Shown here piece after piece: positions 1-64,000 of a stretch of 64,000 nt of DNA. The DNA is taken from the NCBI GenBank assembly GCA_937124585.1, contig CAKZKT010000127.1, forward strand, positions 68,606 to 132,605. The letters run 5' to 3'. Numbering within the stretch: the first letter of the stretch is position 1; each line of letters begins with the position of its first letter. Origin of the DNA: an uncultured Anaerolineae bacterium (GTDB lineage: Bacteria > Chloroflexota > Anaerolineae > CG2-30-64-16). The notes under the pieces are model-generated. The model made no database searches. It saw only the letters and a list, made by a program, of their open reading frames with translations, and had not been told where the DNA came from. Made by a program: the position numbers and the translations under genes.

Positions 1-125
1 CAGCTCTCGGCGACGATGCCGGGCGGCAGACGACGGCCGAACAGGGTCTCGAGGCGCCGGCCGCCCCACAGGTAATCGCGCAGGACCGGCATGAAAGTGA
101 GAGGGTAGAGCAGCGGATCGCGCAT
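1..125 (-). CDS. Mannose-6-phosphate isomerase, class I (N-terminal fragment; gene continues beyond the window start)
   Basis: Minus-strand translation from the ATG (complement of 123-125) gives MRDPLLYPLTFMPVLRDYLWGGRRLETLFGRRLPPGIVAESW. The Y-W-G-G pattern is typical of type I phosphomannose isomerase N-termini. Strong SD (AAAGGAG) sits 9 nt upstream on the minus strand. The ORF has no stop in the window, so it is absent from the ORF track. Confidence 0.5.
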   Translation of the reverse strand, partial: MRDPLLYPLTFMPVLRDYLWGGRRLETLFGRRLPPGIVAES

Positions 126-474
126 CTGGATCGAAGCTCCTTTTTGGCGTTCGGCCCGATTGGGTATACCGCAAAAGTGTCGGTCATTGCGAGGGGCGTC
201 ATTTGCCCTGAAGCAATCTCCTGCCGGTTTTGCGCCATACTCGGCCCGATTTGACAGACCAGACAATCTAGGGGATAATGTCCCTGCTCGCAAGAGCAGC
301 TTCCTTCGCCATCCTAATGCCGAGGAGGTGATGCGAATGGACCAACGTAGTACCAAACGCGGCGTCGTAGCATCACCTCGGTTGGATCGGTAGTGCTACG
401 GCGCCCAACAAGAGGGGGGACAGGCCACGGCCCGTCCCCCCTCTTGCCTTTTCAAGCCCGGTTTCTGCACGCGC

Positions 475-993
475 CTATGCCTCGGCACTCGAAAAAACAT
501 ATTTGCCCCAGGCATGGCGATCTTTCGCTTCGCTCAGGAGCAAGAAGGCCAGGTAATGCGGCCGGCCAGGCTTGCGGCGCAACACCATGCCGGCCTCCTC
601 GGGCGTGCGGTCGCCCTTACGCATGTTGCAGGCCCGACACGCGGTGACGACATTCTCCCAGGTCGTCTCGCCGCCCCGGCTACGCGGCAACAGATGATCG
701 AGCGTGAGGGCCGCGTGCGGGCCAGAGGCGCCGCAGTACTGGCAGGTGTGATTGTCGCGCAGAAGCACCGAGCGCCGGGTCGGCGCCATGGTGACCTGCC
801 GCGGAATGCGCACATAGTAGACCAGGCGGATCACCAGGGGCACGGGCAACGATGTGCGCGCGGCATGAAGCCGCTCCTCGGCGCATTCGATCAGCTCGGC
901 CTTCTCTTTGAGCAGAAGCACCAGCGCCCGCCTGACCGAGACGATGCTGAGCGGCTCATACGTGGCGTTTAGGACCAGGACACGCTGCACCAT
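475..993 (-). CDS. HNH endonuclease family protein
   Basis: Translation contains CQYCG...LTLDHLLPRSRGG...ACRACNMRKGD, an HNH nuclease motif with two Cys pairs. Start is either the ATG at 993 or the GTG at 1002. Confidence 0.8.
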   Translation of the reverse strand: MVQRVLVLNATYEPLSIVSVRRALVLLLKEKAELIECAEERLHAARTSLPVPLVIRLVYYVRIPRQVTMAPTRRSVLLRDNHTCQYCGASGPHAALTLDHLLPRSRGGETTWENVVTACRACNMRKGDRTPEEAGMVLRRKPGRPHYLAFLLLSEAKDRHAWGKYVFSSAEA

Positions 994-1072
994 CACCGAC
1001 ACTCAAAAAGACGTTAAAAAACAACGCCCGGCCTCAGACCGAACGGAAGCCGGGCACGCACAGTTGAAAAGG

Positions 1073-1146
1073 GGTGGCCAGTGGGGCTTGAACCCGCAAC
1101 CTTCTGGGCCACAACCAGATGCTCTGCCGATTGAGCTATGGCCACC
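1073..1146 (-). tRNA. tRNA-His (anticodon GTG), with the 5' G-1 typical of tRNA-His
   Basis: Reverse complement folds into a cloverleaf: acceptor GTGGCCA/TGGCCAC, anticodon loop TTGTGGC, T-loop TTCAAGC. No 3' A is encoded after the CC. Confidence 0.85.
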
Positions 1147-1214
1147 ATATTGATAGATGCGTTTAGGATGTCGCCCAAACAAATGACGTTCGGTCATCTG
1201 CGGCCCCGCATTCA

Positions 1215-1285
1215 CTCGGGGGCAGGGATTCGAACCCCGATAAGGAGCTCCAAAGGCTCCGGTCCTGCCGTTGAACGACCCCCGA
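1215..1285 (-). tRNA. tRNA-Gln (anticodon TTG)
   Basis: RC is TCGGGGG-TC-GTTC..GGAC-C-GGAGC-CTTTGGA-GCTCC-...-CGGGGTTCGAATCCCTG-CCCCCGA-G. Anticodon loop is CTTTGGA; T-loop is TTCGAAT. Confidence 0.75.
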
Positions 1286-1303
1286 ACGCCTCGCCAACAG
1301 GAG

Positions 1304-1376
1304 TGCCGAGGCCCAGACTTGAACTGGGGACACCGCAATTTTCAGTCGCGTGCTCTACCAACTGAGCTACCTCGGC
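1304..1376 (-). tRNA. tRNA-Phe (anticodon GAA)
   Basis: RC is GCCGAGGTAGCTCAGTTGGTAGAGCACGCGACTGAAAATTGCGGTGTCCCCAGTTCAAGTCTGGGCCTCGGCA. The 7-bp acceptor stem is perfect and the anticodon loop is CTGAAAA. Confidence 0.9.
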
Positions 1377-1441
1377 GCATAAACCAAAGCTGGAAGCCAT
1401 CAGCCAGCGCGACGCAGCCTCGGCTTCCAGCCCGGAGTCAG

Positions 1442-1513
<72 letters not shown>

Positions 1514-1596
1514 ACGGTCTATATTTGTCAAAGACGCTTTGCATTATACTCATTTTGCCGCGGCTGTCAAAAACCAGCCGCGGCGCTCAAAACAGG

Positions 1597-1669
1597 TGGA
1601 CCCGACCGGATTCGAACCGGTGATCTCCTCCGTGCAAGGGAGGCGCCTTCCCGCTCGGCTACGGGCCCG
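1597..1669 (-). tRNA. tRNA-Cys (anticodon GCA)
   Basis: RC is GGGCCCGTAGCCGAGCGGGAAGGCGCCTCCCTTGCACGGAGGAGATCACCGGTTCGAATCCGGTCGGGTCCA. Anticodon loop is CTTGCAC. Confidence 0.85.
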
Positions 1670-1707
1670 AACTAGAAGCCGGAAGCCAGGGACCGGCCTG
1701 TCTTCGA

Positions 1708-1788
1708 TGCCGACGGGGGGATTTGAACCCCCACGCCTTGCGGCAACAGATCCTAAGTCTGCAGCGTCTGCCATTCCGCCACGTCGGC
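1708..1788 (-). tRNA. tRNA-Leu (anticodon TAG), class II with long variable arm
   Basis: RC is GCCGACGTGGCGGAATGGCAGACGCTGCAGACTTAGGATCTGTTGCCGCAAGGCGTGGGGGTTCAAATCCCCCCGTCGGCA. Anticodon loop is CTTAGGA, with a 12-13 nt variable arm. Confidence 0.85.
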
Positions 1789-2442
1789 GCGATGCGTTCG
1801 ACGGGCTCCAGGTCGTGGCCGTGTGGCTCCCTGGCCCCTCTGCGACCGGTCGGCTACGCCGCGATCGCATCTGCTTGTCGGATCATACTCCCGATTCTGT
1901 GGCCCCAGGTTGGGGTTGCCGCCATCTGTCTCGTCCGCCGGTATATTCCATCTTCCAGGGTACGGCTAGATGAAATCACCGACAAACGGCCATGCCTGGC
2001 CTGGCGGGTGTAACCCGCCTTCACCGCCATGGCTGCGATGAGACCGAACATCCGTCTGCGCCATCGAGCATCGCCTCCGACGCTGACCGATGCCCGGCCC
2101 ACTCACCTTGCTCCCGGCCGCACGCTCGCCCAGCCGGCGACATTGCTGCCGCCGCTGGTGGGCTCTTACCCCACCGTTTCAGCCCTCACCCTGTTCGGGC
2201 AGGTTTGCTTTCTGTTGCGGTTGTAGTCGCCTGAGTCGCCCCAGGCGCCCTCACTTGTCGTTTCGTGAGGCAGCCTTCCTCGCCGCTGCGAGGTGGGAGT
2301 CGGGAAGTTCCTCTCCGCCCGGTATGACCTGACGGAGCGGCGGCTCACCAACAAGCATGAACATTCTAGCATGTGGGACGCGGCGTGTCAAAAATCGGGC
2401 GAATGTGACGAATGATCGGCGCGAGGCCCGCGACGGCGATTG

Positions 2443-2470
2443 TTGACTTGTTGCTGCCCTGGCGTATAAT
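2443..2470 (+). promoter_or_regulatory. Sigma70-like promoter upstream of gcvT (TTGACT-16nt-TATAAT)
   Basis: TTGACT at 2443-2448 and TATAAT at 2465-2470 lie about 63 nt upstream of the gcvT ATG, in an otherwise GC-rich sequence. Confidence 0.5.
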
Positions 2471-2533
2471 GCCAACCCGTGAGGTCGCGTTACACCTCCG
2501 CCGACAGCAGGATGTGACGGCCGGGGAGCTGCC

Positions 2534-3682
2534 ATGAAACGAACTCCTTTTTACCACCAATTCCTCGCTGCGGGTGCTACCATGCGCCCGGTCCAGGGCT
2601 GGGAAATGCCAGACGAGGTGGTCGGCGAGCAAGCCGAGCACCTGGCTGTGCGCCGTGCGGCCGGCTTGTTCGATTGGTCTTCCACCGGTGAGATCGAGAT
2701 CGCCGGCCCCGATGCGCTGGCGCTCGTGCAGAGAGTCATCGTGAACGATGCCGCAGCATTGCCGGTGGGCCGGGTGCTCTATTCCACGATGTGTCGGCCC
2801 GATGGCGCGATCTTCTCCGACATCACCGTCTATCGGCTGAGCGAACGGCGTTTCTGGATTATGACAGCGTGGGCCAGCAATGCCGCCGATGAGCGACCTG
2901 AATTCGACTGGCTGGTCCATCATGCCGAGGGGATGCAGGTCTGCGTCACCGATGTCTCGCCGGGCGTGGCGCTGCTGGCGGTGCAAGGACCTGCGGCGCG
3001 CGCCATCCTCGCAGCGCTGACCCCGACCGACCTGGGATTGCTGCGCCCCATGGACTTCGTCGAGAGCCGGCTGGCCGGCGCGCCGCGGGCCATCATCTCG
3101 CGCACGGGCTACACCGGCGAGTCGGGCTATGAGCTCTGCGTCTCGCCGGAGTATGCGGCAGATGTCTGGGATGCCCTGATGACCGCGGGCCAGCCGCATG
3201 GCTTGCAACCGGCCGGTCTGAAGGCGGCCTTCAGCCTGCGCATCGAGAAGGGCTATATCATGCGGTTCGACTTCATGGACAATGTCACCCCTTTCGAGGC
3301 CGGCCTGGGCTGGACGGTAAAACTCGCAAAAGGCGATTTCATCGGCCGGGATGCATTGGCCAGGCAAAAAGCCGAGGGCGTGCGGCGCAAGCTGGTCTGC
3401 CTGGCGCTGGCCGACGAAACGCTGCCGCCTCCCGGCAGCCCGGTCTGGCGCGGGGACAGCGTGATCGGCAAAGTGACCAGCAGCGCCGTCGGCCACACTG
3501 TGGGCGCTCCGCTGGCGCTGGCGCTCCTGGACGTGGCCCACACGCAGCCGGATGTCGTCGTGATGGTCGAAGTCGGTGCCGCGCACCATCCTGCCACAGT
3601 CGTGCCCCGGCCATATTACGACCCCACAGGGAGTCAGCTGAAACTCTCTCTGGCTGGCGCGGCCAGCCTTCCTACCGGATGA
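2534..3682 (+). CDS. gcvT: Glycine cleavage system T protein (aminomethyltransferase)
   Basis: The 382-aa translation (MKRTPFYHQF...GLFDWSS.GEIEIAGPDA...) has the GcvT-family layout and is immediately followed by gcvH. Confidence 0.85.
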   Translation: MKRTPFYHQFLAAGATMRPVQGWEMPDEVVGEQAEHLAVRRAAGLFDWSSTGEIEIAGPDALALVQRVIVNDAAALPVGRVLYSTMCRPDGAIFSDITVYRLSERRFWIMTAWASNAADERPEFDWLVHHAEGMQVCVTDVSPGVALLAVQGPAARAILAALTPTDLGLLRPMDFVESRLAGAPRAIISRTGYTGESGYELCVSPEYAADVWDALMTAGQPHGLQPAGLKAAFSLRIEKGYIMRFDFMDNVTPFEAGLGWTVKLAKGDFIGRDALARQKAEGVRRKLVCLALADETLPPPGSPVWRGDSVIGKVTSSAVGHTVGAPLALALLDVAHTQPDVVVMVEVGAAHHPATVVPRPYYDPTGSQLKLSLAGAASLPTG

Positions 3683-3724
3683 ACGCGCAAGGCGCACGTT
3701 CTTAGCAAGCTGCGTGAAACCGAG

Positions 3725-4159
3725 GTGAATCCAGTGCTCCATATCGGCGGTTACGACTTCGAGGAAGGGCTGTACTACGACGATCATCACCAGTATGCCC
3801 GCGTGGACGGCGATGTCGTCACGATCGGCCTGAGCCATTTCGCCCAGGCCATCGCCAAAGAGATCAATTATGTCGGCCTGCCGAGGCCGGGCCGCAAGGT
3901 GGAACAGGGCAAGCCGATCGGTTCCGTCGAATCGGGCAAGTGGGTCGGCCGGCTCTACGCGCCGGTCAGCGGCGAGGTGATCGCCGTGAATCAGGCCCTG
4001 GAGGCCGATCCCACCCTCATCAACCAGGATCCGTACGGCGAGGGTTGGATCGTACAACTGCGTGCGGCCGACCTGGGCCAGCTCGCCGCACTGCGCCGGT
4101 GCACCGATCCCGGCTTCGAGACGTGGTTCCTGGCCGAGGTCGCCAGGTACCCGCGATAG
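3725..4159 (+). CDS. gcvH: Glycine cleavage system H protein (lipoyl carrier)
   Basis: The 144-aa translation has a lipoyl-lysine context (VESGKWVG) and the ...SGEV...DPYGEGW GcvH hallmarks. Confidence 0.85.
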   Translation: MNPVLHIGGYDFEEGLYYDDHHQYARVDGDVVTIGLSHFAQAIAKEINYVGLPRPGRKVEQGKPIGSVESGKWVGRLYAPVSGEVIAVNQALEADPTLINQDPYGEGWIVQLRAADLGQLAALRRCTDPGFETWFLAEVARYPR

Positions 4160-4173
4160 CTCAGGCCGCTCCT

Positions 4174-5628
4174 ATGGCCAATCCTCTCTGCCATCCGCCG
4201 CTGGCCGAACTTCTCGGTGATCGCTACACGGAAAGCCCCTTCGAGCGTTCGTTCTACCAACGTGATCTGGCCGTCGTGCCGCATAGCCTGGCCAGACTGA
4301 TCGGCCAGACCCTGCCCGATGCCGTGGCGCGGCCGCGCACAGCCGAGGAGGTCGCGGCGATCATGCGCTATGCCGGCGAACGCAAGCTGGCCGTGACGCC
4401 GCGCGCGGCCGGCAGCACGACCTTTTGGAACGCCGTCCCCCTGCACGGCGGCCTGCTGCTCGACCTGAACGGCTTGGCCGGGCTGGCCGCGCTGGACACC
4501 GACCACCTGACGGCTGACGTATGGGCCGGCACGCGTTGGGCCGACCTCGAGCGGGCGCTGCGCCGCCGCGGCTTCGCCGTGCTCGCCTATCCGACCAGCG
4601 CGCCAGCGGCGACGGTGGCCGGTTGGTTCTGCATGGAGGGGCACGGAATCGGCAGCCTGAAGTATGGCGGGATGGCCGGCCACGTGGCTGGCCTGGAGGC
4701 CGTCCTGGCCGATGGCCACATCGCACAGATCGCGGCGGCGACACCGGACGCGCCGACGGTGGCCGAGCTCGCCGGCTCCGAAGGCACACTGGCCGTCATC
4801 ACGCGCATCCGGCTGCGGCTCCGGCCGGCGCCGGCAGCCGTGGGCCACCATCTCCTGCGCTTTCGCGACATGGCAACGCTCCAGGCGGCTGCGCTCGATC
4901 TGAGCACGGCGCGGCCCACCCCATACTACCTCCATTTCGCCGATGACGCCTGTGGCCGCCTGCTGACGCAGGCCGGATTCCCGCCGCCTGCCGACGGCGC
5001 CCTGCTGGCCATCACGTACGACGGTGCGGCGGCCGAAGTTGCAGCCGGCGCGGCGACCGTCGAACGGGCCGCCGCACAGACTGCCGGCGAGGAGTTGCCG
5101 GCCGCAGCCGCCGCGCGCGCGTGGGATGAGCGGTTTTTGGCCCTGCATCTGAAGCGCGCCGGGCCGAGCGTGTTGGGCACCGAGGCGTGGCTGTCGGTGT
5201 CGCAGCTGGCCGCCTATACGGCAAACGTGGCCAGGCTCGCCAGGCGGCAAAACCTGCCGATCGCCACCTACGGCATGGTCGTCGCACCGGGGATGGCGAC
5301 CGTCATGTCGCTTTTCGGCTGCGATGACGCGCGGCCTCTGGCGTATCTGTTGGCGCTCAGCCTGACCGGCCGGCTGTATGAGATCGCCTTCCGTCACGGT
5401 GGCCGGCCCTATGGCATCGGCGTCTGGAACACGCCATATCTGGGCCGCGCGTTTGCAGCAGAAGAACTGACGGCGCAACGGCGCCGCAAACAGGCGTTCG
5501 ACCCGGCCAATCTCCTCAATCCCGGCAAGCGCTATGCTCCGCCTGCGCTCCTCTGGCCACCGACGTTCAGGCTGGGGATGGCGGCGCTGGCCGGCATACG
5601 CCGGATCGGAAGGCGGTGGCTACGATGA
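4174..5628 (+). CDS. FAD-linked oxidase (FAD-binding PCMH type; GlcD/D-lactate dehydrogenase-like)
   Basis: Start is the internal ATG at 4174 (MANPLCHPP...), just after the gcvH stop. The upstream 78 codons of the 3940 ORF are Arg-rich and overlap gcvH in another frame. The FAD-binding domain motif pattern is present (...RAAGSTTFWNAVPLHGGLLLDLNGL...). Confidence 0.7.
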   Translation: MANPLCHPPLAELLGDRYTESPFERSFYQRDLAVVPHSLARLIGQTLPDAVARPRTAEEVAAIMRYAGERKLAVTPRAAGSTTFWNAVPLHGGLLLDLNGLAGLAALDTDHLTADVWAGTRWADLERALRRRGFAVLAYPTSAPAATVAGWFCMEGHGIGSLKYGGMAGHVAGLEAVLADGHIAQIAAATPDAPTVAELAGSEGTLAVITRIRLRLRPAPAAVGHHLLRFRDMATLQAAALDLSTARPTPYYLHFADDACGRLLTQAGFPPPADGALLAITYDGAAAEVAAGAATVERAAAQTAGEELPAAAAARAWDERFLALHLKRAGPSVLGTEAWLSVSQLAAYTANVARLARRQNLPIATYGMVVAPGMATVMSLFGCDDARPLAYLLALSLTGRLYEIAFRHGGRPYGIGVWNTPYLGRAFAAEELTAQRRRKQAFDPANLLNPGKRYAPPALLWPPTFRLGMAALAGIRRIGRRWLR

Positions 5629-6785
5629 CGACCCCGGCGCCCTTTGGCGGTCTCGCCCAGGAGACGCGCATCTGTGCGCACTGCGGCTATTGTCTGGCCG
5701 GTTGTCCCATCTACCAGGCCGTGGGCTGGGAATCGGCGAGCCCGCGCGGGCGGATGGCGATTGCCGCTGCGCTGGTGCACGGCAACGCGCTGTCCGCTGA
5801 AGCCGCGCAGCGCCTCTATGAGTGCACCCTCTGCGGCCATTGCCGGACAGTATGCCCGACGCGCATTGACACGCTGGCCACCTGGCTGGAAGCGCGGCAG
5901 CGGCTGGCCGATCAGTCGGCGTTGGATCGGCTGCCGCTCGGCCGGCTGCGCGACAATCTGTGCGCAGCCCACAACATCACCGGCGAGCCGGCGGAAAACC
6001 GCTTGCTCTGGCAGGAAGAGCTGAGCCTGGCCCCGGCACTCTTGAATGCCCGGCCCGGCGCGCAGGTCGTGTATTTCGTCGGCTGCGTCGCGGCGCTGTA
6101 CGGCCAGGGTCACGCCATCGCCCGGGCTGCTGTCGAGATCTTCCACCGCGCCGATCTGGACTTCACCACCCTCGGCAGCGCGGAGTGGTGCTGCGGCTTT
6201 CCGCTCCTCGGCCTGGGCCTGCCCGAAGAGGCTGCAGCGGTCGCCCGGCACAACCTGGCTGCCGTGCGAGCGCTCGCCGGCCAGGCGGTGGTGACGACCT
6301 GTCCCTCGTGTTTCCACATGTGGCGCGATGTTTATCCGGCTCTGCTGGGCGGCCCGATCGGCGTCGAGGTAATGCACGCCGGCGAGCTGCTGGCTCGACT
6401 GATCGCCGAGGGCCGCATCGCGTTCAGGCCGCTGCCGGGTCGCGTGACCTATCACGATCCATGCGATCTGGGCCGTAACAGCGGCGTCTACGATGCCCCG
6501 CGAGCGGTATTGCAGGCCATTCCGGGCCTGGAGCTGGTCGAGATGGCCGACCACCGCAAGCACGCGCGCTGTTGCGGCGGAGGCGGCAACCTGGAGGCGA
6601 TCAATCCGGATCTGGCCGGCGAGCTCGCTCGACAGCGCCTCGTGCAGGCCGTCGAGACCGGCGCGACGCTGCTGGTGACGCCGTGTCAGCAATGCAAACG
6701 CACGCTGGCGACAGCCGCCCGCCGGGAACGCGTCCGGCTGCGCGTGCTCGACCTGACCGAGACCGTCGTGCAGGCTTTGGCCTGA
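5616..6785 (+). CDS. (Fe-S)-binding oxidoreductase subunit (GlcF-like: 2x4Fe-4S ferredoxin motifs + CCG domains)
   Basis: CxxCxxCxxxCP motifs appear twice (CAHCGYCLAGCP, CTLCGHCRTVCP). The C-terminal half is Cys-rich with CCG-like motifs (CCGFPLL, CPSCF, CCGGGG). It overlaps the oxidase gene by 13 nt, suggesting a two-subunit enzyme. Confidence 0.75.
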   Translation: MATMTTPAPFGGLAQETRICAHCGYCLAGCPIYQAVGWESASPRGRMAIAAALVHGNALSAEAAQRLYECTLCGHCRTVCPTRIDTLATWLEARQRLADQSALDRLPLGRLRDNLCAAHNITGEPAENRLLWQEELSLAPALLNARPGAQVVYFVGCVAALYGQGHAIARAAVEIFHRADLDFTTLGSAEWCCGFPLLGLGLPEEAAAVARHNLAAVRALAGQAVVTTCPSCFHMWRDVYPALLGGPIGVEVMHAGELLARLIAEGRIAFRPLPGRVTYHDPCDLGRNSGVYDAPRAVLQAIPGLELVEMADHRKHARCCGGGGNLEAINPDLAGELARQRLVQAVETGATLLVTPCQQCKRTLATAARRERVRLRVLDLTETVVQALA

Positions 6786-6903
6786 AAACACGCCCGTTGT
6801 TAAGTGCTACTGAACAAATTTGACAAAGCAGCTGAACTCTGTTATACTTGTTTTATCCACGTGTAGCCAACAGCACCATGACCCGAAAGGGGCAAACCAT
6901 TCC

Positions 6904-7440
6904 ATGATCGGCGAGCAAATCCGTCGGCGGCGCAAAGAGCTCGGCTATACTCTCCGGCAGCTCGGCGCGCGCACCAACCTGACGGCGAGCTTTCTCAGTC
7001 AGATTGAGAACAATCAGTGTTCGTTGTCGCTCGATTCGCTCCAACGCATCGCCACCGCGTTAGAAGTGCCCATGTTCGCCTTCTTGAATGAGGCACACCA
7101 ACCGAATCCGATCATTCGGGCCAATGAACGGCCGAAACTGAACATCTGTGATGCCGAGATCTGTTACGAGCTGTTGTCGCGTGATCTGGGCGGCCAGATC
7201 ATGGCTGTACTCATCACCGTGCAGCCTGGCGGGCGGCGGATTGCCGAGCGGCTATCCAAACCGACCGACGAGTTGATGTACGTCTTGCGCGGACGGCTCT
7301 CCATCACCATCGAGGATCAGACCTATGTGCTGGGCCCAGGCGACAGCATTACTTACAACGGCCTGACTTTACGAGAGTTTTCGGCGTTGGACAATGAGGA
7401 ATTGCAGATGATCTGCTGCGTCACACCGCCGGTGCTTTAA
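6904..7440 (+). CDS. XRE-family HTH transcriptional regulator with C-terminal cupin domain
   Basis: N-terminal HTH (IGEQIRRRRKELGYTLRQLGARTNLTASFLSQIEN) and C-terminal cupin-like beta region. Start is the internal ATG at 6904, preceded by an AAAGGGG RBS. The upstream region is AT-rich and promoter-like. Confidence 0.75.
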   Translation: MIGEQIRRRRKELGYTLRQLGARTNLTASFLSQIENNQCSLSLDSLQRIATALEVPMFAFLNEAHQPNPIIRANERPKLNICDAEICYELLSRDLGGQIMAVLITVQPGGRRIAERLSKPTDELMYVLRGRLSITIEDQTYVLGPGDSITYNGLTLREFSALDNEELQMICCVTPPVL

Positions 7441-7556
7441 GATGGCGTCGTGAAGCGGCGAAAGGAGGTGATAGATCAGTCGAATCACCACAGGCCTGTC
7501 GAATCCCCACTGTTCTGTTCCGGTTTACTGCCAGCCAATCAGAAGGAGAATAACCT

Positions 7557-9023
7557 ATGAAACCTCGTTTCGCGTTGATTGCCCTGCTGGCCATCATCGT
7601 CCTGCTGCTCGGCGCATGCGCTCAACCGACGCCACAGGTGATTGAAAAGGTCGTGACGCAGGTCGTCACCCAAGAGAAAGTGGTTGAGAAAGTCGTCGAA
7701 AAGCCGGTCGAGAAGGTCGTGGAGAAGACCGTGGTGGTGCAGGCAGCCACCCCGGTGCCGGCCAAGAAGATCGTGTCTTGGTTCCAGTACGACCAGAACA
7801 ACGTAGACCCCAAAGCCGATGAACGCGTCGGAAACGAATACCTGCGCAAGACCATCCCCATCTTCAACAAAGAATTCGAAGGCAAGTACGTCTGGGAGAA
7901 CCAGTTCACGCCCTGGGATCGCCTGGCAGCCAAGCTGGTCGCCGCGGTGCAGGCCAAGGCCGAGGTGCCTGATCTGATCGAGGCCGGTGGCACCGAGGTC
8001 AATAATTTTTACAAGAACGGCGCGGTCCAGGATCTGACGGAGTGGGCCAAGGCGCAGAAATGGTATGCCGAAATGGATCCCAGCGCGCTAAAAATCTGCA
8101 CTACGCCCGATGGCAAGATCGTCTGCATCCCGATGGCAAACCGGCCCTCTCAGGTATTTGTCTGGAAGGACCTCTACCCCAACGGGTTCCCCAAGACCAC
8201 TGACGATTGGCTTAAGGAAGGTGAGCGGCTCAAGCAGGCAGGCAAATATGCCATGACCTTCTTCGGCTCAACGGCCTTCAACGGCGATGGTGCCAATCGC
8301 GCCGTGTTCCAGGCCATCGTCTCCTTCGGCGGCGGCTACGACGATGGCAACGGCAAGCTGAAGCTGAACACGCCGGAGAACGTGGCGGCAGTGGCCTGGC
8401 TGCGCGAGATGGTGCAGCGCGGCTATGTGACGGAGATTTCGTTCGCCGGCGGCTTCCAGGAAGAGGAGGCGTTCAAGGATGCTTCGGCGGGCGCCATCCC
8501 CACCGGTCTGTTCGGCTATCGCTACATCAATCCCCTGGTTGCGCCCAGCGGCAAGAAGTATGAAAAGAAGAACGAGCAGGATATGCTCGACGCCATTGCA
8601 GCGGGTGACGTGATCCTCCAGCCCTTCCCGGCTGCTCCGGGCAAGAAGCACGGCTGCGGCACCGGCGTTGCGGCCCTCTTCATTCCCACCGGCGCCAAGA
8701 ACCCCGAAGGCGCCAAGGAATTCATCAATTGGACGCTGTCGCCGGCACACAACCCGGCCTACGTGAAGGGGCCGGGCGGCGGTCTGCCGGTGCTCAAGTC
8801 CATCGCAGCGCTGCCGGACTTCCAGACGCCCTTCTATCAGCAAGCTTATCAGGTGGCCTCAGCCAGCGAGTGCAAGGTCGCATGGCCGACGGTCGTAAAT
8901 GTGACCGGCGCCAAGATGGCGGTCATGAACGCAGTCTACAAGCTGATCAAGACCGATCCAAAGGCTGACATCGCCACTGAGCTACAAAAGGCAGAGGACG
9001 AGTTCAACAAGACGGTCAAGTGA
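7557..9023 (+). CDS. ABC transporter substrate-binding lipoprotein (carbohydrate-type extracellular solute-binding protein)
   Basis: Strong RBS (AAGGAGA). Lipoprotein signal (LLLGAC) followed by an (EKVV)n linker. Family 1 SBP fold signatures are present. It sits immediately upstream of two permease genes. Confidence 0.85.
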   Translation: MKPRFALIALLAIIVLLLGACAQPTPQVIEKVVTQVVTQEKVVEKVVEKPVEKVVEKTVVVQAATPVPAKKIVSWFQYDQNNVDPKADERVGNEYLRKTIPIFNKEFEGKYVWENQFTPWDRLAAKLVAAVQAKAEVPDLIEAGGTEVNNFYKNGAVQDLTEWAKAQKWYAEMDPSALKICTTPDGKIVCIPMANRPSQVFVWKDLYPNGFPKTTDDWLKEGERLKQAGKYAMTFFGSTAFNGDGANRAVFQAIVSFGGGYDDGNGKLKLNTPENVAAVAWLREMVQRGYVTEISFAGGFQEEEAFKDASAGAIPTGLFGYRYINPLVAPSGKKYEKKNEQDMLDAIAAGDVILQPFPAAPGKKHGCGTGVAALFIPTGAKNPEGAKEFINWTLSPAHNPAYVKGPGGGLPVLKSIAALPDFQTPFYQQAYQVASASECKVAWPTVVNVTGAKMAVMNAVYKLIKTDPKADIATELQKAEDEFNKTVK

Positions 9024-9076
9024 GATCCATCGCCTGAGACGATGACCGTATCGGGGGGCGGACCGTGCCCTGGCGC

Positions 9077-9100
9077 GTGTGCTCGACCGGTCGAGCACAC
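9077..9100. repeat. Perfect 24-bp palindrome (GTGTGCTCGACC|GGTCGAGCACAC) inside a larger imperfect hairpin in the SBP-permease intergenic region
   Basis: Self-complementarity was checked directly. It is flanked by CCCTGGCG...CGCCAGG and followed by a short T-run (GCCCCCTTTT). Confidence 0.6.
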
Positions 9101-9258
9101 GGGGCAGGGACGCCAGGCCGCTTCGGGGAGACCTGGCACCGCCCCCTTTTGTTCTTGCCTCTCCCCCACCTTGTCGTCCCAGCCTGGTGTCTGGCGCTGC
9201 AAGGCCCGCTTGTCGGCCGACCAGGGCTGTTCTTCCGGAGATGGAGGCAGGCATTCCT

Positions 9259-10230
9259 ATGACTCAACTCGCGACCGCCCCTCCGTCTGGGGGGCGCCAT
9301 ACGAAAAGAACCAAACCGCACCGCCGCTTCGACCCGCTACCGTTCCTGTTGCTTCTGCCGACGATTTTGGTGCTGCTCGCCATCCAGGTCTATCCCATGT
9401 TCTACACCCTGGTGCTGAGCGTGCAGGAACGGGAGCCGAGCGGCTGGCAATTCGTCGGCCTCAAAAACTTCGAGATCCTGTTGGATTCGAGACAGCTGGG
9501 AGAGAGCGCCGGCCACACATTGATTTTCCTGATCGGCTACGCGACCCTCACGTTGACCCTCGGCTTCATTATCGCCCTGCTGCTCAACCGCAAGTCAAGC
9601 CTGTCGGGCGTCTACATCACCCTGCTTTTCATCCCCTGGATCCTCGCCGACATCATCGCCGGCGTGGTCTTCCGGTTGCTGGTGCTGCCCGACTACGGCC
9701 TCTTCTCCGGCGTATTGCAGAACCCGGCCCTCTTTCCACCCCGAGGGCTGTCCATTCTGACCGCAGATGCGCCACGGCCGTGGATCGGCGAATTCCCCTT
9801 TCCGCCCTCGCCGGCCATGGTCTACCTGATCCTGGCCGCGACCTGGCGCGCGCTGCCTTTCATCACGCTGCTGCTGTTGGCCGCGCTGCAGACGATCTCC
9901 AACGAGCTGATCGAAAGCAGCCGCATTGACGGCGCAAACCGATGGCAGATCGCCCGCCATATCATCATCCCGCTTATTCTGCCGACCATGGTGGTGGCGC
10001 TCTTCAGCCTGACCCTCGGCGGCATCAACGGCGTCGGCATGGTCTTCAGCCTGACCGGCGGCGGCCCGGGCACCTCGACGCACGTGCTCAGTTATCTGCT
10101 CTACTCGATCGGTTGGGTCTCGCTGGACTTCGGCCGCGCGGCAGCGCTGGCGCTCATCCTGGCCGCGATCAACCTGACCCTGATCGCGGGCACGCTGCGC
10201 ATCACTCGCGTGCAGCAAAGGAGCATCTGA
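9259..10230 (+). CDS. ABC transporter permease (MalF/UgpA-like inner-membrane component)
   Basis: Multiple TM segments and a permease signature region (...SRIDGANRWQIARHIIIPL...). Start chosen at the ATG at 9259 with a GGAGG RBS 8 nt upstream. The 9079 start adds an Arg-rich junk extension. Confidence 0.8.
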   Translation: MTQLATAPPSGGRHTKRTKPHRRFDPLPFLLLLPTILVLLAIQVYPMFYTLVLSVQEREPSGWQFVGLKNFEILLDSRQLGESAGHTLIFLIGYATLTLTLGFIIALLLNRKSSLSGVYITLLFIPWILADIIAGVVFRLLVLPDYGLFSGVLQNPALFPPRGLSILTADAPRPWIGEFPFPPSPAMVYLILAATWRALPFITLLLLAALQTISNELIESSRIDGANRWQIARHIIIPLILPTMVVALFSLTLGGINGVGMVFSLTGGGPGTSTHVLSYLLYSIGWVSLDFGRAAALALILAAINLTLIAGTLRITRVQQRSI

Positions 10231-10231
10231 C

Positions 10232-11206
10232 ATGCAAGTTGCCACCGAATCCCAGGCTCCTGCCGATTTGAGGGCGCTGTTGACCACGCGCGGCCAACGC
10301 GAGGGGCTGCTGGCCAACCTGGCCCTGCTGGTCATCACCCTCTTTGCCCTGTTGCCCATCGCCACAACCGTTCTGATCTCGTTCAAACGCGAGGAGGACG
10401 TGACGCGCAAGCCGCCGGTCGTCTTCCCGTGCGACACGCCCACGTCGAAATTCGACCTGACCGCCTGTCGCTGGTCCATCGAGGGCTATGAACGCGTGGT
10501 GCTGCCCATGCCGTCCCCCGGCTCGCTGCTCGGATTCGAGATCAAAGGCCGGATGCTGAACACCTACCTGCCCAACACGATACTCTACGCCATCAGCACG
10601 GCCCTGATCGTGATGGTGCTGGCCGGCATGTCGGGCTATGCTTTTTCGCGCTATCGTTTCCCCGGCCGCGACGCGATGATGATCGCCATCCTCGCCATCA
10701 CCGGCGTGCCGCTGCTGACGAACTTGCTGGCGCTCTACCAGATGGGCGCCTCGATCCGCCACCTGGCGGAAGGACTCTACAACGACCGGGTCTACATCAT
10801 CATCGTCTACACCGGCTTCTTCTTGCCGCTCAGCGTCTGGATCGCCAAAGGCTTCTTCGACGCCATCCCGCGCGAGCTGGAGGAGGCCGCGCTGATTGAC
10901 GGCTGCGGCCCGCTCGGCACGTTGACGCGCATCGTCATGCCCCTGGTGGTGCCCGGTCTGACGGCGATCTTCCTGCTCAGCTTCGTGAGCGTCTGGAACG
11001 AGTTCATCGCGGGCTACCTCCTGATCACGAAAAACGACCTGAAGCCGGCCATGTTCGGCATGTACGACTTTCTGGGCCAGAACATCATCAATGCCCAGGC
11101 CGTGGCTGCGGCGTGTATCGTCATCGCACTGCCGATGATCGTCGTCTTCCTGTTTGCGCGCCAGAGCTTCTTCCGGGCCATGGTCGAGGGCGCCATCAAG
11201 GGCTAG
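10232..11206 (+). CDS. ABC transporter permease (MalG/UgpE-like)
   Basis: Starts 2 nt after the previous stop, with an AAAGGAG RBS. Contains an EAA-like motif (ELEEAALIDGCGPLGTLTRIVMPL). Confidence 0.85.
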   Translation: MQVATESQAPADLRALLTTRGQREGLLANLALLVITLFALLPIATTVLISFKREEDVTRKPPVVFPCDTPTSKFDLTACRWSIEGYERVVLPMPSPGSLLGFEIKGRMLNTYLPNTILYAISTALIVMVLAGMSGYAFSRYRFPGRDAMMIAILAITGVPLLTNLLALYQMGASIRHLAEGLYNDRVYIIIVYTGFFLPLSVWIAKGFFDAIPRELEEAALIDGCGPLGTLTRIVMPLVVPGLTAIFLLSFVSVWNEFIAGYLLITKNDLKPAMFGMYDFLGQNIINAQAVAAACIVIALPMIVVFLFARQSFFRAMVEGAIKG

Positions 11207-11221
11207 AAAACACGAGGAACT

Positions 11222-11775
11222 GTGCTGACCGACAACGCCTTCCGGGACCTCACTGCGCACATCGCGGGCCAGAACACCGCCATGGCCGGCGCCGTCATCG
11301 CGGCTTCGGCCGCGCTGGCGTGCAGCCTGGGCGAAGCGTGCGTACGCCTCAACGCTTCTATCCTGGGCGAAGCCGCCATCGGGTCGCTCGCTGAACGGCT
11401 GGCGGCGATCCGCACACAACTGCTGACGCTCGCCGACGAAGACGGCGCCGCGATCATCGCATTCGCCGCGCTGCGCGCCGCCGGCAAGACGCTGGTCGGC
11501 CAAGAACAATTATGTCAAGCGCCGATAGAGATAGCGCGCCGCGCGCTCGAGGCGGCCGCGTCGCTCCAGGCATTCCGCCCATCCATCCAGCTGGCCCAGG
11601 ATGACCTGGAGATGGCGATCGTGTTGCTGGCAGGGGCCGTGCGCGCAGCGACCCTCCTGCTCGACTCCAACCTGCGCCTCTGGCCCGAGCCGCCCCTGCT
11701 GGCGCGCTTTGATCCGGAACTGGCCGTGCTGCGGGCTGAGGCCGGTCGCATCCATCCCGTGGAACGGATTCGCCC

Positions 11776-11779
<4 letters not shown>
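11222..11779 (+). CDS. Cyclodeaminase/cyclohydrolase family protein (formiminotransferase-cyclodeaminase C-terminal-domain-like)
   Basis: GTG start with a GAGGAA RBS. An all-alpha, Ala-rich sequence resembles the FTCD_C family (F.D.TA..AGQN.AMAGAVIAASAALACSL). The call rests on resemblance only. Confidence 0.45.
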
Positions 11780-12774
<995 letters not shown>

Positions 12775-12855
12775 GGCGCGAAACGTGAAGCGGCGAACAC
12801 CAGGTGTCGGACGTCAAGCGTCGGGCAACGGGCGTGACAGGACGGAGAAAAAGCG

Positions 12856-14601
12856 GTGTGCTCGCTGGGGGTCATGAGGTTGGTGCAAGGCAAGGCCAAC
12901 CCATACGGTGCGGCAGATGCGGCGGTCTATCTGTTGCACGGCGATGCCACGGCGGGGCCCATCACGCGGATCGTCCCGGCGGCAGGTGGGGCGTTGCCGG
13001 TCGGCACCAGACGCCCAAATCAGCCGGTGCGCATCAAGCTGTTGCATTTGAATGACCTGCACGGCCGCATTGCCGTCTTGTCGCGGCTGGCGGCCTGGCT
13101 GCAGGCCATGCGCAGGCGCCATGCAGCCGATCCCCATGTGATCGTGCTGGCGGTCACGACGGGCGACGAAAGCGGCGGGCACCTTTCCGATCTGTTGCTG
13201 GGCCACAGTCTCGCCGCCCATCAAACGCATCCCGGCTATCGCCTCCTCTCGCTGGCCGGCATAGACCTCGGCGTGCCCGGCAATCATGACCTGGATCTGG
13301 GCACCGCGACCCTGGCGCGCGCGTGCGACCAGGAGGCGAGCTTTCCTGTGCTGGCGGCGAACGTGACCGACGCGCCGGCCCTGGCCGAGCGCTGTCCGGC
13401 CGCCGTCATCGTCGTGGCCAGAGGAGTGCGCATCGGCTGCATCGGCCTGACCACGCCCGGCCAGGTACATCCGGAGCCGTACAGCCGCCGCCGCATCGCC
13501 GACCCGGTGACGACTGCGGCCCATCTGCTGCCCGCGCTCCGGCCGCTGTGCGACGTGCTGATCGTACTCAGCCATCTGGGCCTGAGCCTGAACCAGCGCA
13601 GCGCCGTGGTGTCCGCCGCAGGCGATGTGGAGCTGGCTCGCAGCCTGCCCCCCGGCGGCGTTCACCTGATCGTTGGCGGCCACACGCACAGCGCGCTGAA
13701 CGAAGCCGGCCTGAGCGCCGAGAACATCGTCAACGGCATCCCCATTGTGCAGGCCGGCAAATTCGGTCAGTTCGTCGGCGAGGTCGAGATCCATATCGGC
13801 GACACGGTCGAGGTCGTGGATGCCAGACTGCACCCCACGCTCGACCTGCCGAACGACGCGCTGTTCGAGCAAGCGCACGTACAGCCGCTGCTGGCGCAGA
13901 TCGAGGCGCAGCGGCAGCGTGTGCTCGGCAGCGTCGCCGCCGACGCCGATCTAAGCGCCGACGCCGTGCGCACTCATTTTGCGGCGGGCGAATCGGCGCT
14001 CGCCAATTTCATCGCGGATGCGCTGGTGTACGGCTGTCGGGCGGCCGGCCACAACGTTGATCTCGCCATCGTGGACGCCAGCAGTGTCCACGATGGCCTG
14101 CAGCCCGGCCAGGTCGTGACACTCGGCGACTGGTTCGGCGTCATGCCGTTTCCCGATGTCGTCTGCCTGCTGCGCCTGACCGGCCGTCAGCTCGAGGCGC
14201 TGGTGCGCGACAACGCGCTGCGTGTCGAGCGGCCCGGCGAGCCGCACACCGAGCGAGGCTTCCTCCACTTCAGCGCTGGCGTGCGCTACGCCATTCGGCT
14301 CGGTCCCACGCGCGAGATGGCCGACGCGGAAGGGATCACGGTAGATGGCCGGCCGATCGCCGCCTGGCATGCGCGCGATTTCGTCGTGGCCGCCGCCAGC
14401 TTTCTCCGGGGGCCAGCCGCAGTCTGGGAGGCGCATGTCGGTGGCCGGCTGCCCCGGCCGCTCTTCGATCTGATGAGCGTCCCGCGCGCGTACACCGGCC
14501 TGCGCGTGCGCGACCTCCTGCTCGATCACATTGCCGCGCAGGGAGGTATTCTGCCGGAGAGCGGCGCGCGCCGCGACGGCCGGGTACGCGTGTTGACATG
14601 A
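12856..14601 (+). CDS. Bifunctional metallophosphatase/5'-nucleotidase family protein
   Basis: Calcineurin-like metallophosphoesterase motifs (LHLNDLHGR, GNHDLDLG, GGHTHS) and a C-terminal 5'-nucleotidase domain. Start is uncertain between 12856 and 12874. Confidence 0.7.
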   Translation: MCSLGVMRLVQGKANPYGAADAAVYLLHGDATAGPITRIVPAAGGALPVGTRRPNQPVRIKLLHLNDLHGRIAVLSRLAAWLQAMRRRHAADPHVIVLAVTTGDESGGHLSDLLLGHSLAAHQTHPGYRLLSLAGIDLGVPGNHDLDLGTATLARACDQEASFPVLAANVTDAPALAERCPAAVIVVARGVRIGCIGLTTPGQVHPEPYSRRRIADPVTTAAHLLPALRPLCDVLIVLSHLGLSLNQRSAVVSAAGDVELARSLPPGGVHLIVGGHTHSALNEAGLSAENIVNGIPIVQAGKFGQFVGEVEIHIGDTVEVVDARLHPTLDLPNDALFEQAHVQPLLAQIEAQRQRVLGSVAADADLSADAVRTHFAAGESALANFIADALVYGCRAAGHNVDLAIVDASSVHDGLQPGQVVTLGDWFGVMPFPDVVCLLRLTGRQLEALVRDNALRVERPGEPHTERGFLHFSAGVRYAIRLGPTREMADAEGITVDGRPIAAWHARDFVVAAASFLRGPAAVWEAHVGGRLPRPLFDLMSVPRAYTGLRVRDLLLDHIAAQGGILPESGARRDGRVRVLT

Positions 14602-14618
14602 CGGGAGTCACGCAATCG

Positions 14619-15356
14619 TCAATGGCGGCCCAGGCGCTCGCCGCCGTCTACGGGCAACACCACGCCAGTGATGTACGGCGCCCGGGCCAGGAAGACAACC
14701 GCATCGGCGACATCGTCGGCCGTGCCCCAGTGACCCAGCAGGGTGCGGCGCGCGACGGCCCGAATCTTGGCCTCAGTGTAATCGGGTGGCGGAAGCACCG
14801 GGCCGGGCGCTATGGCGTTCACGCGCACGGCCGGCGCCAGCTCCATCGCCAGGGCGTAGGTCAGGTTCACCAGCCCGGCTTTGGCCGCCGAATGCGGCAT
14901 GTAATTGGGGAACGGCACGAACGCCGACAAGTCCACGATGTTGATGATGGCGCCGTCGCCATGCGCGGCCAGATGCGGCGCCGCAGCTTTGGCGCACAGG
15001 AACGGCCCTTTCAGCGCGATATCCACGAGCTGATCCCAGGCCGCTTCGTCCAGCTCGGCCCAGGGCGTTTTGCGCCACAGCGACGCGCTGTTGACCAGGA
15101 CATCCAGCCGGCCCAGACCGGCCACGGTCTGCTCGACGAGGCGATTTACCTGGTCGCCCTGGGCCACATCAGCCTGGATCGCCAGAGCCCGGCGGCCTGT
15201 GGCTTCGATTTCGCCGACCGTTGCGATAGCGGCAGCGGCCGAGGAGAAGTAGTTGATCGCCACGTCGGCACCGGCCCGCGCCAGCGCCAGGGCGATGGCC
15301 TTGCCCACGCGCACCGCGCCGCCGGTCACCAGGGCGGCTTTGCCGTTGAGATCCAT
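14619..15356 (-). CDS. SDR-family oxidoreductase, PTR1/FolM-like (atypical TGGxxRxG cofactor motif)
   Basis: Only the C-terminal 246 aa of the 606-aa ORF are gene-like, starting MDLNGKAALVTGGAVRVGKAIA. The start ATG has a GGAGGAG RBS 8 nt upstream. NSAS and SAAK motifs are present. It is divergent from the dehydrogenase at 15525. Confidence 0.75.
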   Translation of the reverse strand: MDLNGKAALVTGGAVRVGKAIALALARAGADVAINYFSSAAAAIATVGEIEATGRRALAIQADVAQGDQVNRLVEQTVAGLGRLDVLVNSASLWRKTPWAELDEAAWDQLVDIALKGPFLCAKAAAPHLAAHGDGAIINIVDLSAFVPFPNYMPHSAAKAGLVNLTYALAMELAPAVRVNAIAPGPVLPPPDYTEAKIRAVARRTLLGHWGTADDVADAVVFLARAPYITGVVLPVDGGERLGRH

Positions 15357-15524
15357 GGGTTTGACTCCTCCGTCATGAGATGGGGTCGGCCGGCGCGAGG
15401 GCACCGTCCTGGCCCACAGTATACCATCATCCGGGCCAAACGAGGCTGCGCGCCGGCCCGATGTGCCGGGCCGCGACGCGGGCGCCCGGCACGTCGGACA
15501 CGAAACAAAAGCGAGAGGAAAAAC

Positions 15525-16547
15525 GTGGCCTATCGCACACTCTTCTTGACCGAGCGCGGCCTGCGCCATCAGCGGGATGCGCTGGCCGCTGCGCCGCCGG
15601 AGCTGGACATCGTCATGCTGCGCCAGCCCGACGCGGCGACACTGCGGCCGCACCTGGCCGACGCGGTCTTCCTGATCAGCGAGCGCAGCGGCGTGATTGA
15701 TCGCGCGCTGATCGCGGCCGCGCCGCGGCTGAAGATGATCCTGCGGCTCGGCTCGCTGGCCCACGACATTGACCTGGACGCCGCACGCGCCGCGGGCATC
15801 GTCGTGGCCACCTGGCCGCAGCGCGGGGTCATCCTGGTGGCCGAACATCTGGTGATGCAGATGCTGGCGCTGGCCAAACGGCTGCGCGAGGTCGAAGCCA
15901 TTGCGCGCTATGCCGGCGACTGGGGCGCGTCGCGGCGCACCGACGAGGACACTTTCGCCTACAACTGGTCGGGGCGGCAGGGGCTGGGCGGGCTGTGGCA
16001 GCAGACGATCGGCATCCTCGGCTTCGGCGAGATCGGCGCGGAGCTGGCGCGGCGTCTGAGCGGCTGGGGTTGCCGCGTTCTCTACCAGCGCAGACGCCGG
16101 CTGCCCGCCTGGCAGGAGCAAAAGCTGGGCATCGTCTACGCGACGTCGGATGAATTGCTGGCCGAGAGCGATTTCCTGGTCAATCTGTTGCCCTATTTCC
16201 CGACCACCGATCTGGCGCTGCGCGGCGAACACTTCGCCGCCATGAAGCCGGGCGCGTTCCTGGTCAGTTGTGGCAGCGGCAGCGTACTGGACGAAGCCGC
16301 GCTCGCGCAGGCGGTCCGCAGCGGGCATCTCGCCGGCGTCGCGCTCGACACCTTCGAATGGGAACCGCTCCGGCCAGACAACCCGTTGCGCCGCCTGGCT
16401 GCCGAAAGCCCAGCCTGGAACGTCCTGATGACGCCGCACACGGCGGCCGGCGCGCCGGCCGCCGGCGTTGTCCCAACCCGCAGCGACGATTACACGCCTA
16501 TCCTGCGCTTCCTGGCCGGAGAGTCGGTGGCAAATCGGCTGGCGTGA
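15525..16547 (+). CDS. D-isomer-specific 2-hydroxyacid dehydrogenase family protein
   Basis: GTG start at 15525 with a GAGAGGA RBS; the upstream 309 codons of the 14598 ORF are junk. NAD-binding region (GILGFGEIGAELARRL) and an LVSCGSGSVLDE...TPHTAG catalytic region. Confidence 0.75.
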   Translation: MAYRTLFLTERGLRHQRDALAAAPPELDIVMLRQPDAATLRPHLADAVFLISERSGVIDRALIAAAPRLKMILRLGSLAHDIDLDAARAAGIVVATWPQRGVILVAEHLVMQMLALAKRLREVEAIARYAGDWGASRRTDEDTFAYNWSGRQGLGGLWQQTIGILGFGEIGAELARRLSGWGCRVLYQRRRRLPAWQEQKLGIVYATSDELLAESDFLVNLLPYFPTTDLALRGEHFAAMKPGAFLVSCGSGSVLDEAALAQAVRSGHLAGVALDTFEWEPLRPDNPLRRLAAESPAWNVLMTPHTAAGAPAAGVVPTRSDDYTPILRFLAGESVANRLA

Positions 16548-16642
16548 CCGCCCATGGCCCGGCCCGGCAGACAGGCAGGCAACGCGCCGGACAGTGTCGC
16601 AGGTGTCCGGCGCACGATGATCTTTTTCAAAGAGACGCGAGT

Positions 16643-18028
16643 ATGCAAATCATCATGCCCAAACTGGGTCTGACCATGACCCACGGCACCATCATCGAAT
16701 GGCTCAAGGCGCCTGGCGAGGCCGCGCAGGCCGAGGAGGCCCTGTGCACCTATGAGACTGAGAAGGTCACCCTGGAGCTGACCGCGCCCGAGGATGGCGT
16801 ACTGGTGCAGATCCTGGCGCCGGCCGGGACCACCGTGCCTGCCGGGACGCCCGTGTGCGAGTTTCGGGGCAAAAGCGAGCGACGCGAGCGGAGCGAGCAT
16901 CGCGATCTCGCGCGCACCACCGGCCAGGCCCAACCCCCATCCCCCAGCCCCCAGCCCCCGGCTTCCGGCTTGCTTCTCGCCACCCCGAAGGCGCGCAGCC
17001 TGGCCCGCCAGCTCGGCATAGATCTGACCAGGCTTTCCGGCACCGGTCCGGCCGGGCGGATCCAGGCTGCCGACGTGTTGGCAGCCGGAGCAAGCGCGCG
17101 ATCCGGGCCGACGCCGGCCGCCCCCGCCGAGATCAAAGCCACGCCGCTGGCCCGTCGCATCGCGGCGTCCGAGGGCGTTGACCTGAGCCGCCTCACCGGA
17201 ACCGGCCCCGATGGCGTCATCACGCGCGAAGATGTGGAACGGGCCATCAAAAGCCGAGAGCCCGGCATGGGCGCGGCGGCCCCCAGCCCTCAGCCCCCCG
17301 CCGGTCCCGGCACCCTCATCCCGCACGCCACGCTCCGCCGCACCATCGCCGAGCGGATGAGCCAGAGCGCGTTCACCGCACCGCATGTGACGCTGATGAC
17401 CGAGGCCGAGGCGACGAACCTGGTTTCGGCGCGCGATCAGCTCAACGAGGAAGTGATGCGCAACGCGGCGGCTGCCGAAACCACCGGAGCCCGGACGAAG
17501 ATATCCTACAACGCGCTCCTGGCCGCGCTGGTCGCTCGCGCGCTGCGCGAGCATCCCCACCTCAACGCGCGTTGGGAGCCGGAGGGCATCCGCCTGCTGG
17601 ATGAGATCAACATCGCCCTGGCCGTGGACACCGAGCGCGGCCTCGTGACGCCGGTGCTGCGTGGGGTGGACACGCTGTCCATCCTCGCGATCCAGCGCGG
17701 CTACGACGCGCTGATCGCCCGCGCGATGGCCGGCAAATCGTTGCCCGACGACTTCGCGGCCGGCACTTTCACCATCACCAACCTGGGCGCGTTGGACGTG
17801 GACGGCTTCACGCCGATCATCAACCCGCCACAGGCTGCCATCCTGGGCGCAGGCCGTATCATCGAGAAACCGGTGGCGCGCGACGGCGCCGTGGTCATCC
17901 GGCCCATGATCACCCTGAGCCTGAGCTTCGACCACCGGATTGTGGACGGCGCACCCGCAGCGCGTTTCTTGCAGCGCGTGAAGCAGCTGGTGGAACGGCC
18001 CATGGCGTTGTTAATCCGGGAAGTGTGA
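16643..18028 (+). CDS. Dihydrolipoamide acyltransferase (E2 of a 2-oxoacid dehydrogenase complex): lipoyl domain + two peripheral-subunit-binding domains + catalytic domain
   Basis: Begins MQIIMPKLGLTMTHGTIIEWLK with the lipoyl-Lys context (ETEKV). Two PSBD repeats are present (ATPKARSLARQLGIDLTRLSGTGPAGRI and ATPLARRIAASEGVDLSRLTGTGPDGVI). The catalytic motif is DHRIVDGA. Confidence 0.85.
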   Translation: MQIIMPKLGLTMTHGTIIEWLKAPGEAAQAEEALCTYETEKVTLELTAPEDGVLVQILAPAGTTVPAGTPVCEFRGKSERRERSEHRDLARTTGQAQPPSPSPQPPASGLLLATPKARSLARQLGIDLTRLSGTGPAGRIQAADVLAAGASARSGPTPAAPAEIKATPLARRIAASEGVDLSRLTGTGPDGVITREDVERAIKSREPGMGAAAPSPQPPAGPGTLIPHATLRRTIAERMSQSAFTAPHVTLMTEAEATNLVSARDQLNEEVMRNAAAAETTGARTKISYNALLAALVARALREHPHLNARWEPEGIRLLDEINIALAVDTERGLVTPVLRGVDTLSILAIQRGYDALIARAMAGKSLPDDFAAGTFTITNLGALDVDGFTPIINPPQAAILGAGRIIEKPVARDGAVVIRPMITLSLSFDHRIVDGAPAARFLQRVKQLVERPMALLIREV

Positions 18029-18075
18029 GGCGTCAAGCGGGCGTCAGAGAGGGAGCGAGGAGCGCGCAGAGCGTG

Positions 18076-19446
18076 ATGGCAGAACGAAACACGATAATGC
18101 TCATCGTCAACGGCACGTTGCTGACGAGCGCAGGCGGCCGACTGGCGACCTGGCCGGGATGGCTGGCAATCGAGGGCGACCGCATCGCTGCTGTGGGCAC
18201 CGGAGACGCGCCGGCCGAATGGCAGACGCGCGCGGAGCGCACGATTGACGCCCGCCACATGGCGGTGCTGCCCGGCCTGACGAACGCCCATACCCACCTG
18301 GAGCAGACCTTCATGCGCGGACTGGCCGACGACCGGCCGCTGCTGCGCTGGCTGAAAGAAGTCATATGGCCGCTCCAGGCGGCCATGACGCCGGAGGACA
18401 TGTACCTGGCCGCCAGGCTGGGGCTGGTGGAAAACCTCCGTTGCGGCGCCACGCGGGTGATTCAGCACCACAAATTGCCCGGCCGGGAGCACGTGGCCGC
18501 AACCTGTCGCGCCGCGGCCGAGGTCGGCCTCCGGATGACCCTGGCTCGCGGCTGGATTGACCTGGGACCCACGGGCGAACCGCTGGACACCATCCTGTCC
18601 GATCTGGATTGGCTCGACGGCCTGCTCCACTCTCCGGCCTGCAAGCCGCAAGCAAAAATCAGCCTCGCCTCTGGGCCGCTGGCGCCTTGGCGCTGCTCCG
18701 ACGACGCCATGCGCCAGGTCACAGCCTGGGCTCGCGATCGCGGCGTGCCCACCCACATCCATGTGGCCGAGGCGCAGGACGAAGTCGAGATGATGCTGGC
18801 GCGCTGCGGGAAACGGCACATCGAATGGCTGGCCGGCCTGGACTGCCTGGGGACGGACACCCAGCTCGTCCACGCCGTGCACGTCACCGACGCCGAGCTC
18901 GATCTGATCACGCAATCGGGGGCGCTCGTCGTGCACTGTCCCACCAGTAATATGTATCTGGCTTCGGGCGCTGCGCCGGTGCGGAAGATGCTCGACCGCG
19001 GCATTCCCGTGGCCCTGGGCACCGATGGCCCAGGCTCCAACAACTCGCAAGATCTGCTGGAGTGTGCCAAAATCGCCGCCCTGTTGGCCAAACAGGCGAC
19101 CGGCGACGCCCAGGCACTTTTGCCGGCCGACGTGATCCACATGATGGTGGGCTTCGCTCCGGGGGCATCGGACGCGCCGGCCGGCGTGTCCGGCGCGCTG
19201 ATGGCCGGCGCGCCGGCAGATATCACCATCGTCAATCTCAACAACGTGCGCTGCCAGCCGGTCTACAGCGCCGCCTCTGCGCTGGTCTACAACGCCTGCG
19301 GCACCGATGTCCACACGGTCATCGTGGCCGGCGAAATCCTGGTGGACGCGGGTCAGGTGACCGTGCTGGATGAGGCCGGGCTGATCGAACAGTGCCGGCT
19401 AGCAGCTGCCGCACTGATGAAACGGGCAGGGATCCAATGCGACTGA
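18076..19446 (+). CDS. Amidohydrolase, COG0402-type (MtaD/SsnA/guanine-deaminase-like metal-dependent deaminase)
   Basis: HxH metal motif (LTNAHTHLEQ) and later HVAE, plus C-terminal D residues typical of the amidohydrolase fold. Start is the ATG at 18076, preceded by GAGGAG. Confidence 0.75.
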   Translation: MAERNTIMLIVNGTLLTSAGGRLATWPGWLAIEGDRIAAVGTGDAPAEWQTRAERTIDARHMAVLPGLTNAHTHLEQTFMRGLADDRPLLRWLKEVIWPLQAAMTPEDMYLAARLGLVENLRCGATRVIQHHKLPGREHVAATCRAAAEVGLRMTLARGWIDLGPTGEPLDTILSDLDWLDGLLHSPACKPQAKISLASGPLAPWRCSDDAMRQVTAWARDRGVPTHIHVAEAQDEVEMMLARCGKRHIEWLAGLDCLGTDTQLVHAVHVTDAELDLITQSGALVVHCPTSNMYLASGAAPVRKMLDRGIPVALGTDGPGSNNSQDLLECAKIAALLAKQATGDAQALLPADVIHMMVGFAPGASDAPAGVSGALMAGAPADITIVNLNNVRCQPVYSAASALVYNACGTDVHTVIVAGEILVDAGQVTVLDEAGLIEQCRLAAAALMKRAGIQCD

Positions 19447-20510
19447 ACTTCACCGATGACGATTGGGCCCGCATCGAGCGGAATTGGACGGCCTGGTGGG
19501 CCGGCGAGCTGAATCGGCCGCTGGTAATGGTCGAACATCTCGATCCGCCGGCCGATCCCGGGCGGCCCTATCCCACCTCATTCATCCCGTACTACGGCCT
19601 GCACAGATCGGCCGATGCGCTGCTCGATCTGTACGAGACAAAGCTGGCCGCCATGCACTGGTTCGGCGATGCCTTTCCGAAATGGTGGCCGAATTACGGG
19701 CCGGGCATCGTGGCCGGCTTTCTGGGCGCGCGCGTCTCGGCGACCTGGGACACGGTCTGGTTCGATATGCCGGAACCCATCCCCATCGAGGCGCTTGCGT
19801 TGAACTACGCGGCCGACGACCCCTGGTGGGCGCAGGTCCGTGAAGTCACCCGGCAAGCCGTGGCGCGCTGGGGCGATCAGGCGACCATCGCCTACACCGA
19901 TCTGGGCGGCAACCTGGACATCCTCGCCTCGCTGCGCACCACGCAAAATCTGCTGACCGATCTGTACGATGCGGCGGAGGCAGTGCAGGCGGCCGTACAA
20001 AAGATCACCGCGCTCTGGTTGCGCTACTTCGCCGAGCTGGAAGCAATCATCGCGGCCAGCCCGCGCGGGCGGGCGTCCTGGGCGGCGCTCTGGGCACCGG
20101 GAACGTGCTACATGCTCCAGAGCGACTTCGCCTACATGATCTCCCCGCGCATGTTCGAGCGCCTCGTGTTGCCCGATTTGACGGCGTGCTGCGACGCCAT
20201 CGAGTATCCCTTCTATCACCTGGACGGCAAAGGCCAGATCGTACACCTGGACATGCTGCTGGCGCTGCCACGGCTGCGCGGCATCCAGTGGATCCCCGGT
20301 GACGGCGCGCCGCCGCCCGAGGCATGGCTGCCCCTGCTCCGACGCATCCGGGAGGCAGGCAAGCTGTGTCAGCTCTATGTGTCGGCCAAAGGCGCGCTGG
20401 AGATCGTGCGGGCGCTGGGCGGCAAGGGCTTCGCCTTGTTCATCACCGACGACATGGCCGAGGCCGAAGCTCACGATTTTCTGACCGAGATCTACAAAGA
20501 GGGCACATGA
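19437..20510 (+). CDS. Conserved hypothetical protein (about 357 aa; possibly TIM-barrel URO-D-like fold, function unknown)
   Basis: The ATG at 19437 overlaps the amidohydrolase stop (ATGCGACTGA), and the stop overlaps the next start (ATGA). No recognisable motifs; weak resemblance to the URO-D/methyltransferase superfamily only. Confidence 0.45.
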   Translation: MRLNFTDDDWARIERNWTAWWAGELNRPLVMVEHLDPPADPGRPYPTSFIPYYGLHRSADALLDLYETKLAAMHWFGDAFPKWWPNYGPGIVAGFLGARVSATWDTVWFDMPEPIPIEALALNYAADDPWWAQVREVTRQAVARWGDQATIAYTDLGGNLDILASLRTTQNLLTDLYDAAEAVQAAVQKITALWLRYFAELEAIIAASPRGRASWAALWAPGTCYMLQSDFAYMISPRMFERLVLPDLTACCDAIEYPFYHLDGKGQIVHLDMLLALPRLRGIQWIPGDGAPPPEAWLPLLRRIREAGKLCQLYVSAKGALEIVRALGGKGFALFITDDMAEAEAHDFLTEIYKEGT

Positions 20511-21289
20511 CGGAATCAGATTTGTATCCCCTGACCACTTCCCTGGCCGGCCAGGTGGCGCTGGTAACGGGCGGCGCAGTGCGGGTGGGTCGGGTCATTT
20601 GCCTGGCGCTGGCAAGCCGGGGGGCCAGCATCGCGTTCACCCACCTGCCGGGCGAGCCGGCCGAGGAGACGGCTGCGGCGATAGCAGCCGCATTGACACG
20701 CTCAGAGGCCGGCCAGGAGGCGCACGTCCTGGCGCTGCCGATGGACGTGCGCGAGCTCGGCGCGGCGCAACGCACGGTCGCACAGGTCATTGAGCGCTTC
20801 GGCCGGCTCGACATCCTGGTGAACAACGCGTCGGTCTGGCTGCGCGCGCCATTTCTGGAGATCACGCCCGACGCGTGGCAGACCGCGCTCGACATCAACC
20901 TGACCGGGCCGTTCCTGATGAGCCAGGCTGCCGCGCCGCACATGCTGCGGCAAGGCGCCGGCCTGATCATCAATATCACCGACCTGTCAGCCTATCAGAC
21001 GTGGCGGGAATACGCGCACCACTCGGTCACCAAAGCGGGCCTGGTCGCGCTCACCCGTGTCATGGCGGCCGAGCTGGCGCCGGCCGTGCGGGTGAATGCC
21101 ATCGCGCCCGGCACCGTATTGCTGCCCGAAGGCGCCACCGAAGCTAAGCGCCGATGGGCAGAAAACAATTCCCTCCTCAAGCGCGTCGGCCGGCCCGAAG
21201 ATGTCGCGCGCACGGTGCTTTTCCTGGCCGACAGCGATTTCGCCACCGGCGCGGTGTATTTCATTGACGGAGGGCGCGCGTTGGTATAG
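20507..21289 (+). CDS. SDR-family oxidoreductase, PTR1/FolM-like (paralog of 14619-15356)
   Basis: The motifs MTESDLYPL...LVTGGAVRVGRVIC, NNAS and LAPAVRVNAIAPG are shared with the other atypical SDR. ATGA overlap with the upstream gene. Confidence 0.8.
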   Translation: MTESDLYPLTTSLAGQVALVTGGAVRVGRVICLALASRGASIAFTHLPGEPAEETAAAIAAALTRSEAGQEAHVLALPMDVRELGAAQRTVAQVIERFGRLDILVNNASVWLRAPFLEITPDAWQTALDINLTGPFLMSQAAAPHMLRQGAGLIINITDLSAYQTWREYAHHSVTKAGLVALTRVMAAELAPAVRVNAIAPGTVLLPEGATEAKRRWAENNSLLKRVGRPEDVARTVLFLADSDFATGAVYFIDGGRALV

Positions 21290-21382
21290 AGAAGCGTCAA
21301 CGACAGACGTCAGGCAGCGAGCGTGCTGCGCGGCTGACGTCCGACGTTGCGCGTTTCACGTTTCACCATTCGAGGTCAATCC

Positions 21383-22375
21383 ATGGCTATCACCGATTAT
21401 CCTGACGAAAAGCTGCTTCATCTTTACCGCCAGATGTACCTGGTGCGCGAATTCGAGCTGCGCGCCATCAACGAGCGACGGGCCGGGCTGATCCCCGGCT
21501 TCATTCACAGCTGCGTCGGCCAGGAGGCGACCGCAGTGGGCGCGTGTGCCGCGCTGGAACCGACCGACGTGATCACCAGCACGCATCGCGGCCACGGCCA
21601 TTTGATCGCCAAAGGCGGCGAGCCGAAGTACATGATGGCCGAGCTGGCCGCGCGCACAACCGGCTATTGCGGCGGCAAGGGCGGTTCGCTGCACATGAGC
21701 GACTTCAACCTGGGCATCCTCGGCGCCAACGGCATCGTGGGCGGCGGCATTCCCATCGCGGTCGGCGCGGCATTGGCGTTCCAGCAGCGGAAGGAGCCGC
21801 GCGTGGCGCTCAGCTTCTTCGGCGACGGCGCGGCCAACGAGGGCGCGTTCCACGAGGCACTGAACCTGGCCGGTCTCTGGAAGCTGCCGGTGATCTTCTT
21901 CTGCGAGAACAACCTCTACGGCGAGGGCACACCGCAGGCCAAACAGGCGCCCGTGGCCGACCTGGCGATTCGGGCCGCCGGCTATGCCATGCCCGGCGTC
22001 ATCGTGGACGGCAACGACGTGCTCGCGGTCTACGAGGCGACGAAAGCAGCGGCCGACCGCGCGCGAGCCGGCGGCGGGCCGACCCTGATCGAGGGCAAAA
22101 CCTATCGTTACCGCGGCCACTACGAAGGCGATCCGATGGTCTACCGCTCGAAGGAAGAGATGGAAGCCTGGAAACTCCGCGATCCGGTGACCGGCTTCCG
22201 GGCGCGACTGCTGGCCGAGGCCGGCCTCGCCGAGGAAAAACTGCACGCCCTGGAGGCCGAGGTGCAGGCAATGCTGGATACGGCCGTTGCCTTCGCCGCT
22301 GCCAGCCCCAAACCCCAGCCCCAGACCGCGCTGGAAGGAGTGTACGGAGACACCGACGGCGGCCTGGTATTCTGA
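21383..22375 (+). CDS. 2-oxoacid (pyruvate/acetoin-type) dehydrogenase E1 component, alpha subunit (TPP-dependent)
   Basis: TPP-binding GDG...NN motif (FFGDGAANEGAFHEALNLAGLWKLPVIFFCENNLYG) and an HGH...G region. Start is the ATG at 21383 with a GAGGT RBS. Confidence 0.85.
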   Translation: MAITDYPDEKLLHLYRQMYLVREFELRAINERRAGLIPGFIHSCVGQEATAVGACAALEPTDVITSTHRGHGHLIAKGGEPKYMMAELAARTTGYCGGKGGSLHMSDFNLGILGANGIVGGGIPIAVGAALAFQQRKEPRVALSFFGDGAANEGAFHEALNLAGLWKLPVIFFCENNLYGEGTPQAKQAPVADLAIRAAGYAMPGVIVDGNDVLAVYEATKAAADRARAGGGPTLIEGKTYRYRGHYEGDPMVYRSKEEMEAWKLRDPVTGFRARLLAEAGLAEEKLHALEAEVQAMLDTAVAFAAASPKPQPQTALEGVYGDTDGGLVF

Positions 22376-22396
22376 CCGAACATCGCCGCCAGACGC

Positions 22397-22422
22397 GCCG
22401 GGCATCTCGCAGAGTGCCCGGC
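22397..22422. repeat. Degenerate copy of the palindromic repeat family (GCCGGGCA-N10-TGCCCGGC) in the E1alpha-E1beta intergenic spacer
   Basis: Its 8-bp arms and 10-nt loop (TCTCGCAGAG) closely match the GTGCCAGGCATCT(C/T)GCAGAGTGCCTGGCAC elements at 38.7 kb and 43.9 kb. Confidence 0.6.
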
Positions 22423-22480
22423 ACGGAGGTACTGGAGGTCAGGGACGGGAAGCCGGCAGCCAGAAGCTGGGAGGAAACAC

Positions 22481-23467
22481 ATGCGCACAATCACCTACAG
22501 TCAAGCCATTTACGAAACCATGCGCGAAGAGATGGCGCGCGATCCCAACGTCATCCTCATCGGCGAGGACGTGGGCACCTTCGGCGGCGTGTGGGGCGTC
22601 AGTAGCGACCTGATGAAGCTCTTCGGCGAAGATCGCGTGCGCGACACGCCCATCAGCGAGACCGCCATCATCGGCGCGGCGCTGGGCGCCGCCATGATGG
22701 GCCTGCGGCCCATCGCCGAGATCATGTTCGGCGACTTTCTGCCCGTGGCCGGCGATCAACTGGTGAATCAGCTCGCCAAAGCGCGCTACATGAGCGGCGG
22801 CAAGGCCAAAGTGCCGGTGACCGTGCGCGTGACCACCGGCGCGCCCGGCTCGGCCGCGGCACAGCACTCGCAGTCGCCCGAGGGCTGGTACATGAACGTG
22901 CCCGGCCTGAAGATCGCTGTGCCCGCCACGCCTGCCGATGCCAAAGGATTGCTCCGCACGGCCATCCGGGGCGAGGACCCGGTGCTCTTCTTCGAGCACA
23001 AAATGCTCTACGCCACGAAAGGCGAAGTGCCTGAGGACCCCGACTTTGCGGTGCCCTTCGGGCAGGCCGCGATCCGGCGAGAGGGCCACGACGTGACAAT
23101 CGTCGCCATCGGCGGGATGCTGCCCAAAGCGCTGGAGGCGGCGGATATGCTCGCCCGAGAAGGGATCGCGGCCGAAATCGTTGACCCTCGCACCCTGGTG
23201 CCGCTAGACAAGGCGACGATCATCGCCTCGGTGCACAAGACTGGCCGGGTCGTGATCGTCCACGAAGCGCACAAGCGCCTGGGGCCAGGGGCCGAGATCG
23301 CAGCCATGCTCGCCGAAGAGGCCATCGGCTATCTGGACGGCCCCATCGTGCGCGTGGCAGCCAAAAACGTGCCGCTGCCCTACAGTCCGGAGCTCGAGAA
23401 CTTCGTGCTGCCGCAGACCCAGGACATCGCAGAGGCAGCGCGTGGGCTGGCGACGCGCAAACTGTGA
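22481..23467 (+). CDS. 2-oxoacid dehydrogenase E1 component, beta subunit (transketolase-like)
   Basis: GGAGG RBS. Translation matches the E1-beta family (MRTITYSQAI...GEDVG.FGGV...). Confidence 0.85.
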   Translation: MRTITYSQAIYETMREEMARDPNVILIGEDVGTFGGVWGVSSDLMKLFGEDRVRDTPISETAIIGAALGAAMMGLRPIAEIMFGDFLPVAGDQLVNQLAKARYMSGGKAKVPVTVRVTTGAPGSAAAQHSQSPEGWYMNVPGLKIAVPATPADAKGLLRTAIRGEDPVLFFEHKMLYATKGEVPEDPDFAVPFGQAAIRREGHDVTIVAIGGMLPKALEAADMLAREGIAAEIVDPRTLVPLDKATIIASVHKTGRVVIVHEAHKRLGPGAEIAAMLAEEAIGYLDGPIVRVAAKNVPLPYSPELENFVLPQTQDIAEAARGLATRKL

Positions 23468-23608
23468 GGCCCCATCGTGCCCGGTCGGCCGATCTATGAT
23501 ATCGCGCAGCGCCAGGAACGGCACGTCCTGGTATGATGGGCCGTTGATGGCCGGCGTCCGCACAGACGGCCGGTCATCCAACGACCGGGATTTGCCGAGG
23601 AAACGACC

Positions 23609-24388
23609 ATGCCCGACTTTTCCATCTTCAGCCTGGCTGGGAAAACCGCCCTAGTGACCGGCGGCAACAGCGGCATCGGCCTGGGCATCGCGCGCGGTTT
23701 CGTCAAAGCAGGCGCGCGCGTGCTCATCAGCGGCCGGAATGAGGAAAAATCTGCCGCGGCGCTGGCCGCGCTGCGCGCCATCGGCGGTGCAAATGCCGCG
23801 CAGTGGCTGGCGACCGACCTGGCCGACACCGATTCCATCCCCGCTTTCTTCTCGGCCGCTGCGGCCGCGCTCGGCGGGGTGGACATCCTGGTGAACAGCG
23901 CCGGGATCACCTATCGCAGCCGCGCCGACCAGATGCCGCTGGCCGAATACGAGCGCGTGCTGCGCGTCAACCTGACCGCGCCCTACGTCCTCTCGCAATG
24001 CTTCGCGCGAGCGCGCATCGCCGCCGGGCTGCCCGGCAGCATCATCTTGATCGCCTCGCTGATGAGCGAAGCCTCGCGGCCCACCACATCGGCCTACACT
24101 GCCAGCAAAGGCGGCATCCGCCAGCTCGTGCGCGCGCTGGCCGTGGACTGGGCGCCGTTCGACATCCGCGTCAACGGCATCGGCCCCGGCTTCATCCGCA
24201 CGCCCATGAACCAGGTACTGATGGACAACCCCGAATTCGACGCCTGGGTGAAACGCCGCACGCCGCTCAGCCGCTGGGGCCTGCCTGAGGACTTCGAGGG
24301 GGTCGCGGTCTTCCTGGCCTCCGATGCCGCGCGCTTCGTGACCGGTCAGATCGTGTACGTAGACGGCGGGTGGCTGGCGACCTTCTGA
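23609..24388 (+). CDS. SDR-family oxidoreductase (classical; KduD/gluconate-5-dehydrogenase-like)
   Basis: TGGNSGIGLG cofactor motif, NSAG, and a YTASK catalytic tetrad. GAGGAA RBS. Confidence 0.8.
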   Translation: MPDFSIFSLAGKTALVTGGNSGIGLGIARGFVKAGARVLISGRNEEKSAAALAALRAIGGANAAQWLATDLADTDSIPAFFSAAAAALGGVDILVNSAGITYRSRADQMPLAEYERVLRVNLTAPYVLSQCFARARIAAGLPGSIILIASLMSEASRPTTSAYTASKGGIRQLVRALAVDWAPFDIRVNGIGPGFIRTPMNQVLMDNPEFDAWVKRRTPLSRWGLPEDFEGVAVFLASDAARFVTGQIVYVDGGWLATF

Positions 24389-24449
24389 CGGCTAGAGCGC
24401 CACAGCCGAACGTCGCCGCGCGGCGGGCACGTCTGCGGCGATTCTCGGC

Positions 24450-25157
24450 TCAGGCCGGCCGCACCCCGCGCACCCAGCCGACCATGCCGCCGGCCCTGGC
24501 CGCCATGCTGATCCCGGTCAGGCCGGCCGCGGCTGCCAGCTCAGCCCAAGCTGACAGGCTCAGCCGATGGTGCGCCTCGGCCAGTCGGGCATAATTGACG
24601 AAGCTGTAGCGGGCAAAGCCGATGATGCGGCGACCGTCCATGAAAGCCGCCGCGTTGGCCACGCTCATCGCGTCAGTGGGGTTCAAAAATGCGACGATCC
24701 CGGCCGGCCGCGCCACCCGACACATCTCGCACAGGCCCACGGCCGGATCGGGCAGGAGGAACAGCAGGTTCGTCGCCACCACGCCGTCGAACGTGGCCGA
24801 TCTGAACGGCAAGCAGCGCGCGTCGGCCATCAACCAGTGCAAAGCCGATGTCGGACCGGCGGCCTGCGCCAGTGCGGCCGCGCGCGCTGCCATCTCCCAC
24901 GACCTGTCGCAGCCGACGGCCAAACGGCTGTCGGCCGCGGCAAACAACCGCGGCAAAAGGCCCGGTCCGGCGCCCACGTCGCAAACGGATGCGCCGGCCG
25001 GCAACGCCACAAAACGGGCAAACGCGGCCAACATCTCGCCCCACGCGCCCGCCTGCGCCTGCGTGAAATATTCCACATCGTCCGGCGCGGCCACCGGTTG
25101 GTCAGAGTCAGCGGCCGAGGCGTCGGCCGCGCCGGGCTGCTGCGGGTAACTTTCCAT
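24450..25157 (-). CDS. Class I SAM-dependent methyltransferase
   Basis: Motif I (VCDVGAGPG). Start is the internal ATG at 25157 (MESYPQQ...) with a GAGGGGG RBS; the longer 25223 start is less supported. Confidence 0.65.
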   Translation of the reverse strand: MESYPQQPGAADASAADSDQPVAAPDDVEYFTQAQAGAWGEMLAAFARFVALPAGASVCDVGAGPGLLPRLFAAADSRLAVGCDRSWEMAARAAALAQAAGPTSALHWLMADARCLPFRSATFDGVVATNLLFLLPDPAVGLCEMCRVARPAGIVAFLNPTDAMSVANAAAFMDGRRIIGFARYSFVNYARLAEAHHRLSLSAWAELAAAAGLTGISMAARAGGMVGWVRGVRPA

Positions 25158-25267
25158 CTGGCCCCCTCGTATGGTTTCGCCTGCATTGTAGCAAGAAGAC
25201 CGCGGCAGGGCAATTGCATGCAAACGGCGTCGGTGCTATAATCGGCTACCGTTTCGAGGTAGAAGGC

Positions 25268-26281
25268 ATGACAGACACCCCATCTCTGCGACACGAAGCA
25301 TACATCGCAGCGCGCGCTGCGGCTGCCTGGGCCGACCTGAGCGATCACGGCTGGCTGCGCGTGACCGGCCGCGATCGGCTCGCCTTTTTGCAGCGGCTGA
25401 CGACCAATGACCTGCGCGGGCTGACGCCGGGCGCCGGCCTGCCTACCGTCCTCTGCTCGGCGACCGGCCGGGTCATCGCGCCGCTCCTGGTCAGCGCCGG
25501 GCCAGACGTGCTCTGGCTGCGCACACCGCTCGGCCGTGCCGACTTCCTGGCCGCGCATTTCAATCGCCTGATCTTCTGGAACGACGAAGTCGAGGTGACG
25601 GATGCGAGCGCGACGACTGCCCAATTCGGCCTCTTCGGCCCGGCTGCCGCGCGCCTGCTCGCCGGGCTGACCGACGCTGCGCTCGACGATCTGCCCGCCT
25701 GTGGCTGGCGCAGCGGCCATCTGGACGAGACGTCGGTCATGATCCTGCGCGGCGGCGCGCTGGAGCCGGCCGACTGGACGATCATCGTGGAAGCCGATCG
25801 GGCCGTCGCGGTGTCCGCGCGGCTGGCCGCGGTCGCGCCGCAACTAACGGCCGCTCAGGTAACGACCCTGCGCGTCGAAAAGGGCCTGCCGGCCTGGCCC
25901 AACGAGCTGAACGACCAGGTCACGCCGCTGGAGGTCGGCCTGCGCGGTGCGATCAGCGATAACAAAGGCTGCTACACCGGCCAGGAGGTCATCGCGCGGC
26001 AGCTCAACTACGACAAGGTGACGCGCCAGCTGGTCGGCCTGTGTCTGCCGGCCGACGCAGCCTGGGCCGATCTGACCGCGGCGGCAATTCGGACGGGCAG
26101 CGGCCGCAGCGGCTTCGTGGGCACGGTCGTCTGGTCGCCCGCGCTGGGCCGGCCCATCGCCCTGGCCATCGTCCCGCGTGATGTCGCCGCGACCGGCCAA
26201 ACCGTCATGATCGCCGGACCCGGGCAGCCGGTGACGGCTACCGTTGTCACGCTGCCGTTCACGGAAGGATGCCTGCCATGA
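25268..26281 (+). CDS. Folate-binding YgfZ/CAF17-type protein (GcvT-like aminomethyltransferase fold)
   Basis: GcvT_N-like domain with a C-terminal KGCYTGQE motif characteristic of YgfZ. Start is the ATG at 25268 with a GAGGTAGAAGG RBS. Confidence 0.7.
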   Translation: MTDTPSLRHEAYIAARAAAAWADLSDHGWLRVTGRDRLAFLQRLTTNDLRGLTPGAGLPTVLCSATGRVIAPLLVSAGPDVLWLRTPLGRADFLAAHFNRLIFWNDEVEVTDASATTAQFGLFGPAAARLLAGLTDAALDDLPACGWRSGHLDETSVMILRGGALEPADWTIIVEADRAVAVSARLAAVAPQLTAAQVTTLRVEKGLPAWPNELNDQVTPLEVGLRGAISDNKGCYTGQEVIARQLNYDKVTRQLVGLCLPADAAWADLTAAAIRTGSGRSGFVGTVVWSPALGRPIALAIVPRDVAATGQTVMIAGPGQPVTATVVTLPFTEGCLP

Positions 26282-27096
26282 ACATGACCTGGCGTCTGCT
26301 GGTGCAGCGTGCGCCGGCGCGCGGGGCCTGGAACATGGCCGTGGATGAGGCCATCGCGCGCGGGGTGGCCGACGGAACGTCGCCGCCGACGCTGCGTTTC
26401 TATGCCTGGGCACCGCCCTGCGTCTCGCTCGGCCGCAATCAGCCGCTGGCCGCACTGGATGTTGACCGCTGTCGGGCGCTGGGCTACGAGATCGTGCGTC
26501 GGCCGACCGGCGGTCGGGCCATCCTGCACACCGATGAGTTCACCTACAGCGTCGTCGCACCGCCCGATCTGCCGGTCATGCAGGGGCTGGTGCTCGACAG
26601 CTATCTGCGGCTCAGCCGGGGCCTGGTGGCCGGCCTGGCGCGGCTGGGGATCAGGGCCGAGCCGGCGCCGGGCAGCGCGCGCACCGGCCCCAATGCGTCG
26701 GCCGCCTGTTTCGAGGTCCCCTCGGCGTACGAGCTGATGGCAAATGGCAAAAAGTTGCTCGGCAGCGCGCAAAACCGTCGCGCCAGGGTAGTGCTCCAAC
26801 ATGGCTCGCTGCCGCTGTACGGCGACCTGACGCGACTGGTGGAATGTTTGGCGCTGGCCGACGAAGCGGAGCGCGCCAAACTGCGCCTGGCGTTGAACGG
26901 ACACGCCGCTACGGTCGAACAGCTGCTCGGCCGACGGGTATCGTTCGAACAGGTGGCAGCGGCCATGCAAGACGGCTTCGCCGAGGCGCTGGGCCTCAGA
27001 CTGGAACCGGCCGAGCTGACGCCGGTCGAGCTGACTCTGGCCGAACAGTTGCTGCGCCAACAATACGAAGACCCAGCCTGGACTGCACGGGTATGA
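26269..27096 (+). CDS. Lipoate/octanoate-protein ligase family protein (BPL/LPL catalytic domain)
   Basis: BPL_LPL-like core (...RRPTGGRAILH...KLLGSAQ...). Overlaps the ygfZ-like stop; exact start is uncertain (26269, 26278 or 26284). Confidence 0.65.
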   Translation: MPAMNMTWRLLVQRAPARGAWNMAVDEAIARGVADGTSPPTLRFYAWAPPCVSLGRNQPLAALDVDRCRALGYEIVRRPTGGRAILHTDEFTYSVVAPPDLPVMQGLVLDSYLRLSRGLVAGLARLGIRAEPAPGSARTGPNASAACFEVPSAYELMANGKKLLGSAQNRRARVVLQHGSLPLYGDLTRLVECLALADEAERAKLRLALNGHAATVEQLLGRRVSFEQVAAAMQDGFAEALGLRLEPAELTPVELTLAEQLLRQQYEDPAWTARV

Positions 27097-27629
27097 CTGC
27101 CGATCCTCTTTTCTCATCCATCACGATGCCTGATGTGTACGAATACACCGCGGCCGGCGGCGTCGTGCGAGACAGCGCCGGCCGCATCCTGCTGATCGAA
27201 CGCTGGGTGTGGCGCGATGGCCGGCTGACGCACGAGGTGCGGTTGCCCAAAGGCCACGTCGAACTGGATGAGACCGATGCACAGGCCGCTCTGCGCGAAG
27301 TGTGCGAGGAAACCGGCTACTGCAGCCTGCGCATCATCGCCGATCTGGGCGACGATCTCACCCATTTCGTGCGCAATGGCCGACCGGTGCGCCGACGAGA
27401 GCACTACTACCTGATGGAGCTGACCGATCCGCAGCGCGGGGAGCCATCCTTCGACAGCCCCACCGCCGAGGAAGCGCTCTTTCGGCCGCGCTGGGTGACC
27501 GATCTGGCCGAGGCGGAGGCACAAGTCACCTTCGAGTCGGAACGACGCTTCCTCCGCAAAGCGCGACAGGCGCTCGCCATGCACACGCCCGACGCGGCCG
27601 CGAATTCTACTGGCGCCGAAGGCGCCTGA
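27093..27629 (+). CDS. NUDIX hydrolase
   Basis: Nudix box (GHVELDETDAQAALREVCEETGY). ATGA overlap with the upstream gene. Confidence 0.75.
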   Translation: MTADPLFSSITMPDVYEYTAAGGVVRDSAGRILLIERWVWRDGRLTHEVRLPKGHVELDETDAQAALREVCEETGYCSLRIIADLGDDLTHFVRNGRPVRRREHYYLMELTDPQRGEPSFDSPTAEEALFRPRWVTDLAEAEAQVTFESERRFLRKARQALAMHTPDAAANSTGAEGA

Positions 27630-27639
27630 CGACAAAAAC

Positions 27640-27927
27640 ATGCCAGCTGTTGGACTGCTCACCCTGGAGATCTACATTCCGGGCATCACCTCGCTGAAAG
27701 AAAAGCGCGGGATCGTCAAGCCGCTGATCGCCCGCATCCGCAAGGAGTTCAACGTCTCGGTCGTCGAGGCGGAAGACCACGACCAGCTCGGCTATGCGGT
27801 GCTAGCGGTGGCAGCGGTGTCCGCCAGCCCCGACTATGTGACCGGTCAGCTCCAGCGCGTGGCCGAGGCGGTGGCCGCGTGGCGGCTCGACGCAGAGCTA
27901 GTGGACTACCAGATCGAACTGCTGTGA
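27640..27927 (+). CDS. DUF503-family protein
   Basis: The 95-aa translation has the conserved LEIYIPGITSLKEKRGIVKPL signature of DUF503. Confidence 0.65.
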   Translation: MPAVGLLTLEIYIPGITSLKEKRGIVKPLIARIRKEFNVSVVEAEDHDQLGYAVLAVAAVSASPDYVTGQLQRVAEAVAAWRLDAELVDYQIELL

Positions 27928-28007
27928 CGGATCCGGAGCCGGCGACCCGCGCGGTCTTTGAGGCTTTCAGGGCCTCACTCGATCCGGTTTGGGCCCGGCC
28001 GATGCCG

Positions 28008-29306
28008 TCATCGCATCTGGCGGATCTGCGGGAAACGCTGCGCCACAAGCGCGCCGTACACCAGGGAAATCGTCGCGCCCAGCCCGATTGCCAGCGGCGC
28101 GCCGACCCGGTCGGCCATCAGCCCGGCCTGCAGCCCGCCCAGGCGCATCGTGCTCTGCATGGTGAGGGAGTAGATGCTCATCACCCGGCCGCGCATCGAG
28201 TCGGGGGTCACCACCTGGATCAGGGTGTTCGCCAGCGTGTTCTGCGCGACGAAGCTGAAACCGACGACGAACAGGCAGGCCAGCGACAGCAGAAATGATC
28301 GTGAGGTCGCGAAAACGATCAGGGAGGCCGGGAAAACCAGGTTGCCGAGCGTCAGGATGCGCCCGCGGCGCGCCGAGTCGGGCAGCGAGGCGACCACCAG
28401 CGCACCGACCAGCGCGCCAACGCCCACCATCGTCAACAACATGCCCAACGGCAGCGCCTCCGGTGTCTGACAGCGCACGAACGCGATCGGGCCGTAACAC
28501 ACCGTGTGGATGACAACGCGGGCACTGTCTTGCAGCACATCATGGGCGAAAACCGGCATGAGGGTGCTATAGGGCATCGAGAGGAAAGCACTGACCGCCA
28601 CCAGGCTCATCAGCACCAACAGGACCCGCTGTCTGACGACGTAGCCCACCCCCTCGGCCATGTGACGGGCCAGGCCCACCGTTGCCGGCGCCGACGAGCG
28701 CGGCAGATTGCGCATCAGCAGCAGGCTGGTGATGACGGCGACGAATGTCAGCCCATTGATGAGGAATGCCAGCCCCTCGCCTGTGGCAGCCACCACTACG
28801 CCCGAGAGGGCCGGGCCCAATGCGCGCGCCAGGTTGAACAGCGCGGAGTTCAGGCCGATGGCATTGGTCAGGTCCTCTTTGCCCTCGACCATGTCCACCG
28901 TGAACGCCTGCCGCGCGGGCAGGTCCACGGCTTGCAGGGCGCCCATCAAAAACGCCAGCGCATAGACTTGCCACACCTGAATCGTGCCGGCCAGGGTGAG
29001 GCCGGCCAAAAGCAGTGCCTGAATGAGCATCCCGGTCTGGGTGCCCAGGATCACGGTGCGTTTGGGCATACGATCGGAGAGAGAGCCGCCCCACAGAGCG
29101 AGCGGCAGCAGCGGGATCAGGCCCATGAAGTTGATCATCCCCAGCGCGGCCGCCGATCCGGTCAGCCGGTAGACGAGCAATTGCTGGGCCATGGTCTGCA
29201 TCCAGGTGCCGATCAGCGAGATGCCCTGGCCGAAGAACCAGAGGCGGTAGTTGTGATGTCGCAGCGCGCGGAAAGTGCCGCGGCGGCCGGATGCTTGGGC
29301 AGCCAA
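28008..29306 (-). CDS. MFS transporter (EntS/YbdA-like 12-TM)
   Basis: 432 aa with multiple hydrophobic TM segments and an MFS D-R/K-x-G-R-like loop (SLSDRMPKRTVI). Confidence 0.8.
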   Translation of the reverse strand: MAAQASGRRGTFRALRHHNYRLWFFGQGISLIGTWMQTMAQQLLVYRLTGSAAALGMINFMGLIPLLPLALWGGSLSDRMPKRTVILGTQTGMLIQALLLAGLTLAGTIQVWQVYALAFLMGALQAVDLPARQAFTVDMVEGKEDLTNAIGLNSALFNLARALGPALSGVVVAATGEGLAFLINGLTFVAVITSLLLMRNLPRSSAPATVGLARHMAEGVGYVVRQRVLLVLMSLVAVSAFLSMPYSTLMPVFAHDVLQDSARVVIHTVCYGPIAFVRCQTPEALPLGMLLTMVGVGALVGALVVASLPDSARRGRILTLGNLVFPASLIVFATSRSFLLSLACLFVVGFSFVAQNTLANTLIQVVTPDSMRGRVMSIYSLTMQSTMRLGGLQAGLMADRVGAPLAIGLGATISLVYGALVAQRFPQIRQMR

Positions 29307-29428
29307 CGAGTGCGATCTCCTCTCAGTAGTTCAGGCCCCATGAAAATGGGCCGTCCACGTGCCAGGCGCCTGGCACATCGGTGGCAAGTGTGATATGATA
29401 GGTTTGTAATTAAAAATTTCTGTTTTCT

Positions 29429-30619
29429 GTGAGAGTGATGATGACAGCAACAAACCATCCCGATACCATCTTCATGCCCGCGAAACCCATGTCCACCGCG
29501 TTTGCGCCCGCCGAACGGGCACATTCCGAGCTGATCGCCGCACAGGCAGGGCGTTTTCTGGCCGTATCGCCGGAGATGCGCGCCATCCTCGATGCTGTGC
29601 CCAATCCCGTGGTCGTCCTGAACCGATATCGCCAGATCATCTTCGCCAATCGGAGCACGATGGCGCTGCTCGAGCGCAACAACGGCCAGCTGCTCGGATT
29701 GCGGCCTGGCGAAGCGTTGAACTGCGTCCACGCCTATGAGACCGAAGGGGGCTGCGGCACGACCGCCTTCTGCAGCACATGTGGCGCAGTGCGTGCTATC
29801 CTCACAAGCCAGCGCGGGCAGACCGATGTACAGGAATGCCGGATCATCGTGCGAGGATCGAGCGATGCGTTGGATCTGCGCGTGTGGGCGGTACCGTATC
29901 AGATGGACGGCGAGAATTTGACCATCTTCACGATCCATGACATCCGAGACGAAAAACGGCGCCGGGCACTGGAGCGCATCTTCTTCCACGATGTCCTGAA
30001 CACCGCCGGCGCGATCAGCGCCTCTACCGAGATCATCCTCGACTCCGGCGTCGAGAAACCGGCAGAAATACTCCAAATGCTCGGCGCGCTGGCCGAACGT
30101 CTGATCGAGGAAATCAAGTCGCAGCGCGATCTGCTCAGCGCCGAAAACAACGAACTGGCGATCAATCTGGCGGTCGTGGATGCGCATGACCTGCTGCCCT
30201 CAGTGGCCGATAACTACCGCCAGCGCCCGATCGCGGAGGGCCGAACGATTCAGATCGCGCCGATCGCAGAACCGCTCACGCTCGTGAGTGACCCGACGTT
30301 GTTGCGCCGCGTGCTGAGCAACATGGTGAAGAACGCGCTCGAGGCCACTGATCCCGGTGGCACAGTGACGCTCGGTTGCCGGGCAGACGGGGATCAGGTG
30401 GAGTTCTGGGTGCACAATCCGGCCATCATGCCGCGCGACGTCCGGCTTCAGATATTCCAGCGATCGTTCTCGACCAAAGGACCCGGCCGCGGGCTGGGAA
30501 CCTACAGTATGAAGCTGCTGAGCGAGCGCTATCTGCAGGGCAAAGTGACCTTCGAGAGCGCGCCGGGCGTCGGCACGATCTTCAGGGCGACCTATCCGCG
30601 CGAATTCCACGTCAGCTGA
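29429..30619 (+). CDS. Sensor histidine kinase (PAS/sensor domain + HisKA + HATPase_c), apparently orphan
   Basis: H-box (FFHDVLNTAG), N-box (MVKNALEAT) and G-boxes (GRGLGTYS). Start is uncertain (29429 to 29441). Confidence 0.75.
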   Translation: MRVMMTATNHPDTIFMPAKPMSTAFAPAERAHSELIAAQAGRFLAVSPEMRAILDAVPNPVVVLNRYRQIIFANRSTMALLERNNGQLLGLRPGEALNCVHAYETEGGCGTTAFCSTCGAVRAILTSQRGQTDVQECRIIVRGSSDALDLRVWAVPYQMDGENLTIFTIHDIRDEKRRRALERIFFHDVLNTAGAISASTEIILDSGVEKPAEILQMLGALAERLIEEIKSQRDLLSAENNELAINLAVVDAHDLLPSVADNYRQRPIAEGRTIQIAPIAEPLTLVSDPTLLRRVLSNMVKNALEATDPGGTVTLGCRADGDQVEFWVHNPAIMPRDVRLQIFQRSFSTKGPGRGLGTYSMKLLSERYLQGKVTFESAPGVGTIFRATYPREFHVS

Positions 30620-30674
30620 ACGGCCCGGTCCGCCTCATAGCGACACGAGGCGGACCGGGCCATTGCCCTTGCCC

Positions 30675-31421
30675 CTATCGGCGACCCAGCGCGGCCAGCG
30701 CCTGGCAGCTGCCCTCCAGCAACAGGCCAGTCTCCGCGCCAACCGTGACGAAGCGGAAGCCGGCCTCCAGCCAGCGTTGCGCCTCGCTGACACCGTAGGT
30801 GTGGATGCCCGCTACTTTGCCGGTTTGTCGGCAGGCAGCCGCCACGCGGAGGATCGCCTCGCTGTGCGCCTCGGAGCCACGTTGGACGCCCAAAGAAGCG
30901 GCCAGATCGGTGGGGCCCACCCAGCAGCCGTCTACCCCCGGCGTGGCCAGAATCTCCTCGGCGCGCGCCACCGCCTCGGCCGTCTCGATCTGCACGGCCA
31001 GATACACCTGCTCATCAATCCAGCTGCCATAGCCGCTGCCATGATACTCTGCCAGAACGAAACCATAGGAACGGCCGCCAACCGGCGGATAGTGCATGGC
31101 ATAAACGGCGGCCTGCGCCTCCTGGGCGGAATTCACAAACGGCACCACGATGCCGAATGCGCCCCGGTCGAGCATCCGGCCGATGGCATAGAAATCGTTT
31201 TTGCGGACGCGCGTAAAAGGCATACAGCCCTCCAGGGCGATCGCCTGAAAGGCGTGCAAGCTCGTCGTATCGTCCCAATTGCCGTGCTGATTGTCCACCA
31301 GCACGAAGTCGAAGCCGGCGCGGGCGAGGAATCCGGCCACGATCGGCGAGCCGAGGCTGGCGACGATGCCGATCGCCAGCTGGCCGGCGAGCAGACGCTG
31401 TTTGACGGTATTGACTTTCAT
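30675..31421 (-). CDS. HpcH/HpaI-family aldolase (2-keto-3-deoxy sugar acid / 2,4-dihydroxyhept-2-enedioate aldolase-like)
   Basis: Start at MKVNTVKQRLLAGQ with a GGAG RBS. The rest of the 287-aa ORF upstream is junk. The TIM-barrel aldolase pattern is present. Confidence 0.7.
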   Translation of the reverse strand: MKVNTVKQRLLAGQLAIGIVASLGSPIVAGFLARAGFDFVLVDNQHGNWDDTTSLHAFQAIALEGCMPFTRVRKNDFYAIGRMLDRGAFGIVVPFVNSAQEAQAAVYAMHYPPVGGRSYGFVLAEYHGSGYGSWIDEQVYLAVQIETAEAVARAEEILATPGVDGCWVGPTDLAASLGVQRGSEAHSEAILRVAAACRQTGKVAGIHTYGVSEAQRWLEAGFRFVTVGAETGLLLEGSCQALAALGRR

Positions 31422-31563
31422 GATTGCTCCGCTTGTGACGTCATTGACAGGGCTTATGCAGTAGAACGAACCACTGCCTTGACCACCGAAGCGAAATTGT
31501 AGCCCAGAACAGGATGCAATGCAAACAGCATCTACCAAATCGTGATTGGCCCGCGGCCGACCT

Positions 31564-32310
31564 TCATTTCGCTGCTTTCAACCGTTCTTTGCGCCATTCC
31601 TCATACTCGGCCCGTCCCTCCTCCGACAGCGGGTAATACGTGCGCAGGTGGCCACCCTGGCTCAGCCGCAGCTTGGTGAACTCCTCCCATTCCCGATGCT
31701 CGGTGGCGCGCTTGAGCAGTTCCGACGCCAGCTTGATCGGCACGACCACCGCGCCGTCGTCATCGGCCACGATGATGTCGCCGGGCATGACCAGGACGCC
31801 GCCGCACGCAATCGGGACGTTGACTGCAAAGGGGATGATGTTCGTCTGCGCGTGATAGTTGGGCGTCACCCCACGGATCCACAGCGGCAGGTCGAGGTGC
31901 TTCACGTGCGGATAGTCACGAATGCAACCGTCAATGACGACGCCCGCGCCGCCACGGCCCTTGAAAAAAGTAAGCATCATCTCGCCGAAGATGCCGCTCG
32001 ACATGTCGCCGCGCGCGTCCACTACCACGATATCCCCGGGCTGCGTGTGGTAGAGGACATGGCGGTGAAGCTGGGTCTCTGGGTCCACGTATTCGCCTTC
32101 AGGGTACAAATCCTCGCGCTTGGGCATGCATTGCAGCGTCAGCGCCGGACCGACGACCGATTTGCCCGGCGTCCAGGCCACCGGCCCGAGGATGTGGGCG
32201 CTGCGGATGCCGAGGCGGTGCAATTCGCCGCTGGCCGTCGCACTGCCGATGCGCGCCAATCCTTCGATCAATTCCTTGGGAGGACGGGCGATATCTGGAG
32301 TGGTAATCAT
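31564..32310 (-). CDS. RraA-family protein (HMG/CHA aldolase / oxaloacetate decarboxylase-like; 'RNase E inhibitor RraA/DMK methyltransferase' fold)
   Basis: 248 aa with a GAGGT RBS, adjacent to the HpcH aldolase. The swivelling beta/beta/alpha family pattern is present (...GDIVVVDARGD...). Confidence 0.65.
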   Translation of the reverse strand: MITTPDIARPPKELIEGLARIGSATASGELHRLGIRSAHILGPVAWTPGKSVVGPALTLQCMPKREDLYPEGEYVDPETQLHRHVLYHTQPGDIVVVDARGDMSSGIFGEMMLTFFKGRGGAGVVIDGCIRDYPHVKHLDLPLWIRGVTPNYHAQTNIIPFAVNVPIACGGVLVMPGDIIVADDDGAVVVPIKLASELLKRATEHREWEEFTKLRLSQGGHLRTYYPLSEEGRAEYEEWRKERLKAAK

Positions 32311-32477
32311 GGCGTAACCTCGCTTGCGAACATGAATGAGAATGTCGCTTATCCTACACTACTTGGGCCTCTTTGTCGAACTGCGACATCAACGCGTCCC
32401 ATGCTTTTGTCAGCCATCGCAAACGGTTGTAGAATGAACATGTTTTTTGAACGCACACCATCCGGCTTTCGAGATAT

Positions 32478-32897
32478 ATGGAGCCCCACTTCTTCAAGCG
32501 CGTCTATCGCATCGTCCGCCTGATCCCGCCGGGCAAAGTTGCCAGCTATGGCCAGATCGCCGCGCTGCTGGGCCATCCCCAGGCCGCGCGCACGGTTGGC
32601 TGGGCACTGAGCGCACTGCGCGGCCAGCAGATCGCCGATGTGCCGTGGCAGCGCGTCATCAACAGCGCAGGCCGCATCAGCATCTCACGCGCCGACCTGA
32701 GTGCCGATCTTCAGCGCGCGCTTCTGGAGGCAGAAGGGATCGAGTTCGACGCGCGCGGCGATGTGGACCTGCGACGGTTTGGGTGGGAAGGACTGACATG
32801 GGCCGAGGTCGAGGCGTTGGGGAGCGTGAACCGCGATGCGCCAGACGCCGAACGTCAAACGTCCGCTTCATCGGCGAGCCCAGCCCATGAGACGTGA
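32478..32897 (+). CDS. Alkyltransferase-like protein (MGMT DNA-binding domain lacking the acceptor Cys: PWQRV instead of PCHRV)
   Basis: The HTH region GKVASYGQIAALLGHPQAARTVGWAL and VPWQRVINSAGRIS match the ATL/YbaZ subgroup of the O6-alkylguanine alkyltransferase fold. Confidence 0.6.
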   Translation: MEPHFFKRVYRIVRLIPPGKVASYGQIAALLGHPQAARTVGWALSALRGQQIADVPWQRVINSAGRISISRADLSADLQRALLEAEGIEFDARGDVDLRRFGWEGLTWAEVEALGSVNRDAPDAERQTSASSASPAHET

Positions 32898-32973
32898 CGC
32901 ATGAGGCTCAACTTGTCAAATTCGAACATTTGATCTATTATTGCCCCGAACCCGAAACGCGAAGGAGTTGTCC

Positions 32974-33786
32974 ATGCGCGAGATCACCATTGCGCTGGCG
33001 CAAATGGCGCCGGTGCTCAATGACAACGAGGAAAACCTGCGCCGAATGGCGGCCACGATCCAGCGTATCTGCAGCGAGCAGCCGACTACCCTGATCGTCT
33101 TCCCTGAGCTGGCCCTATCCGGCTACGAGTGCGGCCTGAACTTCACCCGCCTGGCCGAACGCGTGCCGGGCCATGCCGTCTCCTATCTGGCCGGCAAGGC
33201 CGCCGAATTCAGTGTGCATGTGGCGTTCGGAATGCCGGTCAAAGAGAAGGTGGAGAGCATCCTCTTCAACGCGGCCGTATTGATCGGCCCGGACGGCGAG
33301 CTGATCGGCGAGTATCGCAAGCTCCACCTGCGCGGAGAAGAGAAGCTGGCCTTTCGCCCCGGCTATCGCCTGCCGGTCTTCGAGACCGAATTCGGCAATG
33401 TGGGCCTGCTGATCGGCTGGGACTTGGCGTTTCCCGAGGTGGCCCGCAGCCTCACCCTCGATGGGGCCGAGCTGATCGTGGCCTGCGCCGCCTGGGAAAC
33501 CGCCACCATCGAGGAATGGCGCGCCTACACCGTCGCGCGCGCGTGCGAAAACGCGATCTACCTCGCCGCGGCCAATCGCGTGGGCCAGGAGCCCAGCTAC
33601 ACCTTCGGCGGCGAGTCCACGCTGGTCGGGCCACGCGGCCAGGTGCAGAGCGCGCTCGACGAAGCGGTCGAGGGCTACGCAGTGGCCACCGTAGATCTGG
33701 ACGAAATCCGCCGCGTGCGCGAGGAACAGCAAATTCTGCAAGCGCGCCAACCGGCGGCGTATCGCGCGCTGGTCAGGAGATACTGA
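32974..33786 (+). CDS. Carbon-nitrogen hydrolase (nitrilase superfamily)
   Basis: ATG at 32974 with a GAAGGAG RBS 6 nt upstream. Catalytic E/K/C triad context (FPELALSGY...YRKLHL...GLLIGWDLAFPE, C in VACAAWE). Confidence 0.8.
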   Translation: MREITIALAQMAPVLNDNEENLRRMAATIQRICSEQPTTLIVFPELALSGYECGLNFTRLAERVPGHAVSYLAGKAAEFSVHVAFGMPVKEKVESILFNAAVLIGPDGELIGEYRKLHLRGEEKLAFRPGYRLPVFETEFGNVGLLIGWDLAFPEVARSLTLDGAELIVACAAWETATIEEWRAYTVARACENAIYLAAANRVGQEPSYTFGGESTLVGPRGQVQSALDEAVEGYAVATVDLDEIRRVREEQQILQARQPAAYRALVRRY

Positions 33787-33897
33787 GCGAGAATCGCCAC
33801 CGGACGGATCGGCCGCCCTCTCGTGCAGCCGATCCGTCTTCAACACGCCTGATGAAGCGATGGCGCGTCAGCACCTGATCGCTATGAAAGGAACTCT

Positions 33898-34935
33898 ATG
33901 ACCATCGTAGACCTGCGCAGTGACACGATCACCCATCCTACGCCTGCCATGCGCCGCGCCATGGCCGAGGCAGAAGTCGGCGATGATGTCTTCGGCGAAG
34001 ACCCGACCGTGCGCCGGCTGGAGGAGATGGCCGCCGAGCGCCTGGGCAAAGAGGCCGGTCTGTTCGTCGCTTCCGGCACCATGGGCAACCTGGTCAGCCT
34101 GCTCGCCCAGTGTGGTCGCGGCGACGAAGTGATTGTCGGCGATCAAGCGCACACTTACATGTACGAGCAGGGCGGCATGGCGGCCCTCGGTGGCATCCAC
34201 CCGCGCGTGCTCAAAAATCGGCCCGACGGCACGCTCGATCTGGACGAGATCGTGGCCGCCATTCGCGATCCGAACAACCCGCATTTTCCGCGCACCCGCC
34301 TCATCACCGTCGAGAACACGCACAATCGTTGTGGCGGCACTGCGCTCACCGTGGCCTACATGCAGGCGCTCGGCGCGCTGGCCAGAGAGCATGGCCTGCT
34401 GCTCCACGTGGACGGCGCGCGCATCTTCAACGCTGCGGTCGCGCTGGGCGTGACAGAGCGAGCATTGGTCGCCGATGCCGACTCGGTGACCTTCTGCTTG
34501 AGCAAGGGGTTGGCTGCGCCGGTCGGTTCGGTGGTGTGCGGCAGCCGGGCCTTCATCGCCGAGGCCAGGCGAGCGCGCAAGGTGGTCGGCGGCGGCATGC
34601 GCCAGGCCGGCGTGATCGCGGCCGCAGGCATCGTTGCGCTCGAACAGATGGTGGAGCGCCTGGCCGACGACCATGCCAACGCGCGCGCGTTGGCGGCCGG
34701 GCTGGCCGAACTGAAGGGCATCCAGGTCGAAGCGGTGCCGGTGCGCACGAATATCGTCTACTTCAATATCGTCCGCCCCGATATGAACGCCACACAGCTG
34801 ACCGCCCGCCTGGCCGAGCAGGGGGTCCGCATGTTGCCGGTAGGGCCGCGCCGCATTCGCGCCGTGACCAACTATCACGTGACGGCCGAACAGATCACCC
34901 GCGCCCTGGCCGTTTTGCGGGCCATCCTGGCGTAG
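33898..34935 (+). CDS. ltaE: Low-specificity L-threonine aldolase (PLP-dependent)
   Basis: The N-terminus MTIVDLRSDTITHPTPAMRRAMAEAEVGDDVFGEDPT is typical of LtaE, with a PLP-lysine context (FCLSKGLAAPVGS). Confidence 0.85.
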   Translation: MTIVDLRSDTITHPTPAMRRAMAEAEVGDDVFGEDPTVRRLEEMAAERLGKEAGLFVASGTMGNLVSLLAQCGRGDEVIVGDQAHTYMYEQGGMAALGGIHPRVLKNRPDGTLDLDEIVAAIRDPNNPHFPRTRLITVENTHNRCGGTALTVAYMQALGALAREHGLLLHVDGARIFNAAVALGVTERALVADADSVTFCLSKGLAAPVGSVVCGSRAFIAEARRARKVVGGGMRQAGVIAAAGIVALEQMVERLADDHANARALAAGLAELKGIQVEAVPVRTNIVYFNIVRPDMNATQLTARLAEQGVRMLPVGPRRIRAVTNYHVTAEQITRALAVLRAILA

Positions 34936-35012
34936 CCAAAGCAGACAGACGCGCCAGGACATCCGCGCGGGGACACGTGGACGCCGACCCCATTTTTATC
35001 AGGAGAAACGAT

Positions 35013-35213
35013 ATGGAACGACGACAAGGCTGTCTAGAGGGCTTGTTCGAGTTGCTCTTGCTCAACGTACTGTTCGACTGGCTGCAACGGCGCTTCGGGT
35101 TCGGCCGCGGCTGCTCGTGCACTGGATGCGGATGTGGTCTGGTACTGACCATCCTCTTCATCGTGCTCTTCGTGTCCACCTGCATGGGGACAGACTGGAC
35201 GCGGCTCTGGTGA
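35013..35213 (+). CDS. Small Cys-rich hydrophobic peptide (66 aa), hypothetical
   Basis: ATG has an AGGAG RBS 7 nt upstream. Sequence is MERRQGCLEGLFELLLLNVLFDWLQRRFGFGRGCSCTGCGCGLVLTILFIVLFVSTCMGTDWTRLW: a Cys cluster followed by a TM helix. Confidence 0.5.
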   Translation: MERRQGCLEGLFELLLLNVLFDWLQRRFGFGRGCSCTGCGCGLVLTILFIVLFVSTCMGTDWTRLW

Positions 35214-35321
35214 GCACGGCAACCCGAGCACAGCCGAACGGTGGATCTAGGACGGCCGGTCGAAAATCGTCGCCGTCAATCCGCGCGCCGACCTCCCGGA
35301 TACCGCGCCAGCCAGCGAACG

Positions 35322-35705
35322 CTATGTCGCCGATAACAGCCTTTCCATCAACCAGCGTTCTACCGTCTCCAGCAGCTCCGTGGAGCTGGCAGGCTTATTC
35401 AGAAAATCGTTGGCTCCTGCCGCGCGCGCGTCCTCCCGATCTTGATCTTGAGCGCTGGCAGTCAGCATGATGATCGGCAGATGCTGATAGCGCGGATCGG
35501 CGCGCAGTTGCCGCAACAGGCTCAGCCCATCCACTTCCGGCATAGCGAGATCGAGCAGCACCAGGTCCACAATACTCTCGGCCAAGCGCTGCAACGCTTC
35601 CTCGACGCTTTCAGCCGGGATCGGGGTGTGTTCGGCGCGGCGCAACATGACGCTGATCATTCGCCGAATCACGGCATTATCATCCACGACCAGTATCGTG
35701 GCCAT
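35322..35705 (-). CDS. Response regulator, single receiver (CheY-like) domain
   Basis: MATILVVDDNAVIRRMI...LLDLAMPEVDG...IIMLTA...K, with the phospho-acceptor Asp context. Confidence 0.85.
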   Translation of the reverse strand: MATILVVDDNAVIRRMISVMLRRAEHTPIPAESVEEALQRLAESIVDLVLLDLAMPEVDGLSLLRQLRADPRYQHLPIIMLTASAQDQDREDARAAGANDFLNKPASSTELLETVERWLMERLLSAT

Positions 35706-35884
35706 ATGTACTGTCCCCAGAGTGGCGTTGAAGTGCTGTCCCGCTCGGCTTCACACAAAACCCCATCTACATCGGTTGCATGGCCGGAGCACTGCCCCAG
35801 CTTACCACAGCTTGCTCCTGCGTCCAAGATGGTAACAATCGTGCATCTGGCCGTGCTGCGACCGGCCTGCATGTTCCCGCAGGC

Positions 35885-37474
35885 TCAGCGCGCCTCTGCG
35901 ACCTCGGCTGCGGGCAATGTGAAGCTGAAGGTGCTGCCGCTGCCGGGCCGGCTCTCCACAGCAGTGACACCCCCCAACCTGGTGACGATCCGGCGGACGA
36001 TGGACAGACCCAGCCCATGTCCTTTGAGATGCTTTCCCACCTGCGTGAACGGCTTGAAAAGCCGGGCCTGCTCATCAGGGGGCAATCCCTCGCCATTGTC
36101 TCGCACCCAAAACCGCACCATGCCATCGTCTTGAACTGTCGCCCCCAGTTCTACCTGCGGCGGCGTACCACCATACTTGATCGCGTTGCTGATGTAGTTG
36201 ACCCATATCTGCTCCACCCATGGTCCGTAGCCCCGGGCAGAGGGCCATGCCGACGGGGTGATGATTTCGGCGTCGTTGGCCCGGATCATTTCCTGCAGTT
36301 GTTGGAGTGCGCCGCCGACGACCACAGACATGTCGAGAGGAGTCGTGGCCACCTCTTGCTTGCGCGTTTGCGCCAACAACAACAGGGCGCCGACCAAATC
36401 CCGCAGCTTCTGGGCATGGCGGAGAATGGCGTTCAGATGATCCCTGATGTCAGGAGAAAACGTTTCGCCCGCCACCCTGTTGATGATCTGAGCTGTACCG
36501 AGAATGATGGTCAGGGAATTCTTCATGTCATGCGCCACCGTGTGGGCAAAGGCGTCGAGCTCCTCATTCTGCACCTGAAGTTCCGCCGTTTGCTGGCGCA
36601 GCCTCTCTGTGAGCACCTCCAATTCCAGGGCATGCTGCTGCAAGGCCCGATGCAGCCTGACCTCTTGGGTGATGTCGCGATCCAACCCCACCGTGCATGG
36701 CCGCCCATCAATTTCCACCGGTGTCGCCGCATACTCTATGATGTTTTCTTTGCCGTCAGGCCGGGTCCAGGAGATCAGCCCGCGGTAGGGGATATGACGA
36801 CGGCGCAGGCTCAAGTCGTCCAGCGCCGGAGTGATCGGTCCCACTTTTCTTTGTAACGTGCTCGTGTTCCCTATCCGAAGAAGCTCTTCCTTGGTGCGTC
36901 CTGTCATCTCGACATAGCGCTGATTGCAATCAATCAACCGCCGAGTATCATGCTCCAAATCCTCTTCATAGATGTTGATGCCCTCCGACACGTTGTCGAA
37001 AATAATGCGGAGCATCCGTTCCGTCGTCCGCAACTCTCGCTCGAGCCTTTTGCGATCGCTGATATCGCGGAAAACCGACACCGTGCCCACAATCGTCCCG
37101 GATGGATCACGCACAGGCGCAACGTTGCCGTTGATAGGAATTCGTGTCCCGTCGGGCCGAAGCAGCCAGTGGCGACTCTCGAAAGAAAATACAGTATCAG
37201 CCTCCATCACTTGTGCGGCCAGCCCCGACACCGAAACACTGCTCTCCTCTGCGCAGACATGGAGCACCTCGGTGAGCTCCCGTCCCTCCGCCGCTGCACA
37301 TTCCCAGCCAGTCAGGGCTTCAGCCTGCGCATTCATCCACAAGATGCGCCCCATGCTGTCGGTCAAAATCACCGAATCGTCCAGACTGGCCAGGGCCTGG
37401 GCCCAAAACGATTCCTGTCCGGCAAGCAGAATCTGGACATCGTCCGACATCGCCATCCTCCGTTGCCACATCAC
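35885..37474 (-). CDS. Sensor histidine kinase with two PAS domains
   Basis: Two PAS-like regions, an H-box (FAHTVAHDMKNSL), an N-box (NYISNAIKY) and G-boxes (GHGLGLSIV). Upstream of and co-oriented with the response regulator. Confidence 0.8.
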   Translation of the reverse strand: MMWQRRMAMSDDVQILLAGQESFWAQALASLDDSVILTDSMGRILWMNAQAEALTGWECAAAEGRELTEVLHVCAEESSVSVSGLAAQVMEADTVFSFESRHWLLRPDGTRIPINGNVAPVRDPSGTIVGTVSVFRDISDRKRLERELRTTERMLRIIFDNVSEGINIYEEDLEHDTRRLIDCNQRYVEMTGRTKEELLRIGNTSTLQRKVGPITPALDDLSLRRRHIPYRGLISWTRPDGKENIIEYAATPVEIDGRPCTVGLDRDITQEVRLHRALQQHALELEVLTERLRQQTAELQVQNEELDAFAHTVAHDMKNSLTIILGTAQIINRVAGETFSPDIRDHLNAILRHAQKLRDLVGALLLLAQTRKQEVATTPLDMSVVVGGALQQLQEMIRANDAEIITPSAWPSARGYGPWVEQIWVNYISNAIKYGGTPPQVELGATVQDDGMVRFWVRDNGEGLPPDEQARLFKPFTQVGKHLKGHGLGLSIVRRIVTRLGGVTAVESRPGSGSTFSFTLPAAEVAEAR

Positions 37475-37644
37475 TCCAACAGATGTCTTGCGGATTCACC
37501 ACAGGGCAATGCCTCTCTCCATCGCCTGCGGTTACATATATTATAAAGACTGCGTCACAGGCAACGGGTTACGGCCACGGACAAATGACATCGGCGCGCG
37601 AACAGAGCGGTGTTCCACATGGGCATCTGTCCTGGAATAGCACG

Positions 37645-38712
37645 CTATACATCGTCCGGCCGCACCTCCCGCCCCTCCCGCGCGGAGATGTGGGCGGCCA
37701 GGCTGAACGCCAACACCTTGCGGCCGGTCAGGCCGTCCAGCACCGGCCGGCCGCCGCGCGTCAGCACCTCGATCAGGTGGCGGGTGCAATCAATGAAGCT
37801 GTCGTGCCACTCGCCCCGCTCCACCGGCACGGATTTCGTGGTCCCATCCCGGAACAGCATCAACGGCGGCAGGTCCACGGTGCGCGCGGTGCAGCGGTTG
37901 ACGAAGAGGATCCCCCGGTCGCCGATCACCTCCACGCGGTCGTCGTCCGCGTAGTAGATCGAGTCCATGACCAGGTTGGGCGTGTGCGCGAAATCGAGCA
38001 CGCCGTAGCGACGCGGGGCCTTGAACTGGAACATGATCGTCGCCGGCGCGTCCACGTAGACCCCGGGGTAGACGCGGCTGCGATCGAGCCAGGCGTAGAC
38101 CCGGGCCACGTCGCCCATCAGGTAGTGCGCCAAGGAGAAGAGGTGGTAGCCGTGGTCGAACACCAGCGGCCCGCCGCCCGATTGCTTGGGCCGAAAGCGC
38201 CATAGCCAGGCGCGCAGCGGCACCTTCCAGGCGGTCTTGCTCTTGCCCGTGCTCACGTGCAGGCGGATCATCTGTGGCTCGCCGATCTCGCCCGCGTCGA
38301 GCATCTGCTTCGCCAGCACATGGGGCGGGTAGAAGACGAAGTTTTCGTAGACGCGCAGGGTAACCCCGGCCTCTTTCGCGGCCGCGATCATGCGATCGGC
38401 CTCTGCCACGGTCAGCGCCATGGGCTTTTGCACCGAGACGTGCTTGCCCGCTCGACAGGCCGCGATGGTCATCTCGGCGTGCAGGTGATGCGGCACCAGC
38501 AGCTCGACCAGGTCAACCTCGTTGTCCTCCAGCACCTGGCGATAATCCGTGTAGACCTTCGCCACGCCCCATGCCCTGGCCCGGGCTTCGGCTAGCTTCC
38601 GCTCCCGGTCGCAGGTCGCGACGATGCGGGCGTCCTCGCGGCCGCGATAGCCCAGCTCGTGCAGGTCGGCAATCCGACCGCAGCCGACGATAGCAACGCG
38701 AATAGGGGGCAT
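37645..38712 (-). CDS. Gfo/Idh/MocA-family NAD(P)-dependent oxidoreductase
   Basis: Starts MPPIRVAIVGCGRIADLHELGY with an AGAGGA RBS 5 nt upstream. The 32 upstream codons of the ORF-track entry are translation of the palindromic repeat (MPGTLQDAWHV...). Confidence 0.8.
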   Translation of the reverse strand: MPPIRVAIVGCGRIADLHELGYRGREDARIVATCDRERKLAEARARAWGVAKVYTDYRQVLEDNEVDLVELLVPHHLHAEMTIAACRAGKHVSVQKPMALTVAEADRMIAAAKEAGVTLRVYENFVFYPPHVLAKQMLDAGEIGEPQMIRLHVSTGKSKTAWKVPLRAWLWRFRPKQSGGGPLVFDHGYHLFSLAHYLMGDVARVYAWLDRSRVYPGVYVDAPATIMFQFKAPRRYGVLDFAHTPNLVMDSIYYADDDRVEVIGDRGILFVNRCTARTVDLPPLMLFRDGTTKSVPVERGEWHDSFIDCTRHLIEVLTRGGRPVLDGLTGRKVLAFSLAAHISAREGREVRPDDV

Positions 38713-38729
38713 AACGATCCTCTTTTTAT

Positions 38730-38865
38730 ACGTGCCAGGCATCTTGCAGAGTGCCTGGCACGTGTGAGCCGGTTCGACGTGCCAGGCATCTTGCAGAGTG
38801 CCTGGCACGTGTGAGCCGGTTCGACGTGCCAGGCATCTTGCAGAATGCCTGGCACGTGAGCACTC
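38730..38865. repeat. Tandem array (about 2.9 x 47 bp) of palindromic repeat ACGTGCCAGGCA-TCTTGCAGAG-TGCCTGGCACGT plus 13-nt spacer GTGAGCCGGTTCG
   Basis: Read directly. Units start at 38731, 38778 and 38825. The arms are perfect 12-bp inverted repeats. The array lies between the GPH transporter stop and the Gfo/Idh/MocA start. Confidence 0.85.
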
Positions 38866-38866
38866 G

Positions 38867-40216
38867 CTACCGCATCCCGATCTTCTCCATCACCGCCCGA
38901 TGGCTGGCGCGGGTGATCGGATACCGGATCAACAAGGGCAAGCAGGCCAGGATGAGCAGCGCAGGCGCCGGCCCGAAGAAGAGCCGGATGCCCAGCAAGG
39001 TCGGGGTGGTCTGGGCCACGTTGGGCACGTACCTGAACGCGGCCAGGATCCAGCCGCTGGCTGCGATGGCCAACGCCTCCGCGATCTTGGTGGCCAGCCC
39101 CCACACCCCGAAGTACATCCCGCTGCGATACTCGCCGGTGCTCAGCCGGTCGTAGTCCACGACATCGGGCACCATGGCCCACGGGAAGACCCACTGCGCG
39201 GAGAAGCCGATCCCCGCCAGGGCCGCGATGACGTAGACCCACGGCGTCGGCCCGGCCGGCAAGAGAAAAGTAGCCGCCACCGCCAGCCCGCCGATGGCCA
39301 TGCCCAGCGCGTAGGCCGGGCCCTTGTCCCAGCGCTGCGCCAGCCAGCGCCACGGGAAGAGCGCCAGCACGACGAAGACCAGCATCAGGCCCATCACCAC
39401 GGGCACCTGCGCCTCCATGCCGAGCTGGTAGGTGAGGAAATAGGCCATGAGGGTTTTGATGAGGGCGAAGGCGGCGGTGAGGACGAAATAGGCGGCGATC
39501 AGCCGGACGAAGGGCCGGTTGGTGAAGGTGGCCCGGATCGCCTGCCAAGGCGGCAGCTCGGCCTTGCTGGCGGCCACCGCCGGCCGCTCGCGCAGTCCTG
39601 CGGCCGAGATCAGCAGCGCGGCCACGGCCAGCGCGCCGTAGATCACTCCCACCGCGGCGTAGCCTGCTGCTTTGGTCGCGAACATGGCGACCAACGCCGG
39701 GGTCAGCGCCGCGCCCAGCAAGTACGCCGGCACTGCCAGCGTCATGCGGGCCGCGGTCAGGCCGGCGCGCTCGTCGTAGTCGTCGGTCAGCTCGCCGGTC
39801 AGCGCGTAGTAGGGCACGTTGGTGAAGGTCCACAGGGTGTCGAACAGGATGAAAGTCAACGCCACCCAGGCGAAGACCGCAGCCGCCGACAGCCCGGCCG
39901 GGACGCGCCACAGCAGCGCGATGGCAATCCCCAGCGGCAGCGCGCCGGCGATCATGAAGGTACGGCGCTTGCCCAGGCGGGTGGCCGGCGCGCGGTCGGC
40001 CAGCCAGCCGGCCACCGGGTCGTTGACCGCATCCCACAGCTTGCCGATCAGGAGCGCGCTGCCCACCAGGGCCGGGGCCAGCAACGCCGCGTCGGTGTAG
40101 AAGATCATCAGGAAGAACTGCACCGCCGAGTTCACGGTCGCGTTGCCCACGTCGCCGATGCCGTAGAAGAGGCGGGTCTTGAGGGACAGTCTGGTCATCT
40201 GTGGGTGGGTTGACAT
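38867..40216 (-). CDS. MFS transporter, glycoside-pentoside-hexuronide (GPH):cation symporter family
   Basis: 449 aa with 12 predicted TM segments. The N-terminus (KTRLFYGIGDVGNA...) is typical of MelB/GPH. Confidence 0.75.
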   Translation of the reverse strand: MSTHPQMTRLSLKTRLFYGIGDVGNATVNSAVQFFLMIFYTDAALLAPALVGSALLIGKLWDAVNDPVAGWLADRAPATRLGKRRTFMIAGALPLGIAIALLWRVPAGLSAAAVFAWVALTFILFDTLWTFTNVPYYALTGELTDDYDERAGLTAARMTLAVPAYLLGAALTPALVAMFATKAAGYAAVGVIYGALAVAALLISAAGLRERPAVAASKAELPPWQAIRATFTNRPFVRLIAAYFVLTAAFALIKTLMAYFLTYQLGMEAQVPVVMGLMLVFVVLALFPWRWLAQRWDKGPAYALGMAIGGLAVAATFLLPAGPTPWVYVIAALAGIGFSAQWVFPWAMVPDVVDYDRLSTGEYRSGMYFGVWGLATKIAEALAIAASGWILAAFRYVPNVAQTTPTLLGIRLFFGPAPALLILACLPLLIRYPITRASHRAVMEKIGMR

Positions 40217-41895
40217 GGCAGAATTATACTTCCTTCGTTGGCCTGAGTCACAATCCGCCGATAGATATCCAGAAAGCCCCCGGCAACCCGCGGCGGCCGT
40301 GGCTGCCAGGCGGCCAGGCGCCGGCCGAGCTCCTCGTCGGAGATCAGCAGCTGCAGGCGCCGGGCCGGGATGTCAATCTCGATCAGATCGCCGTCGCGCA
40401 CTGCGGCGATGGGGCCGCCGACAAACGCTTCCGGCGCCACATGGCCGACGCAAGGCCCCCGCGTCGCGCCGGAGAAACGGCCATCGGTGATCATGGCCAC
40501 CGATTCGGCCAGCCCCATGCCGACCAGCATTGCCGCCGGGATCGAAAGCTCGCGCATCCCCGGGCCGCCGGCCGGGCCCTCATTGCGGATCACCAGCACG
40601 TCGCCCGGCCGGATCGCGGCGGCGTGCAGGGAGTCGCGCACGGCTTCCTCGCACTCGAAGACGCGCGCCGGGCCGACATGGCGCAGCATGGCCGGCGCCA
40701 CGCCGCTCTGCTTGACCACCGCGCCGGCCGGGGCCAAATTGCCCCGCAGGACGACGATCCCGCCCTCGGCCGCCAGGGGATCGTGCAGGGGGCGCAACAC
40801 TTCGGGGCGCTGCACACGGCCGGCAGCCGCCCGGGCCGCGATCGTCTCGCCCGTGACCGTCGGCGCGTCGGCATGAAGCAGGGGCAGCAGCACGTTCAGC
40901 ACGGCCGGGATGCCGCCGGCAGCGTGCAGGTCCACCACGGTGAAGGCCGCGGCGGGGCGAAACTTGCCGATCAGCGGCGTGGTGCGGCCCAGCGCGTCGA
41001 AATCATCCAGCGACACGGCCACGTCGGCCGCCCGGGCAATGGCCGGGATGTGCAGCGCGGCGTTGGTGGAGCCTCCGATTGCCTGCACGACGCGGATGGC
41101 GTTCTCGAAGCTGGGCCGGGACAGGAAGGCGCGCGCCGTCAACGGGCCAGGCACGCCGCCAGTGGCTGATGCATGGCGAGCGACCATTTCGACGATGCGC
41201 CGGCCGCTGGCTTCGCACAGCGCCCGACGCTCCGGCGCCTCCGCGGGCAGGGTGGCACAGCCGGGCAGCGTCAGCCCCAGCGCCTCGGTCACACAGGCCA
41301 TGGTATTGGCGGTGCCCATGAAGCTGCATGCGCCGGGGCCGGGACACGCAGCCGCCTCGAGCTCGCGCAACTCCGCCTCGGTCATGCGGCCCGCCTCCAC
41401 GCGGCCCATCCCCTCCTTCACGTCGCTGAGGATCACCTCCCGGTCGCCGAGGCGACCCGGCCGCATCGGCCCGCCGGTGACGAAGAGGGTCGGCAGGTCA
41501 AGCCACGCGGCCGCGATCAACATGCCCGGGATGATCTTGTCGCAGCTGGCCAGCATCACCAGGCCGTCAAAGCGATGGCCGCGCGCCATCAGCTCCACCG
41601 AGGCCGCGATGACATCGCGCAGGGGCAGGATCGCGTGCATGCCCGGCCCCTGGGCGATCCCGTCGCACGGCGCGACCGTGTTGAACTCGGCCGGCATGCC
41701 GCCTGCGGCCCGCACGCCGGCCTTGGCCCACCCCGCCAGCTCCCGCAGGTGCAGGTGGCCGGGACAGGTCTCGCTCCACGAGTTGGCGATGCCGATCAGC
41801 GGCTTGCCGAAGTCATCGTCGCCGAAGCCCATGGGCCGAAAAAGGGCGCGCGGGTAGGCACCGTGAAGGCCCTCGAAGAGAGTATTGGTTACCAT
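40195..41895 (-). CDS. IlvD/EDD-family dehydratase (dihydroxy-acid or sugar-acid dehydratase)
   Basis: [2Fe-2S]/Mg motifs (CDGIAQG, ASCDKIIPG, CPGPGACSFMGTANTMA). Start is probably MVTNTLFEG at 41895, 2 nt after the upstream stop; the alternative start at 41940 overlaps. Confidence 0.8.
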   Translation of the reverse strand: MVTNTLFEGLHGAYPRALFRPMGFGDDDFGKPLIGIANSWSETCPGHLHLRELAGWAKAGVRAAGGMPAEFNTVAPCDGIAQGPGMHAILPLRDVIAASVELMARGHRFDGLVMLASCDKIIPGMLIAAAWLDLPTLFVTGGPMRPGRLGDREVILSDVKEGMGRVEAGRMTEAELRELEAAACPGPGACSFMGTANTMACVTEALGLTLPGCATLPAEAPERRALCEASGRRIVEMVARHASATGGVPGPLTARAFLSRPSFENAIRVVQAIGGSTNAALHIPAIARAADVAVSLDDFDALGRTTPLIGKFRPAAAFTVVDLHAAGGIPAVLNVLLPLLHADAPTVTGETIAARAAAGRVQRPEVLRPLHDPLAAEGGIVVLRGNLAPAGAVVKQSGVAPAMLRHVGPARVFECEEAVRDSLHAAAIRPGDVLVIRNEGPAGGPGMRELSIPAAMLVGMGLAESVAMITDGRFSGATRGPCVGHVAPEAFVGGPIAAVRDGDLIEIDIPARRLQLLISDEELGRRLAAWQPRPPRVAGGFLDIYRRIVTQANEGSIILPCQPTHR

Positions 41896-41897
41896 GG

Positions 41898-43811
41898 CTA
41901 CAATCCGATCCGGTGTCGCAGTGCCTGTACGTCTTCGCACCAGTTGCCCACGTTCCAGCGGCCGAAGACGCCCATCCCGCCCAGCGGATCGGGGCCGAAG
42001 TAGACCGGGACGTGGATCAGGCTCAAGCCGGGGTAGGCATAGGCCCGGTCGAGCGCTGCCAGGAGCGACGGGATGGCATCGCCTCCCGGCAGGGCCTGCA
42101 CCCCGGCCACCGCCTGGGCCCAGGCCACGTAGTCCACCGCGACGCGATCCGCGGTGGCGAACTCGTGGCCGTACTGCGCCTCTTGCAGGCCGGTAATCGC
42201 GGCCATCCGCCGGTTGTCCAGCAGCAGAATGCAGCCGCGAGCACCATGCTGCACCCCGTCAATCAAGATCTGCGGGTTCATGGTAAACGAGCCGTCCCCG
42301 CTGATCGCCAGTCCGTAGAACGGCGGCTCGGCCGCGGCCGTCGCCAGCAGCGCGGAGACCGCGAAGCCCATGTAGCTGGCCCCCGTCTCGGTGATCGTAC
42401 GGCCGGGGCGGTCGTCCTCGACGACCTGAAAGCCGTTGGCCTGCACATCGCCCGCATCGAAGAAGGTCACGACATCGTGGGCGCGTGCCCAATCGGTCGC
42501 CGCCTTGATCGCTGCGGGCTGCGTGAGCACATCCCGGCCCCAACCGGCGTCCCACAGGGTCGGACGGTCGTAGTGCTCGGCCTTAAACGCCTCCCAGGCG
42601 CGCTTCTGAGCCGCGCACTCGGCCAGCCAGGGAGATGGCCCGCCAGCGGCCTTGGGGACGCGCAGCCGCAGCCCGTCGTTCAACCGCCGCAGCGTGGCCT
42701 TTGCATCCCCGATCAGCGCCAGCGTCTTGCCGTAGTGCAGCGCCGCGTCGGGATCGGGATTGATGTTGATCACGTGCTTGACCCGCGGATAGCCCGTGCG
42801 CGAGCTGTCGGATTGACAGACCGCGCGCGTCCCGATGGCCACCAGCAGGTCGGCGTGCTCCATGGCATAGTTGCCGCAGAGCGAGCCTTTCGATCCGCCG
42901 ACCGTCATGTTGCGGGGGTGGGTGTAGGGCACGACGCCGGTAGCAATGGGGGTGTGCACCAGCACGGCATCGGTCAGCTCCAGGAACTCCGCCAGCTCAG
43001 GGCCGGCATCCCTCGCGCCGCCGCCGATCTTGACGACAACCCGCTCGGCTGCCAGCAGCAGTTCGGCAGCACGGGCATAGGCGTCGTCGTCCGCGACCGC
43101 GCCAACGTGCGGTACCGGCCCCTCGGGCAGCTCGTTCAGGTTGAAGCCGGGCATGGCTGCGGCCTGGGTGTTCATGGGCAGGAGGAGAAAGAAAGGCCCG
43201 GCGCGATACGGATGATCCACCGTGACCAACCCGCGACGGAGCGCAGTGGCAAGAGCCATTGGCGTATGCAGGCTGTAGCCCCGACCGGCCGTCTCACACA
43301 GCCGGAGGAACAGTGCCTGCTCATGCTTGGGGATCTGCTGCATGTTCGGCCCCTCGTCCTCGGTGGTCTCATCCCCGAACAGGTACCAGACACCGATCCC
43401 GTCAGAGGCGGGCGCCAGCGACGCAGCCAGCGCCTGCAGCGCGCCCGGGCCGATGGATGTGACCACGGCACTCTGCTGGCCCGTCACCCAGCGCAGGGCG
43501 GTCGCAGCGTGAGACGCTTCGATCTCGTTGCGGACGTTCAGCACGCGCAGCAGCCCTGCCTCGGCGTAGATGCGCAGCACCTCGCCGATCTCGGTGGAGC
43601 CGTGGCCGAAAACGGCAAAAAAGATGCGCACGCCCTGGCGCAGCAGACCTAACACCAACGCCTCGGACAGAGTCGTGTCAATGCTGGGAGGCAGCGCGCC
43701 AGCCGCCAACGCGACGTCCAGCCCACCCGCGGCCGCGATGGCTCTGGCGCGGGCCGCGCGCGCTGCTGCGAGGAGATCCTGGCTGGCAACGAAGCGATTC
43801 ACGGATACCAC
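41898..43811 (-). CDS. Thiamine-pyrophosphate enzyme, IolD-like (3D-(3,5/4)-trihydroxycyclohexane-1,2-dione acylhydrolase family; acetolactate-synthase superfamily)
   Basis: 637 aa. TPP-binding GDGSF...N region (ISGDGSFTMNPQILIDGVQHGARGCILLLDNRRMAAITGLQ) and an N-terminal FGHG...SIGPGA region laid out like IolD. Confidence 0.65.
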   Translation of the reverse strand: MVSVNRFVASQDLLAAARAARARAIAAAGGLDVALAAGALPPSIDTTLSEALVLGLLRQGVRIFFAVFGHGSTEIGEVLRIYAEAGLLRVLNVRNEIEASHAATALRWVTGQQSAVVTSIGPGALQALAASLAPASDGIGVWYLFGDETTEDEGPNMQQIPKHEQALFLRLCETAGRGYSLHTPMALATALRRGLVTVDHPYRAGPFFLLLPMNTQAAAMPGFNLNELPEGPVPHVGAVADDDAYARAAELLLAAERVVVKIGGGARDAGPELAEFLELTDAVLVHTPIATGVVPYTHPRNMTVGGSKGSLCGNYAMEHADLLVAIGTRAVCQSDSSRTGYPRVKHVININPDPDAALHYGKTLALIGDAKATLRRLNDGLRLRVPKAAGGPSPWLAECAAQKRAWEAFKAEHYDRPTLWDAGWGRDVLTQPAAIKAATDWARAHDVVTFFDAGDVQANGFQVVEDDRPGRTITETGASYMGFAVSALLATAAAEPPFYGLAISGDGSFTMNPQILIDGVQHGARGCILLLDNRRMAAITGLQEAQYGHEFATADRVAVDYVAWAQAVAGVQALPGGDAIPSLLAALDRAYAYPGLSLIHVPVYFGPDPLGGMGVFGRWNVGNWCEDVQALRHRIGL

Positions 43812-43834
43812 CTTTCACCTTTCACGTTGCAAAG

Positions 43835-43898
43835 TGTCTGGCACGTGCGAAATGAGCCGGATTCACGTGCCAGGCATCTCGCAGAGTGCCTGGCACGT
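43835..43898. repeat. About 1.5 copies of the palindromic repeat (ACGTGCCAGGCA-TCTCGCAGAG-TGCCTGGCACGT) in the divergent IolD-like/tetR intergenic region
   Basis: Full copy at 43865-43898 with perfect 12-bp arms. A half-site (TGTCTGGCACGTG) lies upstream with spacer CGAAATGAGCCGGATTCA. Confidence 0.8.
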
Positions 43899-44030
43899 GT
43901 GGCAGATTTCGCGATTCATCGAGAAGATACAACCAGTTTGATGCCTTGTCAAATGCGATTTGACAAACGCGCCGATCGGTGAGACAATCAGAAAAACCGA
44001 CCGGTCGGTATAATTCCACATGGAGGCACC

Positions 44031-44684
44031 ATGAGCCATCAGGCGCGGGGAGACGAGACTCAAGCACGCATCCTGGCCGCAGCGGCCGAATGTTTCACCC
44101 GCGCCGGCTACGACGCCACCGGTGTGGCTGAGATCTGTGCCCGGGCTGGGGTAAGCAAAGGCGCGTTCTATCACCACTTCCCGACCAAGCAGGCCCTGTT
44201 CCTGGCCCTGCTCGACCGGTGGCTGGCCGGATTGGACAGTTCGTTGCAGGCCACGCGGCGGGCCGGGATGACCATGCCGCAACGCCTGGAGGAGCTGGCA
44301 GAAACGGTGGAACAGGTGCTGGAAGCGGCCAGGGGCCAGGTGCCCATGTTCCTGGAGTTCTGGCGTCAAGCCGCCAAAGAGCCCCAGGTGTGGCAGGCCT
44401 CCATCGAGCCCTACCAGCGTTTTCGCTCCGCATTCGTGGCGATGGTGCAAGAGGGCATCGCCGAAGGCTCGCTGCGCGCGGTGGATGCGAGGCTGGCAGC
44501 CCTGGTGCTGGTCTCGCTGGGAGTGGGATTGGTGCTGCAAGGCGTGCTCGATCCGGCCGCAGCAGCATGGCCCGGCGCGGCCGGCCAGGCCGTTCGTTTG
44601 CTCCTGGATGGCCTGGCAGCCCCGGATCGTTTATCCCCGTGCCAGGCACCCTCTCAGGGGCCTGGCACGTACACACACGATTGA
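44031..44684 (+). CDS. TetR/AcrR-family transcriptional regulator
   Basis: GGAGG RBS. N-terminal HTH (ILAAAAECFTRAGYDATGVAEICARAGVSKGAFYHHFPTKQALF). The last ~15 codons read into the repeat. Confidence 0.85.
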   Translation: MSHQARGDETQARILAAAAECFTRAGYDATGVAEICARAGVSKGAFYHHFPTKQALFLALLDRWLAGLDSSLQATRRAGMTMPQRLEELAETVEQVLEAARGQVPMFLEFWRQAAKEPQVWQASIEPYQRFRSAFVAMVQEGIAEGSLRAVDARLAALVLVSLGVGLVLQGVLDPAAAAWPGAAGQAVRLLLDGLAAPDRLSPCQAPSQGPGTYTHD

Positions 44685-44740
44685 TCCACGTGCCAGGCAC
44701 CCTCTCAGGTGCCTGGCACGTAAATGATGCCTGGCACGTT
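44638..44740. repeat. About 2.5 tandem copies of a variant palindromic repeat (CGTGCCAGGC-ACCCTCTCAGGN-GCCTGGCACGT), period about 51 bp, at the tetR 3' end / upstream of 44800 gene
   Basis: Copies at 44638-44671 and 44689-44721, plus a partial copy (ATGCCTGGCACGTT) at 44722-44740. Arms are the same as at the other loci but the loop sequence differs. Confidence 0.8.
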
Positions 44741-44799
44741 TGGCCGCGACATTCTGCGACGCCCAGGTCTTATCCATCTTTGGTTTTGAGAGGTTCACC

Positions 44800-46590
44800 A
44801 TGAAAGTATTGCTCACGGGCGCGTTCGGGAATGTCGGCATCAGCACCCTCGACGAATTGCTGCGGCAGGGCCATACTGTACGCTGCTTTGATCTGCGCAC
44901 CGCGGTCAACGAGCGGACAGCCCGCCGCTATGCGGGCCGCATCGAGGTCGTATGGGGCGACCTGCGGAATCCGGCCGATGTGGCCGCGGCCGTAGCAGGG
45001 GTCGAGGTCGTCCTCCACGTCGCGTTCATCATCCCCAAGATGTCGCATACCGGCATCGAATCGGAGCTGCGGCCCGACTGGGCCGCGGCGGTCAATGTCG
45101 GCGGCACGCGCCACCTGATCCAGGCCATGCAGGCGCAGCCGATCCCGCCGAAGCTGATCTTCACCTCCTCCCTGCATGTCTACGGTCGCACCCAGCATCT
45201 GCCACCTCCGCGCACCGCCGACGAACCGGTGCATCCCATCGAACATTATGCGCGGCACAAACTACAATGCGAGGAGATGATCCGCACGTCGGGCCTGACA
45301 TGGGCCATCTTGCGGCTAGCGGCCACGCTTCCCATCGCGCTCAAGCTTGACCCCGGCATGTTCGATGTGCCACTAAACAACCGCATGGAATATGTCCACA
45401 CGAAAGACGTGGGCCTGGCGCTGGCCAACGCGGTCAGCAGTGATGCGATATGGGGCAAGACGCTGCTGATCGGCGGCGGCCCGCGCTGTCAGTACACCTA
45501 CGGCGAAATCATGGCGCGCATCATGGCTGCGCTGGGGCTGGACATGCTGCCGGCCGAAGCCTTCGCCACGACGCCCTTCGCCACCGACTGGCTGGACACG
45601 GCGGAGAGCCAGCGCCTGCTCCGCTACCAGACGCGCACCCTCGACGACTATCTGGCCGACATGACGCGGCTGATGGGCCTGCGCCTGCCGTTCATGCGGC
45701 TGTTCAAGCCGCTGATCCGGCGGTCGCTGCTGGCGCATTCACCGCATTGGACACGACACACCGCCCGACAACGCAAAGAGGGGTGGGAAAACCAGACCGC
45801 CCTGGTGACCGGCGCATCCAGCGGGATCGGCGCGGCCGCAGCCCGACAGCTGGCGCGGCTGGGCGTCCGCGTGCTCCTGGTGGCCCGTCGCGGCGAGCGG
45901 CTGGAACTGCTGGCAGACGAGATCCGGCGAGACGGCGGCAGCGCGCACGCCATCACTGCCGACCTGGCCAACGAGGCCGAACGCGCCCGGGTCCTGGAGC
46001 AGGCCCATGCGCTGGCCGGCGGCGTGGACATCCTGGTGAACAGCGCCGGATTCGGCTGGTATGGCTACGGCAGCGAGATGCCGTGGGAAGTCGCGCGTGC
46101 CATGATCCAGACGAACATGACCGCGCTGGCCCACATGACGCTGCTGGTGCTGCGCGATATGAAGGCCCGCGGCCGGGGGCACATCGTCAACATCAGCTCC
46201 ATCGCCGGCAGCCTGCCCGAACAGGGGACCGCGTTGTACAGCGCCACCAAGGCATTCGTGGACAACTTCACCACCGCCCTGCATCGTGAACTGCGCGGGA
46301 CGGCGATTCACGTCAGCCTGATCCGGCCCGGGCCGGTGCAGACGGAGTTCTTCAGCCGGGCGGCCGACCAGCCGGGCGGTTTCCGCGTGCCCGGAGAGCG
46401 GTTCGCGATCACGCCGGAGCGGGTCGCGGCGCGCGTGGTCGCCGTCCTGCGTCGGCCACGACGCGTGGTGCACATCCCGGGCTGGTGGCGCATCGCGCCG
46501 TGGATCGAGCCCGCGCTGGGCTGGCTGATCGATCGCCTGGGACCGGCGTTGCTGCGTCGCCAGAGGCGGGGCGAAACACTCGCCTCGTAG
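44800..46590 (+). CDS. Fusion protein: NAD-dependent epimerase/dehydratase (extended SDR) domain + classical SDR domain
   Basis: Start MKVLLTGAFGNVGISTL with a GAGAGG RBS (Rossmann GxxGxxG). A second Rossmann at about residue 330 (ALVTGASSGIGAAAA) carries NSAG and YSATK motifs. The AT-rich promoter-like region lies just after the repeats. Confidence 0.75.
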   Translation: MKVLLTGAFGNVGISTLDELLRQGHTVRCFDLRTAVNERTARRYAGRIEVVWGDLRNPADVAAAVAGVEVVLHVAFIIPKMSHTGIESELRPDWAAAVNVGGTRHLIQAMQAQPIPPKLIFTSSLHVYGRTQHLPPPRTADEPVHPIEHYARHKLQCEEMIRTSGLTWAILRLAATLPIALKLDPGMFDVPLNNRMEYVHTKDVGLALANAVSSDAIWGKTLLIGGGPRCQYTYGEIMARIMAALGLDMLPAEAFATTPFATDWLDTAESQRLLRYQTRTLDDYLADMTRLMGLRLPFMRLFKPLIRRSLLAHSPHWTRHTARQRKEGWENQTALVTGASSGIGAAAARQLARLGVRVLLVARRGERLELLADEIRRDGGSAHAITADLANEAERARVLEQAHALAGGVDILVNSAGFGWYGYGSEMPWEVARAMIQTNMTALAHMTLLVLRDMKARGRGHIVNISSIAGSLPEQGTALYSATKAFVDNFTTALHRELRGTAIHVSLIRPGPVQTEFFSRAADQPGGFRVPGERFAITPERVAARVVAVLRRPRRVVHIPGWWRIAPWIEPALGWLIDRLGPALLRRQRRGETLAS

Positions 46591-46614
46591 ACGGACGCAG
46601 CCAAACGCCGATGC

Positions 46615-47580
46615 TCAGGCGCACACCGGCGCGGTCGCCGTCCAACGATTGAAAACCGGATCGCGGTGTTGCATCATCGCCTGGCGGGCTTCCTCCCACA
46701 TGGTCGCCCAGTCACGCCAGTCGGTCACGACCTGTTCGGGATGCGCCCGGCTGCGGGCCAGGAAGGCCGGGAAGGCGGGCCGGCCCGTGGGCTGACCGGC
46801 CGGCTGATAGCGCAGATCGAAGCTCCAGCGAATCCCCTGGCTGACATTGGTCAGCGAGGCGTGCTGCGTAAGCCTGTGCAGCAGCAGGATGCTGCCCGGC
46901 CGCATCGGCACTGGCACGCCCGGCCCGGCCAGCAGCCGCTCGGGAATCTGCACCCCGCCCACGCCCGGACAGTGGGTGATCAGCGCGCCGCGGTGGCTGC
47001 CTGGGATCACGCTCAGGCAGCCGTTTTCGACCGTGGCCGCAGTGATCGGCAGCCAGATCGTCAGGATATCGCTGTTGTCCGCTTCCGGCAACGCCACGCC
47101 CTGATCCTGGTGCCACGGCGTGCGCGCGGTCAGGCCGCCGCGCATCCCGACCGGCACCTGATCTTCGGGCGGCTTCAGGCGCACATGGTGGATCGGGTTC
47201 ACGACGATCTCCGGGCCAAGCAGCTGTTCGGCCACATCGAGGAGCTTCGGGTGGATCAACAGGTTGAAGACCGCTTTGCTGTGATGGATGGGGGTGTCGG
47301 CGGTCACGCCGCCCTGGGGCAGGGAAAAATCGAAATGCTGAATCCAGTTGATGCCGGCCCGTCCGGCCTCCAGCGCCACAGCCGCAAAACGCTGTTCGAA
47401 CGGCAAGCCACGATAGGCCGATGAGATCAGCCCCTGACCGAACCAGCGTTCGGCCAGCGTATCGAGCAACTCCTCATAATCTCGAATGATCGGCGCGAGA
47501 TCCTCTTCGGGATCGAGCACATCCTCCAACAAAACATATCCGTACTCAGCGAACTGACTCACAACATCCATGCGGTTCAT
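46615..47580 (-). CDS. Phytanoyl-CoA dioxygenase (PhyH) family protein (Fe(II)/2OG oxygenase)
   Basis: Gene-like part begins MNRMDVVSQFAEYGYVLLEDVL with a GAGGGA RBS. HxD...H context (PWHQDQG...IPGSH). The upstream 275 codons of the ORF are Arg/Gly junk. Confidence 0.7.
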   Translation of the reverse strand: MNRMDVVSQFAEYGYVLLEDVLDPEEDLAPIIRDYEELLDTLAERWFGQGLISSAYRGLPFEQRFAAVALEAGRAGINWIQHFDFSLPQGGVTADTPIHHSKAVFNLLIHPKLLDVAEQLLGPEIVVNPIHHVRLKPPEDQVPVGMRGGLTARTPWHQDQGVALPEADNSDILTIWLPITAATVENGCLSVIPGSHRGALITHCPGVGGVQIPERLLAGPGVPVPMRPGSILLLHRLTQHASLTNVSQGIRWSFDLRYQPAGQPTGRPAFPAFLARSRAHPEQVVTDWRDWATMWEEARQAMMQHRDPVFNRWTATAPVCA

Positions 47581-47678
47581 GACGACTCCCTCGACGGAAA
47601 AATAACGGCCTGCGGCTGGCTGGCGCTTCCTAACCGCCATTATCATCGTCAAAGGAGATCGTCCGACAGTAATCGCGC

Positions 47679-49220
47679 TTACCACCCCCCGAAGAAGAAC
47701 GCCAGCTCGCGGACCTTCAGCAGCCGACATGCGCCGAGATATACGATGCCGCCGAACGCGCCGGCGACTGCGAGCGCGGCAAACTCGCCCCAGCCGCTCC
47801 GGCCGGCGAAGGAGACCAACAAAGCCATGGCGCCGGCCATGAGCGCCGATGCGATCAGCACGCGCAGCAGCAGACGGAGCATCTCCCGGGCGCCGATGCT
47901 GTGCAGTCGGCCGCGCAGGATGCCGAGCAGCACCAGCACCTCGGCCGTCACCGCCAGCGAATTGGCCAGTGCCAGGCCGCCGTGGCCCAACGGCCCCATG
48001 AGCAGCACGGCCAGGAGGATATTGACGCCGGCCGAGGCCGCGGCCAACAGCAGCGGCGTGACCGTGTCCTGCTGGGCGAAAAAGGCGCGCGTGACCAGCT
48101 CCAGGCAGACATGGCCGACCAGACCGAGCGCATAGAAACGAAGCGCCGCATACACCGCCTCGGTGGCCGCCGCATCGAACGCGCCGCGCTGATAAAGTAC
48201 CGCCAGCAGCGGCCGGCCCAGCACGATCAGCGCCACGGCCGCGGGCACAGCCAGCGCCATCACCGTCCGCAGCGATTCGCTCAGCGTGGCACGCAGGCCG
48301 GCGCGATCGCCGCGCGCGGCCAGCTCTGCGAACGTGGGGAAGGCCACCAGCCCGAACGCGGTGCCGATGACCGTTTCGGGGAACTGCATGGCATCCCAGC
48401 CCCACTCCAATGCGGCGACACTGCCTGCGCCGAGCCGCGAGGCCAGATTGGTCGTCGCCAGCAGCGTCAGATGGAACACCCCCAGGTCGAGCACGCGCGG
48501 GCCCAGCAACACCGCGACCCGACGCACCGCGTCATCCCCCGTGTCCAGGATCGGCCACCAGCGGAAGCCAAAGCGGATCAGGCCGGGGACCTTGATCGCC
48601 AGATGCAACGCGGCGCCGATCACCGCGCCGACGGCCAGGCCCTCCACACCCCAGCGCGGAGCCAGCCATAGCGCGCCGACGATGATCCCCAGCGGATAGA
48701 CGACCGACGCCAGGGCCGGCAGCAGGAAATGCTTGAAGCCGTGGAGGATGCTGCCCTGCAGCGCGCTGACGCTGAAGATCAGCGTGGAGATCAGCACGAT
48801 GCGCATGATACGGGCGGTTTCGGCGGCGCGCGCAGGATCGAAGCCGGGCGCGATGACCGTGCGCGCGAGCCAGGGCGCCGCCACAGCGACGACAGCCGCC
48901 AGGCCAAGCGTGATCAGCGCCGCCCAGTTCGTGATCGCGCTCGCCAGCCGCCACGCGGCCGTTCGATCGTCGGCGGCCAGGAAGCCGGCGAACACCGGGA
49001 TGAACGAGGTCGCCAGCGCGCCGCCCGCCACGACCGTGAAGAGCAAATCGGGCAGCTTGAAGGCAGCATAGTATGCGTCGAGGTCGGCGCCGATGCCGAA
49101 CTGCCGTGCGATCACCATATTGCGCGCCATCCCGGCGACCGCGGCCAGCACGAACGCAGCCCCGACAAGCAGGACGTTGCGGGCGAGATGGCGACGGCGG
49201 GCGGCGGTGATATGGATCAT
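47679..49220 (-). CDS. murJ: Lipid II flippase MurJ (MOP-family integral membrane protein)
   Basis: 513 aa with about 14 TM segments and an N-terminus typical of MviN/MurJ (NMVIARQFGIGADLDAYYAAFKLPD). Confidence 0.8.
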   Translation of the reverse strand: MIHITAARRRHLARNVLLVGAAFVLAAVAGMARNMVIARQFGIGADLDAYYAAFKLPDLLFTVVAGGALATSFIPVFAGFLAADDRTAAWRLASAITNWAALITLGLAAVVAVAAPWLARTVIAPGFDPARAAETARIMRIVLISTLIFSVSALQGSILHGFKHFLLPALASVVYPLGIIVGALWLAPRWGVEGLAVGAVIGAALHLAIKVPGLIRFGFRWWPILDTGDDAVRRVAVLLGPRVLDLGVFHLTLLATTNLASRLGAGSVAALEWGWDAMQFPETVIGTAFGLVAFPTFAELAARGDRAGLRATLSESLRTVMALAVPAAVALIVLGRPLLAVLYQRGAFDAAATEAVYAALRFYALGLVGHVCLELVTRAFFAQQDTVTPLLLAAASAGVNILLAVLLMGPLGHGGLALANSLAVTAEVLVLLGILRGRLHSIGAREMLRLLLRVLIASALMAGAMALLVSFAGRSGWGEFAALAVAGAFGGIVYLGACRLLKVRELAFFFGGW

Positions 49221-49254
49221 CGTGCGGCCTGTTCGGCAGAGAGCAACAGCAGCG

Positions 49255-50619
49255 CTAGTGGCCGTCCAGCTGGGCCAGCGCGGTCACCGCAGGCTTGTAA
49301 TGCGGATTCAGCTCGACGGCACGCTGCCAGGAAGCACGCGCGCCGACGAGGTCACCCCTGGCGCGCTGCGCCATGCCCCGCCAGTAGAACCCCTCCTCGG
49401 TCTGGCGGGCCGTAGCGATCGTATGCTCCGCCAGCGCGATCACATCGTCGTAGCGGCCGATCTCATAGTACGCCTGAAACGGCCCGAACTGATACCAGAG
49501 CATCCGCCACGGCAGGCCGATCCGTCGCGCGCGATCGTAGGCCTGCACTGCTTCCCGGAACCGTCCCAGTGCAACCAGGTTGCTGCCCAGGTTGAACCAG
49601 GCGAACGGGTCATCGGGCCGGAGCTGCACCTCGGCCTGGCTGCGGGCGAGCGCGCGCGACCACATGACTGCCTCGTCGGCATCCTCGCTCAGAATCAGAA
49701 GCACGGCCGGCGCATGCGCTGCATCGTAGAGGACGAGATAAAGCCGATTGAAGACGGCCCACAGCCGCTCTGTCTCATCGTAGGGCAGGCGGATGCCCGT
49801 GTAGGGCTCACCCTTGACGAGACCGCGCGCATCGAACGAGTCGTAGGCGATCCAGTGGCCGGCATCATCGTCATAGCCGGTCAGCAGACGATAGTGGCCC
49901 ATGCCGTCGTTGGGGCGCTCCTCATGCCAGGTCTCGATCAGCACCGGTACGCCGGCTGCGATCAGGCGCTGCAGCCGACGCGCGTCGCCGTTTACCCGCA
50001 CGACGGCCGACAGCCCGCGATTGCGGGCATAGGCAGCCATCTCCTCCAGGCTGACATTCTTGTCGTCCGGATCAGGCCGCAACGCCGCGCCGATCTCGTC
50101 CTGTTTCACGCGCTGCCCGAAATAGCTGAGGTACATGGCCAGGGTGGCCGGACCGCAATTGTTCCAGGTCTGCCACATGTGCGTCACACCGGCGAGCTGC
50201 ACGGCAAACGGCGGCTCACCGGCCGGCCGCGTCGGCCGGCGCGTGGGCGCCGGCGTGATGGTCGGGACGATCGGCCGTTGCGGGAGCAAAGTTGCGATGG
50301 GCGTGAGCGCCGGCGCGGCGGTCGGTGTCGCCACGCCATCGGGTTGCACGGTCGGCGCCGAATCCAGGTCGGGCAAAACCGGCACAAGGGCCGGCAACGT
50401 CGCCGTCAGCGCTTCGGCAAGCGCCGTTTGAGGCGCCAGATCAACGTACGGCAACGGCGTCGGCACGAACTCGGGGTGTGGCCAGAATGCCTTGACCTCC
50501 ACATCGACGCGCCGGCGCAGAGTGGCGACCTCGCTGCATCCGGCACTGCTCAGCACGAGGCCGAGAATTGCCGCAGCCAGGGCCAGCGGCGTCAGGAGAC
50601 GCAGGCGGATGACTCGCAT
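49255..50619 (-). CDS. Lipoprotein with peptidase-C39-like domain and C-terminal TPR repeats
   Basis: Signal peptide plus lipobox (LSSAGC). Pro/Thr-rich linker. Papain-like C39 core (WNNCGPATLAMYLSYFG), then TPR-like repeats. Confidence 0.65.
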   Translation of the reverse strand: MRVIRLRLLTPLALAAAILGLVLSSAGCSEVATLRRRVDVEVKAFWPHPEFVPTPLPYVDLAPQTALAEALTATLPALVPVLPDLDSAPTVQPDGVATPTAAPALTPIATLLPQRPIVPTITPAPTRRPTRPAGEPPFAVQLAGVTHMWQTWNNCGPATLAMYLSYFGQRVKQDEIGAALRPDPDDKNVSLEEMAAYARNRGLSAVVRVNGDARRLQRLIAAGVPVLIETWHEERPNDGMGHYRLLTGYDDDAGHWIAYDSFDARGLVKGEPYTGIRLPYDETERLWAVFNRLYLVLYDAAHAPAVLLILSEDADEAVMWSRALARSQAEVQLRPDDPFAWFNLGSNLVALGRFREAVQAYDRARRIGLPWRMLWYQFGPFQAYYEIGRYDDVIALAEHTIATARQTEEGFYWRGMAQRARGDLVGARASWQRAVELNPHYKPAVTALAQLDGH

Positions 50620-50845
50620 GGTACACGCTCTCGGGCGCACGACCGGCACGGCCGGTCCGAGGCGCTGGCACGAAAAGCCTCATCATCGCCCTACTCGAAT
50701 TCCCATTCGTTGGGATGCAGGGCCCATTTGAAATTGACTCGCGCGCCGGCCGGCTTCGGGACATAGCCCGCCAGCAGCGGATCGATGGCATGGCCGTAAG
50801 GTTGGATGAAACGCCCCATGTCGTGGGTGTGGATGTAGAGAATGT

Positions 50846-52792
50846 TCATGGTCGCTCCCGGCGGATCTCGACCGGGCCGCACGTGATCTGCCCTGTCGCG
50901 CCCGGCGCTTCGAGGATGAGCCGATAGGTGCCCGGCGGCGTGATCGGGTTCATATTGATGTCGTGGTCGCCGCGCACGATCTCGTCGGCTGCCCAGCGCG
51001 TGGTCGGCCACAGGCCGAACGCATCGTTCGCGCGCGCCAGGCTTTCACCCCACACCTGGCCCATCGCGTCTACCACACGGAAACGTGGCCGGAGGTCGCC
51101 GGCCGGCGGGCCGGCGAGCCGCCAGTAGCTCGTCACATGGATCCATGCGCTGGGCGGATGAAACAGATCGTCGCGCGGGCTGAGCGCGGCCGGCCGATAC
51201 AGACATGCCAGCGGCTGGAGGCTGCCCAACGCCGGCCAATCACGGCCGGGCAGCGCGTCTGGCGGCAGCGCGGCCAGGCGATAGCGCTGATTGTAGGCGT
51301 GAATGGCGATGCCAGGCGGGAAAACTTCGGTGATCAACGGATAGCGGGCCGCGAACCAGCCCAGCACCAGGTTGTCGGGGTCGAGATCCTGGTGATGCGA
51401 CTGCACGACCCACACCGCGTCGAATTCGGCCAGCCCGGCCAGCGGCCCGTCCACCTGCTGCACGTCACTGAGCCGATCGGTGAACGGGAAGAAAAGGCCC
51501 TGAGGGCCCCGGAAATAGCGCATGAAAGCCACCCGGACGTAGTCCGCCTGGATCAGGACGGCGTCATTGGGGCCGGCGTGTTCGGCCACGTATGCCGCAG
51601 CCTCGCGCCATGCCTCGCGGCGATTCTGCGGCGTCCAGTCATAGGCCAACGCTGCAGCGGTCACCGCCAGCAGCGCGGCGCTGCCGATCAGCCCGGCCGG
51701 ACGGCGCCACGCAGTCAGCCAGGCCAGCGCCCGGCCCACGGCCAGGCACAGGGCCGGTGCCAGGATGATCTGGTAGCGCGATTCGCCGAAGATGCGCGCG
51801 TTGCGGCCCATGAGCGCGCCGCCGATCAAGATCACCACGGCCAGCCAGAGCACGAGATAGAGGCCGCGACGTTGGCCCCCTCGCCTCGGTGTCGGGACGA
51901 TGCTGCCGAACAATGCCAGGGCGCCGACGCCGATGGTCAACGCGGTCAGCCAGGCCGCGCCCCAGGCCGGCCAGCCGAGGGTGTAGATCCGCAGCATGGA
52001 CGCCAGCACCGGCAGCAGCCCGGCAAAAGGCTGGCCTGGCGGCGATTCGAGGCCGCTCACGCGCCAGGCCGACCAGGCCAGCGGCAGGAAAAGTATGGCG
52101 GCGATGGCCAGACCGAGGACGCTCAACACAAAATCGCGCCGGGCAGTCGGCTGATGGCGCCGCAGCGAGACTGCGATCAGCAGCCAGAGCGCGGCCACGG
52201 GCAGCAGGAAGGCGCTGTACAGATAGCTGTAGAGCGCGGCCGTGAAGCCGAGGCTGAGCTGGAGCAACGGCCCCAGGCCGGACAGTCGGGCTGCGACGCC
52301 GCAGCGCTTGCTCCGCTCGCCATGCTCGCCATGCTCGCCGTGCGCCAGCCGGCCGAGGCCATCAAGGCCGATCAGCGCAAACGCCGTCGCCGGCATGAAC
52401 ATGCGCGCCTCCTGGCTGTACCAGACCAGGAACGGGTTCACCGCCAGCAGGAGCGCAGCGAATGCGCCGGCCCGCCGGCCGCCCAGCCGTCGGCCGATGG
52501 CGTAAGCCGGCAGCACGGCCAGCGCGCCGATGAGAACGCCCAGCGAGCGCACGCCCCAATCATCTCCGCCGACCAGCCGCGTCCAGAGGTGCAGCAGGAG
52601 ATAGTAGAGCGGCGGATGTTTGTCCTGGACAAGCGCCATGCCGACGCGCCAGATCTCATCGGTCGGCTGCGCGGCCCAGAAGGTGCTCACCGCCTCATCG
52701 AACCACAGGCTATGATACGTCAGCCCGAAAAAACGCACGCCGAGCGCCAGGAGCAGAATCCAGCCCAGCGGATGGCGAAGGATTCGCCTCAT
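50846..52792 (-). CDS. Glycosyltransferase family 39 (ArnT/PMT-like membrane glycosyltransferase)
   Basis: Start MRRILRHPLGWILLL with a GAGGTG RBS. N-terminal GT-C motif region (FDE...HPPLYYLL), polytopic. Contains an (HGE)n Gly/His/Glu-rich loop. Confidence 0.7.
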   Translation of the reverse strand: MRRILRHPLGWILLLALGVRFFGLTYHSLWFDEAVSTFWAAQPTDEIWRVGMALVQDKHPPLYYLLLHLWTRLVGGDDWGVRSLGVLIGALAVLPAYAIGRRLGGRRAGAFAALLLAVNPFLVWYSQEARMFMPATAFALIGLDGLGRLAHGEHGEHGERSKRCGVAARLSGLGPLLQLSLGFTAALYSYLYSAFLLPVAALWLLIAVSLRRHQPTARRDFVLSVLGLAIAAILFLPLAWSAWRVSGLESPPGQPFAGLLPVLASMLRIYTLGWPAWGAAWLTALTIGVGALALFGSIVPTPRRGGQRRGLYLVLWLAVVILIGGALMGRNARIFGESRYQIILAPALCLAVGRALAWLTAWRRPAGLIGSAALLAVTAAALAYDWTPQNRREAWREAAAYVAEHAGPNDAVLIQADYVRVAFMRYFRGPQGLFFPFTDRLSDVQQVDGPLAGLAEFDAVWVVQSHHQDLDPDNLVLGWFAARYPLITEVFPPGIAIHAYNQRYRLAALPPDALPGRDWPALGSLQPLACLYRPAALSPRDDLFHPPSAWIHVTSYWRLAGPPAGDLRPRFRVVDAMGQVWGESLARANDAFGLWPTTRWAADEIVRGDHDINMNPITPPGTYRLILEAPGATGQITCGPVEIRRERP

Positions 52793-52799
52793 CGCACGC

Positions 52800-54764
52800 T
52801 CACCTCGTCTGAAGCAGCGCCATTTCCCAGGAAACGGTGGGGAATTCCGTGATGCGCAGATTGGTGCACCCATACGGGATCAGCCGCAGCTTCTCCAGCG
52901 GGCCGGTCAACGGGAGCGGGCCGGCCGGCGGGTCGGCCGCTGAGCCCTCCTCCATGCCCCATTCCGGCACGCGGCAGCCCCACACGGTGGCCGAGACAGG
53001 CGCGCCGTCCGGCGAGAAGGGACAATCGCGCAGCGGATGTTCGGTGAAGATGATGTCGCGTTCCACGGTGGCTGGTGAAACCGCCAGCGCCATGTTCCAC
53101 GGCGTCGTCGGGTAGACTTCCCAATCGGCGTGCGGCAGCTCGCGATGCGGCAGGTCCTCGTTCACCCGGCGCCACTCCTCGCCGATGGCCAGCGCATAGA
53201 CCAGGGGGCCGCGCGCCACGGCCACCGCGTTGTTGTAACCCGCCAGCAAGACGGGCCGCGCGGGCAGGGTCAGAATGAGCCCGGTCGTCCCGGCCCAAAT
53301 GCGCTCAATGCGCTGGAACGTGCCCGGCCGGACCTGCATCGCGGGCTCGTCGGCGACCTGGAGGTGCGCGTCGGCCGCCCACGCCGGGATGCGCAGGAGG
53401 AGCGGGAAGCGCACGGGGCGCTCTGTCGTCACCGTGAAATGCAGGAGCTGACGGAACGGGTATTCGGTCTCTAACACGACGCGGACGGGGACGCCGTCCA
53501 GCTCCACCGCGACAGCGCTCGGCGCGTAGGCGACGGCAGCCAGCCCACCGTCTGCGGTGCGCATCCAGAGGTGTGCGGCGAACTTGGGCCAGCCCTGGCT
53601 CAGATTGGCCGTGCAACAGCCGTAGTTGGGCTCCAGCCCGAAGATGTTGGACTCCGGGCCGTTGCTGTTCCACGGTCGGCCGGGCCGGATGCTGCATTCG
53701 ACCTGGTTCACCTGCTGGTCGTACTGGTGCGCCCACATGTCGGGCGAGAAGGTGGCCGGCAACGCGTTGAAGGCCACTTTTTCCAGCCGGTCGCCGAAAG
53801 CCGGGTCGCCGAGGACGCTCAGCAGGATTTCGAGCGCATACATGAATTCGACCACCGCGCACAGTTCGGTGCCTTGGGTCGGCCGTTTGCCGGCCAGGCA
53901 CTCGTCGCCGGTGAACATGCCGGTCACCATGCCGTGATTGCGATCGAGTTTGGCGATCATGTCGGTCGCCGCTGCCCGATCTGCTGCTTCGCCGGTCAGC
54001 CGCCACCAGAGCGCCGGCGCCTTGACCGCCATCGCGTTGTTGACCACATGGCCCATATACGTCCAGCGGCCTCGCGGCGTCGGCGCGGCGAGTGGCCACC
54101 GACGGAAAAACTCGCTCCAGTGAAAGCCCTGGGCATGGAGCTTGATGGCAAGGTCCCTCAGCCACGCCGTGTTGCCCTCTGCCTCCTGATCCCCGATCCT
54201 CGCTTCCCGCTCCCACAGCCAGTAGATGCTGATCAATGCCTCGAACCAGCGAAACTGCGCCCAGTTGAACAGCGGCGCGCGCTCGATATGCCGCTCGATG
54301 CGTCGCAGGCAGCGCTCGATGGCCGGCGCTACGCGCGGGTCATCGGTGGCGTCGCCGTATTGCGTCAACGCCTTCAGGATCAGGAAAAGCGCCCACAGGT
54401 CGTAGTGCTGCAGCGGCGTCGGGCTCTGGCCGGCCGTCCAGACCATCTGGATGGGGCCGAGCCAGCCATCCTCGGCCTGGTGAGAGAGGATGTAGTCCAC
54501 ATAGCGGTGGACTTTGGCCTTCAGGCCGGGGTCATCCAGCAGGAAAGCCAGTGGGATGACGCCGTCCAGCCAGTAGGGAGCGCGCTCCCAGCCCTCGGCC
54601 TGGCCGCCGAACCAGCGACTGTCCCGGATATCGGGCCAGAATTCGTCGAGGTGGCCGCTCAGGCCGTCGGCCTGGATGCGCAGCTGGCGGGCCAGCCAGC
54701 CCAGCGGCTTGATGCTGCCCAGAGGTAACAGCCGGAAAGCAGGTTGATGTAGAATTTGATTCAT
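52800..54764 (-). CDS. Glycoside hydrolase family 127 (DUF1680; beta-L-arabinofuranosidase-like)
   Basis: 654 aa. The GH127 Cys-Cys zinc/catalytic signature (NYGCCTANLSQGW) and the family-typical N-terminal region are present. Confidence 0.75.
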   Translation of the reverse strand: MNQILHQPAFRLLPLGSIKPLGWLARQLRIQADGLSGHLDEFWPDIRDSRWFGGQAEGWERAPYWLDGVIPLAFLLDDPGLKAKVHRYVDYILSHQAEDGWLGPIQMVWTAGQSPTPLQHYDLWALFLILKALTQYGDATDDPRVAPAIERCLRRIERHIERAPLFNWAQFRWFEALISIYWLWEREARIGDQEAEGNTAWLRDLAIKLHAQGFHWSEFFRRWPLAAPTPRGRWTYMGHVVNNAMAVKAPALWWRLTGEAADRAAATDMIAKLDRNHGMVTGMFTGDECLAGKRPTQGTELCAVVEFMYALEILLSVLGDPAFGDRLEKVAFNALPATFSPDMWAHQYDQQVNQVECSIRPGRPWNSNGPESNIFGLEPNYGCCTANLSQGWPKFAAHLWMRTADGGLAAVAYAPSAVAVELDGVPVRVVLETEYPFRQLLHFTVTTERPVRFPLLLRIPAWAADAHLQVADEPAMQVRPGTFQRIERIWAGTTGLILTLPARPVLLAGYNNAVAVARGPLVYALAIGEEWRRVNEDLPHRELPHADWEVYPTTPWNMALAVSPATVERDIIFTEHPLRDCPFSPDGAPVSATVWGCRVPEWGMEEGSAADPPAGPLPLTGPLEKLRLIPYGCTNLRITEFPTVSWEMALLQTR

Positions 54765-55555
54765 CTGCCCAGTTGCCGCAATACACTCAAAGCAGCCGCC
54801 GCATCTTCCCGGAAGTTATCGGTCTGCGCCTCGATGCTCATGCGGCCCTGGTAGCCGATGGCCTTGAGGTTGGCAAAGAAGGGCAGGAAGCCCGGCTCGA
54901 TGCGAACGGGGTAGGTGCGCGCCGGCACGGTCGAGATATGGGTGTGGCGAATGGCATCACCTGCTTCGAGCACGATGTCGGCCGATTCGCCTTCGAGCGC
55001 CATGTGGTAGTAATCAATCAGCAGTTGCACGCTCGGCCGATTGATCGCGCGCATCAGTTTCAGGCCCTCGGCGCCGGTCAACACGATGTTGGCCTCTTTC
55101 CGGTTTAACGGCTCGATGACGATGGTGATGCCGTGCTCGGCTGCGATGGGCGCCGCGATGTGCATGGCGTGCACGATCTGCGCCCATGCCTGGTCATAGG
55201 GGAAGCCCTCCGGCACGTTTTTGGCGCCCGCGCTGCCGAAGACGATGACCTGCGCGCCCAGGCGCGCCGCGCGGCCGATGGCCAGGCGATCGTAGGCCTC
55301 CACCTGCGCCCAATCCACATCCGGCCCGGTGAGCCGCACGGTGCGCGGGTAGAAAATGCAACAGGCCTCGCAGGGGATGCCGGCGCGGCGCAGGCGCTCC
55401 ACCACGGCCTCGAATTCGGCTTCGGACAGGGCGGTCAGGGGAGCCAGGGACAATTCCACGTAATCGTAGCCCAGCTCGGCGAGCAGCTCGATGTTCGGAA
55501 CCGGCGCGCCATCGGGCGTGCGCGCCAATGCATCTACCCAACAGCCGTATCTCAT
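54761..55555 (-). CDS. Sugar phosphate isomerase/epimerase (xylose-isomerase-like TIM barrel)
   Basis: Start MRYGCWVDALA with a GAGAGGA RBS; the 48 upstream codons are junk. AP_endonuc_2-like fold pattern. ATGA-type overlap with GH127. Confidence 0.7.
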   Translation of the reverse strand: MRYGCWVDALARTPDGAPVPNIELLAELGYDYVELSLAPLTALSEAEFEAVVERLRRAGIPCEACCIFYPRTVRLTGPDVDWAQVEAYDRLAIGRAARLGAQVIVFGSAGAKNVPEGFPYDQAWAQIVHAMHIAAPIAAEHGITIVIEPLNRKEANIVLTGAEGLKLMRAINRPSVQLLIDYYHMALEGESADIVLEAGDAIRHTHISTVPARTYPVRIEPGFLPFFANLKAIGYQGRMSIEAQTDNFREDAAAALSVLRQLGR

Positions 55556-55574
55556 GACAGGTATCCTCTCGATA

Positions 55575-56489
55575 TCATGCGCGCTGCTCGCCGGAAGCCG
55601 CTCGGGCCTCCACGCCGGCCAATGTCTCCAACACCGTGATGACTGCCGTATGATCCAGTTCGCCTTTGCCGGCAACCAGGAGCGCGGCGAACAGCTCATG
55701 CACCAGGCTCGTCACCGGCAGAGGCACGCCGTAGTCGTTGCCGGTTTTCAAGATGATGTTCAGGTCTTTGAAATGGAAGCGTGCCTTAAAGCCGGGCTTG
55801 AAGTCGCCCTGGATCACCTTCGGGCCGCGCACGTCGGCCACGCGCGACTGGGCATAGCCGCCGCTCAGCACCTTGTGGATGATGGCCGGATCCACGCCGG
55901 CTTTGGCGCCGAGCACCAGCGCCTCGGCCATGCCGACGATGTTGAGCGCCACCTGGATCTGATTACAGGCTTTGACGATCTGGCCGGCGCCATTCGCCCC
56001 GCACAGGGTGATTGTCTTGCCCAGCTTCTCGAAGATCGGCAGCATGGCCTCGAAGTCGGCCTGGCTGCCGCCGACCATGATCGAGAGGGTCGCGTTGATG
56101 GCGCCGACTTCACCGCCACTGACAGGCGCATCCAGGCAGCGCACCCCTTTTTCGGCCAGCGTGCGCGCGACTTTCACCGCCACGGTGGGCGCGATGGTGC
56201 TCATGTCGGCATAGAGCGTTCCGGGCCGCACGCCTTCGATCAGCCCGGCCGGGCCCAGTGCCACCGCCTCCACATCGGGCGAGTCGGGCAGCATCGTGAT
56301 GATCACGTCGCTGGCCGCGGCCACCTCCTGCGGCGAAAACGCTTCCCGGCCGCCTGCGGCCGCGACGGCCGCGACCGTCTGCCGGTTCACATCGTGCACG
56401 ATGAGCGGATAGCCGGCCCGCAACAGATGGCCGGCCATGGGCCGCCCCATGATCCCCAGGCCAATGAATCCGATCACAGGTTGCGTCAT
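55575..56489 (-). CDS. NAD(P)-dependent 3-hydroxyacid dehydrogenase (GarR/MmsB/2-hydroxy-3-oxopropionate reductase family)
   Basis: Start MTQPVIGFIGLGIMG with an AGGAG RBS. NAD_binding_2 domain plus the C-terminal 6PGDH-like domain. Confidence 0.8.
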   Translation of the reverse strand: MTQPVIGFIGLGIMGRPMAGHLLRAGYPLIVHDVNRQTVAAVAAAGGREAFSPQEVAAASDVIITMLPDSPDVEAVALGPAGLIEGVRPGTLYADMSTIAPTVAVKVARTLAEKGVRCLDAPVSGGEVGAINATLSIMVGGSQADFEAMLPIFEKLGKTITLCGANGAGQIVKACNQIQVALNIVGMAEALVLGAKAGVDPAIIHKVLSGGYAQSRVADVRGPKVIQGDFKPGFKARFHFKDLNIILKTGNDYGVPLPVTSLVHELFAALLVAGKGELDHTAVITVLETLAGVEARAASGEQRA

Positions 56490-56668
56490 GGTGATCTCCT
56501 GTCCTCGTGGAGTGGTGTTCAGTGGGTTATGCTGTCCGGCCGCGCCGCGGCCAGGCACGGCCGTAAGTTTAGCACAGATGGGTGTTTTGGGGAAATGGCT
56601 TCTCAGGGCCGGCGGCGATTCGGGTTGAGACCCTTCGGGTTGGCCACGAACCCGCGTCGGCATGACCG

Positions 56669-57829
56669 TCAGTCTTCCGCTGGCGATGTCGGCATTTCGC
56701 CCGGCCGGCGATCAAACAACGCATCTTCTCCGCGCCAGAGCGCCAGACGGCCCGCGCCCGTGTAAAGCAAAGGGATCGTCGAGATAAGCAACACGCTGTG
56801 CCAGGCCACAAAACCGCTCCAGACGACCGCCACACAAACAGCGATTAACAGGCCGATGGCGCCCAGGCGGACGCCTGCGCCGACCAGCAGGCCGAGCGCG
56901 GCCATCGCTGCCAGGACGCCGGTCAGCCAGACGACGGCGCCGGGCGTGGCTGTGTGCCACAGGCCCGGCGCCAACACGGAGAGCGCCACACCGCCGCCCA
57001 TCAAGCGCAAGAACGGCGGGAGCCACATCCAGGCGCGCTGACGCAGGCGGCGATATTGCCGATAGCGTGGCGTATCGTGACGCAAGACGCCGCTGACCGC
57101 GAGCCAGTCTCGGCCGAAACCGACCAGGATCGGCGCGGCGAAGAGGGCGCCCGCCAATGCGGTGAGCGGCGGGCCGAAGATCGGCCAGAGCGCCACGCAA
57201 AAGAAGGCCATCTGGAAGCCGGCTGCCAGCCGCCGGGTATTGCTGGCCGGCAGATCATAGACCGGCAGACCGCGACGCTGTCGCCACATGATGCCGGCCA
57301 CGAACAGATAGCGCGCCAGGCCCAGGCCGATGAGCCACCAGGGAACCTTGCCCAGCCGCACGGCCAGCGCGCTGACGGCCAGCATCGCCAGCGAATCGTA
57401 CTCCATGTCCAGGATGCTGCCCAGCACGGTAACGCGGCCCGTGGCACGCGCCAGCGCGCCGTCGAGGAAATCGGGCAGCACGCCCAATGCGTAGAGGAGG
57501 GCCGGCGCCCAGGCCAGGTGCGCGTCCAGCGGCAACGGCGCGGCCAGAAAGCCGGCGAACGCGGCAATGCCCAACCCGCGGCCCAGGGTGATCAGATTGC
57601 CCGGCCCCAGATCGGCCAGCAGCGGCCGTCCAGCCTCAGCGGGCCGATAATTGGCCCCGAGATGGCGCCGAAAGAGGCTCAACTGCACGGCCAGCGCGAC
57701 GACCGTCAGCCCGACCCAGCCGAACACCGCCCGAACCGGCCAGATGCGGCTCAACGCGTAGCCTCCGCCGACGACGAGCATAAACGAGAGTGCAGTAAGC
57801 ACCCACCAGCGGCGTTGAAGTCCGGCCAC
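56669..57829 (-). CDS. CDP-alcohol phosphatidyltransferase family membrane protein
   Basis: D(x)2DG(x)2AR...G(x)3D motif (PDFLDGALARATGRVTVLGSILDMEYD). Polytopic. Confidence 0.75.
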   Translation of the reverse strand: MAGLQRRWWVLTALSFMLVVGGGYALSRIWPVRAVFGWVGLTVVALAVQLSLFRRHLGANYRPAEAGRPLLADLGPGNLITLGRGLGIAAFAGFLAAPLPLDAHLAWAPALLYALGVLPDFLDGALARATGRVTVLGSILDMEYDSLAMLAVSALAVRLGKVPWWLIGLGLARYLFVAGIMWRQRRGLPVYDLPASNTRRLAAGFQMAFFCVALWPIFGPPLTALAGALFAAPILVGFGRDWLAVSGVLRHDTPRYRQYRRLRQRAWMWLPPFLRLMGGGVALSVLAPGLWHTATPGAVVWLTGVLAAMAALGLLVGAGVRLGAIGLLIAVCVAVVWSGFVAWHSVLLISTIPLLYTGAGRLALWRGEDALFDRRPGEMPTSPAED

Positions 57830-57866
57830 GCGGGCTCCTCTATGTCATGCTCTGAGAATTGCCGGG

Positions 57867-58598
57867 TTATCGCGAGCTGCCCGGCGCCGCCAGGCGCGCC
57901 AACGCGACGTTGAAATCGGCCGGACAGGGTGCCTCCAACGTCAACGGGGCACTGCTGGCCGGGTGAACGATGGTGAGCGCACGCGCGTGCAGCCCCAATC
58001 GAGCCAGGGGAGCGTCATCGGTCAACAGGCGGCGTAGCACGGCGCCGGCCTCGCCCTGCAGACGGCCTCCCTGGCCGGCATACAGCAGGTCGCCGACGAT
58101 CGGCAGCCCTTCTGCAGCCAGATGCGCCCGAATCTGATGAGGCCGGCCGGTCAGAGGTCGGGCCTCCACCAGCGAGTACGCGGCGAAGCGCATCAGCACA
58201 CGGCAGCGGGTGACCGATGGTTTGCCGCGCGCCACATCCACCACTGTGCGGTGACGGCGGTCGCCATCGGGCCGCAGGGGCAGGTCAATCGTGTGCTCAT
58301 CCCATGTCGGCCGGCCAACGACCAACGCATGGTAGATTTTGGCCGTCTGGTGTGCAGCGAATTGCGCGTTGAGCGTCCGATGCGCCTCGGCCGTGCGCGC
58401 GAAAAGAAGCACCCCACTGGTTTCCTTGTCCAGCCGATGCACGACCCACAACCGGCCGAACACCTGTTGCAGCAGGGCGATCAGACTGGGCGCGTCGCCG
58501 CGGTAGCCGTCGGGCAGAGTAGGCAGGCCGGCAGGCTTGTTGACGGCCAGCAGCAGCTCATCGCAGTGCAACACCCAATCGCGCGGATCACCAGCCAT
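57867..58598 (-). CDS. RluA-family pseudouridine synthase
   Basis: Catalytic HRLDKETSG motif. Confidence 0.85.
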   Translation of the reverse strand: MAGDPRDWVLHCDELLLAVNKPAGLPTLPDGYRGDAPSLIALLQQVFGRLWVVHRLDKETSGVLLFARTAEAHRTLNAQFAAHQTAKIYHALVVGRPTWDEHTIDLPLRPDGDRRHRTVVDVARGKPSVTRCRVLMRFAAYSLVEARPLTGRPHQIRAHLAAEGLPIVGDLLYAGQGGRLQGEAGAVLRRLLTDDAPLARLGLHARALTIVHPASSAPLTLEAPCPADFNVALARLAAPGSSR

Positions 58599-58610
58599 GC
58601 GCGGCCTGGT

Positions 58611-58934
58611 TCAGGCTTCGTCTTTCGACAGCTTGATCGTCACATCGGCGGGCAAGGCCAGCCCGGCCTCGATCTCGATCGCCTTGATCACACCTGACGG
58701 CACGGGGCAGGCCGGATGGGTCAGGCATTGCGGCGCCACCTGCAGCGTGATGGGGCCGCCGCGGCGCCAGGTGAACTCGCGCAGGGGGTCCACCTCTTTG
58801 AGCTGCTCGGCAAACTTCATCACGCCTTTGCATTCGCTTTGGATGTCCAGGTGAACGGTGCCGTCTTCGTTTTTGCGCGCAATGACCGTCGTCGTGAAAC
58901 CGCAAATGCCTGCGTGGATTTCAGCTTTGGCCAT
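58611..58934 (-). CDS. Hypothetical small protein (107 aa, four Cys)
   Basis: GAGGGAC RBS 6 nt upstream of the ATG. Immediately upstream of rluA. No recognisable family. Confidence 0.45.
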   Translation of the reverse strand: MAKAEIHAGICGFTTTVIARKNEDGTVHLDIQSECKGVMKFAEQLKEVDPLREFTWRRGGPITLQVAPQCLTHPACPVPSGVIKAIEIEAGLALPADVTIKLSKDEA

Positions 58935-59081
58935 GAATTGTCCCTCGGGAAGAAAGTCGCCGACAGATGAGGCGCGTGACGCGCTGGAGCGATCCTGTCA
59001 TGAGTCAGAAGTTTGGCGGTAAACACGAAACCCCACAGAGCATGTTCTGTGGGGTTCCAAACTCATTTGAACATCGGCAGT

Positions 59082-59157
<76 letters not shown>

Positions 59158-59376
59158 TAGCGATTATTTATTATAGTGTAATCTCTGCGAAACGCAAAAT
59201 CCAAGGCATACGATCGTCATCCGTCGTTCGTTGCTGTCTGCATCCTGGCCGATAAGTTGTTTGCGGCGCCAGAGCAGCCCGTCGGACGCCGGGATGTGAT
59301 CGCACCAAAAAAACAGGCACCGATGTCGCCGTTGACATCGGCGCCCGCCGCAAAAGTCGGCCGCCGTCCGACTCGT

Positions 59377-59973
59377 TTAGGGCTTCCAGACTTCCCAGAC
59401 CCGACCGACCAGCGCCGGGCCGGGCTTGAGGGTCACCTGTCCTGGCTCCCAACCCGAAGGCGTCACCTCACCCGTCGCGCGCACGTGCTGGAATGCCTTG
59501 ATCTGGCGCACCAGCTCAGCGGGGTTCCGCCCAACCTCCGGGGTCAGAACCTCCATGGCGCGAATCACGAAATCGGGGTCAATGATGAAGCGACCGCGGA
59601 TGTCCACGCCCGCCGCGTCATCATATACGCCGTAGATCGTCCCCACCTTGCCCCCGGCATCGGACAGCATCGGGAAGGGCACCCCGCCCTCTACCATCTT
59701 GGAGAGTTCCTGTTCCTGCCAGATCTTGTGTACGAAACGGCTGTCGGTGCTCATGGCCAGCACAACAACGTCCATGGCCTTCAGCTCGTCGTAGATGGCG
59801 GCGACCGCCGCCAGCTCGGTGGGTCAAACAAAGGTGAAGTCACCGGGGTAGAAGCAGAGGACGATCCACTTGCCCTTATAGTCCGAGAGCTTGACGGGCT
59901 GGAAGCCCACGCCCTCGATGAACGCCGTAGCCTCGAAATCAATAGCCTCCTTGCCGACCTTCGCAAGCATCAT
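59377..59973 (-). CDS. Peroxiredoxin (AhpC/TSA, 1-Cys type) with in-frame TGA at the peroxidatic-Cys codon: candidate selenocysteine-containing peroxiredoxin
   Basis: The ORFs 59824-60078 and 59377-59775 are in one frame (597 nt). The TGA at 59824-59826 replaces the Cys of the FYPGDFTFV[C]PTE motif. AGGAGGTG RBS sits 4 nt before the ATGATG. A SECIS-like hairpin lies just downstream (see next feature). Confidence 0.6.
59796..59813 (-). promoter_or_regulatory. Putative bacterial SECIS element (hairpin UGGCGGC-GGUC-GCCGCCA) 10 nt 3' of the in-frame UGA
   Basis: A 7-bp GC stem with a GGUC apical loop. The G/U loop context resembles the E. coli fdhF SECIS apical loop. Confidence 0.5.
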
Positions 59974-60179
59974 TGGCACCTCCTGTGATGATGGGATTGC
60001 CCCTGAAACCGGGGGCGGCGGCGCGGGCAGGATCGGCCCGCGGGCGGGTTTGACGCAACCCTCTTTTAGCTCTGGCATGTTTGCCTCCTCTGTGAAAACG
60101 TTCCTGTGCGACGGACGGCGGCCGTTTGCACGAACATTATATCACAATTCTGCGGGTGCAATACCGGCCGAATTGACTC

Positions 60180-61590
60180 ACGCTAAATCTTACTTTGGGG
60201 AAGTCGTTGCCTCATGGGATAATCTTACCCAGCGCTTGCCGCTTGGCAGGTGCTGGGAGAGAGTGAGGCATGATGAGTCAGACCAGCAAACGTGAACTAC
60301 TGGCTGCGGTGCGGCCCCGCTACACGCTGGGCAATCGCACCGCCAAGCAGCGGGTATTGGATGAACTGGTCGCCACCACCGGTTATCACCGCAAGTATGC
60401 GATTCAGTTGCTGAATCACCCGCCAAAGCAACGGCCCCCCAAACGCCGGAACCGATCCCCCAAGTATACGGGGCCGGTGATCGCCGCCCTGGTCAAGGTG
60501 TGGCAGGCGGCCAACTGTATCTGTAGCAAGCGGCTGGTGCCCGCCCTGCCGATGTTTGTAGACGCCTTGGAGCGGCACGGCGAGCTGAAACTGGACCCCC
60601 AGACCCGTGGGTTGCTCCTGGCGCTCAGTCCGGCCACGGCGGATCGGCTGCTCAAGCGGGCCCCGGGGGGGGGACCAAGCCGCACGGCCTCACGACCACC
60701 AAGCCCGGCACGCTGCTAAAACGCGCCATCCCGGTGCGCACGTTTGCGCAGTGGGATGACGCCCAGCCAGGCTTTATGGAGGTGGACCTGGTGGCCCACT
60801 GTGGTGACTCGACGCGCGGGGAGTACCTGAACAGCCTGGACATGGTGGACGTCAAGACGCGCTGGGTGGAGCTAGCCGGGCTGCGCAACCGCAGCCAGGC
60901 GACGGTCAGTGCGGCCATTGCCGAGTGTCGCAGCCGGTTACCTTACCCCCTGCTGGGGTTGGACTCGGACAACGGCAGCGAGTTCATCAACGACAATTTG
61001 AAGCGCTACTGCGAGAAAGCGGGCATCACCTTTACCCGTTGCCGACCCTACAAGAAAAACGATCCGGCCTACGTCGAGCAGAAAAACTGGACGGCCGTGC
61101 GCCAAAACGTCGGCTATGACCGGTATGAGGGCCAGGCAGCTTATGAGGCCCTGAATGCCCTCTATGTGTCGTTGCGGCTGTATATCAACTTCTTCCAGCC
61201 CGTCATGGTGTTGGTCGAAAAGACCCGCGACGGCACCAAAGTCAAAAAGCGCTACGACAAGGCCCAGACGCCGTATCAACGCATCCTGGACTCACCCGAC
61301 ATGGCCGAAGACGTCAAGACCCAATTGCGTCAGCAATACGCGACGCTCAATCCGCTGGTCTTATTGCGCCAGATTCATGCCCGCCAGGAGGCGCTCTGGA
61401 AACTTGCCATCCCACCCGCCGGTGAGTTATCATGAGCCGGCGCGTATGAACCGCCAGCGGCGGGGAACCCAGGTTCCCCGCATCCTTCCTGTTGGTTGCC
61501 GGGGAACCTTAACGACTTGACGCGATGCAGCAGGCGTCAAGTAATATCCGCCTGTGAGGCAACGATACCTCTATGGTAAGATTTTTACGT
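60180..61590 (+). mobile_element. IS element (about 1.4 kb) encoding an rve/DDE-type transposase, imperfect ~40-bp terminal inverted repeats
   Basis: Left end (ACGCTAAATCTTAC...TCGTTGCCTCATGGG) and right end (CCTGTGAGGCAACGA...GTAAGATTTTTACGT) share the AAATCTTAC and TCGTTGCCTCA blocks in inverted orientation. AT-rich ends sit in GC-rich surroundings. Confidence 0.6.
60270..61435 (+). pseudogene. DDE transposase (N-terminal HTH + rve integrase core) split by a -1 frameshift at a G9 homopolymer (60666-60674)
   Basis: ORFs 60270-60719 and 60734-61435 are contiguous in frames 0/-1, and the second frame is open back through the G-run. The D,D,E triad is present (MEVDLVAHCGDS ... LDSDNGSEF ... 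VEQKNW). Confidence 0.6.
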
Positions 61591-61755
61591 GAGGCAATAC
61601 GCATTACGATTTTCGACGGCGGCCACGAGATCATCTACGAGGCCGCACTGAACTGGATGGCAAAACACGCGCAACGCGATGCATGACGCGTCAGGCGTCG
61701 GATTCTCACGTTTGACGCCTGACATTCTACGTTCTACCCAACCCCGGAGGATACG

Positions 61756-62673
61756 ATGAAACACCTCATTACCACTCTCGGCCCCAAACGCAGCGATGAG
61801 CTCGGCATGATCCTGCCCCACGAACATGTCTTCGTAGACCTGCGCACGCCGGACAAGCCCGGCTATGCCCAGGGCAACGCCGCAGATGTGATCGGCCTGA
61901 TGGGGCCGGAGATCGCACGGGCGAAGGCGGCCGGCGTCACCGCGCTCGTCGAGTGCAGCGCGGTCGGCGTCGGCCGCCGCGCGGACATCCTGAAGGCCGT
62001 CTCCGAGGCGACCGGCTTCCCGATCGTCGCGCCGACCGGCATCTATCGCGAGCCGTGGGTGCCGGCCTGGGCGCATGTCGCCAGCGAGGAGGTGCTAGCG
62101 CGCTGGATGGAGGACGAGCTCACCGGCGAGATCGCGCGGACGGGCGTGCGCGCCGGCTGGATCAAGCTCAGCGCGGGCGATGACGGCATCACACCGATCG
62201 AGGCGAAGATCCTGCGCGCGGCCGCGCGCGCGGCACTGGCCACCGGCGCGGTCATAGGCAGCCACACGATTCGCGGCCGCGTCGTGGCCGATCAGCTCGA
62301 CATCATCGAGCGCGTAGGCCAGTCGCCGCGACGCTTCATCTGGATCCATGCGCAGAACGAGGAGGATTTCGAGATCAACCTGGCGCTGGCCCGGCGGGGC
62401 GCCTGGATCGAATATGACGGGATCGGCGGCGGACAGAGCGACGAATTCTACGTCGAACGCGTGCTCCGGATGCTCGACGCGGGTTTCAGCGATCAGGTGC
62501 TGCTCAGCATGGATCGCGGCTGGTATGACCCGGCCCAGCCCGGCGGCGGCACGCCGCGGCCTTTCACCTACCTGAGCGAGGTCTTCCTGCCGAAACTGGC
62601 CGCGGCCGGTGTGAACGAGGCCACCATCCGCAAGCTGACCTGCGACAACCCGTTCCGGGCGTTCGCGCGCTGA
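61756..62673 (+). CDS. Phosphotriesterase-family protein (PTE/Php-like amidohydrolase-fold)
   Basis: CGGAGGA RBS. N-terminal HEH metal motif ([10 protein letters not shown]) and the family layout over 305 aa. Confidence 0.75.
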
Positions 62674-62824
62674 CGCAAGTCGTGATCGTCATGCTCCTCA
62701 CGACCAGGACGATGCTGCTGAATATCGCCAGCATGCCCAAGACGCTGCCGGGACTGTCCAACTTCACCGTGTGCGGACAATGGGTGGAGCCAGATTTGTT
62801 CATTTGCTGATTTGCTGATTTTTC

Positions 62825-64000
62825 ATGCTCCTGCTCGGTCTCGATATCGGCACCACCACCATCAAAGCCGCCGCGTACGACCCCGATGCCGGGCGCGTCA
62901 TCGCACTCGCGGCGCGGCCCACGCCTACCGACCACCCCGCGCCTGGCCGCAGCGAACACGATCCAGAGGCGCTGTGGCAGGCGGTGTGCGCGTGCCTGCG
63001 CGAGGTCGCAGGACTGGCCTGGTCGGAGACCGGTCGGAGCAGGGCGGGAGCGGTCGCCGGCCTGGCGATCGCCAGCCTGGCCGAGGCCGGCGTGCTGCTG
63101 GATGCCGTCGGCCGGCCCCTCTGCCCGATCATTGCCTGGTATGACCGCCGGTCGGAGCCGCAGGCCGAGTGGCTGGAGCGCCAGATTTCGGAAATCGAGC
63201 TGCACGCCATCACCGGACAGCGCGCCGGCGCCTCATTTGGGGTCTCCAAATGGCTTTGGATTCGGGAGCACTGGCCCGAGGCAGCCTCCCGCATGGCGAC
63301 CTGGCTGCCTGTGCCCAACTACATCCTCTGGCGGCTGACCGGCGAGCGGAGCATTGACTTGAGCCAGGCGTCGCGAATGCTGGCGCTGGATCAGCAGCGT
63401 CGCGACTGGTCGGATCGCATCCTCGACGTGGTCGGACTGCGCCGCGATCAGCTCCCGCAGCCGAAGCCCGGCGGCACGGTCATCGGCGCGGTGATCGCCG
63501 CGGCCGCGGCCGAGAGCGGATTGCCGGTCGGGACGCCCTGCGTGCTCGGCGGACACGATCACCTGTGCGCCGCGTACGCGGCCGGCGCCTATCGGCCGGG
63601 CGTCGTGGCCGACTCCTCGGGCACCGCGCAGGCGGTTCTGACCGTGGTGCCCGGCTTCGCCTCCACGCCCAAAATGGCCGCGGCCGGCTATGCCTGCTAT
63701 GCTCATGTCCTGGCCGACCAGTACATCCTCAAAGCCGGCCTGAAAGCTGCGGGCGGCGCGGTCGAATGGCTGGCCCGGCAGCTGGCCGGCCCGGCCGCCG
63801 ATCACCTGCCGTATGACACGCTCCTGGCCCGAGCCGCCGAGGGCGTGGGTCGCCGCGCCGGTCCCCTGTGGCTGCCGCACCTCCTGGATTCCGGCACCCC
63901 TGAAGGCGATCGCCAGAGCCGGGCCGCGCTGGTCGGCATGCGGCTGGAGCACGATGCGGGCGACATCTTCCGCGGGCTGCTGGAATCGCTGGCCTTCTGG
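62825..64000 (+). CDS. FGGY-family carbohydrate kinase (5' partial; continues past window end)
   Basis: Manual translation from the ATG at 62825 gives MLLLGLDIGTTTIKAAAYD... (FGGY_N actin-like ATPase motif). The frame is open to the window end, so it is absent from the ORF track. Confidence 0.7.
   Translation, partial: MLLLGLDIGTTTIKAAAYDPDAGRVIALAARPTPTDHPAPGRSEHDPEALWQAVCACLREVAGLAWSETGRSRAGAVAGLAIASLAEAGVLLDAVGRPLCPIIAWYDRRSEPQAEWLERQISEIELHAITGQRAGASFGVSKWLWIREHWPEAASRMATWLPVPNYILWRLTGERSIDLSQASRMLALDQQRRDWSDRILDVVGLRRDQLPQPKPGGTVIGAVIAAAAAESGLPVGTPCVLGGHDHLCAAYAAGAYRPGVVADSSGTAQAVLTVVPGFASTPKMAAAGYACYAHVLADQYILKAGLKAAGGAVEWLARQLAGPAADHLPYDTLLARAAEGVGRRAGPLWLPHLLDSGTPEGDRQSRAALVGMRLEHDAGDIFRGLLESLAFW

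Follow-up and report, generated by a model that had tools for sequence, protein, structure and literature searches.

The closest described systems to the locus analysed here are the acetoin dehydrogenases (AcoA/AcoB/AcoC/AcoL), for which the PGAP-annotated plasmid operons of Aminobacter and Sinorhizobium (L021, L022) and Thermus acoA served as references, and the pyruvate dehydrogenase (PDH) complex of the E1alpha/beta type, mitochondrial and alpha-proteobacterial (TIGR03182, NF006667, TIGR01349). Pterin breakdown offers a further point of comparison. Cluster I of Cupriavidus sp. LA-1 encodes a pterin deaminase, a lumazine dehydrogenase, a 6,7-dihydroxylumazine isomerase and a xanthine-8-carboxylate decarboxylase (Doi et al. 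2025, PMC12391406). The lumazine-to-xanthine pathway draws on the Amidohydro_2, UbiD and xanthine-oxidoreductase families, with a pterin deaminase included too; the published cluster is described in Proteobacteria and Actinomycetota only, and the fate of 6-substituted pterins was left open (PMC12391406). The motif TGX3RXG is highly characteristic of the PTR1/FolM pteridine reductases (PMC1971073).

The window is a stretch of 64,000 nucleotides (64 kb) from an uncultured Anaerolineae bacterium. Six genes that the initial annotation had described at 16643-23467 were all recovered on the + strand, in position and in domain content (Pfam): an E2 dihydrolipoyl acyltransferase (16643..18028), a COG0402 amidohydrolase/deaminase (18073..19446), an uncharacterised 357-aa protein (19437..20510), a PTR1/FolM-like SDR (20507..21289), E1alpha (21383..22375) and E1beta (22481..23467). 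Like acetoin dehydrogenase, the locus combines a heterotetramer-type E1alpha/E1beta bearing a TPP motif (45-54% identity) with a lipoyl-bearing, PSBD-containing E2, in a catabolic setting by sugar-type ABC transporters; with the PDH complex it shares the domain set and catalytic motifs. Acetoin dehydrogenase operons run E1alpha-E1beta-E2(-E3), whereas here three genes are interposed in the order (HADH2-)E2-...-E1alpha-E1beta, the window locus has no lpd, DRL/AcoX-like gene or AcoR, and the E2, with its two PSBDs, is 25-30% identical to aco-type E2s. The PDH complex likewise differs in that the operon layout here is non-canonical and lacks an adjacent E3. The claim that E3 is missing extends to the entire window: a Pfam scan of ~50 window ORFs chosen by codon composition returned no Pyr_redox domain, and six-frame translations of the window and of loci L001-L020 contained no class-I disulfide-reductase active-site motif.

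The overlapping stop/start codons on which translational coupling of the operon was proposed occur at two of the five junctions, exactly as claimed: the ATG of the 357-aa protein (19437) and the TGA of the amidohydrolase (19444-19446) form ATGCGACTGA, and the SDR start (ATG 20507) and the preceding stop (TGA 20508-20510) form ATGA. The other three junctions are spacers of 45 bp (E2/amidohydrolase), 93 bp (SDR/E1alpha) and 105 bp (E1alpha/E1beta), so overlap is limited to those two; if the amidohydrolase began instead at a GTG at 18025, its start and the stop codon of E2 would overlap. The E1alpha-E1beta spacer (22376..22480, +) holds a copy of a REP-like hairpin (core 22401-22418; fold energy -43 kcal/mol, z -2.1), followed by a GGAGGA ribosome-binding site. 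The hairpin is dispersed, its core occurring five times in the window against 0.03 copies expected by chance.

E2 does precede the amidohydrolase, the 357-aa protein, the SDR and E1, but it is probably not the first cistron, because a D-2-hydroxyacid dehydrogenase gene (HADH2, 15525..16547, +, Pfam; start per the NCBI/JGI gene call) sits 95 bp in front of it in the same orientation and has orthologues (50-62% identity) that cluster with E1/E2 in two distant loci, L015 and L016. HADH2 thus probably opens the unit. A classical, gluconate-5-dehydrogenase/KduD-like SDR (23609..24388, +; TGGNSGIG), 141 bp after E1beta, possibly closes it. An LplA/LipB-family lipoate ligase-like protein (26278..27096, +; Pfam LplA-B_cat), encoded 2.8 kb downstream, may lipoylate E2; its NCBIfam matches fall below the cut-offs, and whether it belongs to the unit is uncertain. 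The E2-first arrangement had been taken as a peculiarity of this locus and is instead common to the whole clade. The order E2-amidohydrolase-357-aa protein-SDR-E1alpha-E1beta recurs in L004/L005 and L017, and without the amidohydrolase in L012, on three other Anaerolineae contigs whose flanks differ and whose E1alpha is 81-89% identical to that of the window; L004 and L017 have 20-35 bp spacers at the junctions that overlap in the window. Two further loci are arranged as AMH-SDR-E2-E1alpha-E1beta (L014) and SDR-E2-AMH-SDR-E1alpha-E1beta (L018), AMH being the amidohydrolase. The shared order within differing flanks, together with the L014 rearrangement, in which linkage is kept, indicates a conserved association and argues against a recent lineage-specific insertion.

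The E2 comprises Pfam Biotin_lipoyl, two E3_binding and 2-oxoacid_dh domains, with the lipoyl-Lys motif ETEKV at aa 38-42, the catalytic DHRIVDG at aa 430-436 and PSBDs at aa 110-146 and 164-199 (16970-17080, 17132-17239). The twin PSBDs had been called unusual, yet they are typical of this E2 clade: L014, L015 and L017 also have two, while the L004 E2 has one, as does the sole Rhizobiales aco-type E2 with a canonical catalytic domain (L022). E2 scores below every NCBIfam E2 equivalog cut-off (316.9 vs 445 for the PDH-type model), and E1alpha (Pfam E1_dh, E 1e-90; TPP motif GDG...NN) below that of TIGR03182 (361.7 vs 393.85), in line with the proposed non-PDH assignment. E1alpha/beta share 53-54% identity with their counterparts in Rhizobiales plasmid operons in which PGAP labels the E2 'acetoin dehydrogenase', and E1alpha is 45-49% identical to E1alpha of Thermus (annotated acoA), Acinetobacter, Enterococcus and Clostridioides, for which PGAP names are generic. 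Identity to PGAP-named pdhA is at most 43.5%, and aco-type E1s outrank every named pdhA. Since E1alpha/beta rank with acetoin-dehydrogenase-type E1s, similarity favours cleavage of an acyloin over decarboxylation of a 2-oxoacid, which speaks against the non-standard 2-oxo substrate first envisaged for E1.

Could the locus nonetheless encode an ordinary housekeeping PDH, with lpd elsewhere and the amidohydrolase, the 357-aa protein and the SDR as unrelated neighbours or pyruvate feeders kept together by genomic inertia? Among PDB entries, E1alpha is matched best by human PDH E1alpha (236 bits vs 164 for BCKDH), E1beta (Pfam Transket_pyr + Transketolase_C) passes the cut-off of the NCBIfam PDH-beta subfamily NF006667 (370 vs 321), and the nearby lipoate ligase-like gene would also fit. 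E1alpha is 76-89% identical across the best 120 clusters (90%-identity), a degree of conservation that a central enzyme would show. In L015 and L016 (E1alpha 78-79%) the neighbourhood is different, E1 being found with ALDH, Fe-ADH, saccharopine dehydrogenase, GH31 and MTHFR genes; such varied partners would suit a small, generic substrate, pyruvate or acetoin for example. YgeY/OTCase-type purine fermentation genes adjoin the cluster in L004 and L018, and that pathway ends in pyruvate. Against a housekeeping PDH stand the failed equivalog cut-offs and the E1 ranking, the tight spacing or overlap of the interposed genes and the survival of their linkage in L014, and the catabolic surroundings of E1/E2 in all eight loci, none with lpd alongside (motif scan, L001-L020). 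We regard this explanation as unlikely, although it retains a real chance.

The SDR between the 357-aa protein and E1alpha (TGGAVRVG, NITD...H-x3-K) is PTR1-like as claimed, and a second such SDR lies divergent from the operon (14619..15356, -; TGGAVRVG, NIVD...H-x3-K). TGX3RXG is present in both and in all their orthologues, which for the first are 75-81% identical (L004, L012, L014, L017) and for the second adjoin E1/E2 in L014, L016 and L018. Their best NCBIfam model is the pteridine reductase PRK09135, below its cut-off of 288 (213, and 226 for the divergent SDR). An Asp takes the place of the classical catalytic Ser, as in PTR1; unlike PTR1, both have His and not the catalytic Tyr four residues before the catalytic Lys, and no PTR1 occurs among the best 60 of 92 PDB sequence matches. 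The amidohydrolase (Pfam Amidohydro_1, E 2.9e-51) has as its best NCBIfam models MTA/5'-deoxyadenosine deaminase types, all below cut-off and leaving the subfamily unassigned, and as best PDB matches 3LNP, 4DYK, 4GBD and 4F0R. It is equidistant (33-36% identity, at most 36%) from plasmid-borne 5'-dAdo and 8-oxoguanine deaminases. The amines on which COG0402 deaminases act are of the amidine type or heteroaromatic. Because of this chemistry and the PTR1/FolM motif of the SDR, the deaminase and reductase would yield no 2-oxoacid, and the proposal that they supply one is not supported; the conserved association, the absence of a nearby E3 and the sub-threshold PDH scores are the results that speak for the initial annotation's interpretation.

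For the 357-aa protein, which has no Pfam or NCBIfam match, the AlphaFold2 model (pLDDT 96.1) is predicted to be a (beta/alpha)8 barrel of the uroporphyrinogen-decarboxylase/MtaA/MetE fold: Foldseek aligned it with URO-D and MtaA over ~345 columns (E down to 1e-8, TM ~0.58, probability 1.0). Sequence identity to the superfamily is 10-14%, with no PF01208 match and no PDB sequence match; the methyltransferase H-x-C zinc motif reads H-L-D, and unlike the MtaA-MtbA methyltransferases no corrinoid protein is encoded nearby. The Trp-rich sequence has an invariant H261-x-D263 and shares an 'SP-MF-FV-P-L' segment and an H-x-D-G motif with URO-D-like neighbours of relatives. Its family numbers 2082 representatives at 50% clustering, mostly located away from E1/E2.

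A regulator (HTH_3 + cupin, Pfam; 6820..7440, +), with a 33% identical homologue adjoining the orthologous transporter in L015, precedes a CUT1-type ABC importer operon (7557..11206, +; SBP_bac_1 7557-9023, permeases 9079-10230 and 10232-11206; Pfam) that contains no ATPase gene. Orthologues of the importer (52-68% identity) adjoin E2-E1alpha-E1beta in L015 and, in L008, a homologue of the barrel protein. There follow, all on the + strand, an FTCD_C (cyclodeaminase/methenyl-folate cyclohydrolase-like) gene (11222..11779; PF04961, E 1.4e-7, above cut-off; L015 orthologue 55% identical), with a 4-bp overlap into a first D-2-hydroxyacid dehydrogenase (HADH1, 11776..12774; 2-Hacid_dh_C, E 9e-55; L008 orthologue 71% identical), and a UshA-like phosphoesterase (12856..14601; Pfam Metallophos + 5'-nucleotidase_C; NCBIfam matches far below cut-offs; L008 orthologue 48% identical).

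These surroundings bear on a second alternative, a dedicated 2-oxoacid dehydrogenase in which HADH2 would oxidise a D-2-hydroxyacid, obtained by import or from a glycoside, to a 2-oxoacid for conversion by E1/E2 to an acyl-CoA, the pterin-like features being coincidental. Were the substrate a 2-oxoacid, HADH2, just 5' of E2, would be a better candidate producer than the deaminase or reductase; its orthologues co-cluster with E1/E2 in L015 and L016. The adjoining sugar-type importer agrees with such a route, as do GH31 glycosidases near the cluster in L012, L016 and L017 and barrel-protein homologues by GFO/IDH/MocA oxidoreductases and sugar genes in L006 and L007. The conserved COG0402 deaminase and two TGX3RXG SDRs would however be left unexplained, HADH2 is absent from L004, L012, L014 and L017, and the E1 ranking favours the Aco type; we consider the route doubtful. 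Salvage of nucleoside by-products, in which the amidohydrolase would act on 5'-deoxyadenosine, MTA or SAH with the phosphoesterase and a NUDIX hydrolase, and E1/E2 would cleave a sugar-derived deoxy-ketose, matches the amidohydrolase's top NCBIfam and PDB relatives and the UshA-like and NUDIX genes of the neighbourhood but is very improbable, as the amidohydrolase scores lie far below equivalog cut-offs, L012 lacks that gene, no phosphorylase, isomerase or aldolase of known shunts is present, and relatives do not keep the phosphoesterase and NUDIX genes together with E1/E2.

Our preferred reading, held tentatively and with somewhat less than even confidence, is a conserved Anaerolineae catabolic cluster in which an Aco-type TPP/lipoyl module cleaves C-C bonds of a pteridine-type N-heterocycle taken up by the ABC importer. 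It draws on gene content, motifs, the predicted barrel fold, conservation and similarity rankings, from which we infer all of its chemistry. E1alpha/beta and lipoyl-E2 would cleave a C-C bond beside a carbonyl and pass the acyl fragment to CoA, partnered by the two PTR1/FolM-like reductases, the deaminase, the URO-D-fold barrel protein and the D-2-hydroxyacid dehydrogenase. The SDRs would adjust the oxidation level of the pterin, in its ring or its side chain; a dehydrogenase would turn a C6 diol side chain (biopterin/neopterin type) into an alpha-hydroxyketone; E1 would cleave this acetoin-like group, with acetyl- or glycolyl-CoA released by E2; and the deaminase would convert pterin to lumazine, to be passed in related genomes to neighbouring Amidohydro_2, UbiD and xanthine-oxidoreductase enzymes. 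As E2 has retained two PSBDs, an E3 with its gene at another site would return the dihydrolipoyl group to its oxidised state.

In favour of the pteridine pathway count the E1/E2-amidohydrolase-SDR linkage despite rearrangement, the overlapping junctions, the Aco-type E1 ranking and TGX3RXG in the SDRs, as well as the folate-type FTCD_C gene coupled to the ABC operon in the window and L015, and the neighbouring NUDIX hydrolase and phosphoesterase. In L004, L014, L017 and L018 the cluster lies among Amidohydro_2, UbiD and three-subunit xanthine-oxidoreductase genes, the families of the lumazine-to-xanthine pathway, plus YgeY and OTCase genes; this likeness to Cupriavidus cluster I is at family level only, without orthology, and cluster I lacks E1/E2, a PTR1-like SDR and a URO-D-fold protein. 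Against a pterin substrate count the absence of these three families from the 64-kb window, the closeness of the relatives' UbiD (~39%) to HmfF-like furandicarboxylate decarboxylases, and the size of their Amidohydro_2 proteins (432-452 aa vs the ~250-aa alpha/beta pair of DHLI), together with the equidistance of the amidohydrolase, the His in place of PTR1 Tyr, the barrel family's usual location, the quite different partners of E1 in L015 and L016 and the central-enzyme-like conservation of E1alpha; none of the comparisons tied the cluster to a characterised pterin enzyme at the level of orthology. We conclude that the conserved arrangement probably marks an undescribed breakdown pathway in these Anaerolineae, with pterin-type cofactors possibly as its target.

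Searches against Pfam and NCBIfam confirmed all six genes that the initial annotation had recognized at 16643-23467 on the + strand, and the codon-position G+C of that strand across the region showed the pattern of real genes (window G+C ~67%). Exact protein look-ups matched the window to an Anaerolineae-type Chloroflexota MAG contig (GCA_036742915.1) and to two metagenome contigs at JGI. E2 (461 aa) runs from 16643 and is followed directly in gene order by a COG0402 amidohydrolase, a 357-aa protein, a 260-aa SDR, E1alpha (330 aa) and E1beta (328 aa), which ends at 23467. E2 comprises a lipoyl domain, two PSBDs and a catalytic domain with all motifs intact, including the lipoyl-Lys motif ETEKV at aa 38-42 and the catalytic DHRIVDG (DHRxxDG type) at aa 430-436. 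E1alpha (Pfam E1_dh, 1e-90) carries an intact TPP-binding GDG-x(24-27)-NN motif at aa 147-177, and E1beta matches Transket_pyr (5e-43) and Transketolase_C (5e-42). The two PSBDs (aa 110-146 and 164-199; 19 of 33 residues identical between them) had been noted as unusual; they are a trait of the clade, being present also in the related loci L014, L015 and L017. A single PSBD was found in the E2 of L004 and in that of the Sinorhizobium plasmid locus L022, the sole Rhizobiales aco-type E2 with a canonical catalytic domain.

These genes had been proposed to be translationally coupled. Both quoted overlaps were confirmed to the base, ATGCGACTGA spanning 19437-19446 and ATGA spanning 20507-20510; the remaining junctions are gaps. 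These measure 93 bp between the SDR and E1alpha, 105 bp between E1alpha and E1beta, and 45 bp between E2 and the amidohydrolase, counted to the GTG start at 18073 chosen by NCBI; an alternative GTG start at 18025 would create an overlap with the E2 stop codon. The two junctions flanking the 357-aa protein are 20-35 bp spacers with no overlap in L004 and L017. Promoter and terminator scans gave results at chance level only, with no intergenic + strand terminator, and Rfam returned no RNA family in 14000-28000 at E values up to 1. Within the E1alpha-E1beta spacer lies a hairpin, a copy of a dispersed REP-like palindrome. In other bacteria, hairpins of REP elements can sit inside transcripts; since by this analogy the spacer hairpin would lie within the transcript, the gaps are evidence neither for separate transcription units nor for co-transcription.

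The palindrome has the core GGCATCTYGCAGAGTGCC within the hairpin GCCNGGCATCTYGCAGAGTGCCNGGC and occurs five times in the window, against 0.03 copies expected by chance. Its sites, all on the + strand, are 22401-22418, 38730-38858 (three tandem copies) and 43873-43890, at or beside gaps between called genes, and the array at 38730-38858 overlaps the 5' end of an ORF as drawn at 37645-38808. Relatives also have hairpins between E1alpha and E1beta (L017:10994-11138, L016:10994-11097, L014:10994-11095 and L004:9071-9213). These are long, one arm being a tandem heptamer array such as (TACTGCA)n and the other its complement, with MFE values down to -69.7 kcal/mol and z reaching -8.2 (L017), and no U-tract follows them. 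The position of the hairpin is thus kept among relatives but its sequence is not, the gap being filled by unrelated, genome-specific hairpins.

We compared the arrangement with that in related contigs, a synteny comparison that rests on 12 exact-protein look-ups. The six-gene order of the window was found in L017 (E1alpha 89% identical; GH31-165 aa-Amidohydro_2-UbiD-URO-D-E2-amidohydrolase-357 aa-SDR-E1alpha-E1beta) and in L004/L005 (84%), where Amidohydro_2 and UbiD genes precede the same six genes and an 86-aa ThiS-like protein, three xanthine-oxidoreductase subunits and, farther on, a YgeY-type M20 hydrolase follow. L012 (81%) reads GH31-E2-357 aa-SDR-E1alpha-E1beta and lacks the amidohydrolase. 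The order in L014 (84%) is Amidohydro_2-URO-D-UbiD-URO-D-upstream-type SDR-URO-D-amidohydrolase-interposed-type SDR-E2-E1alpha-E1beta-ThiS-like-xanthine oxidoreductase, and in L018 (86%), a frameshift-ridden long-read contig, it is upstream-type SDR-E2-amidohydrolase-interposed-type SDR-E1alpha-E1beta-AFOR-xanthine oxidoreductase-OTCase. The amidohydrolase, 357-aa protein and interposed SDR are all missing from L015 (79%), which has E2-E1alpha-E1beta together with orthologues of the window's D-2-hydroxyacid dehydrogenase HADH2, ABC importer, FTCD_C protein and HTH-cupin regulator, and from L016 (78%; URO-D-ALDH-E1alpha-E1beta-upstream-type SDR-HADH2). Because the gene set recurs in related loci, the interposed genes are not a recent lineage-specific insertion, and the exact order in the window is one among several permutations of a recurrent set. 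An Aco/PDH-like E1/E2 is thereby associated, in a conserved and non-canonical manner, with PTR1/FolM-like reductases, a URO-D-fold protein and a deaminase. Our literature search found no published report of such a gene combination in Chloroflexi.

We then asked what kind of complex the E1 and E2 genes encode. One explanation is a housekeeping PDH. The structure nearest to E1alpha is human PDH E1alpha (236 bits vs 164 for BCKDH), the PDB sequence matches included no E1 of the acetoin type, and E1beta passes a PDH model (NF006667, 370.4 vs a cut-off of 321), which is of the subfamily type. E1beta is alone in this: E1alpha scored 361.7 against the PDH equivalog TIGR03182 (cut-off 393.85) and E2 316.9 against TIGR01349 (cut-off 445). 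In a ranking of E1 matches across 72,556 plasmids and chromids with annotation, the top E1alpha/beta matches (52-54% identity; 53-54% for Aminobacter and Sinorhizobium) lay in Aminobacter, Sinorhizobium and Rhizobium operons that run oxidoreductase (DRL_cat)-E1alpha-E1beta-E2(-lpdA); in Aminobacter, the E2 bears the PGAP name [quoted passage not shown] Acinetobacter, Enterococcus, Clostridioides difficile and Thermus follow at 45-49% identity for E1alpha, with generic PGAP names (the Thermus gene is annotated acoA), and the genes that PGAP names pdhA reach at most 43.5%. This similarity ranking, which is not a tree, places the window E1 with the acetoin-dehydrogenase type. We regard a housekeeping PDH as possible, if doubtful; were the complex just that, the finding would shrink to an unusual but harmless layout of an Anaerolineae operon.

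Enzymes of the acetoin-dehydrogenase type convert an alpha-hydroxyketone to an acyl-lipoyl group and an aldehyde, as opposed to decarboxylating a 2-oxoacid; the acetoin dehydrogenase enzyme system AcoABCL yields acetyl-CoA and acetaldehyde from acetoin. The loci studied here depart from the order acoA-acoB-acoC(-acoL): seven of the eight have E2 upstream of E1alpha, as is usual in this clade, and in the window, L004 and L017 three genes separate the two. As had been noted from the sequence, the operon has no E3, and Pfam and motif scans extended its absence to the whole 64-kb window and to the fetched loci L001-L020. No Pyr_redox domain was present among ~50 window ORFs chosen by codon composition, and translating the window and L001-L020 in all six frames gave no CxxxxC active-site motif of class-I disulfide reductases. 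The closest E1 relatives from cultured organisms, on Rhizobiales plasmids (L021:7613-12344 and L022:7604-13777), lie in operons that begin with a DRL_cat (DXR-like) oxidoreductase, and the Sinorhizobium operon adjoins lpdA as well as genes for a sugar kinase and a sugar ABC transporter, which hints at a role of these Rhizobiales modules in the catabolism of deoxy-ketoses or sugars.

E2 had been placed first in the operon, which is not obvious given that HADH2 (15525-16547) lies on the same strand 95 bp upstream. A second SDR (14619-15356) is divergent from HADH2, and farther upstream is an operon-like run encoding an HTH-cupin regulator, a CUT1-type ABC importer without an ATPase gene, FTCD_C (a folate cyclodeaminase/cyclohydrolase-like protein), a second D-2-hydroxyacid dehydrogenase (HADH1, 11776-12774) and a Metallophos/5'-nucleotidase-like phosphoesterase. 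The position of HADH2, and its recurrence near E1 in L015 and L016, would suit a hydroxyacid/2-oxoacid pathway in which this dehydrogenase feeds the complex. An E1 of the acetoin-dehydrogenase type would act on an alpha-hydroxyketone vs a 2-oxoacid, and we judge such a pathway to be unlikely.

On the 3' side of E1beta are a classical SDR, a methyltransferase (other strand), a GcvT-fold protein, a lipoate-ligase-like protein, a NUDIX hydrolase and DUF503. The GcvT-fold gene at 25268-26281 (+) was considered as a lipoyl-linked partner and dropped as YgfZ/CAF17-like: it scored 61.8 against a YgfZ-type NCBIfam domain model (cut-off 49) and 113.7 against gcvT (cut-off 235.85), and its predicted product is not a glycine-cleavage T protein. 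Elsewhere in the window, upstream of the HTH-cupin regulator and ABC operon, a trio at 2606-6785 (+) encodes a GcvT-like aminomethyltransferase (233.5 bits; gcvT cut-off 235.85), a GlcD-like FAD_binding_4 protein and a GlcF-like Fer4_8/CCG protein. A separate sugar-acid-type cluster at 37645-43811 (-) comprises a GFO/IDH/MocA oxidoreductase, an MFS_2 (GPH-family) transporter, an IlvD/Edd-family dehydratase and an acetolactate-synthase-like TPP enzyme, with a divergent TetR regulator beside it at 44031-44684 (+). Further genes encode HpcH/HpaI and RraA-like aldolases (30675-32310, -), a carbon-nitrogen hydrolase and a Beta_elim_lyase-type PLP enzyme (32941-34935, +), and a 616-aa fusion of NAD-dependent epimerase/dehydratase-like and classical SDR domains (44740-46590, +). 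An HNH endonuclease ORF (475-1002, -) and an integrase-core (rve) ORF (60734-61435, +) suggest mobile-element remnants near both window ends, and G+C drops to 0.61-0.63 around 58-62 kb.

The interposed amidohydrolase matches Amidohydro_1 (2.9e-51) and has HVAE, the HxxE segment, in its translation. It falls in an unassigned COG0402 subfamily and scored below the cut-off of every NCBIfam equivalog (best 320 vs 609). Its nearest models and PDB relatives are MTA/SAH/5'-deoxyadenosine deaminases, followed by 8-oxoguanine and isoxanthopterin deaminases. Salvage of nucleoside by-products, which these nearest relatives and the 5'-nucleotidase-like phosphoesterase would fit, is very improbable. The enzyme is equidistant (33-36% identity) from the 5'-deoxyadenosine and the 8-oxoguanine deaminases among annotated plasmid genes. 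The idea that the deaminase and reductase steps supply a 2-oxo substrate did not fare well, as these enzymes are unlikely to make a 2-oxoacid.

The interposed and upstream SDRs are 47-49% identical to each other. Both have Asp at the position of the classical SDR catalytic Ser, a replacement also found in PTR1. The Tyr of PTR1, four residues before Lys, is replaced by His (YAHHSVTK and YMPHSAAK), so that neither has the catalytic Y-x3-K. Both carry TGGAVRVG, an instance of TGX3RXG that was conserved in all nine orthologues checked, and the classical SDR downstream of E1beta has TGGNSGIG. According to De Crécy-Lagard et al. (PMC1971073), TGX3RXG, which replaces TGX3GXG, is highly characteristic of the pteridine reductases PTR1 and FolM. 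The initial label "PTR1-like" is thus reasonable at the level of this motif but unproven at the family level, where the best NCBIfam model, pteridine reductase PRK09135, scored 213 and 226, below its cut-off of 288.

The 357-aa protein had no match in Pfam (including PF01208) or NCBIfam, and its sequence profiles had none in the PDB. An AlphaFold2 model built from a 120-sequence alignment (pLDDT 96.1) matched human and bacterial URO-D (E ~1e-8, TM ~0.58) and, at E 1e-7, the MtaA methyltransferase 4ay7 in Foldseek; MetE matched more weakly, and TM values ranged from 0.55 to 0.59. The protein is accordingly predicted to belong to the (beta/alpha)8 URO-D-type fold. By hhalign, its probability against the Pfam-recognizable URO-D-like neighbours in L014 and L016 was only 23-25%, and this same weak alignment matches an "SP.MF..FV.P.L" segment and an H-x-D-G motif. 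Many Trp residues are invariant, and H261-L-D263 occupies the H-x-C position of Zn methyltransferases, so the zinc site H-x-C...C is incomplete. We rejected a Zn-thiol methyltransferase of the MtaA/MetE kind, given this replacement of H-x-C by H-x-D, the lack of a corrinoid protein nearby and the weak hhalign result with the MtaA-like neighbours. Relatives are numerous: there were 1988 matches among clusters at 90% identity, nearly all those with a source name being labelled Chloroflexota or Anaerolineae and many labelled "MetH" by JGI, and the family has 2082 representatives at 50% identity (E <=1e-3). Most homologues at 60% identity are located away from E1/E2, and a profile scan of genome contigs with the alignment found three loci only, none with E1/E2. 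One 60% homologue, in L008, adjoins orthologues of the window's ABC importer, HADH1 and phosphoesterase and lies beside a divergent COG0402/GlcD/GlcF/GcvT set that mirrors 2606-6785 of the window.

From sequence, a pteridine-type substrate is the best-supported guess, because the SDRs carry the PTR1/FolM motif, FTCD_C is coupled to the ABC operon, and GH31 occurs in L012, L016 and L017. YgeY and OTCase, which belong to anaerobic purine degradation, are also encoded among the E1/E2-SDR-amidohydrolase genes of the set formed by L004, L014, L017 and L018. Counting against a pteridine link, this E1 has other partners in L015 and L016. Cupriavidus degrades pterins in four steps: a pterin deaminase produces lumazine, a three-subunit lumazine dehydrogenase of the xanthine-oxidoreductase family oxidizes it, an Amidohydro_2-family isomerase rearranges the oxidized product, and a prFMN/UbiD decarboxylase yields xanthine (Doi et al. 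2025, PMC12391406). At the family level, these four families flank or interleave with E1/E2 in L004, L014, L017 and partly L018, whereas the window lacks the xanthine-oxidoreductase, Amidohydro_2 and UbiD families. The relatives' UbiD is closest (~39%) to HmfF-like decarboxylases in the plasmid collection, its best match lying in an hmf-like furan cluster (L019), and a Paracoccus match lies in a ubiquinone UbiD/UbiX/UbiU-V locus (L020). The relatives' Amidohydro_2 proteins (432-452 aa, with a C-terminal extension) had weak matches only in that collection. Those at L004:221-1579 and L017:974-2272 begin with H6-x-H8, like the reported Zn ligands of the DHLI beta subunit; their extension is ~140 aa long, and beyond a variable linker both share its conserved last ~60-70 residues, which resemble a DUF1858-like domain by eye.

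We tentatively propose that an Aco-like TPP/lipoyl complex was recruited to strip C6 side chains from pterins, an unlikely reading as it stands and one whose chemistry we infer throughout. The diol side chain of a biopterin- or neopterin-type pterin would be oxidized to an alpha-hydroxyketone; the resulting 1'-hydroxy-2'-oxopropyl group would be acetoin with a pterin ring replacing one methyl, and the Aco-type complex could cleave the side chain as acetyl- or glycolyl-CoA, a role that would come naturally to its chemistry. Its partners would be the PTR1/FolM-type reductases together with a pterin deaminase subfamily and a URO-D-fold enzyme that would both be new, and the substituted pterins may be imported as glycosides or phosphates.

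Lumazine clusters have been reported in Proteobacteria and Actinomycetota only, in work that did not address pterins with C6 side chains (PMC12391406). The sole pathway described so far thus leaves side-chain pterins (biopterin, neopterin and folate fragments) uncovered, and the cluster offers candidate enzymes for them; if true, the side-chain reading would give the recently discovered lumazine-to-xanthine pathway the upstream branch that it now lacks. If the linkage is functional, the cluster would give a first genomic handle on a large unnamed URO-D-fold family (~2000 clusters at 50% identity) and on an unassigned COG0402 deaminase subfamily, and the lipoyl/TPP complex would be a dedicated C-C-cleaving tool in heterocycle catabolism, outside central metabolism.

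What the first reader, a model, noticed from the sequence alone, without database searches (positions are those of the whole stretch)
37645..44684. TetR-associated cluster combining an IolD-like TPP enzyme, an IlvD/EDD dehydratase, a GPH sugar symporter and a Gfo/Idh/MocA dehydrogenase: possible uncharacterised sugar/cyclitol acid catabolic route
Four co-oriented minus-strand genes are tightly packed. The dehydratase start lies 2 nt after the IolD-like stop, and the transporter start overlaps the dehydratase end. A TetR regulator is divergently transcribed. An IolD-type TPP C-C hydrolase is known from inositol catabolism, and IlvD/EDD dehydratases act on aldonic acids such as arabonate, xylonate and gluconate. 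Together with an NAD(P) dehydrogenase and a GPH transporter, this combination does not correspond to a textbook pathway. It could be an oxidative (non-phosphorylative) sugar-acid or cyclitol pathway.
Basis: inference. Interest (0 to 1): 0.6.

Follow-up and report, generated by a model that had tools for sequence, protein, structure and literature searches.

The report
Uncharacterised IolD-like sugar/cyclitol catabolic operon
This is a real, TetR-controlled operon built around a widespread but unstudied thiamine-dependent enzyme (routinely mislabelled IolD) and its partner dehydrogenase, and it most likely breaks down an imported sugar or cyclitol by a route not yet described.

Summary
The genes are there. 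TPP enzyme, IlvD and GPH transporter are translationally coupled. The Gfo/Idh/MocA gene follows after a 154-nt hairpin-repeat spacer. TetR is divergent, across a perfect operator-like palindrome.

The TPP enzyme is neither IolD nor acetolactate synthase. It belongs to a distinct sister family of IolD (25-29% identity) that is 65-80% conserved across at least 10 phyla, almost all uncultured.

Across 55 informative genomes, this enzyme and an orthologous Gfo dehydrogenase form a core. The core is followed either by an IlvD-family dehydratase or by a split transketolase plus a DhuI-like isomerase, never both (p=3e-7). Each option brings its own aldehyde dehydrogenase type. No kinase or aldolase is conserved. 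No paper describing this was found.

My best reading: Gfo and the TPP enzyme convert an imported neutral cyclitol or sugar into a polyhydroxy aldehyde-acid, which IlvD then dehydrates.

Two caveats. The window's IlvD is a bona fide DHAD-type protein. A close relative keeps only IlvD, under the same promoter, so IlvD may double as the housekeeping enzyme. The substrate is unknown.

Cultured Labrenzia, Sinorhizobium, Phaeobacter and Salipiger strains carry orthologous clusters and make it testable.

The parts
41898..43811 (-). IolD-like TPP-dependent enzyme (634-637 aa). Core enzyme of the module and member of an uncharacterised sister family of IolD.
   Evidence: All three TPP_enzyme Pfam domains are present. 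The best NCBIfam hit is IolD at 165.9 bits, against a cut-off of 715; ALS scores 115.9 and Xsc about 72-77. Orthologues are 68-81% identical in metagenomes and 62-74% identical in at least 80 GTDB species. Cultured alphaproteobacteria have 54-56% orthologues; the next relatives are true iolD at 25-29%. No solved structure is close.
40195..41895 (-). DHAD-type IlvD/EDD dehydratase (566 aa), translationally coupled to the TPP gene by a 2-nt gap.
   Evidence: Pfam ILVD_EDD_N and ILVD_EDD_C. TIGR00110 ilvD scores 658.6, above the 618.15 cut-off; L-arabinonate dehydratase scores 465.7, below its 882 cut-off. The best PDB hits are DHADs 6nte and 6ovt. Orthologues 63-69% identical follow the TPP gene in 8 GTDB loci and 3 metagenome loci. 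The start is confirmed by alignment to L092. The SCDK, PGPGAC and TDGRFSG motifs can be read in the translation; their role as Fe-S/Mg/catalytic motifs is from memory.
38867..40216 (-). GPH-family (MFS_2) cation symporter. Its start overlaps the IlvD stop.
   Evidence: MFS_2 scores 310 bits. TIGR00792 gph scores 259.7, above the 231.35 cut-off; YagG, UidB and MelB equivalogs are all far below their cut-offs. Orthologues 56-64% identical occur in both transketolase-type and IlvD-type clusters. The junction was read.
38730..38858 (.). Structured spacer between GPH and Gfo: 2.7 tandem copies of a 47-nt unit, each carrying a GTGCCAGGCA-N10-TGCCTGGCAC hairpin.
   Evidence: Tandem repeat with 98% matches. 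The exact hairpin pattern has 5 hits in the 64 kb against 0 expected. As RNA the spacer folds at -103.7 kcal/mol, z = -10.5.
37645..38712 (-). Gfo/Idh/MocA NAD(P)-dependent dehydrogenase (355 aa). The conserved partner of the TPP enzyme.
   Evidence: Pfam GFO_IDH_MocA plus C-terminal domains. The best NCBIfam hit is IolG at 124 bits (cut-off 355), then levoglucosan dehydrogenase at 111. The best full-length PDB hit is 3ezy, followed by the scyllo-inositol/L-glucose dehydrogenase 5ya8. Orthologues 61-70% identical lie in both cluster types, and 41-53% orthologues lie in other phyla, sometimes overlapping the TPP gene by 8 nt.
44031..44684 (+). Divergent TetR-family regulator (217 aa). Local to this lineage; other lineages use IclR or GntR.
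   Evidence: TetR_N and TetR_C_6 domains. No homologue lies next to the TPP gene in any other locus. IclR is present in 23 of 55 loci.
43946..43966 (.). Operator-like perfect palindrome TTGTCAAAT-GCG-ATTTGACAA. It spans the two divergent -35 boxes.
   Evidence: Inverted repeat with 9-nt arms, 100% complementary. Both arms contain a TTGACA that the promoter scan used as a -35 box, one on each strand. Binding by TetR is inferred.
43924..43952 (-). Promoter-like site for the TPP-IlvD-GPH(-Gfo) operon (TTGACA, 17 nt, TATCTT).
   Evidence: 10 of 12 consensus positions matched. The same segment (28 of 34 nt identical) lies directly upstream of IlvD in relative L092.
43960..43988 (+). Promoter-like site for tetR (TTGACA, 17 nt, TG-GACAAT).
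   Evidence: 10 of 12 consensus positions matched. Consensus match only.
43835..43899 (.). Hairpin-repeat copies in the TPP-tetR intergenic region.
44636..44740 (.). Hairpin-repeat copies at and just after the 3' end of tetR.

Best explanation
This is an inducible catabolic operon for an imported neutral carbohydrate. A cyclitol (an inositol isomer or derivative) is the leading candidate, but the substrate is not established.

Proposed steps in the window:
1. TetR represses two divergent promoters through the 43946-43966 palindrome until an inducer binds (inferred).
2. The GPH symporter imports the substrate (inferred).
3. The Gfo/Idh/MocA enzyme oxidises a ring hydroxyl to a carbonyl (inferred from family).
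4. The IolD-like TPP enzyme cleaves the C-C bond next to that carbonyl. The product is an open-chain polyhydroxy omega-oxo-carboxylate, i.e. a uronate-like aldehyde-acid of general form R-CHOH-CHOH-CHO. This is inferred from IolD being its nearest relative and from what the downstream enzymes need.
5. The DHAD-type IlvD dehydrates the 2,3-dihydroxy-acid end, either directly or after Gfo oxidises the aldehyde. The resulting 2-keto-3-deoxy compound enters general keto-deoxy-acid metabolism.

What is shown:
- Gfo and the TPP enzyme are the conserved core.
- The step after them is modular. Other lineages use one of the following: an SSADH-like aldehyde dehydrogenase plus an arabinonate-type IlvD; an enolase-superfamily dehydratase; or a DhuI-like aldose-ketose isomerase plus split transketolase plus an IolA-type (MMSDH) aldehyde dehydrogenase.
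- No kinase and no aldolase is conserved.

It is not a branched-chain amino-acid operon.
For: Gene identities and couplings.

Operator and promoters.

Family size and conservation:
- All 120 best hits are at least 68% identical.
- 477 confirmed GTDB loci span Chloroflexota, Planctomycetota, Thermodesulfobacteriota/delta, Nitrospirota, Gemmatimonadota, Verrucomicrobiota, Hydrogenedentota and others.

Neighbourhoods in 55 loci with enough flank:
- Gfo 34, GPH 29, IclR 23.
- Transketolase plus DhuI-like isomerase in 23-24 loci, IlvD in 20, both in 0. Fisher p = 2.9e-7.

Same core in both cluster types:
- Gfo orthologues are 61-70% identical and GPH orthologues 56-64% identical in both types.
- TPP proteins from IlvD-type and transketolase-type clusters interleave: mean 68% identity, maximum 83%, and 6 of 9 IlvD-type proteins have a transketolase-type nearest neighbour.

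Aldehyde dehydrogenases split cleanly:
- MMSDH-type occurs only with transketolase.
- SSADH-like occurs only with arabinonate-type IlvD.

Three unrelated dehydratase lineages have been recruited: DHAD-type, PRK06131/arabinonate-type and MR_MLE.

Other supporting points:
- The isomerase matches DhuI (PDB 4u8e, gbs1892) at E = 6e-46. DhuI acts on a deoxy-uronate and is the non-homologous counterpart of KduI, whose family includes IolB (PMC6837340, PMC12838403).
- The nearest characterised relatives are IolD for the TPP enzyme, IolG-type inositol dehydrogenases for Gfo and IolA/MMSDH for the aldehyde dehydrogenase.
- Cultured alphaproteobacteria have IclR-Gfo-TPP-ALDH-IlvD next to a sugar ABC transporter.
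- A LarA-like 2-hydroxyacid isomerase lies beside the TPP gene in L081.
Against: - No enzyme here has been assayed, and the substrate is unknown.
- The GPH family and the AcbH-like binding protein of Labrenzia point to sugars or glycosides rather than cyclitols.
- Sulfatases flank the cluster in two delta-type loci, suggesting a sulfated sugar there.
- IolE (needed to make IolD's dione), IolC and IolJ are not conserved. The TPP enzyme would therefore need chemistry different from IolD's, or a second oxidation would be required.
- The window's IlvD passes the ilvD equivalog cut-off.
- A close relative (L092) keeps IlvD alone under the same promoter, without TPP, GPH or Gfo.
- Two other loci of the same IlvD clade (L094, L095) lack the TPP gene.
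- One locus (L103) has transketolase, MMSDH and a DHAD-type IlvD together.
- If the product were 5-deoxyglucuronate, IlvD could not act on it directly.
Confidence: 0.4

Rival explanations
1. Oxidative, non-phosphorylative aldose route in which the order is Gfo, then IlvD, then the TPP enzyme. Gfo oxidises an aldose at C1 to the aldonate. IlvD makes the 2-keto-3-deoxy-aldonate. The TPP enzyme acts as a 2-keto-acid decarboxylase in place of the Dahms aldolase or Weimberg dehydratase, and an aldehyde dehydrogenase finishes the route. This is closest to the first reader's sugar-acid idea.
For: - IlvD, MR_MLE and arabinonate-type dehydratases are classic aldonate dehydratases.
- The TPP-ALDH-IlvD trio is conserved in proteobacteria and planctomycetes.
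- The GPH transporter's best named relative is YagG. From memory, yagG lies in the E. coli yagEFGH xylonate cluster.
- The Labrenzia binding protein resembles the monosaccharide binder AcbH.
- All members of this superfamily can decarboxylate 2-keto acids (general knowledge).
Against: - Transketolase-type clusters use the same Gfo (61-70% identical) and the same TPP enzyme (up to 83% identical) but contain no dehydratase at all. A dehydratase therefore cannot sit between Gfo and TPP there.
- Decarboxylating a 2-keto-3-deoxy-aldonate gives a 2-deoxy-aldose, which is neither an isomerase/transketolase substrate nor a central metabolite.
- The nearest relative of the TPP enzyme is a C-C hydrolase, not a decarboxylase.
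Confidence: 0.2
2. In this window IlvD is simply the organism's housekeeping dihydroxy-acid dehydratase, and a three-gene module (TPP, GPH, Gfo) has been assembled around it. The functional catabolic unit would then be only transporter + Gfo + TPP, as in the minimal loci.
For: - IlvD passes the TIGR00110 equivalog cut-off, and DHADs are its best solved relatives.
- Relative L092 (89% nucleotide identity) has promoter-IlvD-HK with no TPP, GPH or Gfo, and only half of the operator.
- L094 and L095 (68% identical IlvD) lack the TPP gene.
- Minimal TPP+Gfo loci exist: L005, L033, L052, L071, L086.
Against: - TPP-IlvD adjacency with 5-20 nt spacing is conserved in 8 GTDB and 3 metagenome Chloroflexota loci that are only 64-69% identical in IlvD.
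- IlvD occupies exactly the slot taken by the transketolase/isomerase genes in sister clusters.
- Two other dehydratase lineages were recruited independently elsewhere.
- A housekeeping ilvD placed under a TetR/IclR sugar-type repressor would be odd.
- DHADs at 44-57% identity (73 loci) are never beside this TPP family.
Confidence: 0.2
3. A sulfo-sugar or sulfated-sugar pathway, with variants analogous to sulfo-TK and sulfo-ED. The anionic group would replace phosphate, which would explain the absence of kinases. The TPP enzyme would act like Xsc or a sulfo-keto-acid decarboxylase.
For: - There is no kinase in any variant.
- Transketolase plus an RpiB-family isomerase, versus an IlvD-family dehydratase, mirror the sulfo-TK and sulfo-ED pathways (PMC12890257).
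- Sulfatases sit next to Gfo-TPP-IlvD in L084 and L087.
- From memory, the E. coli sulfoquinovose transporter YihO is a GPH-family protein.
Against: - Xsc models score only 72-77 bits.
- No sulfoquinovosidase, sulfite exporter or sulfolactaldehyde/sulfoacetaldehyde enzymes are conserved.
- The Gfo protein has no SqgA-like hit among its 60 best PDB matches.
- The 2026 review of sulfoquinovose pathways lists no such TPP enzyme.
- The FGE gene near the Labrenzia cluster is separated from it by an IS remnant.
Confidence: 0.06
4. A biosynthetic, ilv-like carboligation route. The TPP enzyme condenses two carbonyl compounds (like ALS or Gcl), Gfo reduces the product (a KARI-like role) and IlvD dehydrates it to a 2-keto acid.
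For: - The order TPP enzyme, reductase, DHAD parallels ilvB-ilvC-ilvD, and IlvD is DHAD-type.
- Other Gfo + ALS-like TPP + DHAD triads exist: L107, and the L110 type.
- The Salipiger cluster resembles gcl-glxR-hyi.
Against: - Importers of four different families (GPH, ABC, TRAP, TTT) are linked to the cluster.
- So are catabolic-type repressors, sulfatases, aldehyde dehydrogenases and a transketolase alternative.
- The window has no ilvN, ilvC or leu genes.
- ALS models score far below their cut-offs.
Confidence: 0.05

Closest known systems
Canonical myo-inositol catabolism (iolG-iolE-iolD-iolB-iolC-iolJ-iolA, Bacillus subtilis type)
   Same: The nearest characterised relatives of three conserved enzymes are IolD (TPP enzyme), IolG (Gfo) and IolA/MMSDH (the aldehyde dehydrogenase of the transketolase variant). 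The DhuI-like isomerase is the non-homologous counterpart of the KduI/IolB family. The logic is the same: dehydrogenase, then TPP C-C cleavage, then an aldehyde-acid.
   Different: The TPP enzyme is only 25-29% identical to IolD and scores 166 bits against a 715-bit cut-off. Gfo scores 124 against 355. IolE, IolC and IolJ are absent. The downstream chemistry is a dehydratase or a transketolase instead of kinase plus aldolase. The transporter is GPH or CUT1 ABC rather than IolT/IolF type.
Non-phosphorylative oxidative sugar pathways (Weimberg/Dahms; E. coli yagEFGH xylonate cluster)
   Same: A sugar dehydrogenase plus an IlvD/EDD- or enolase-family acid-sugar dehydratase plus a semialdehyde dehydrogenase, with no kinase. 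E. coli yagEFGH pairs a GPH transporter with an IlvD/EDD dehydratase.
   Different: Those pathways have no TPP enzyme. Here there is no keto-deoxy-acid aldolase or second dehydratase. The window's dehydratase is DHAD-type, not xylonate/arabinonate-type. The transketolase variant has no counterpart.
Sulfo-TK sulfoglycolysis (SqvD, SqwGH transketolase, SqwI isomerase)
   Same: Kinase-free use of a split transketolase plus an aldose-ketose isomerase to shorten an anionic sugar by C2 units. It is an alternative to a dehydratase (sulfo-ED) route for the same substrate.
   Different: No sulfoquinovosidase, sulfoacetaldehyde reductase or exporter genes. The extra Gfo and IolD-like TPP core has no role in sulfo-TK. 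Xsc-type models score poorly.
DHU metabolism (DhuI/DhuD, KduI/KduD) of unsaturated uronates
   Same: The isomerase of the transketolase variant is a clear DhuI homologue (E = 6e-46 to gbs1892). Direct dehydration of a hexuronate by IlvD would give DHU.
   Different: No DhuD/KduD reductase, KdgK or KdgA is linked. The window itself has no DhuI-like gene.
Branched-chain amino-acid biosynthesis (ilvBN-ilvC-ilvD)
   Same: IlvD passes the ilvD equivalog model. A TPP enzyme of the ALS superfamily lies immediately upstream.
   Different: The TPP enzyme is not ALS (116 bits against a 538-bit cut-off). There is no ilvN, ilvC or leu gene. The genes are co-transcribed with a sugar symporter and a Gfo dehydrogenase under a TetR-type repressor.

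Membership tests
IolD (3D-(3,5/4)-trihydroxycyclohexane-1,2-dione acylhydrolase, TIGR04377) | Score at or above the curated equivalog cut-off | tested here: not met
   165.9 bits against a cut-off of 715. Only 25-29% identity to annotated iolD genes.
IolD (3D-(3,5/4)-trihydroxycyclohexane-1,2-dione acylhydrolase, TIGR04377) | Genomic context with iolE (which makes the dione substrate), iolB, iolC and iolJ | tested here: not met
   None is conserved among 55 neighbourhoods. An AP_endonuc_2 TIM barrel occurs in only 2-3 loci.
IolD (3D-(3,5/4)-trihydroxycyclohexane-1,2-dione acylhydrolase, TIGR04377) | Hydrolytic cleavage of a cyclic 1,2-dione to an omega-oxo acid | not testable with these tools
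   Requires an enzyme assay.
TPP-dependent POX/ALS superfamily | Three-domain architecture, catalytic Glu, and the GDG...N(N) TPP/Mg motif | tested here: met
   The TPP_enzyme_N, M and C domains are present. E93, G502-D503-G504 and D529-N530 are invariant in 35 orthologues. Fold matches to POX, HACL and AHAS have TM-scores of 0.65-0.70.
Biosynthetic acetolactate synthase large subunit (TIGR00118) | Score at or above the cut-off, and an adjacent ilvN/ilvC | tested here: not met
   115.9 bits against 538.35. No ilvN or ilvC in the window.
Dihydroxy-acid dehydratase IlvD (TIGR00110 equivalog) | Score at or above the curated cut-off | tested here: met
   658.6 bits against 618.15. PRK00911 scores 674.1 against 644. 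The best PDB relatives are DHADs 6nte and 6ovt.
Dihydroxy-acid dehydratase IlvD (TIGR00110 equivalog) | Role in Val/Ile/Leu biosynthesis (ilv/leu context or sole copy in the genome) | tested here: inconclusive
   There is no ilv/leu context here. However, relative L092 keeps IlvD alone. Whether a second ilvD exists in the genome could not be checked.
Sugar-acid dehydratases of the IlvD/EDD family (L-arabinonate, D-xylonate, Edd) | Score at or above the respective cut-offs | tested here: not met
   L-arabinonate dehydratase 465.7 against 882; YjhG/YagF 233.8 against 808; Edd 260.4 against 708. The IlvD of other lineages is PRK06131/arabinonate-like.
GPH (glycoside-pentoside-hexuronide:cation symporter, TIGR00792) | Score at or above the cut-off over the full length | tested here: met
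   259.7 bits against 231.35, covering residues 15-446. No equivalog (MelB, UidB, YagG) reaches its cut-off.
Inositol 2-dehydrogenase IolG (TIGR04380) | Score at or above the equivalog cut-off | tested here: not met
   124.1 bits against 355. It is still the top-scoring named family.
Sulfo-TK / sulfo-ED sulfoglycolysis | Linked sulfoquinovosidase, sulfoacetaldehyde/sulfolactaldehyde enzymes, or sulfonate/sulfite exporters | tested here: not met
   None appear among the conserved neighbours. No SqgA-like hit for Gfo.
TetR-family repressor with divergent operator | TetR_N helix-turn-helix domain plus a palindromic operator in the divergent promoter region | tested here: met
   TetR_N scores 72.5 bits. 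A perfect palindrome with 9-nt arms overlaps both -35 boxes. Binding itself was not tested.

The most novel reading that the evidence does not exclude
The Gfo + IolD-like TPP pair is the entry point of a previously unknown, kinase-free and oxygen-independent catabolic pathway that is widespread in uncultured anaerobes and marine/soil bacteria.

In this reading the TPP enzyme ring-opens an inosose or keto-sugar directly, without an IolE-type dehydratase, by phosphoketolase-like cleavage, dehydration and hydrolysis. The product is a (deoxy)uronate.

That product is then processed either by a dehydratase route ending in 2-oxoglutarate or pyruvate precursors, or by a transketolase route acting on non-phosphorylated acid sugars and ending in xylulose-5-phosphate plus an IolA substrate.

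If so, much of what metagenomics currently counts as 'iolD / inositol catabolism' would be this different enzyme.
Probability: 0.25. Interest if true: 0.8.

Novelty: new variant of a known kind. Interest (0 to 1): 0.62.

Why it matters
- The TPP enzyme family is large. All 120 best metagenome hits are at least 68% identical, and at least 477 GTDB species loci in more than 10 phyla carry it. It is unusually conserved, yet it has no curated family, no structure and no paper.
- JGI labels it IolD, so inositol-catabolism calls in Chloroflexota, Planctomycetota, SAR202 and others are probably wrong or incomplete.
- The comparative pattern is a natural experiment: one core with interchangeable dehydratase or transketolase back-ends, each with its own aldehyde dehydrogenase and no kinase. 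It constrains the chemistry and points to a new non-phosphorylative route for an abundant environmental carbohydrate.
- Cultured carriers exist (Labrenzia sp. THAF187b, Sinorhizobium terangae and S. mexicanum, Phaeobacter piscinae S26, Salipiger sp. CCB-MM3), so the question can be tested directly.

Tried and rejected
- **Sulfoquinovose hypothesis.** I checked reviews and the SqgA paper. No TPP or IolD-like step is known, Gfo is not SqgA-like, and no sulfoquinovose marker genes are linked.
- **Literature.** Eight searches looked for this gene combination, for alternative inositol routes and for TPP-dependent keto-deoxy-acid decarboxylases. Nothing relevant was found. PDB 8rph turned out to be the carboligase JanthE.
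- **Structure.** The AlphaFold model (pLDDT 74, pTM 0.79) and a Foldseek search of the PDB returned only generic POX, HACL and AHAS neighbours at 18-22% identity, which does not discriminate. The afdb50 library was unavailable.
- **Rfam.** No riboswitch or other RNA family between 35 and 47 kb.
- **Sulfatase link in Labrenzia.** The FGE gene is separated from the cluster by an IS remnant, so it was not counted.
- **TetR, the epimerase/SDR fusion (44740-46590) and PhyH (46615-47640) as cluster members.** No homologue lies beside the TPP gene elsewhere, so they are treated as local neighbours.
- **HpcH/HpaI aldolase (30675-31538) and RraA-like gene (31564-32310) as missing aldolases.** They are not conserved near the cluster, and they persist in L092, which lacks the module.
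- **Assigning one exact substrate.** I tried to fit 5-deoxyglucuronate, hexuronate, a C5 deoxy-uronate, pentoses from 2-keto-hexonates, DHU and others by requiring that every variant be self-contained. Several fit some variants and none fits all, so no single substrate is claimed.

Full report
**1. Observation**

The window is high-GC (about 0.66) with many shadow ORFs. Third-position GC (0.84-0.94) picks out the real frames.

On the minus strand lie four genes:
- a three-domain TPP enzyme, 41898-43811;
- an IlvD/EDD dehydratase, 40195-41895;
- a GPH/MFS_2 symporter, 38867-40216;
- a Gfo/Idh/MocA oxidoreductase, 37645-38712.

A TetR regulator, 44031-44684, is divergent on the plus strand.

The TPP stop TAG is followed by 'cc' and then the IlvD ATG. 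The GPH start overlaps the IlvD stop, by 22 nt from the ATG with a GAAGGA ribosome-binding site or by 4 nt in an ATGA arrangement.

There is one correction. The Gfo ORF quoted as starting at 38808 runs through intergenic repeats. The real start is 38712, behind AAAAAGAGGA. Gfo is therefore separated from GPH by 154 nt. That spacer holds 2.7 copies of a 47-nt unit, each with a 10-bp GC-rich hairpin, and it folds at -103.7 kcal/mol (z = -10.5).

The 219-nt TPP-tetR intergenic region carries a perfect palindrome, TTGTCAAAT-GCG-ATTTGACAA. Its two arms each hold a TTGACA -35 box of two divergent promoter-like sites. This is a textbook TetR operator layout, although binding is inferred.

No Rfam family matches between 35 and 47 kb.

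**2. What the proteins are**

*TPP enzyme.* Its best curated family is IolD, but at 165.9 bits against a cut-off of 715. ALS scores 116 and Xsc about 72-77. No solved structure is close, either by sequence (at most 87 bits) or by fold (18-22% identity).

*IlvD.* It lies on the bona fide DHAD side of its family. It passes TIGR00110 (658.6 > 618.15) and PRK00911. The arabinonate, xylonate and Edd models are far below their cut-offs. Its best solved relatives are DHADs.

*GPH.* It passes the family model, but no specific transporter model.

*Gfo.* Its top named relatives are inositol dehydrogenases: IolG in NCBIfam, and 3ezy and 5ya8 in the PDB. Sugar 3-dehydrogenases follow. All are far below cut-off.

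*Rest of the window.* It holds no ilvB/N/C or leu genes. It encodes a PAS histidine kinase, a beta-eliminating lyase, a CN-hydrolase, an RraA-like protein and an HpcH aldolase on one side. On the other side are an epimerase/SDR fusion, PhyH, MurJ and cell-envelope genes. Further away are a 2-oxoacid dehydrogenase complex, GlcD/F-like proteins and an ABC sugar system.

**3. The TPP enzyme defines a large, unstudied family**

The 120 best metagenome hits are all 68-81% identical and about 630 aa long. JGI names many of them IolD; NCBI only says 'thiamine pyrophosphate-binding protein'.

The best 80 are 62-74% identical. They come from Chloroflexota (Anaerolineae, Dehalococcoidia, SAR202), Planctomycetota, Thermodesulfobacteriota/delta, Nitrospirota, Gemmatimonadota, Verrucomicrobiota, Hydrogenedentota, Binatia, Actinomycetes, Gammaproteobacteria and Bacteroidota. 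All are MAGs.

In annotated plasmids and chromids, seven records from cultured alphaproteobacteria carry 54-56% orthologues. The next best hits are genuine iolD genes at only 25-29%. So 'IolD-like' is right as the nearest relative and wrong as membership.

**4. Neighbourhood analysis**

I clustered all ORFs of the 80 loci and annotated the recurrent clusters. Among 55 loci with enough flanking sequence, the counts are:

| Neighbour | Loci |
|---|---|
| Gfo | 34 |
| GPH | 29 |
| IclR | 23 |
| Aldehyde dehydrogenase | 23 |
| Split transketolase (N and C subunits) plus RpiB/LacAB-family isomerase | 23-24 |
| IlvD-family dehydratase | 20 |
| Transketolase and IlvD together | 0 |

The exclusivity gives Fisher p = 2.9e-7.

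The isomerase is a clear homologue of DhuI (PDB 4u8e, gbs1892; E = 6e-46). [quoted passage not shown] It is the non-homologous functional twin of KduI, whose family also contains IolB (PMC6837340, PMC12838403).

Typical gene orders are:
- IclR > TPP > TKn > TKc > DhuI-like > GPH > Gfo (± MMSDH);
- IclR > TPP > IlvD > GPH > Gfo, which is the window's type with TetR in place of IclR;
- (Gfo >) TPP > ALDH > IlvD.

**5. Three observations that tie the variants together**

First, the window's Gfo and GPH have orthologues in both transketolase-type and IlvD-type clusters, at 61-70% and 56-64% identity respectively. TPP proteins of the two types also interleave. Mean identity between types is 68% (maximum 83%), which is higher than within the transketolase type. 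Six of nine IlvD-type proteins have a transketolase-type nearest neighbour. The substrate and the Gfo and TPP reactions are therefore the same, and only the following steps differ.

Second, the aldehyde dehydrogenases split without exception. An MMSDH/IolA-type enzyme (TIGR01722, 561 bits > 448) occurs only with transketolase. An SSADH-like enzyme occurs only with the arabinonate-type IlvD.

Third, dehydratases of three unrelated origins have been recruited next to the TPP gene:
- DHAD-type, in the window and 8 Anaerolineae-type loci;
- PRK06131/arabinonate-type, in planctomycetes, delta-type bacteria and alphaproteobacteria;
- enolase-superfamily gluconate/galactonate-like, in L002 and L033.

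A nickel-pincer (LarA-like) 2-hydroxyacid isomerase is the neighbour in L081-L083. No kinase, aldolase or IolE-type dehydratase is conserved.

**6. Cultured carriers**

- Labrenzia sp. THAF187b and Sinorhizobium terangae have a CUT1 sugar ABC transporter divergent from IclR-Gfo-TPP-ALDH-IlvD.
- Phaeobacter piscinae S26 has IclR, a Zn-ADH, Mo-hydroxylase subunits, a TTT transporter, TPP, ALDH, IlvD and PntAB.
- Salipiger sp. CCB-MM3 has IclR, TPP, a HIBADH-like enzyme, a GlcG-like protein, a TIM-barrel isomerase, a TRAP transporter, ALDH and IlvD.
- Two delta-type loci have GntR, one or two sulfatases, Gfo, TPP and IlvD, with Gfo and TPP overlapping by 8 nt.
- One Chloroflexota locus has only Gfo, IclR, an ABC transporter and TPP.

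The feeder dehydrogenase and the transporter thus vary more than the TPP enzyme and its downstream partners.

**7. Mechanistic inference**

The enzyme following the TPP step is one of three kinds:
- an aldose-ketose isomerase feeding a transketolase;
- an aldehyde dehydrogenase feeding a 2,3-dihydroxy-acid dehydratase;
- such a dehydratase acting directly.

The simplest common substrate is an alpha,beta-dihydroxy aldehyde, R-CHOH-CHOH-CHO. Three points suggest it also carries a carboxylate, that is, a uronate-like aldehyde-acid: the DhuI precedent, the 'semialdehyde' dehydrogenase types and the LarA-like neighbour. This is exactly the kind of product the IolD reaction makes from a cyclic dione.

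Together with the IolG-like, IolA-like and IolB-analogue partners, this makes an inositol-like route the most coherent reading: a cyclitol or cyclic keto-sugar is oxidised by Gfo and opened by the TPP enzyme.

In the window, the DHAD-type IlvD would then make a 2-keto-3-deoxy product. This would be DHU-like if the product is a fully hydroxylated uronate, or a keto-deoxy-aldarate if Gfo first oxidises the aldehyde.

Every chemical step here is inferred. I could not find one substrate that makes all variants self-contained. GPH, the AcbH-like binding protein and the sulfatases lean towards sugars rather than cyclitols.

**8. A caveat specific to this window**

A metagenome scan with IlvD shows that DHAD-type proteins at 44-57% identity (73 loci) are never next to this TPP family. 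One exception of a different kind is L103, where transketolase, MMSDH and an IlvD occur together.

The window's clade (at least 63% identity) is mixed:
- L093, L096 and L097 have the TPP gene upstream;
- L098 has a different TPP enzyme;
- L092, L094 and L095 have none.

L092 is a close relative: 89% nucleotide identity in IlvD, and the same downstream order of histidine kinase, CN-hydrolase and RraA-like gene. In L092 the promoter segment that precedes the TPP gene in the window sits 31 nt before IlvD. Only half of the operator remains, and GPH, the hairpin spacer and Gfo are missing.

Two indels therefore separate the relatives, and IlvD survives alone. This means IlvD has value independent of the module, most simply as the housekeeping DHAD. 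I keep this as a serious rival, or as a dual-role scenario.

Against a purely accidental association:
- the TPP-IlvD coupling is conserved in diverged Chloroflexota;
- IlvD occupies the slot of the transketolase genes in sister clusters;
- other dehydratase lineages were recruited independently elsewhere.

**9. Comparison with known systems and novelty**

The cluster fails the membership tests for IolD/iol, ALS/ilv, the sugar-acid IlvD/EDD equivalogs, IolG and sulfoglycolysis. It passes only the generic family tests (TPP superfamily, GPH, Gfo, TetR) and the ilvD equivalog.

Eight literature searches, plus the naming in NCBIfam (June 2026) and PGAP, show no characterisation.

I rate it a new variant of a known kind: a catabolic gene cluster built from known superfamilies, but with an unassigned core enzyme family and an undescribed modular pathway.

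Interest is moderate to high because of the family's breadth, its systematic mis-annotation and its testability in cultured strains.

Noticed in passing
L092 (FWPU01016170.1) 1-7856, compared with window 31587-43956: A close relative (IlvD 89% nucleotide identity, same downstream gene order) lacks the TPP, GPH and Gfo genes. The promoter segment that precedes the TPP gene in the window lies 31 nt before IlvD there, with only one operator half-site. Two clean indels (about 1.9 kb and 2.8 kb) distinguish the two genomes.
   Followed up: yes
window 38729-38858, 43835-43899, 44636-44740 (also one 1-mismatch half-site at 29356): A REP-like hairpin, CACGTGCCAGGCA-N10-TGCCTGGCACGTG. All 5 exact copies in the 64 kb, and 15 of the 18 half-site matches found with up to 2 mismatches, lie in the three intergenic spaces of this locus, at the borders of the genes that are missing in relative L092. 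It may mark insertion or recombination junctions, or act as an mRNA stabiliser or attenuator.
   Followed up: partly
L107 3064-7629; L098 2418-7684; L110, L111, L113, L115, L117, L118: Other 'Gfo + TPP enzyme + DHAD-type IlvD' groupings use unrelated, more ALS-like TPP lineages (22-29% identical to the window's). This suggests the dehydrogenase/TPP/dehydratase combination is a recurrent design.
   Followed up: partly
L103 2-5583: This locus reads TKn, TKc, MMSDH, a 136-aa ORF, then a DHAD-type IlvD (57% identical to the window's). It is the only locus seen where transketolase and an IlvD occur together, and so an exception to the otherwise strict exclusivity.
   Followed up: partly
L094 334-7977: An IlvD of the window's clade (68% identical) is followed by a XylA/RhaI-like isomerase, a bona fide xylulokinase (579 bits), an aldo-keto reductase and an aldehyde dehydrogenase, with no TPP gene upstream. 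It hints at a pentulose-producing context for this dehydratase clade.
   Followed up: partly
window 52800-56663 (-): A GH127-like glycosidase, a xylose-isomerase-like TIM barrel and a HIBADH-family dehydrogenase lie in a row. The last two families also sit between the TPP gene and the TRAP transporter in the Salipiger cluster (a gcl-hyi-glxR-like look). A link to the operon was not tested.
   Followed up: no
L041, L054, L055, L059, L071 (complete pair); L053, L056, L065 (second GPH plus a shorter CrtI-like ORF), just downstream of the cluster: A CrtI/phytoene-desaturase-like FAD oxidoreductase plus a second GPH transporter (44-48% identical to the window's) recur on the opposite strand beside the cluster in several Chloroflexota. 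Their function is unknown.
   Followed up: no
window 44740-46590 (+): A 616-aa fusion of an NAD-dependent epimerase/3beta-HSD-like domain and a classical SDR domain lies directly downstream of tetR, followed by a convergent PhyH dioxygenase (46615-47640). Neither is conserved near the TPP family, although a PhyH gene also lies near the cluster in L052.
   Followed up: partly
L081-L083 3418-4701: A nickel-pincer-cofactor (LarA-like) isomerase of group 22 (508 bits, above the 400 cut-off) lies immediately downstream of the TPP gene in an Anaerolineales lineage, with the DhuI-like gene divergent upstream. This fits a 2-hydroxy-acid intermediate.
   Followed up: partly
window 16268-27096: A block encoding E2, E1-alpha and E1-beta of a 2-oxoacid/acetoin-type dehydrogenase complex, two SDRs, an amidohydrolase, a GcvT-like protein and a lipoate-protein ligase. 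It appears unrelated to the finding.
   Followed up: no

Follow-up and report, generated by a model that had tools for sequence, protein, structure and literature searches.

The palindromic repeats that bracket a tetR gene in this Anaerolineae genome raise a simple question: are they the operator array of that regulator, or does the gene merely lie among the copies of a dispersed repeat family? We examined the window, a 64-kb stretch of DNA, together with Chloroflexota genomes and metagenome contigs that carry the same palindrome. We favour, with a probability of about 0.85, the reading that the palindromes are a REP-type family native to Anaerolineae (Chloroflexota), that their clustering around tetR is incidental, and that TetR likely acts on a separate palindrome, ACCGACCGGTCGGT.

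The palindromic unit and its copies in the window

The repeat unit is a 34-bp palindrome, AC-GTGCCAGGCA-N10-TGCCTGGCAC-GT, found at six intergenic loci in the window. A pattern search for the exact form GTGCCAGGCA-N10-TGCCTGGCAC returned five copies (starting at 38732, 38779, 38826, 43867 and 44690), with none expected from 100 shuffles, and a covariance model built from the family recovered eight copies at the six loci. A first-pass annotation had listed four loci, all of which are present, but it missed two more (29355-29380 and 15459-15496). It gave the loop as 10-11 nt, of which only the 10 holds; the loop is always 10 nt in the window, and the copy at 29355-29380 has none. The copies are listed here without strand, with covariance model scores in brackets.

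15459..15496: degenerate copy, GTGCCGGGC...GCCCGGCAC, in a long intergenic region (24.8 bits)
22393..22426: degenerate unit between the E1-alpha and E1-beta dehydrogenase genes (42.1 bits)
29355..29380: loop-less palindrome, CACGTGCCAGGC directly followed by GCCTGGCAC (30.5 bits, E 9e-7)
38730-38763, 38777-38810, 38824-38857: three 34-bp hairpins, head to tail (pattern search)
43828..43847: right-arm remnant AAGTGTCTGGCACGTG, a half copy (from the sequence)
43865..43898: single full unit, loop TCTCGCAGAG (57 bits)
44637..44670: degenerate unit, loop CCCTCTCAGG, two arm mismatches (41.8 bits)
44688..44740: perfect unit (44688-44721) plus an extra right arm (44725-44740) (52.5 bits)

These units account for the earlier counts of three tandem 47-bp units at 38730, about 1.5 copies at 43835-43898, about 2.5 copies at 44638-44740 and a degenerate copy between E1-alpha and E1-beta. 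In the last of these, the core CCAGG/CCTGG has become CCGGG/CCCGG, a compensated change that retains the base pair. Several predicted reading frames beginning MPGT are, as had been noted, translations of the repeat.

Within the array at 38730..38857, a 13-nt spacer, GTGAGCCGGTTCG, is identical between units, and Tandem Repeats Finder describes 38730-38858 as a 47-bp unit in 2.7 copies with 98% matches. On one side of the array is the stop codon of an MFS/GPH transporter gene (38867), on the other the ribosome-binding site of a Gfo/Idh/MocA gene (start codon 38712), and the array takes up the gap. Since both genes lie on the minus strand, its position is intercistronic and not a demonstrated promoter; the first-pass annotation had placed it between the transporter gene and a promoter of the second gene. 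The unit at 43865..43898 sits in the divergent region between a TPP-enzyme (IolD-like) operon and tetR, downstream of a predicted minus-strand promoter, and would thus be in the 5′ untranslated region of the TPP-enzyme operon. The copies at 44688..44740 follow the tetR stop codon and precede the start codon of an epimerase-SDR gene, and the loop-less copy at 29355..29380 separates an MFS gene from a divergently oriented histidine-kinase gene.

Each unit folds into a hairpin of 12-16 paired positions, at -25 to -30 kcal/mol as RNA and -16 to -19 kcal/mol as DNA (z -6 to -9). The 38730..38857 array as a whole reaches -93 to -108 kcal/mol (z -11.7 and -13.5), and its units taken singly -25 to -27 kcal/mol each. 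Folding z-scores range from -6 to -13 on both strands. No Rfam family matches the repeat, as only tRNAs in the window attain the gathering threshold; the array's sub-threshold matches are nearly all generic microRNA-precursor hairpins, far under the gathering score.

Dispersal, structure and genomic position of the family

At least 31 species-level MAGs of Chloroflexota, among the matches listed in a genome scan, carry arms of the same sequence. Those matches comprise at least 66 stretches from these Chloroflexota-labelled MAGs, several with 4-8 matches each. A scan of metagenome contigs for one loop subtype, subtype A, returned 110 stretches with 238 copies in 131 arrays, representing at least 104 flank-distinct loci; 26 of the stretches belong to one assembly. 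These counts are lower bounds because the scan missed the window's own JGI contig. Around known loci, approximately one further locus was found per 35 kb, and the density of the family is roughly one locus per 10-35 kb, the per-genome copy number being an extrapolation from MAGs and metagenome contigs.

Across the family, the unit is a near-perfect palindrome, AC-GTGCCWGGCA-loop(8-12)-TGCCWGGCAC-GT, in which each arm, GTGCCWGGCAC, is also palindromic on its own. An alignment of 70 copies places both ends at the paired AC...GT, with variable bases beyond. The inner 10 nt of the arm keep their sequence, the outer C-G pair varies in a compensated manner, and the inner loop bases either covary or lengthen the stem (CTTC...GAAG). 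The covarying outer pair and stem-extending loop bases point to arms that pair within one strand, not to two separate sites in duplex DNA.

This pairing bears on the possibility that the palindromes are conserved sites for a host DNA-binding protein (nucleoid-associated or gyrase/IHF-like, bound as duplex or cruciform), as E. coli BIMEs are, and that they are maintained by selection, not transposition. A palindromic arm would suit a dimeric protein, its inner 10 nt are held over at least 31 species with rare changes that are mostly uncompensated, and no transposase was found among 9171 ORFs in repeat-flanking DNA. However, paired outer and loop positions are those of a hairpin, and lone arms are nearly absent: only 5 of 483 exact arms are isolated, and 469 fall within hairpins. 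Further, tandem amplification together with flanking DNA, and variable copy number, are the dynamics of a repeat and not of individually placed sites. We therefore consider the host-protein explanation unlikely.

The first-pass annotation had proposed a genome-wide pattern search for genic and intergenic copies, and the distribution is strongly extragenic. In scanned DNA that is 88% coding, 121 of the 131 subtype-A arrays (~92%) lie outside predicted CDS. Most lie 15-30 nt past a stop codon, and arrays are nearer to stops than to starts: the median gap between stop codon and hairpin is 26 nt where genes are codirectional and 15 nt where they converge, and that between hairpin and start codon is 57 nt for codirectional and 182 nt for divergent genes. 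Among classifiable arrays, 14 of 93 occupy divergent (promoter) regions, a poor fit to a purely 3′-end role. Asymmetric loops show no strand preference relative to transcription (24:21). The genes that recurrently adjoin arrays are housekeeping genes.

Very stable hairpins at such distances past stop codons might be factor-independent transcription terminators, selected at gene ends. We think this improbable. A TTTT run lies within 12 nt on either side of only 21 of 214 unique hairpins (10%), and a terminator scan of the window called no repeat copy terminator-like. Many copies separate genes that appear to be co-transcribed (E1-alpha/E1-beta, transporter/Gfo), and the 14 divergent arrays lie in promoter regions. 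For termination, moreover, structure suffices, and a fixed 10-nt sequence would be unneeded.

The tetR gene and its candidate operator

Three further features belong to the tetR region.

43924..43988, both strands: divergent predicted sigma-70-like promoters (from sequence and orthologue comparison)
43996..44009, without strand: ACCGACCGGTCGGT, a perfect 14-bp palindrome that closely follows the tetR -10 box and lies outside the repeat family
44031..44684, plus strand: tetR gene, with TetR_N and TetR_C_6 domains (domain assignment)

The predicted plus-strand promoter, for tetR, reads TTGACA-17-GACAAT, and its minus-strand counterpart, for the TPP-enzyme operon, reads TTGACA-17-TATCTT. A further palindrome here, TTGTCAAATGCGATTTGACAA, consists of the two back-to-back -35 boxes of these promoters, and ATTTGACA is conserved across tetR orthologues.

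From the placement of copies around tetR, the first-pass annotation leaned towards an array of TetR operators governing the flanking catabolic genes. The palindrome does have the two-fold symmetry of an operator, and tetR is flanked by copies, including in the divergent promoter region. Yet five orthologous tetR loci (L075 and L217-L220; TetR 58-75% identical) lack the hairpin from both the promoter and the tetR 3′ end, and their tetR-epimerase junctions, at 14-66 bp, are hairpin-free. All five retain ACCGACCGGTCGGT after the -10 box, so that it is kept at the same position, with at most two changes, in six of six orthologous promoters including that of the window. The wider distribution is equally at odds with an operator. 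Across the 104 or more unrelated loci of the single loop subtype, a TetR-family gene is near only one, 10 kb from its array, and other copies in the window lie between unrelated genes (E1-alpha/E1-beta, MFS/histidine kinase). Finally, the 44637 copy is inside the tetR ORF, where it adds a non-homologous tail. An operator array is consequently very improbable; the REP half of the earlier suggestion of a REP/MITE-like element is what the distribution over at least 104 loci and 31 species bears out.

The last ~17 tetR codons are repeat-derived, and the unit at 44637..44670, within the 3′ end of the ORF, encodes part of the tail LSPCQAPSQGPGTYTHD. TetR is 217 aa long; its homologues are 197-208 aa and cover about 90% of it, and the C-terminal tail is found in this lineage alone. 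One repeat copy has lengthened the tetR ORF by about 17 codons. We infer that the clustering of repeats around tetR is incidental. The candidate TetR operator is likely ACCGACCGGTCGGT and not the repeat: the repressor most likely binds it at its own promoter, and tetR together with the epimerase-SDR gene is most likely under its control.

Arrays, loop flips and likeness to known repeats

At many loci, the hairpin and a locus-specific spacer are reiterated head to tail in 2-8 units. The spacers (7-56 nt) are near-identical within a locus and different among loci, and often copy the 5′ flank of the array. The units of one array share the same loop orientation rather than pairing as inverted doublets. 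Assemblies of near-identical strains vary in copy number: the 38730 array has three units in the window and four in assemblies L100 and L101, and is interrupted by a run of N in L102. Short-read repeat collapse could account for such differences. In two pairs of stretches (L168 and L184, L172 and L191), the loop is reverse-complemented in place, with arms and flanks collinear. Such flipping probably explains why the two loop orientations are about equally frequent (85 and 78).

These properties leave little room for two other readings. Regular spacing, partly palindromic repeats and arms that resemble terminal inverted repeats might recall CRISPR-like arrays or MITEs, but we give this hardly any credence: the spacers are near-identical inside an array instead of unique, no cas-like gene is among the recurring, identified neighbour families, and the MITE label is unfitting because the unit measures just 34 bp, its loop 10 nt, and no target-site duplication was visible. 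A 10-12-nt motif conserved class-wide, in inverted pairs downstream of genes, might equally suggest DNA uptake signals like Neisseria DUS or Haemophilus USS, but uptake sequences are over-represented as single copies, within genes too, and the near-confinement of exact arms to hairpins makes this most implausible.

The family is a REP in the broad sense, in that it is a short palindrome in many dispersed, extragenic copies that form tandem clusters with flanking DNA. A classical REP sequence is usually confined to one genus or species; here, one arm sequence is common to at least 31 species of a class. REPs of E. coli, Pseudomonas and Stenotrophomonas are likewise 20-40-bp imperfect palindromes in many dispersed copies, mainly just 3′ of coding regions with occasional intragenic copies, and they too vary in copy number among strains (Di Nocera et al. 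2013, PMC3733652). Their clusters are similarly described as reiterations with flanking DNA (PMC3733652). The Anaerolineae repeat differs in its symmetric AC...GT ends, without the unpaired GTAG or CGTC tag, both of which were absent from the 70-copy alignment. Its arrays run head to tail only, whereas BIMEs alternate in orientation, and no RAYT was found near them.

Indeed, phmmer searches with IS200, IS608 and E. coli RAYT queries (the last verified against PDB 4ER8) detected no Y1/RAYT transposase when run over ~1.5 Mb of repeat-flanking DNA, translated in six frames into 9171 ORFs. Neither CGTC-tagged REPs nor Rickettsia RPE-type repeats have a known dedicated transposase (PMC3733652), and both resemble the present family as stem-loop repeats with no associated Y1 transposase gene at their flanks. 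Unlike in CGTC-tagged REPs, however, CGTC is inconsistent in the Anaerolineae repeat, where the base past the terminal GT is variable. The RAYT-mobilised REPINs of Pseudomonas fluorescens also form a hairpin repeat population limited to a lineage, whose conserved sequence implies that it has a specific partner protein. In a REPIN, two REPs are joined in inverted orientation over about 100 nt, whereas the Anaerolineae hairpins, of 34 bp each, follow one another singly as direct tandem repeats, and no RAYT was detected in their flanking DNA.

Loop flips have counterparts elsewhere. Small hairpin-loop inversions between short inverted repeats are known in plastid genomes, as is quasipalindrome template switching in bacteria. 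As in those cases, the loop alone is replaced by its exact reverse complement and the arms and flanks remain collinear, but here the flip occurs inside a dispersed bacterial repeat family.

We infer that the repeat is mobile. No target-site duplication was seen when filled and empty sites were compared, against distant orthologues only, and no insertion with a matching empty site was caught in a close relative. Copies may spread at the DNA level through a putative sequence-specific, hairpin-recognising enzyme. Arrays would then lengthen or shorten when replication slips or neighbouring hairpins recombine unequally, and loops would flip when the inverted arms recombine or serve for template switching. 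Transcribed from either strand, a unit would form a 12-16-bp stem of about -25 to -30 kcal/mol. By analogy with E. coli REPs, such an RNA hairpin would most plausibly block 3′ exonucleases or insulate cistrons from one another.

The repeat unit and its copies in the window

Read from its sequence, the conserved unit of the family is a 34-bp hairpin, AC-GTGCCAGGCA-N10-TGCCTGGCAC-GT, each arm of which, GTGCCWGGCAC, is a palindrome in its own right. The window has five exact matches to GTGCCAGGCA-N10-TGCCTGGCAC (38732, 38779, 38826, 43867 and 44690), and none is expected from 100 dinucleotide-preserving shuffles of the window, so the palindromic repeats reported in the first-pass annotation are real. 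A covariance model of 70 family members recovered every copy at the four loci described there, together with two that had been overlooked (29355-29380 and 15459-15496). The annotation was also right that the 'MPGT...' open reading frames are translations of the repeat.

Repeat copies in the window
38730-38857, array of three units repeating every 47 bp (Tandem Repeats Finder: 2.7 copies, 98% matches)
43865-43898, one unit, with a right-arm remnant at 43828-43847
44637-44670, unit with two mismatches
44688-44721, perfect unit, with an additional right arm after it at 44725-44740
22393-22426, degenerate unit, CCGGG/CCCGG variant
29355-29380, loopless palindromic copy, matched by the covariance model
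15459-15496, degenerate copy, matched by the covariance model and sharing the CCGGG/CCCGG variant of the 22393 copy

The gene layout was taken from gene calls and Pfam hits on the identical stretch in public assemblies, and was supplemented with further window genes. The organism belongs to an Anaerolineae MAG lineage that includes GCA_034432295.1, GCA_036742915.1 and JGI sample 3300010288, and the G+C content of the window is 66%. Seven tRNA genes are clustered on the minus strand at 1073-1788, and one more lies at 59083-59157.

Genes around the main repeat loci
37645-38712, minus strand, Gfo/Idh/MocA gene
38867-40198, minus strand, MFS/GPH transporter gene
40195-41895, minus strand, IlvD/Edd dehydratase gene
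41898-43802, minus strand, TPP enzyme (IolD-like) gene
44031-44684, plus strand, tetR
about 44800-46590, plus strand, epimerase-SDR fusion gene

All six window loci are intergenic, the overlap with the tail of tetR excepted. The array at 38730-38857 is intercistronic, with a stop codon on one side and the ribosome-binding site of the next same-strand gene on the other. The unit at 43865-43898 lies within a divergent promoter region, and the group at 44637-44740 overlaps the 3′ end of tetR. Of the remaining copies, that at 22393 sits between the E1-alpha and E1-beta genes, and that at 29355 between an MFS gene and a histidine-kinase gene.

Distribution, genomic position and array dynamics

Scanning one genome per species matched at least 99 stretches. 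At least 66 of these came from at least 31 MAGs labelled Chloroflexota, Anaerolineae, Anaerolineales, Thermoflexales, Thermoflexus, Caldilineales or Dehalococcoidia, the last label being carried by one MAG among the matches listed. Several MAGs had 4-8 of the listed matches each, and the usual form among those from Chloroflexota-labelled MAGs is AAC-GTGCCAGGCA-CTTCnGAAG-TGCCTGGCAC-GTT, with a stem of about 16 bp. A metagenome scan limited to the loop subtype of the window (subtype A, TCTYGCAGAR) returned at least 110 stretches, 238 copies and 131 arrays, counts that are lower bounds because the scan missed the window's own JGI contig despite exact matches there. Clustering the flanks of the subtype-A arrays resolved at least 104 unrelated loci, and one assembly holds 26 stretches. 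Around each ascertained locus there is one further locus per ~35 kb, which by extrapolation suggests that each genome carries roughly a hundred loci or more.

Hairpins with the same 10-nt arms, and with other loops and flanks, occur several per MAG in other phyla. Those of Planctomycetota SJ703 (L005, L041, L047, L066) have the loop CCGCnnnGCGG, and those of Gammaproteobacteria MFD09779 (L025, L027) the shorter loop CCGnnGCGG; these are separate hairpin-repeat families with a common arm. The Chloroflexota-type loop CTTCnGAAG was also found in MAGs labelled Roseobacter sp. GFS_4015 (L034, L048), Promethearchaeota (L044) and Calditrichaeota (L001), contigs that may be mis-binned. An IMG/VR scan found the palindrome on three viral contigs only (L214-L216).

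For gene prediction at the metagenome loci, a caller based on codon log-odds was trained on the gene calls of one assembly, L100, and reproduced them. Of 131 arrays, 121 map outside predicted coding sequences, in DNA that is 88% coding. Classifiable arrays fall between codirectional (65), convergent (14) or divergent (14) genes. The median distance from stop codon to hairpin is 26 nt in codirectional and 15 nt in convergent gaps, and that from hairpin to start codon 57 nt in codirectional and 182 nt in divergent gaps, a bias towards gene 3′ ends. The loop shows orientations of 24:21 relative to transcription. The folding energy of a single unit is -25 to -30 kcal/mol for RNA of either strand and -16 to -19 kcal/mol for DNA (z-scores -6 to -9). 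A T run lies near only 10% of hairpins, and a terminator scan of the window copies called none. Since 469 of 483 exact arms occur within hairpins and five are isolated, the unit is the hairpin rather than the arm. An example of a copy inside a gene was also seen: a hairpin with the loop CTTCCGAAG, a form common in other Chloroflexota, is in frame in a 796-aa predicted ORF (L155:4347-4375, L183:5264-5292) whose sequence (..HVPGTSEVPGTSEA..) reads like an Mrp-type antiporter subunit.

Arrays, head-to-tail runs with 2-8 units in 41% of cases, have spacers of 7-56 nt that are near-identical inside an array, differ across loci and often copy the sequence immediately 5′ of the array. The window array has three units, against four in L100 and L101, both of which encode an identical TetR; L102 has an N run here (4600-4750). 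This is the sole copy-number difference internal to its contig, most others between orthologous loci being truncations at contig ends. With 28 of 131 arrays (L104-L213) at contig ends and one at the N run, the arrays evidently break or collapse short-read assemblies. In two orthologous locus pairs the loop is exactly reverse-complemented (CTCTGCAAGA versus TCTTGCAGAG) and the flanks are collinear: L168:6345-6374 versus L184:774-803, with one other difference in 270 nt, and L172:3184 versus L191:2932. It follows that the inverted arms let the loop flip in place, probably the reason why the two loop forms are about equally common (85 and 78). Two hairpins of L128, 7.9 kb apart and with identical flanks, were considered as the ends of a mobile element but belong to a 384-bp duplication (3533-3916 and 11460-11843, 100% identical, one hairpin included) on a single metagenome contig, probably an assembly artefact.

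The tetR promoter and the operator question

The first-pass annotation offered two readings of the repeats, an operator array for the adjacent TetR or a REP-like structured element. Their placement around tetR recommended the former. Nonetheless, among all predicted proteins of the at least 104 loci there is one other TetR-family protein, 10 kb from its array, and the hairpins are not specific to this tetR. Nor do they accompany its orthologues. In five orthologous loci (L075 and L217-L220; TetR 58-75% identical) both the upstream region and the 3′ end of tetR lack a hairpin, and in L217-L220 none lies within 3 kb on either side. These results reject the operator array. A sigma-54 promoter reading of TGGCACG fell on inspection, the spacing to any TTGC being wrong.

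The overlap with tetR has left its mark on the protein. The window TetR has 217 aa, of which its homologues, 197-208 aa in length, cover ~90%. Its last ~17 residues, LSPCQAPSQGPGTYTHD (tetR ORF stretch 44634-44684), are specified by the repeat copy at 44637-44670.

A better candidate operator lies in the tetR promoter itself. All six promoters, of the window and the five orthologues, have in common a -35 box, ATTTGACA, and a -10 box, followed directly by the palindrome ACCGAC(C/T)(G/A)GTCGGT. The window copy, ACCGACCGGTCGGT at 43996-44009, is probably the TetR operator. The same epimerase-SDR gene directly follows tetR in L075, L217 and L219, after a gap of 14-66 bp, and the upstream genes differ; the regulated unit is likely to be the tetR and epimerase-SDR pair. 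Further upstream, TTGTCAAATGCGATTTGACAA at 43946-43966 consists of two back-to-back TTGACA -35 hexamers, which are predicted to serve divergent promoters. The hairpins are thus no longer a regulatory lead for TetR, the better lead being ACCGACCGGTCGGT, with tetR and the epimerase-SDR gene as its likely regulon.

Placement among REP elements and a possible partner protein

The REP-like reading is supported by dispersed, extragenic, 3′-end-biased hairpins that stand in tandem with spacers. The family shares with REP sequences their size and stem-loop, their scattered copies outside genes close to 3′ ends, and their tandem clusters that take in flanking segments. In contrast to the GTAG and CGTC REP superfamilies it has no such tag, and unlike REPINs it does not form inverted doublets. 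Readings as a MITE, CRISPR, intrinsic terminator or uptake sequence were each rejected against the defining features of that kind. Rfam, searched both at gathering thresholds and with relaxed E-values, returned tRNAs and otherwise sub-threshold hairpin-like matches, almost all to microRNA-precursor models, and literature on REP or RAYT with Chloroflexi contained no description of the family that we could find. The sole prokaryotic literature match to the arm, a Bacillus halodurans group IIC intron primer in which GTGCCAGGCA is the intron 5′ end, is a coincidence. Given the traits of REP elements without the described tags or a matching family, we place the repeat among them as a new family. 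It is an ordinary kind of element, notable for its class-wide conservation, the lack of a visible transposase and its flipping loop. One arm sequence common to a bacterial class is its unusual trait.

Among 344 unique copies with at most four arm mismatches, a sample skewed to the consensus because its loci were gathered by exact arm matches, the inner ten arm positions hardly vary, and most of their rare changes go uncompensated. At the outer C-G pair there are 52 pairing-preserving double changes versus 26 single changes, a covariation pattern that recurs in a separate comparison. Despite the sampling bias, the picture is still that of a fixed recognition sequence inside a stem that is kept paired, as would be expected from a sequence-specific hairpin-recognising protein.

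Used as phmmer queries for a partner transposase, IS200, IS608 and E. coli RAYT gave no matches among 9171 six-frame ORFs of the window and all loci; the E. coli RAYT query was verified by its match to PDB 4ER8 at 396 bits. The regular expression HUH...Y..NP found one match in the ORF set, probably spurious. The recurrent gene families examined beside arrays, identified by reading their sequences as ABC-transporter, response-regulator, Mrp-antiporter, aminotransferase and histidine-kinase genes, are ordinary housekeeping genes. We speculate, as a rather unlikely possibility, that GTGCCWGGCAC, invariant in at least 31 Anaerolineae species, is recognised by a conserved protein, which could be either a non-RAYT hairpin-specific mobiliser or a host factor that has domesticated the element. 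Such a protein would imply a class-wide, long-lived repeat-protein partnership, unlike an ordinary species-level REP family, and its activity would bring about, as by-products, both the flipping of the loop in place and the array dynamics.

A putative hairpin-specific enzyme may spread the family at the DNA level. Arrays would grow via slippage or unequal exchange between hairpins, and the loop would invert by recombination or template switching between arms. In E. coli, REPs act at the RNA level as 3′ decay barriers or intercistronic insulators. The present hairpins may play either part, by analogy with E. coli REPs (PMC3733652). Locally, plausible effects are the 17-aa extension of TetR, a hairpin in the predicted 5′ untranslated region of the TPP-enzyme operon, and hairpins abutting the Gfo/Idh/MocA ribosome-binding site.

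The family yields spurious 'MPGT...' ORFs, lengthens real ones, as in the TetR tail, and occasionally lies in frame within genes. As a lineage marker it could also help to check MAG bins. These points concern the genomics of the Anaerolineae, an abundant and poorly cultured group. As a tagless, REP-like family that is found class-wide and without a visible RAYT, it provides a test case for whether such repeats universally depend on Y1 transposases.
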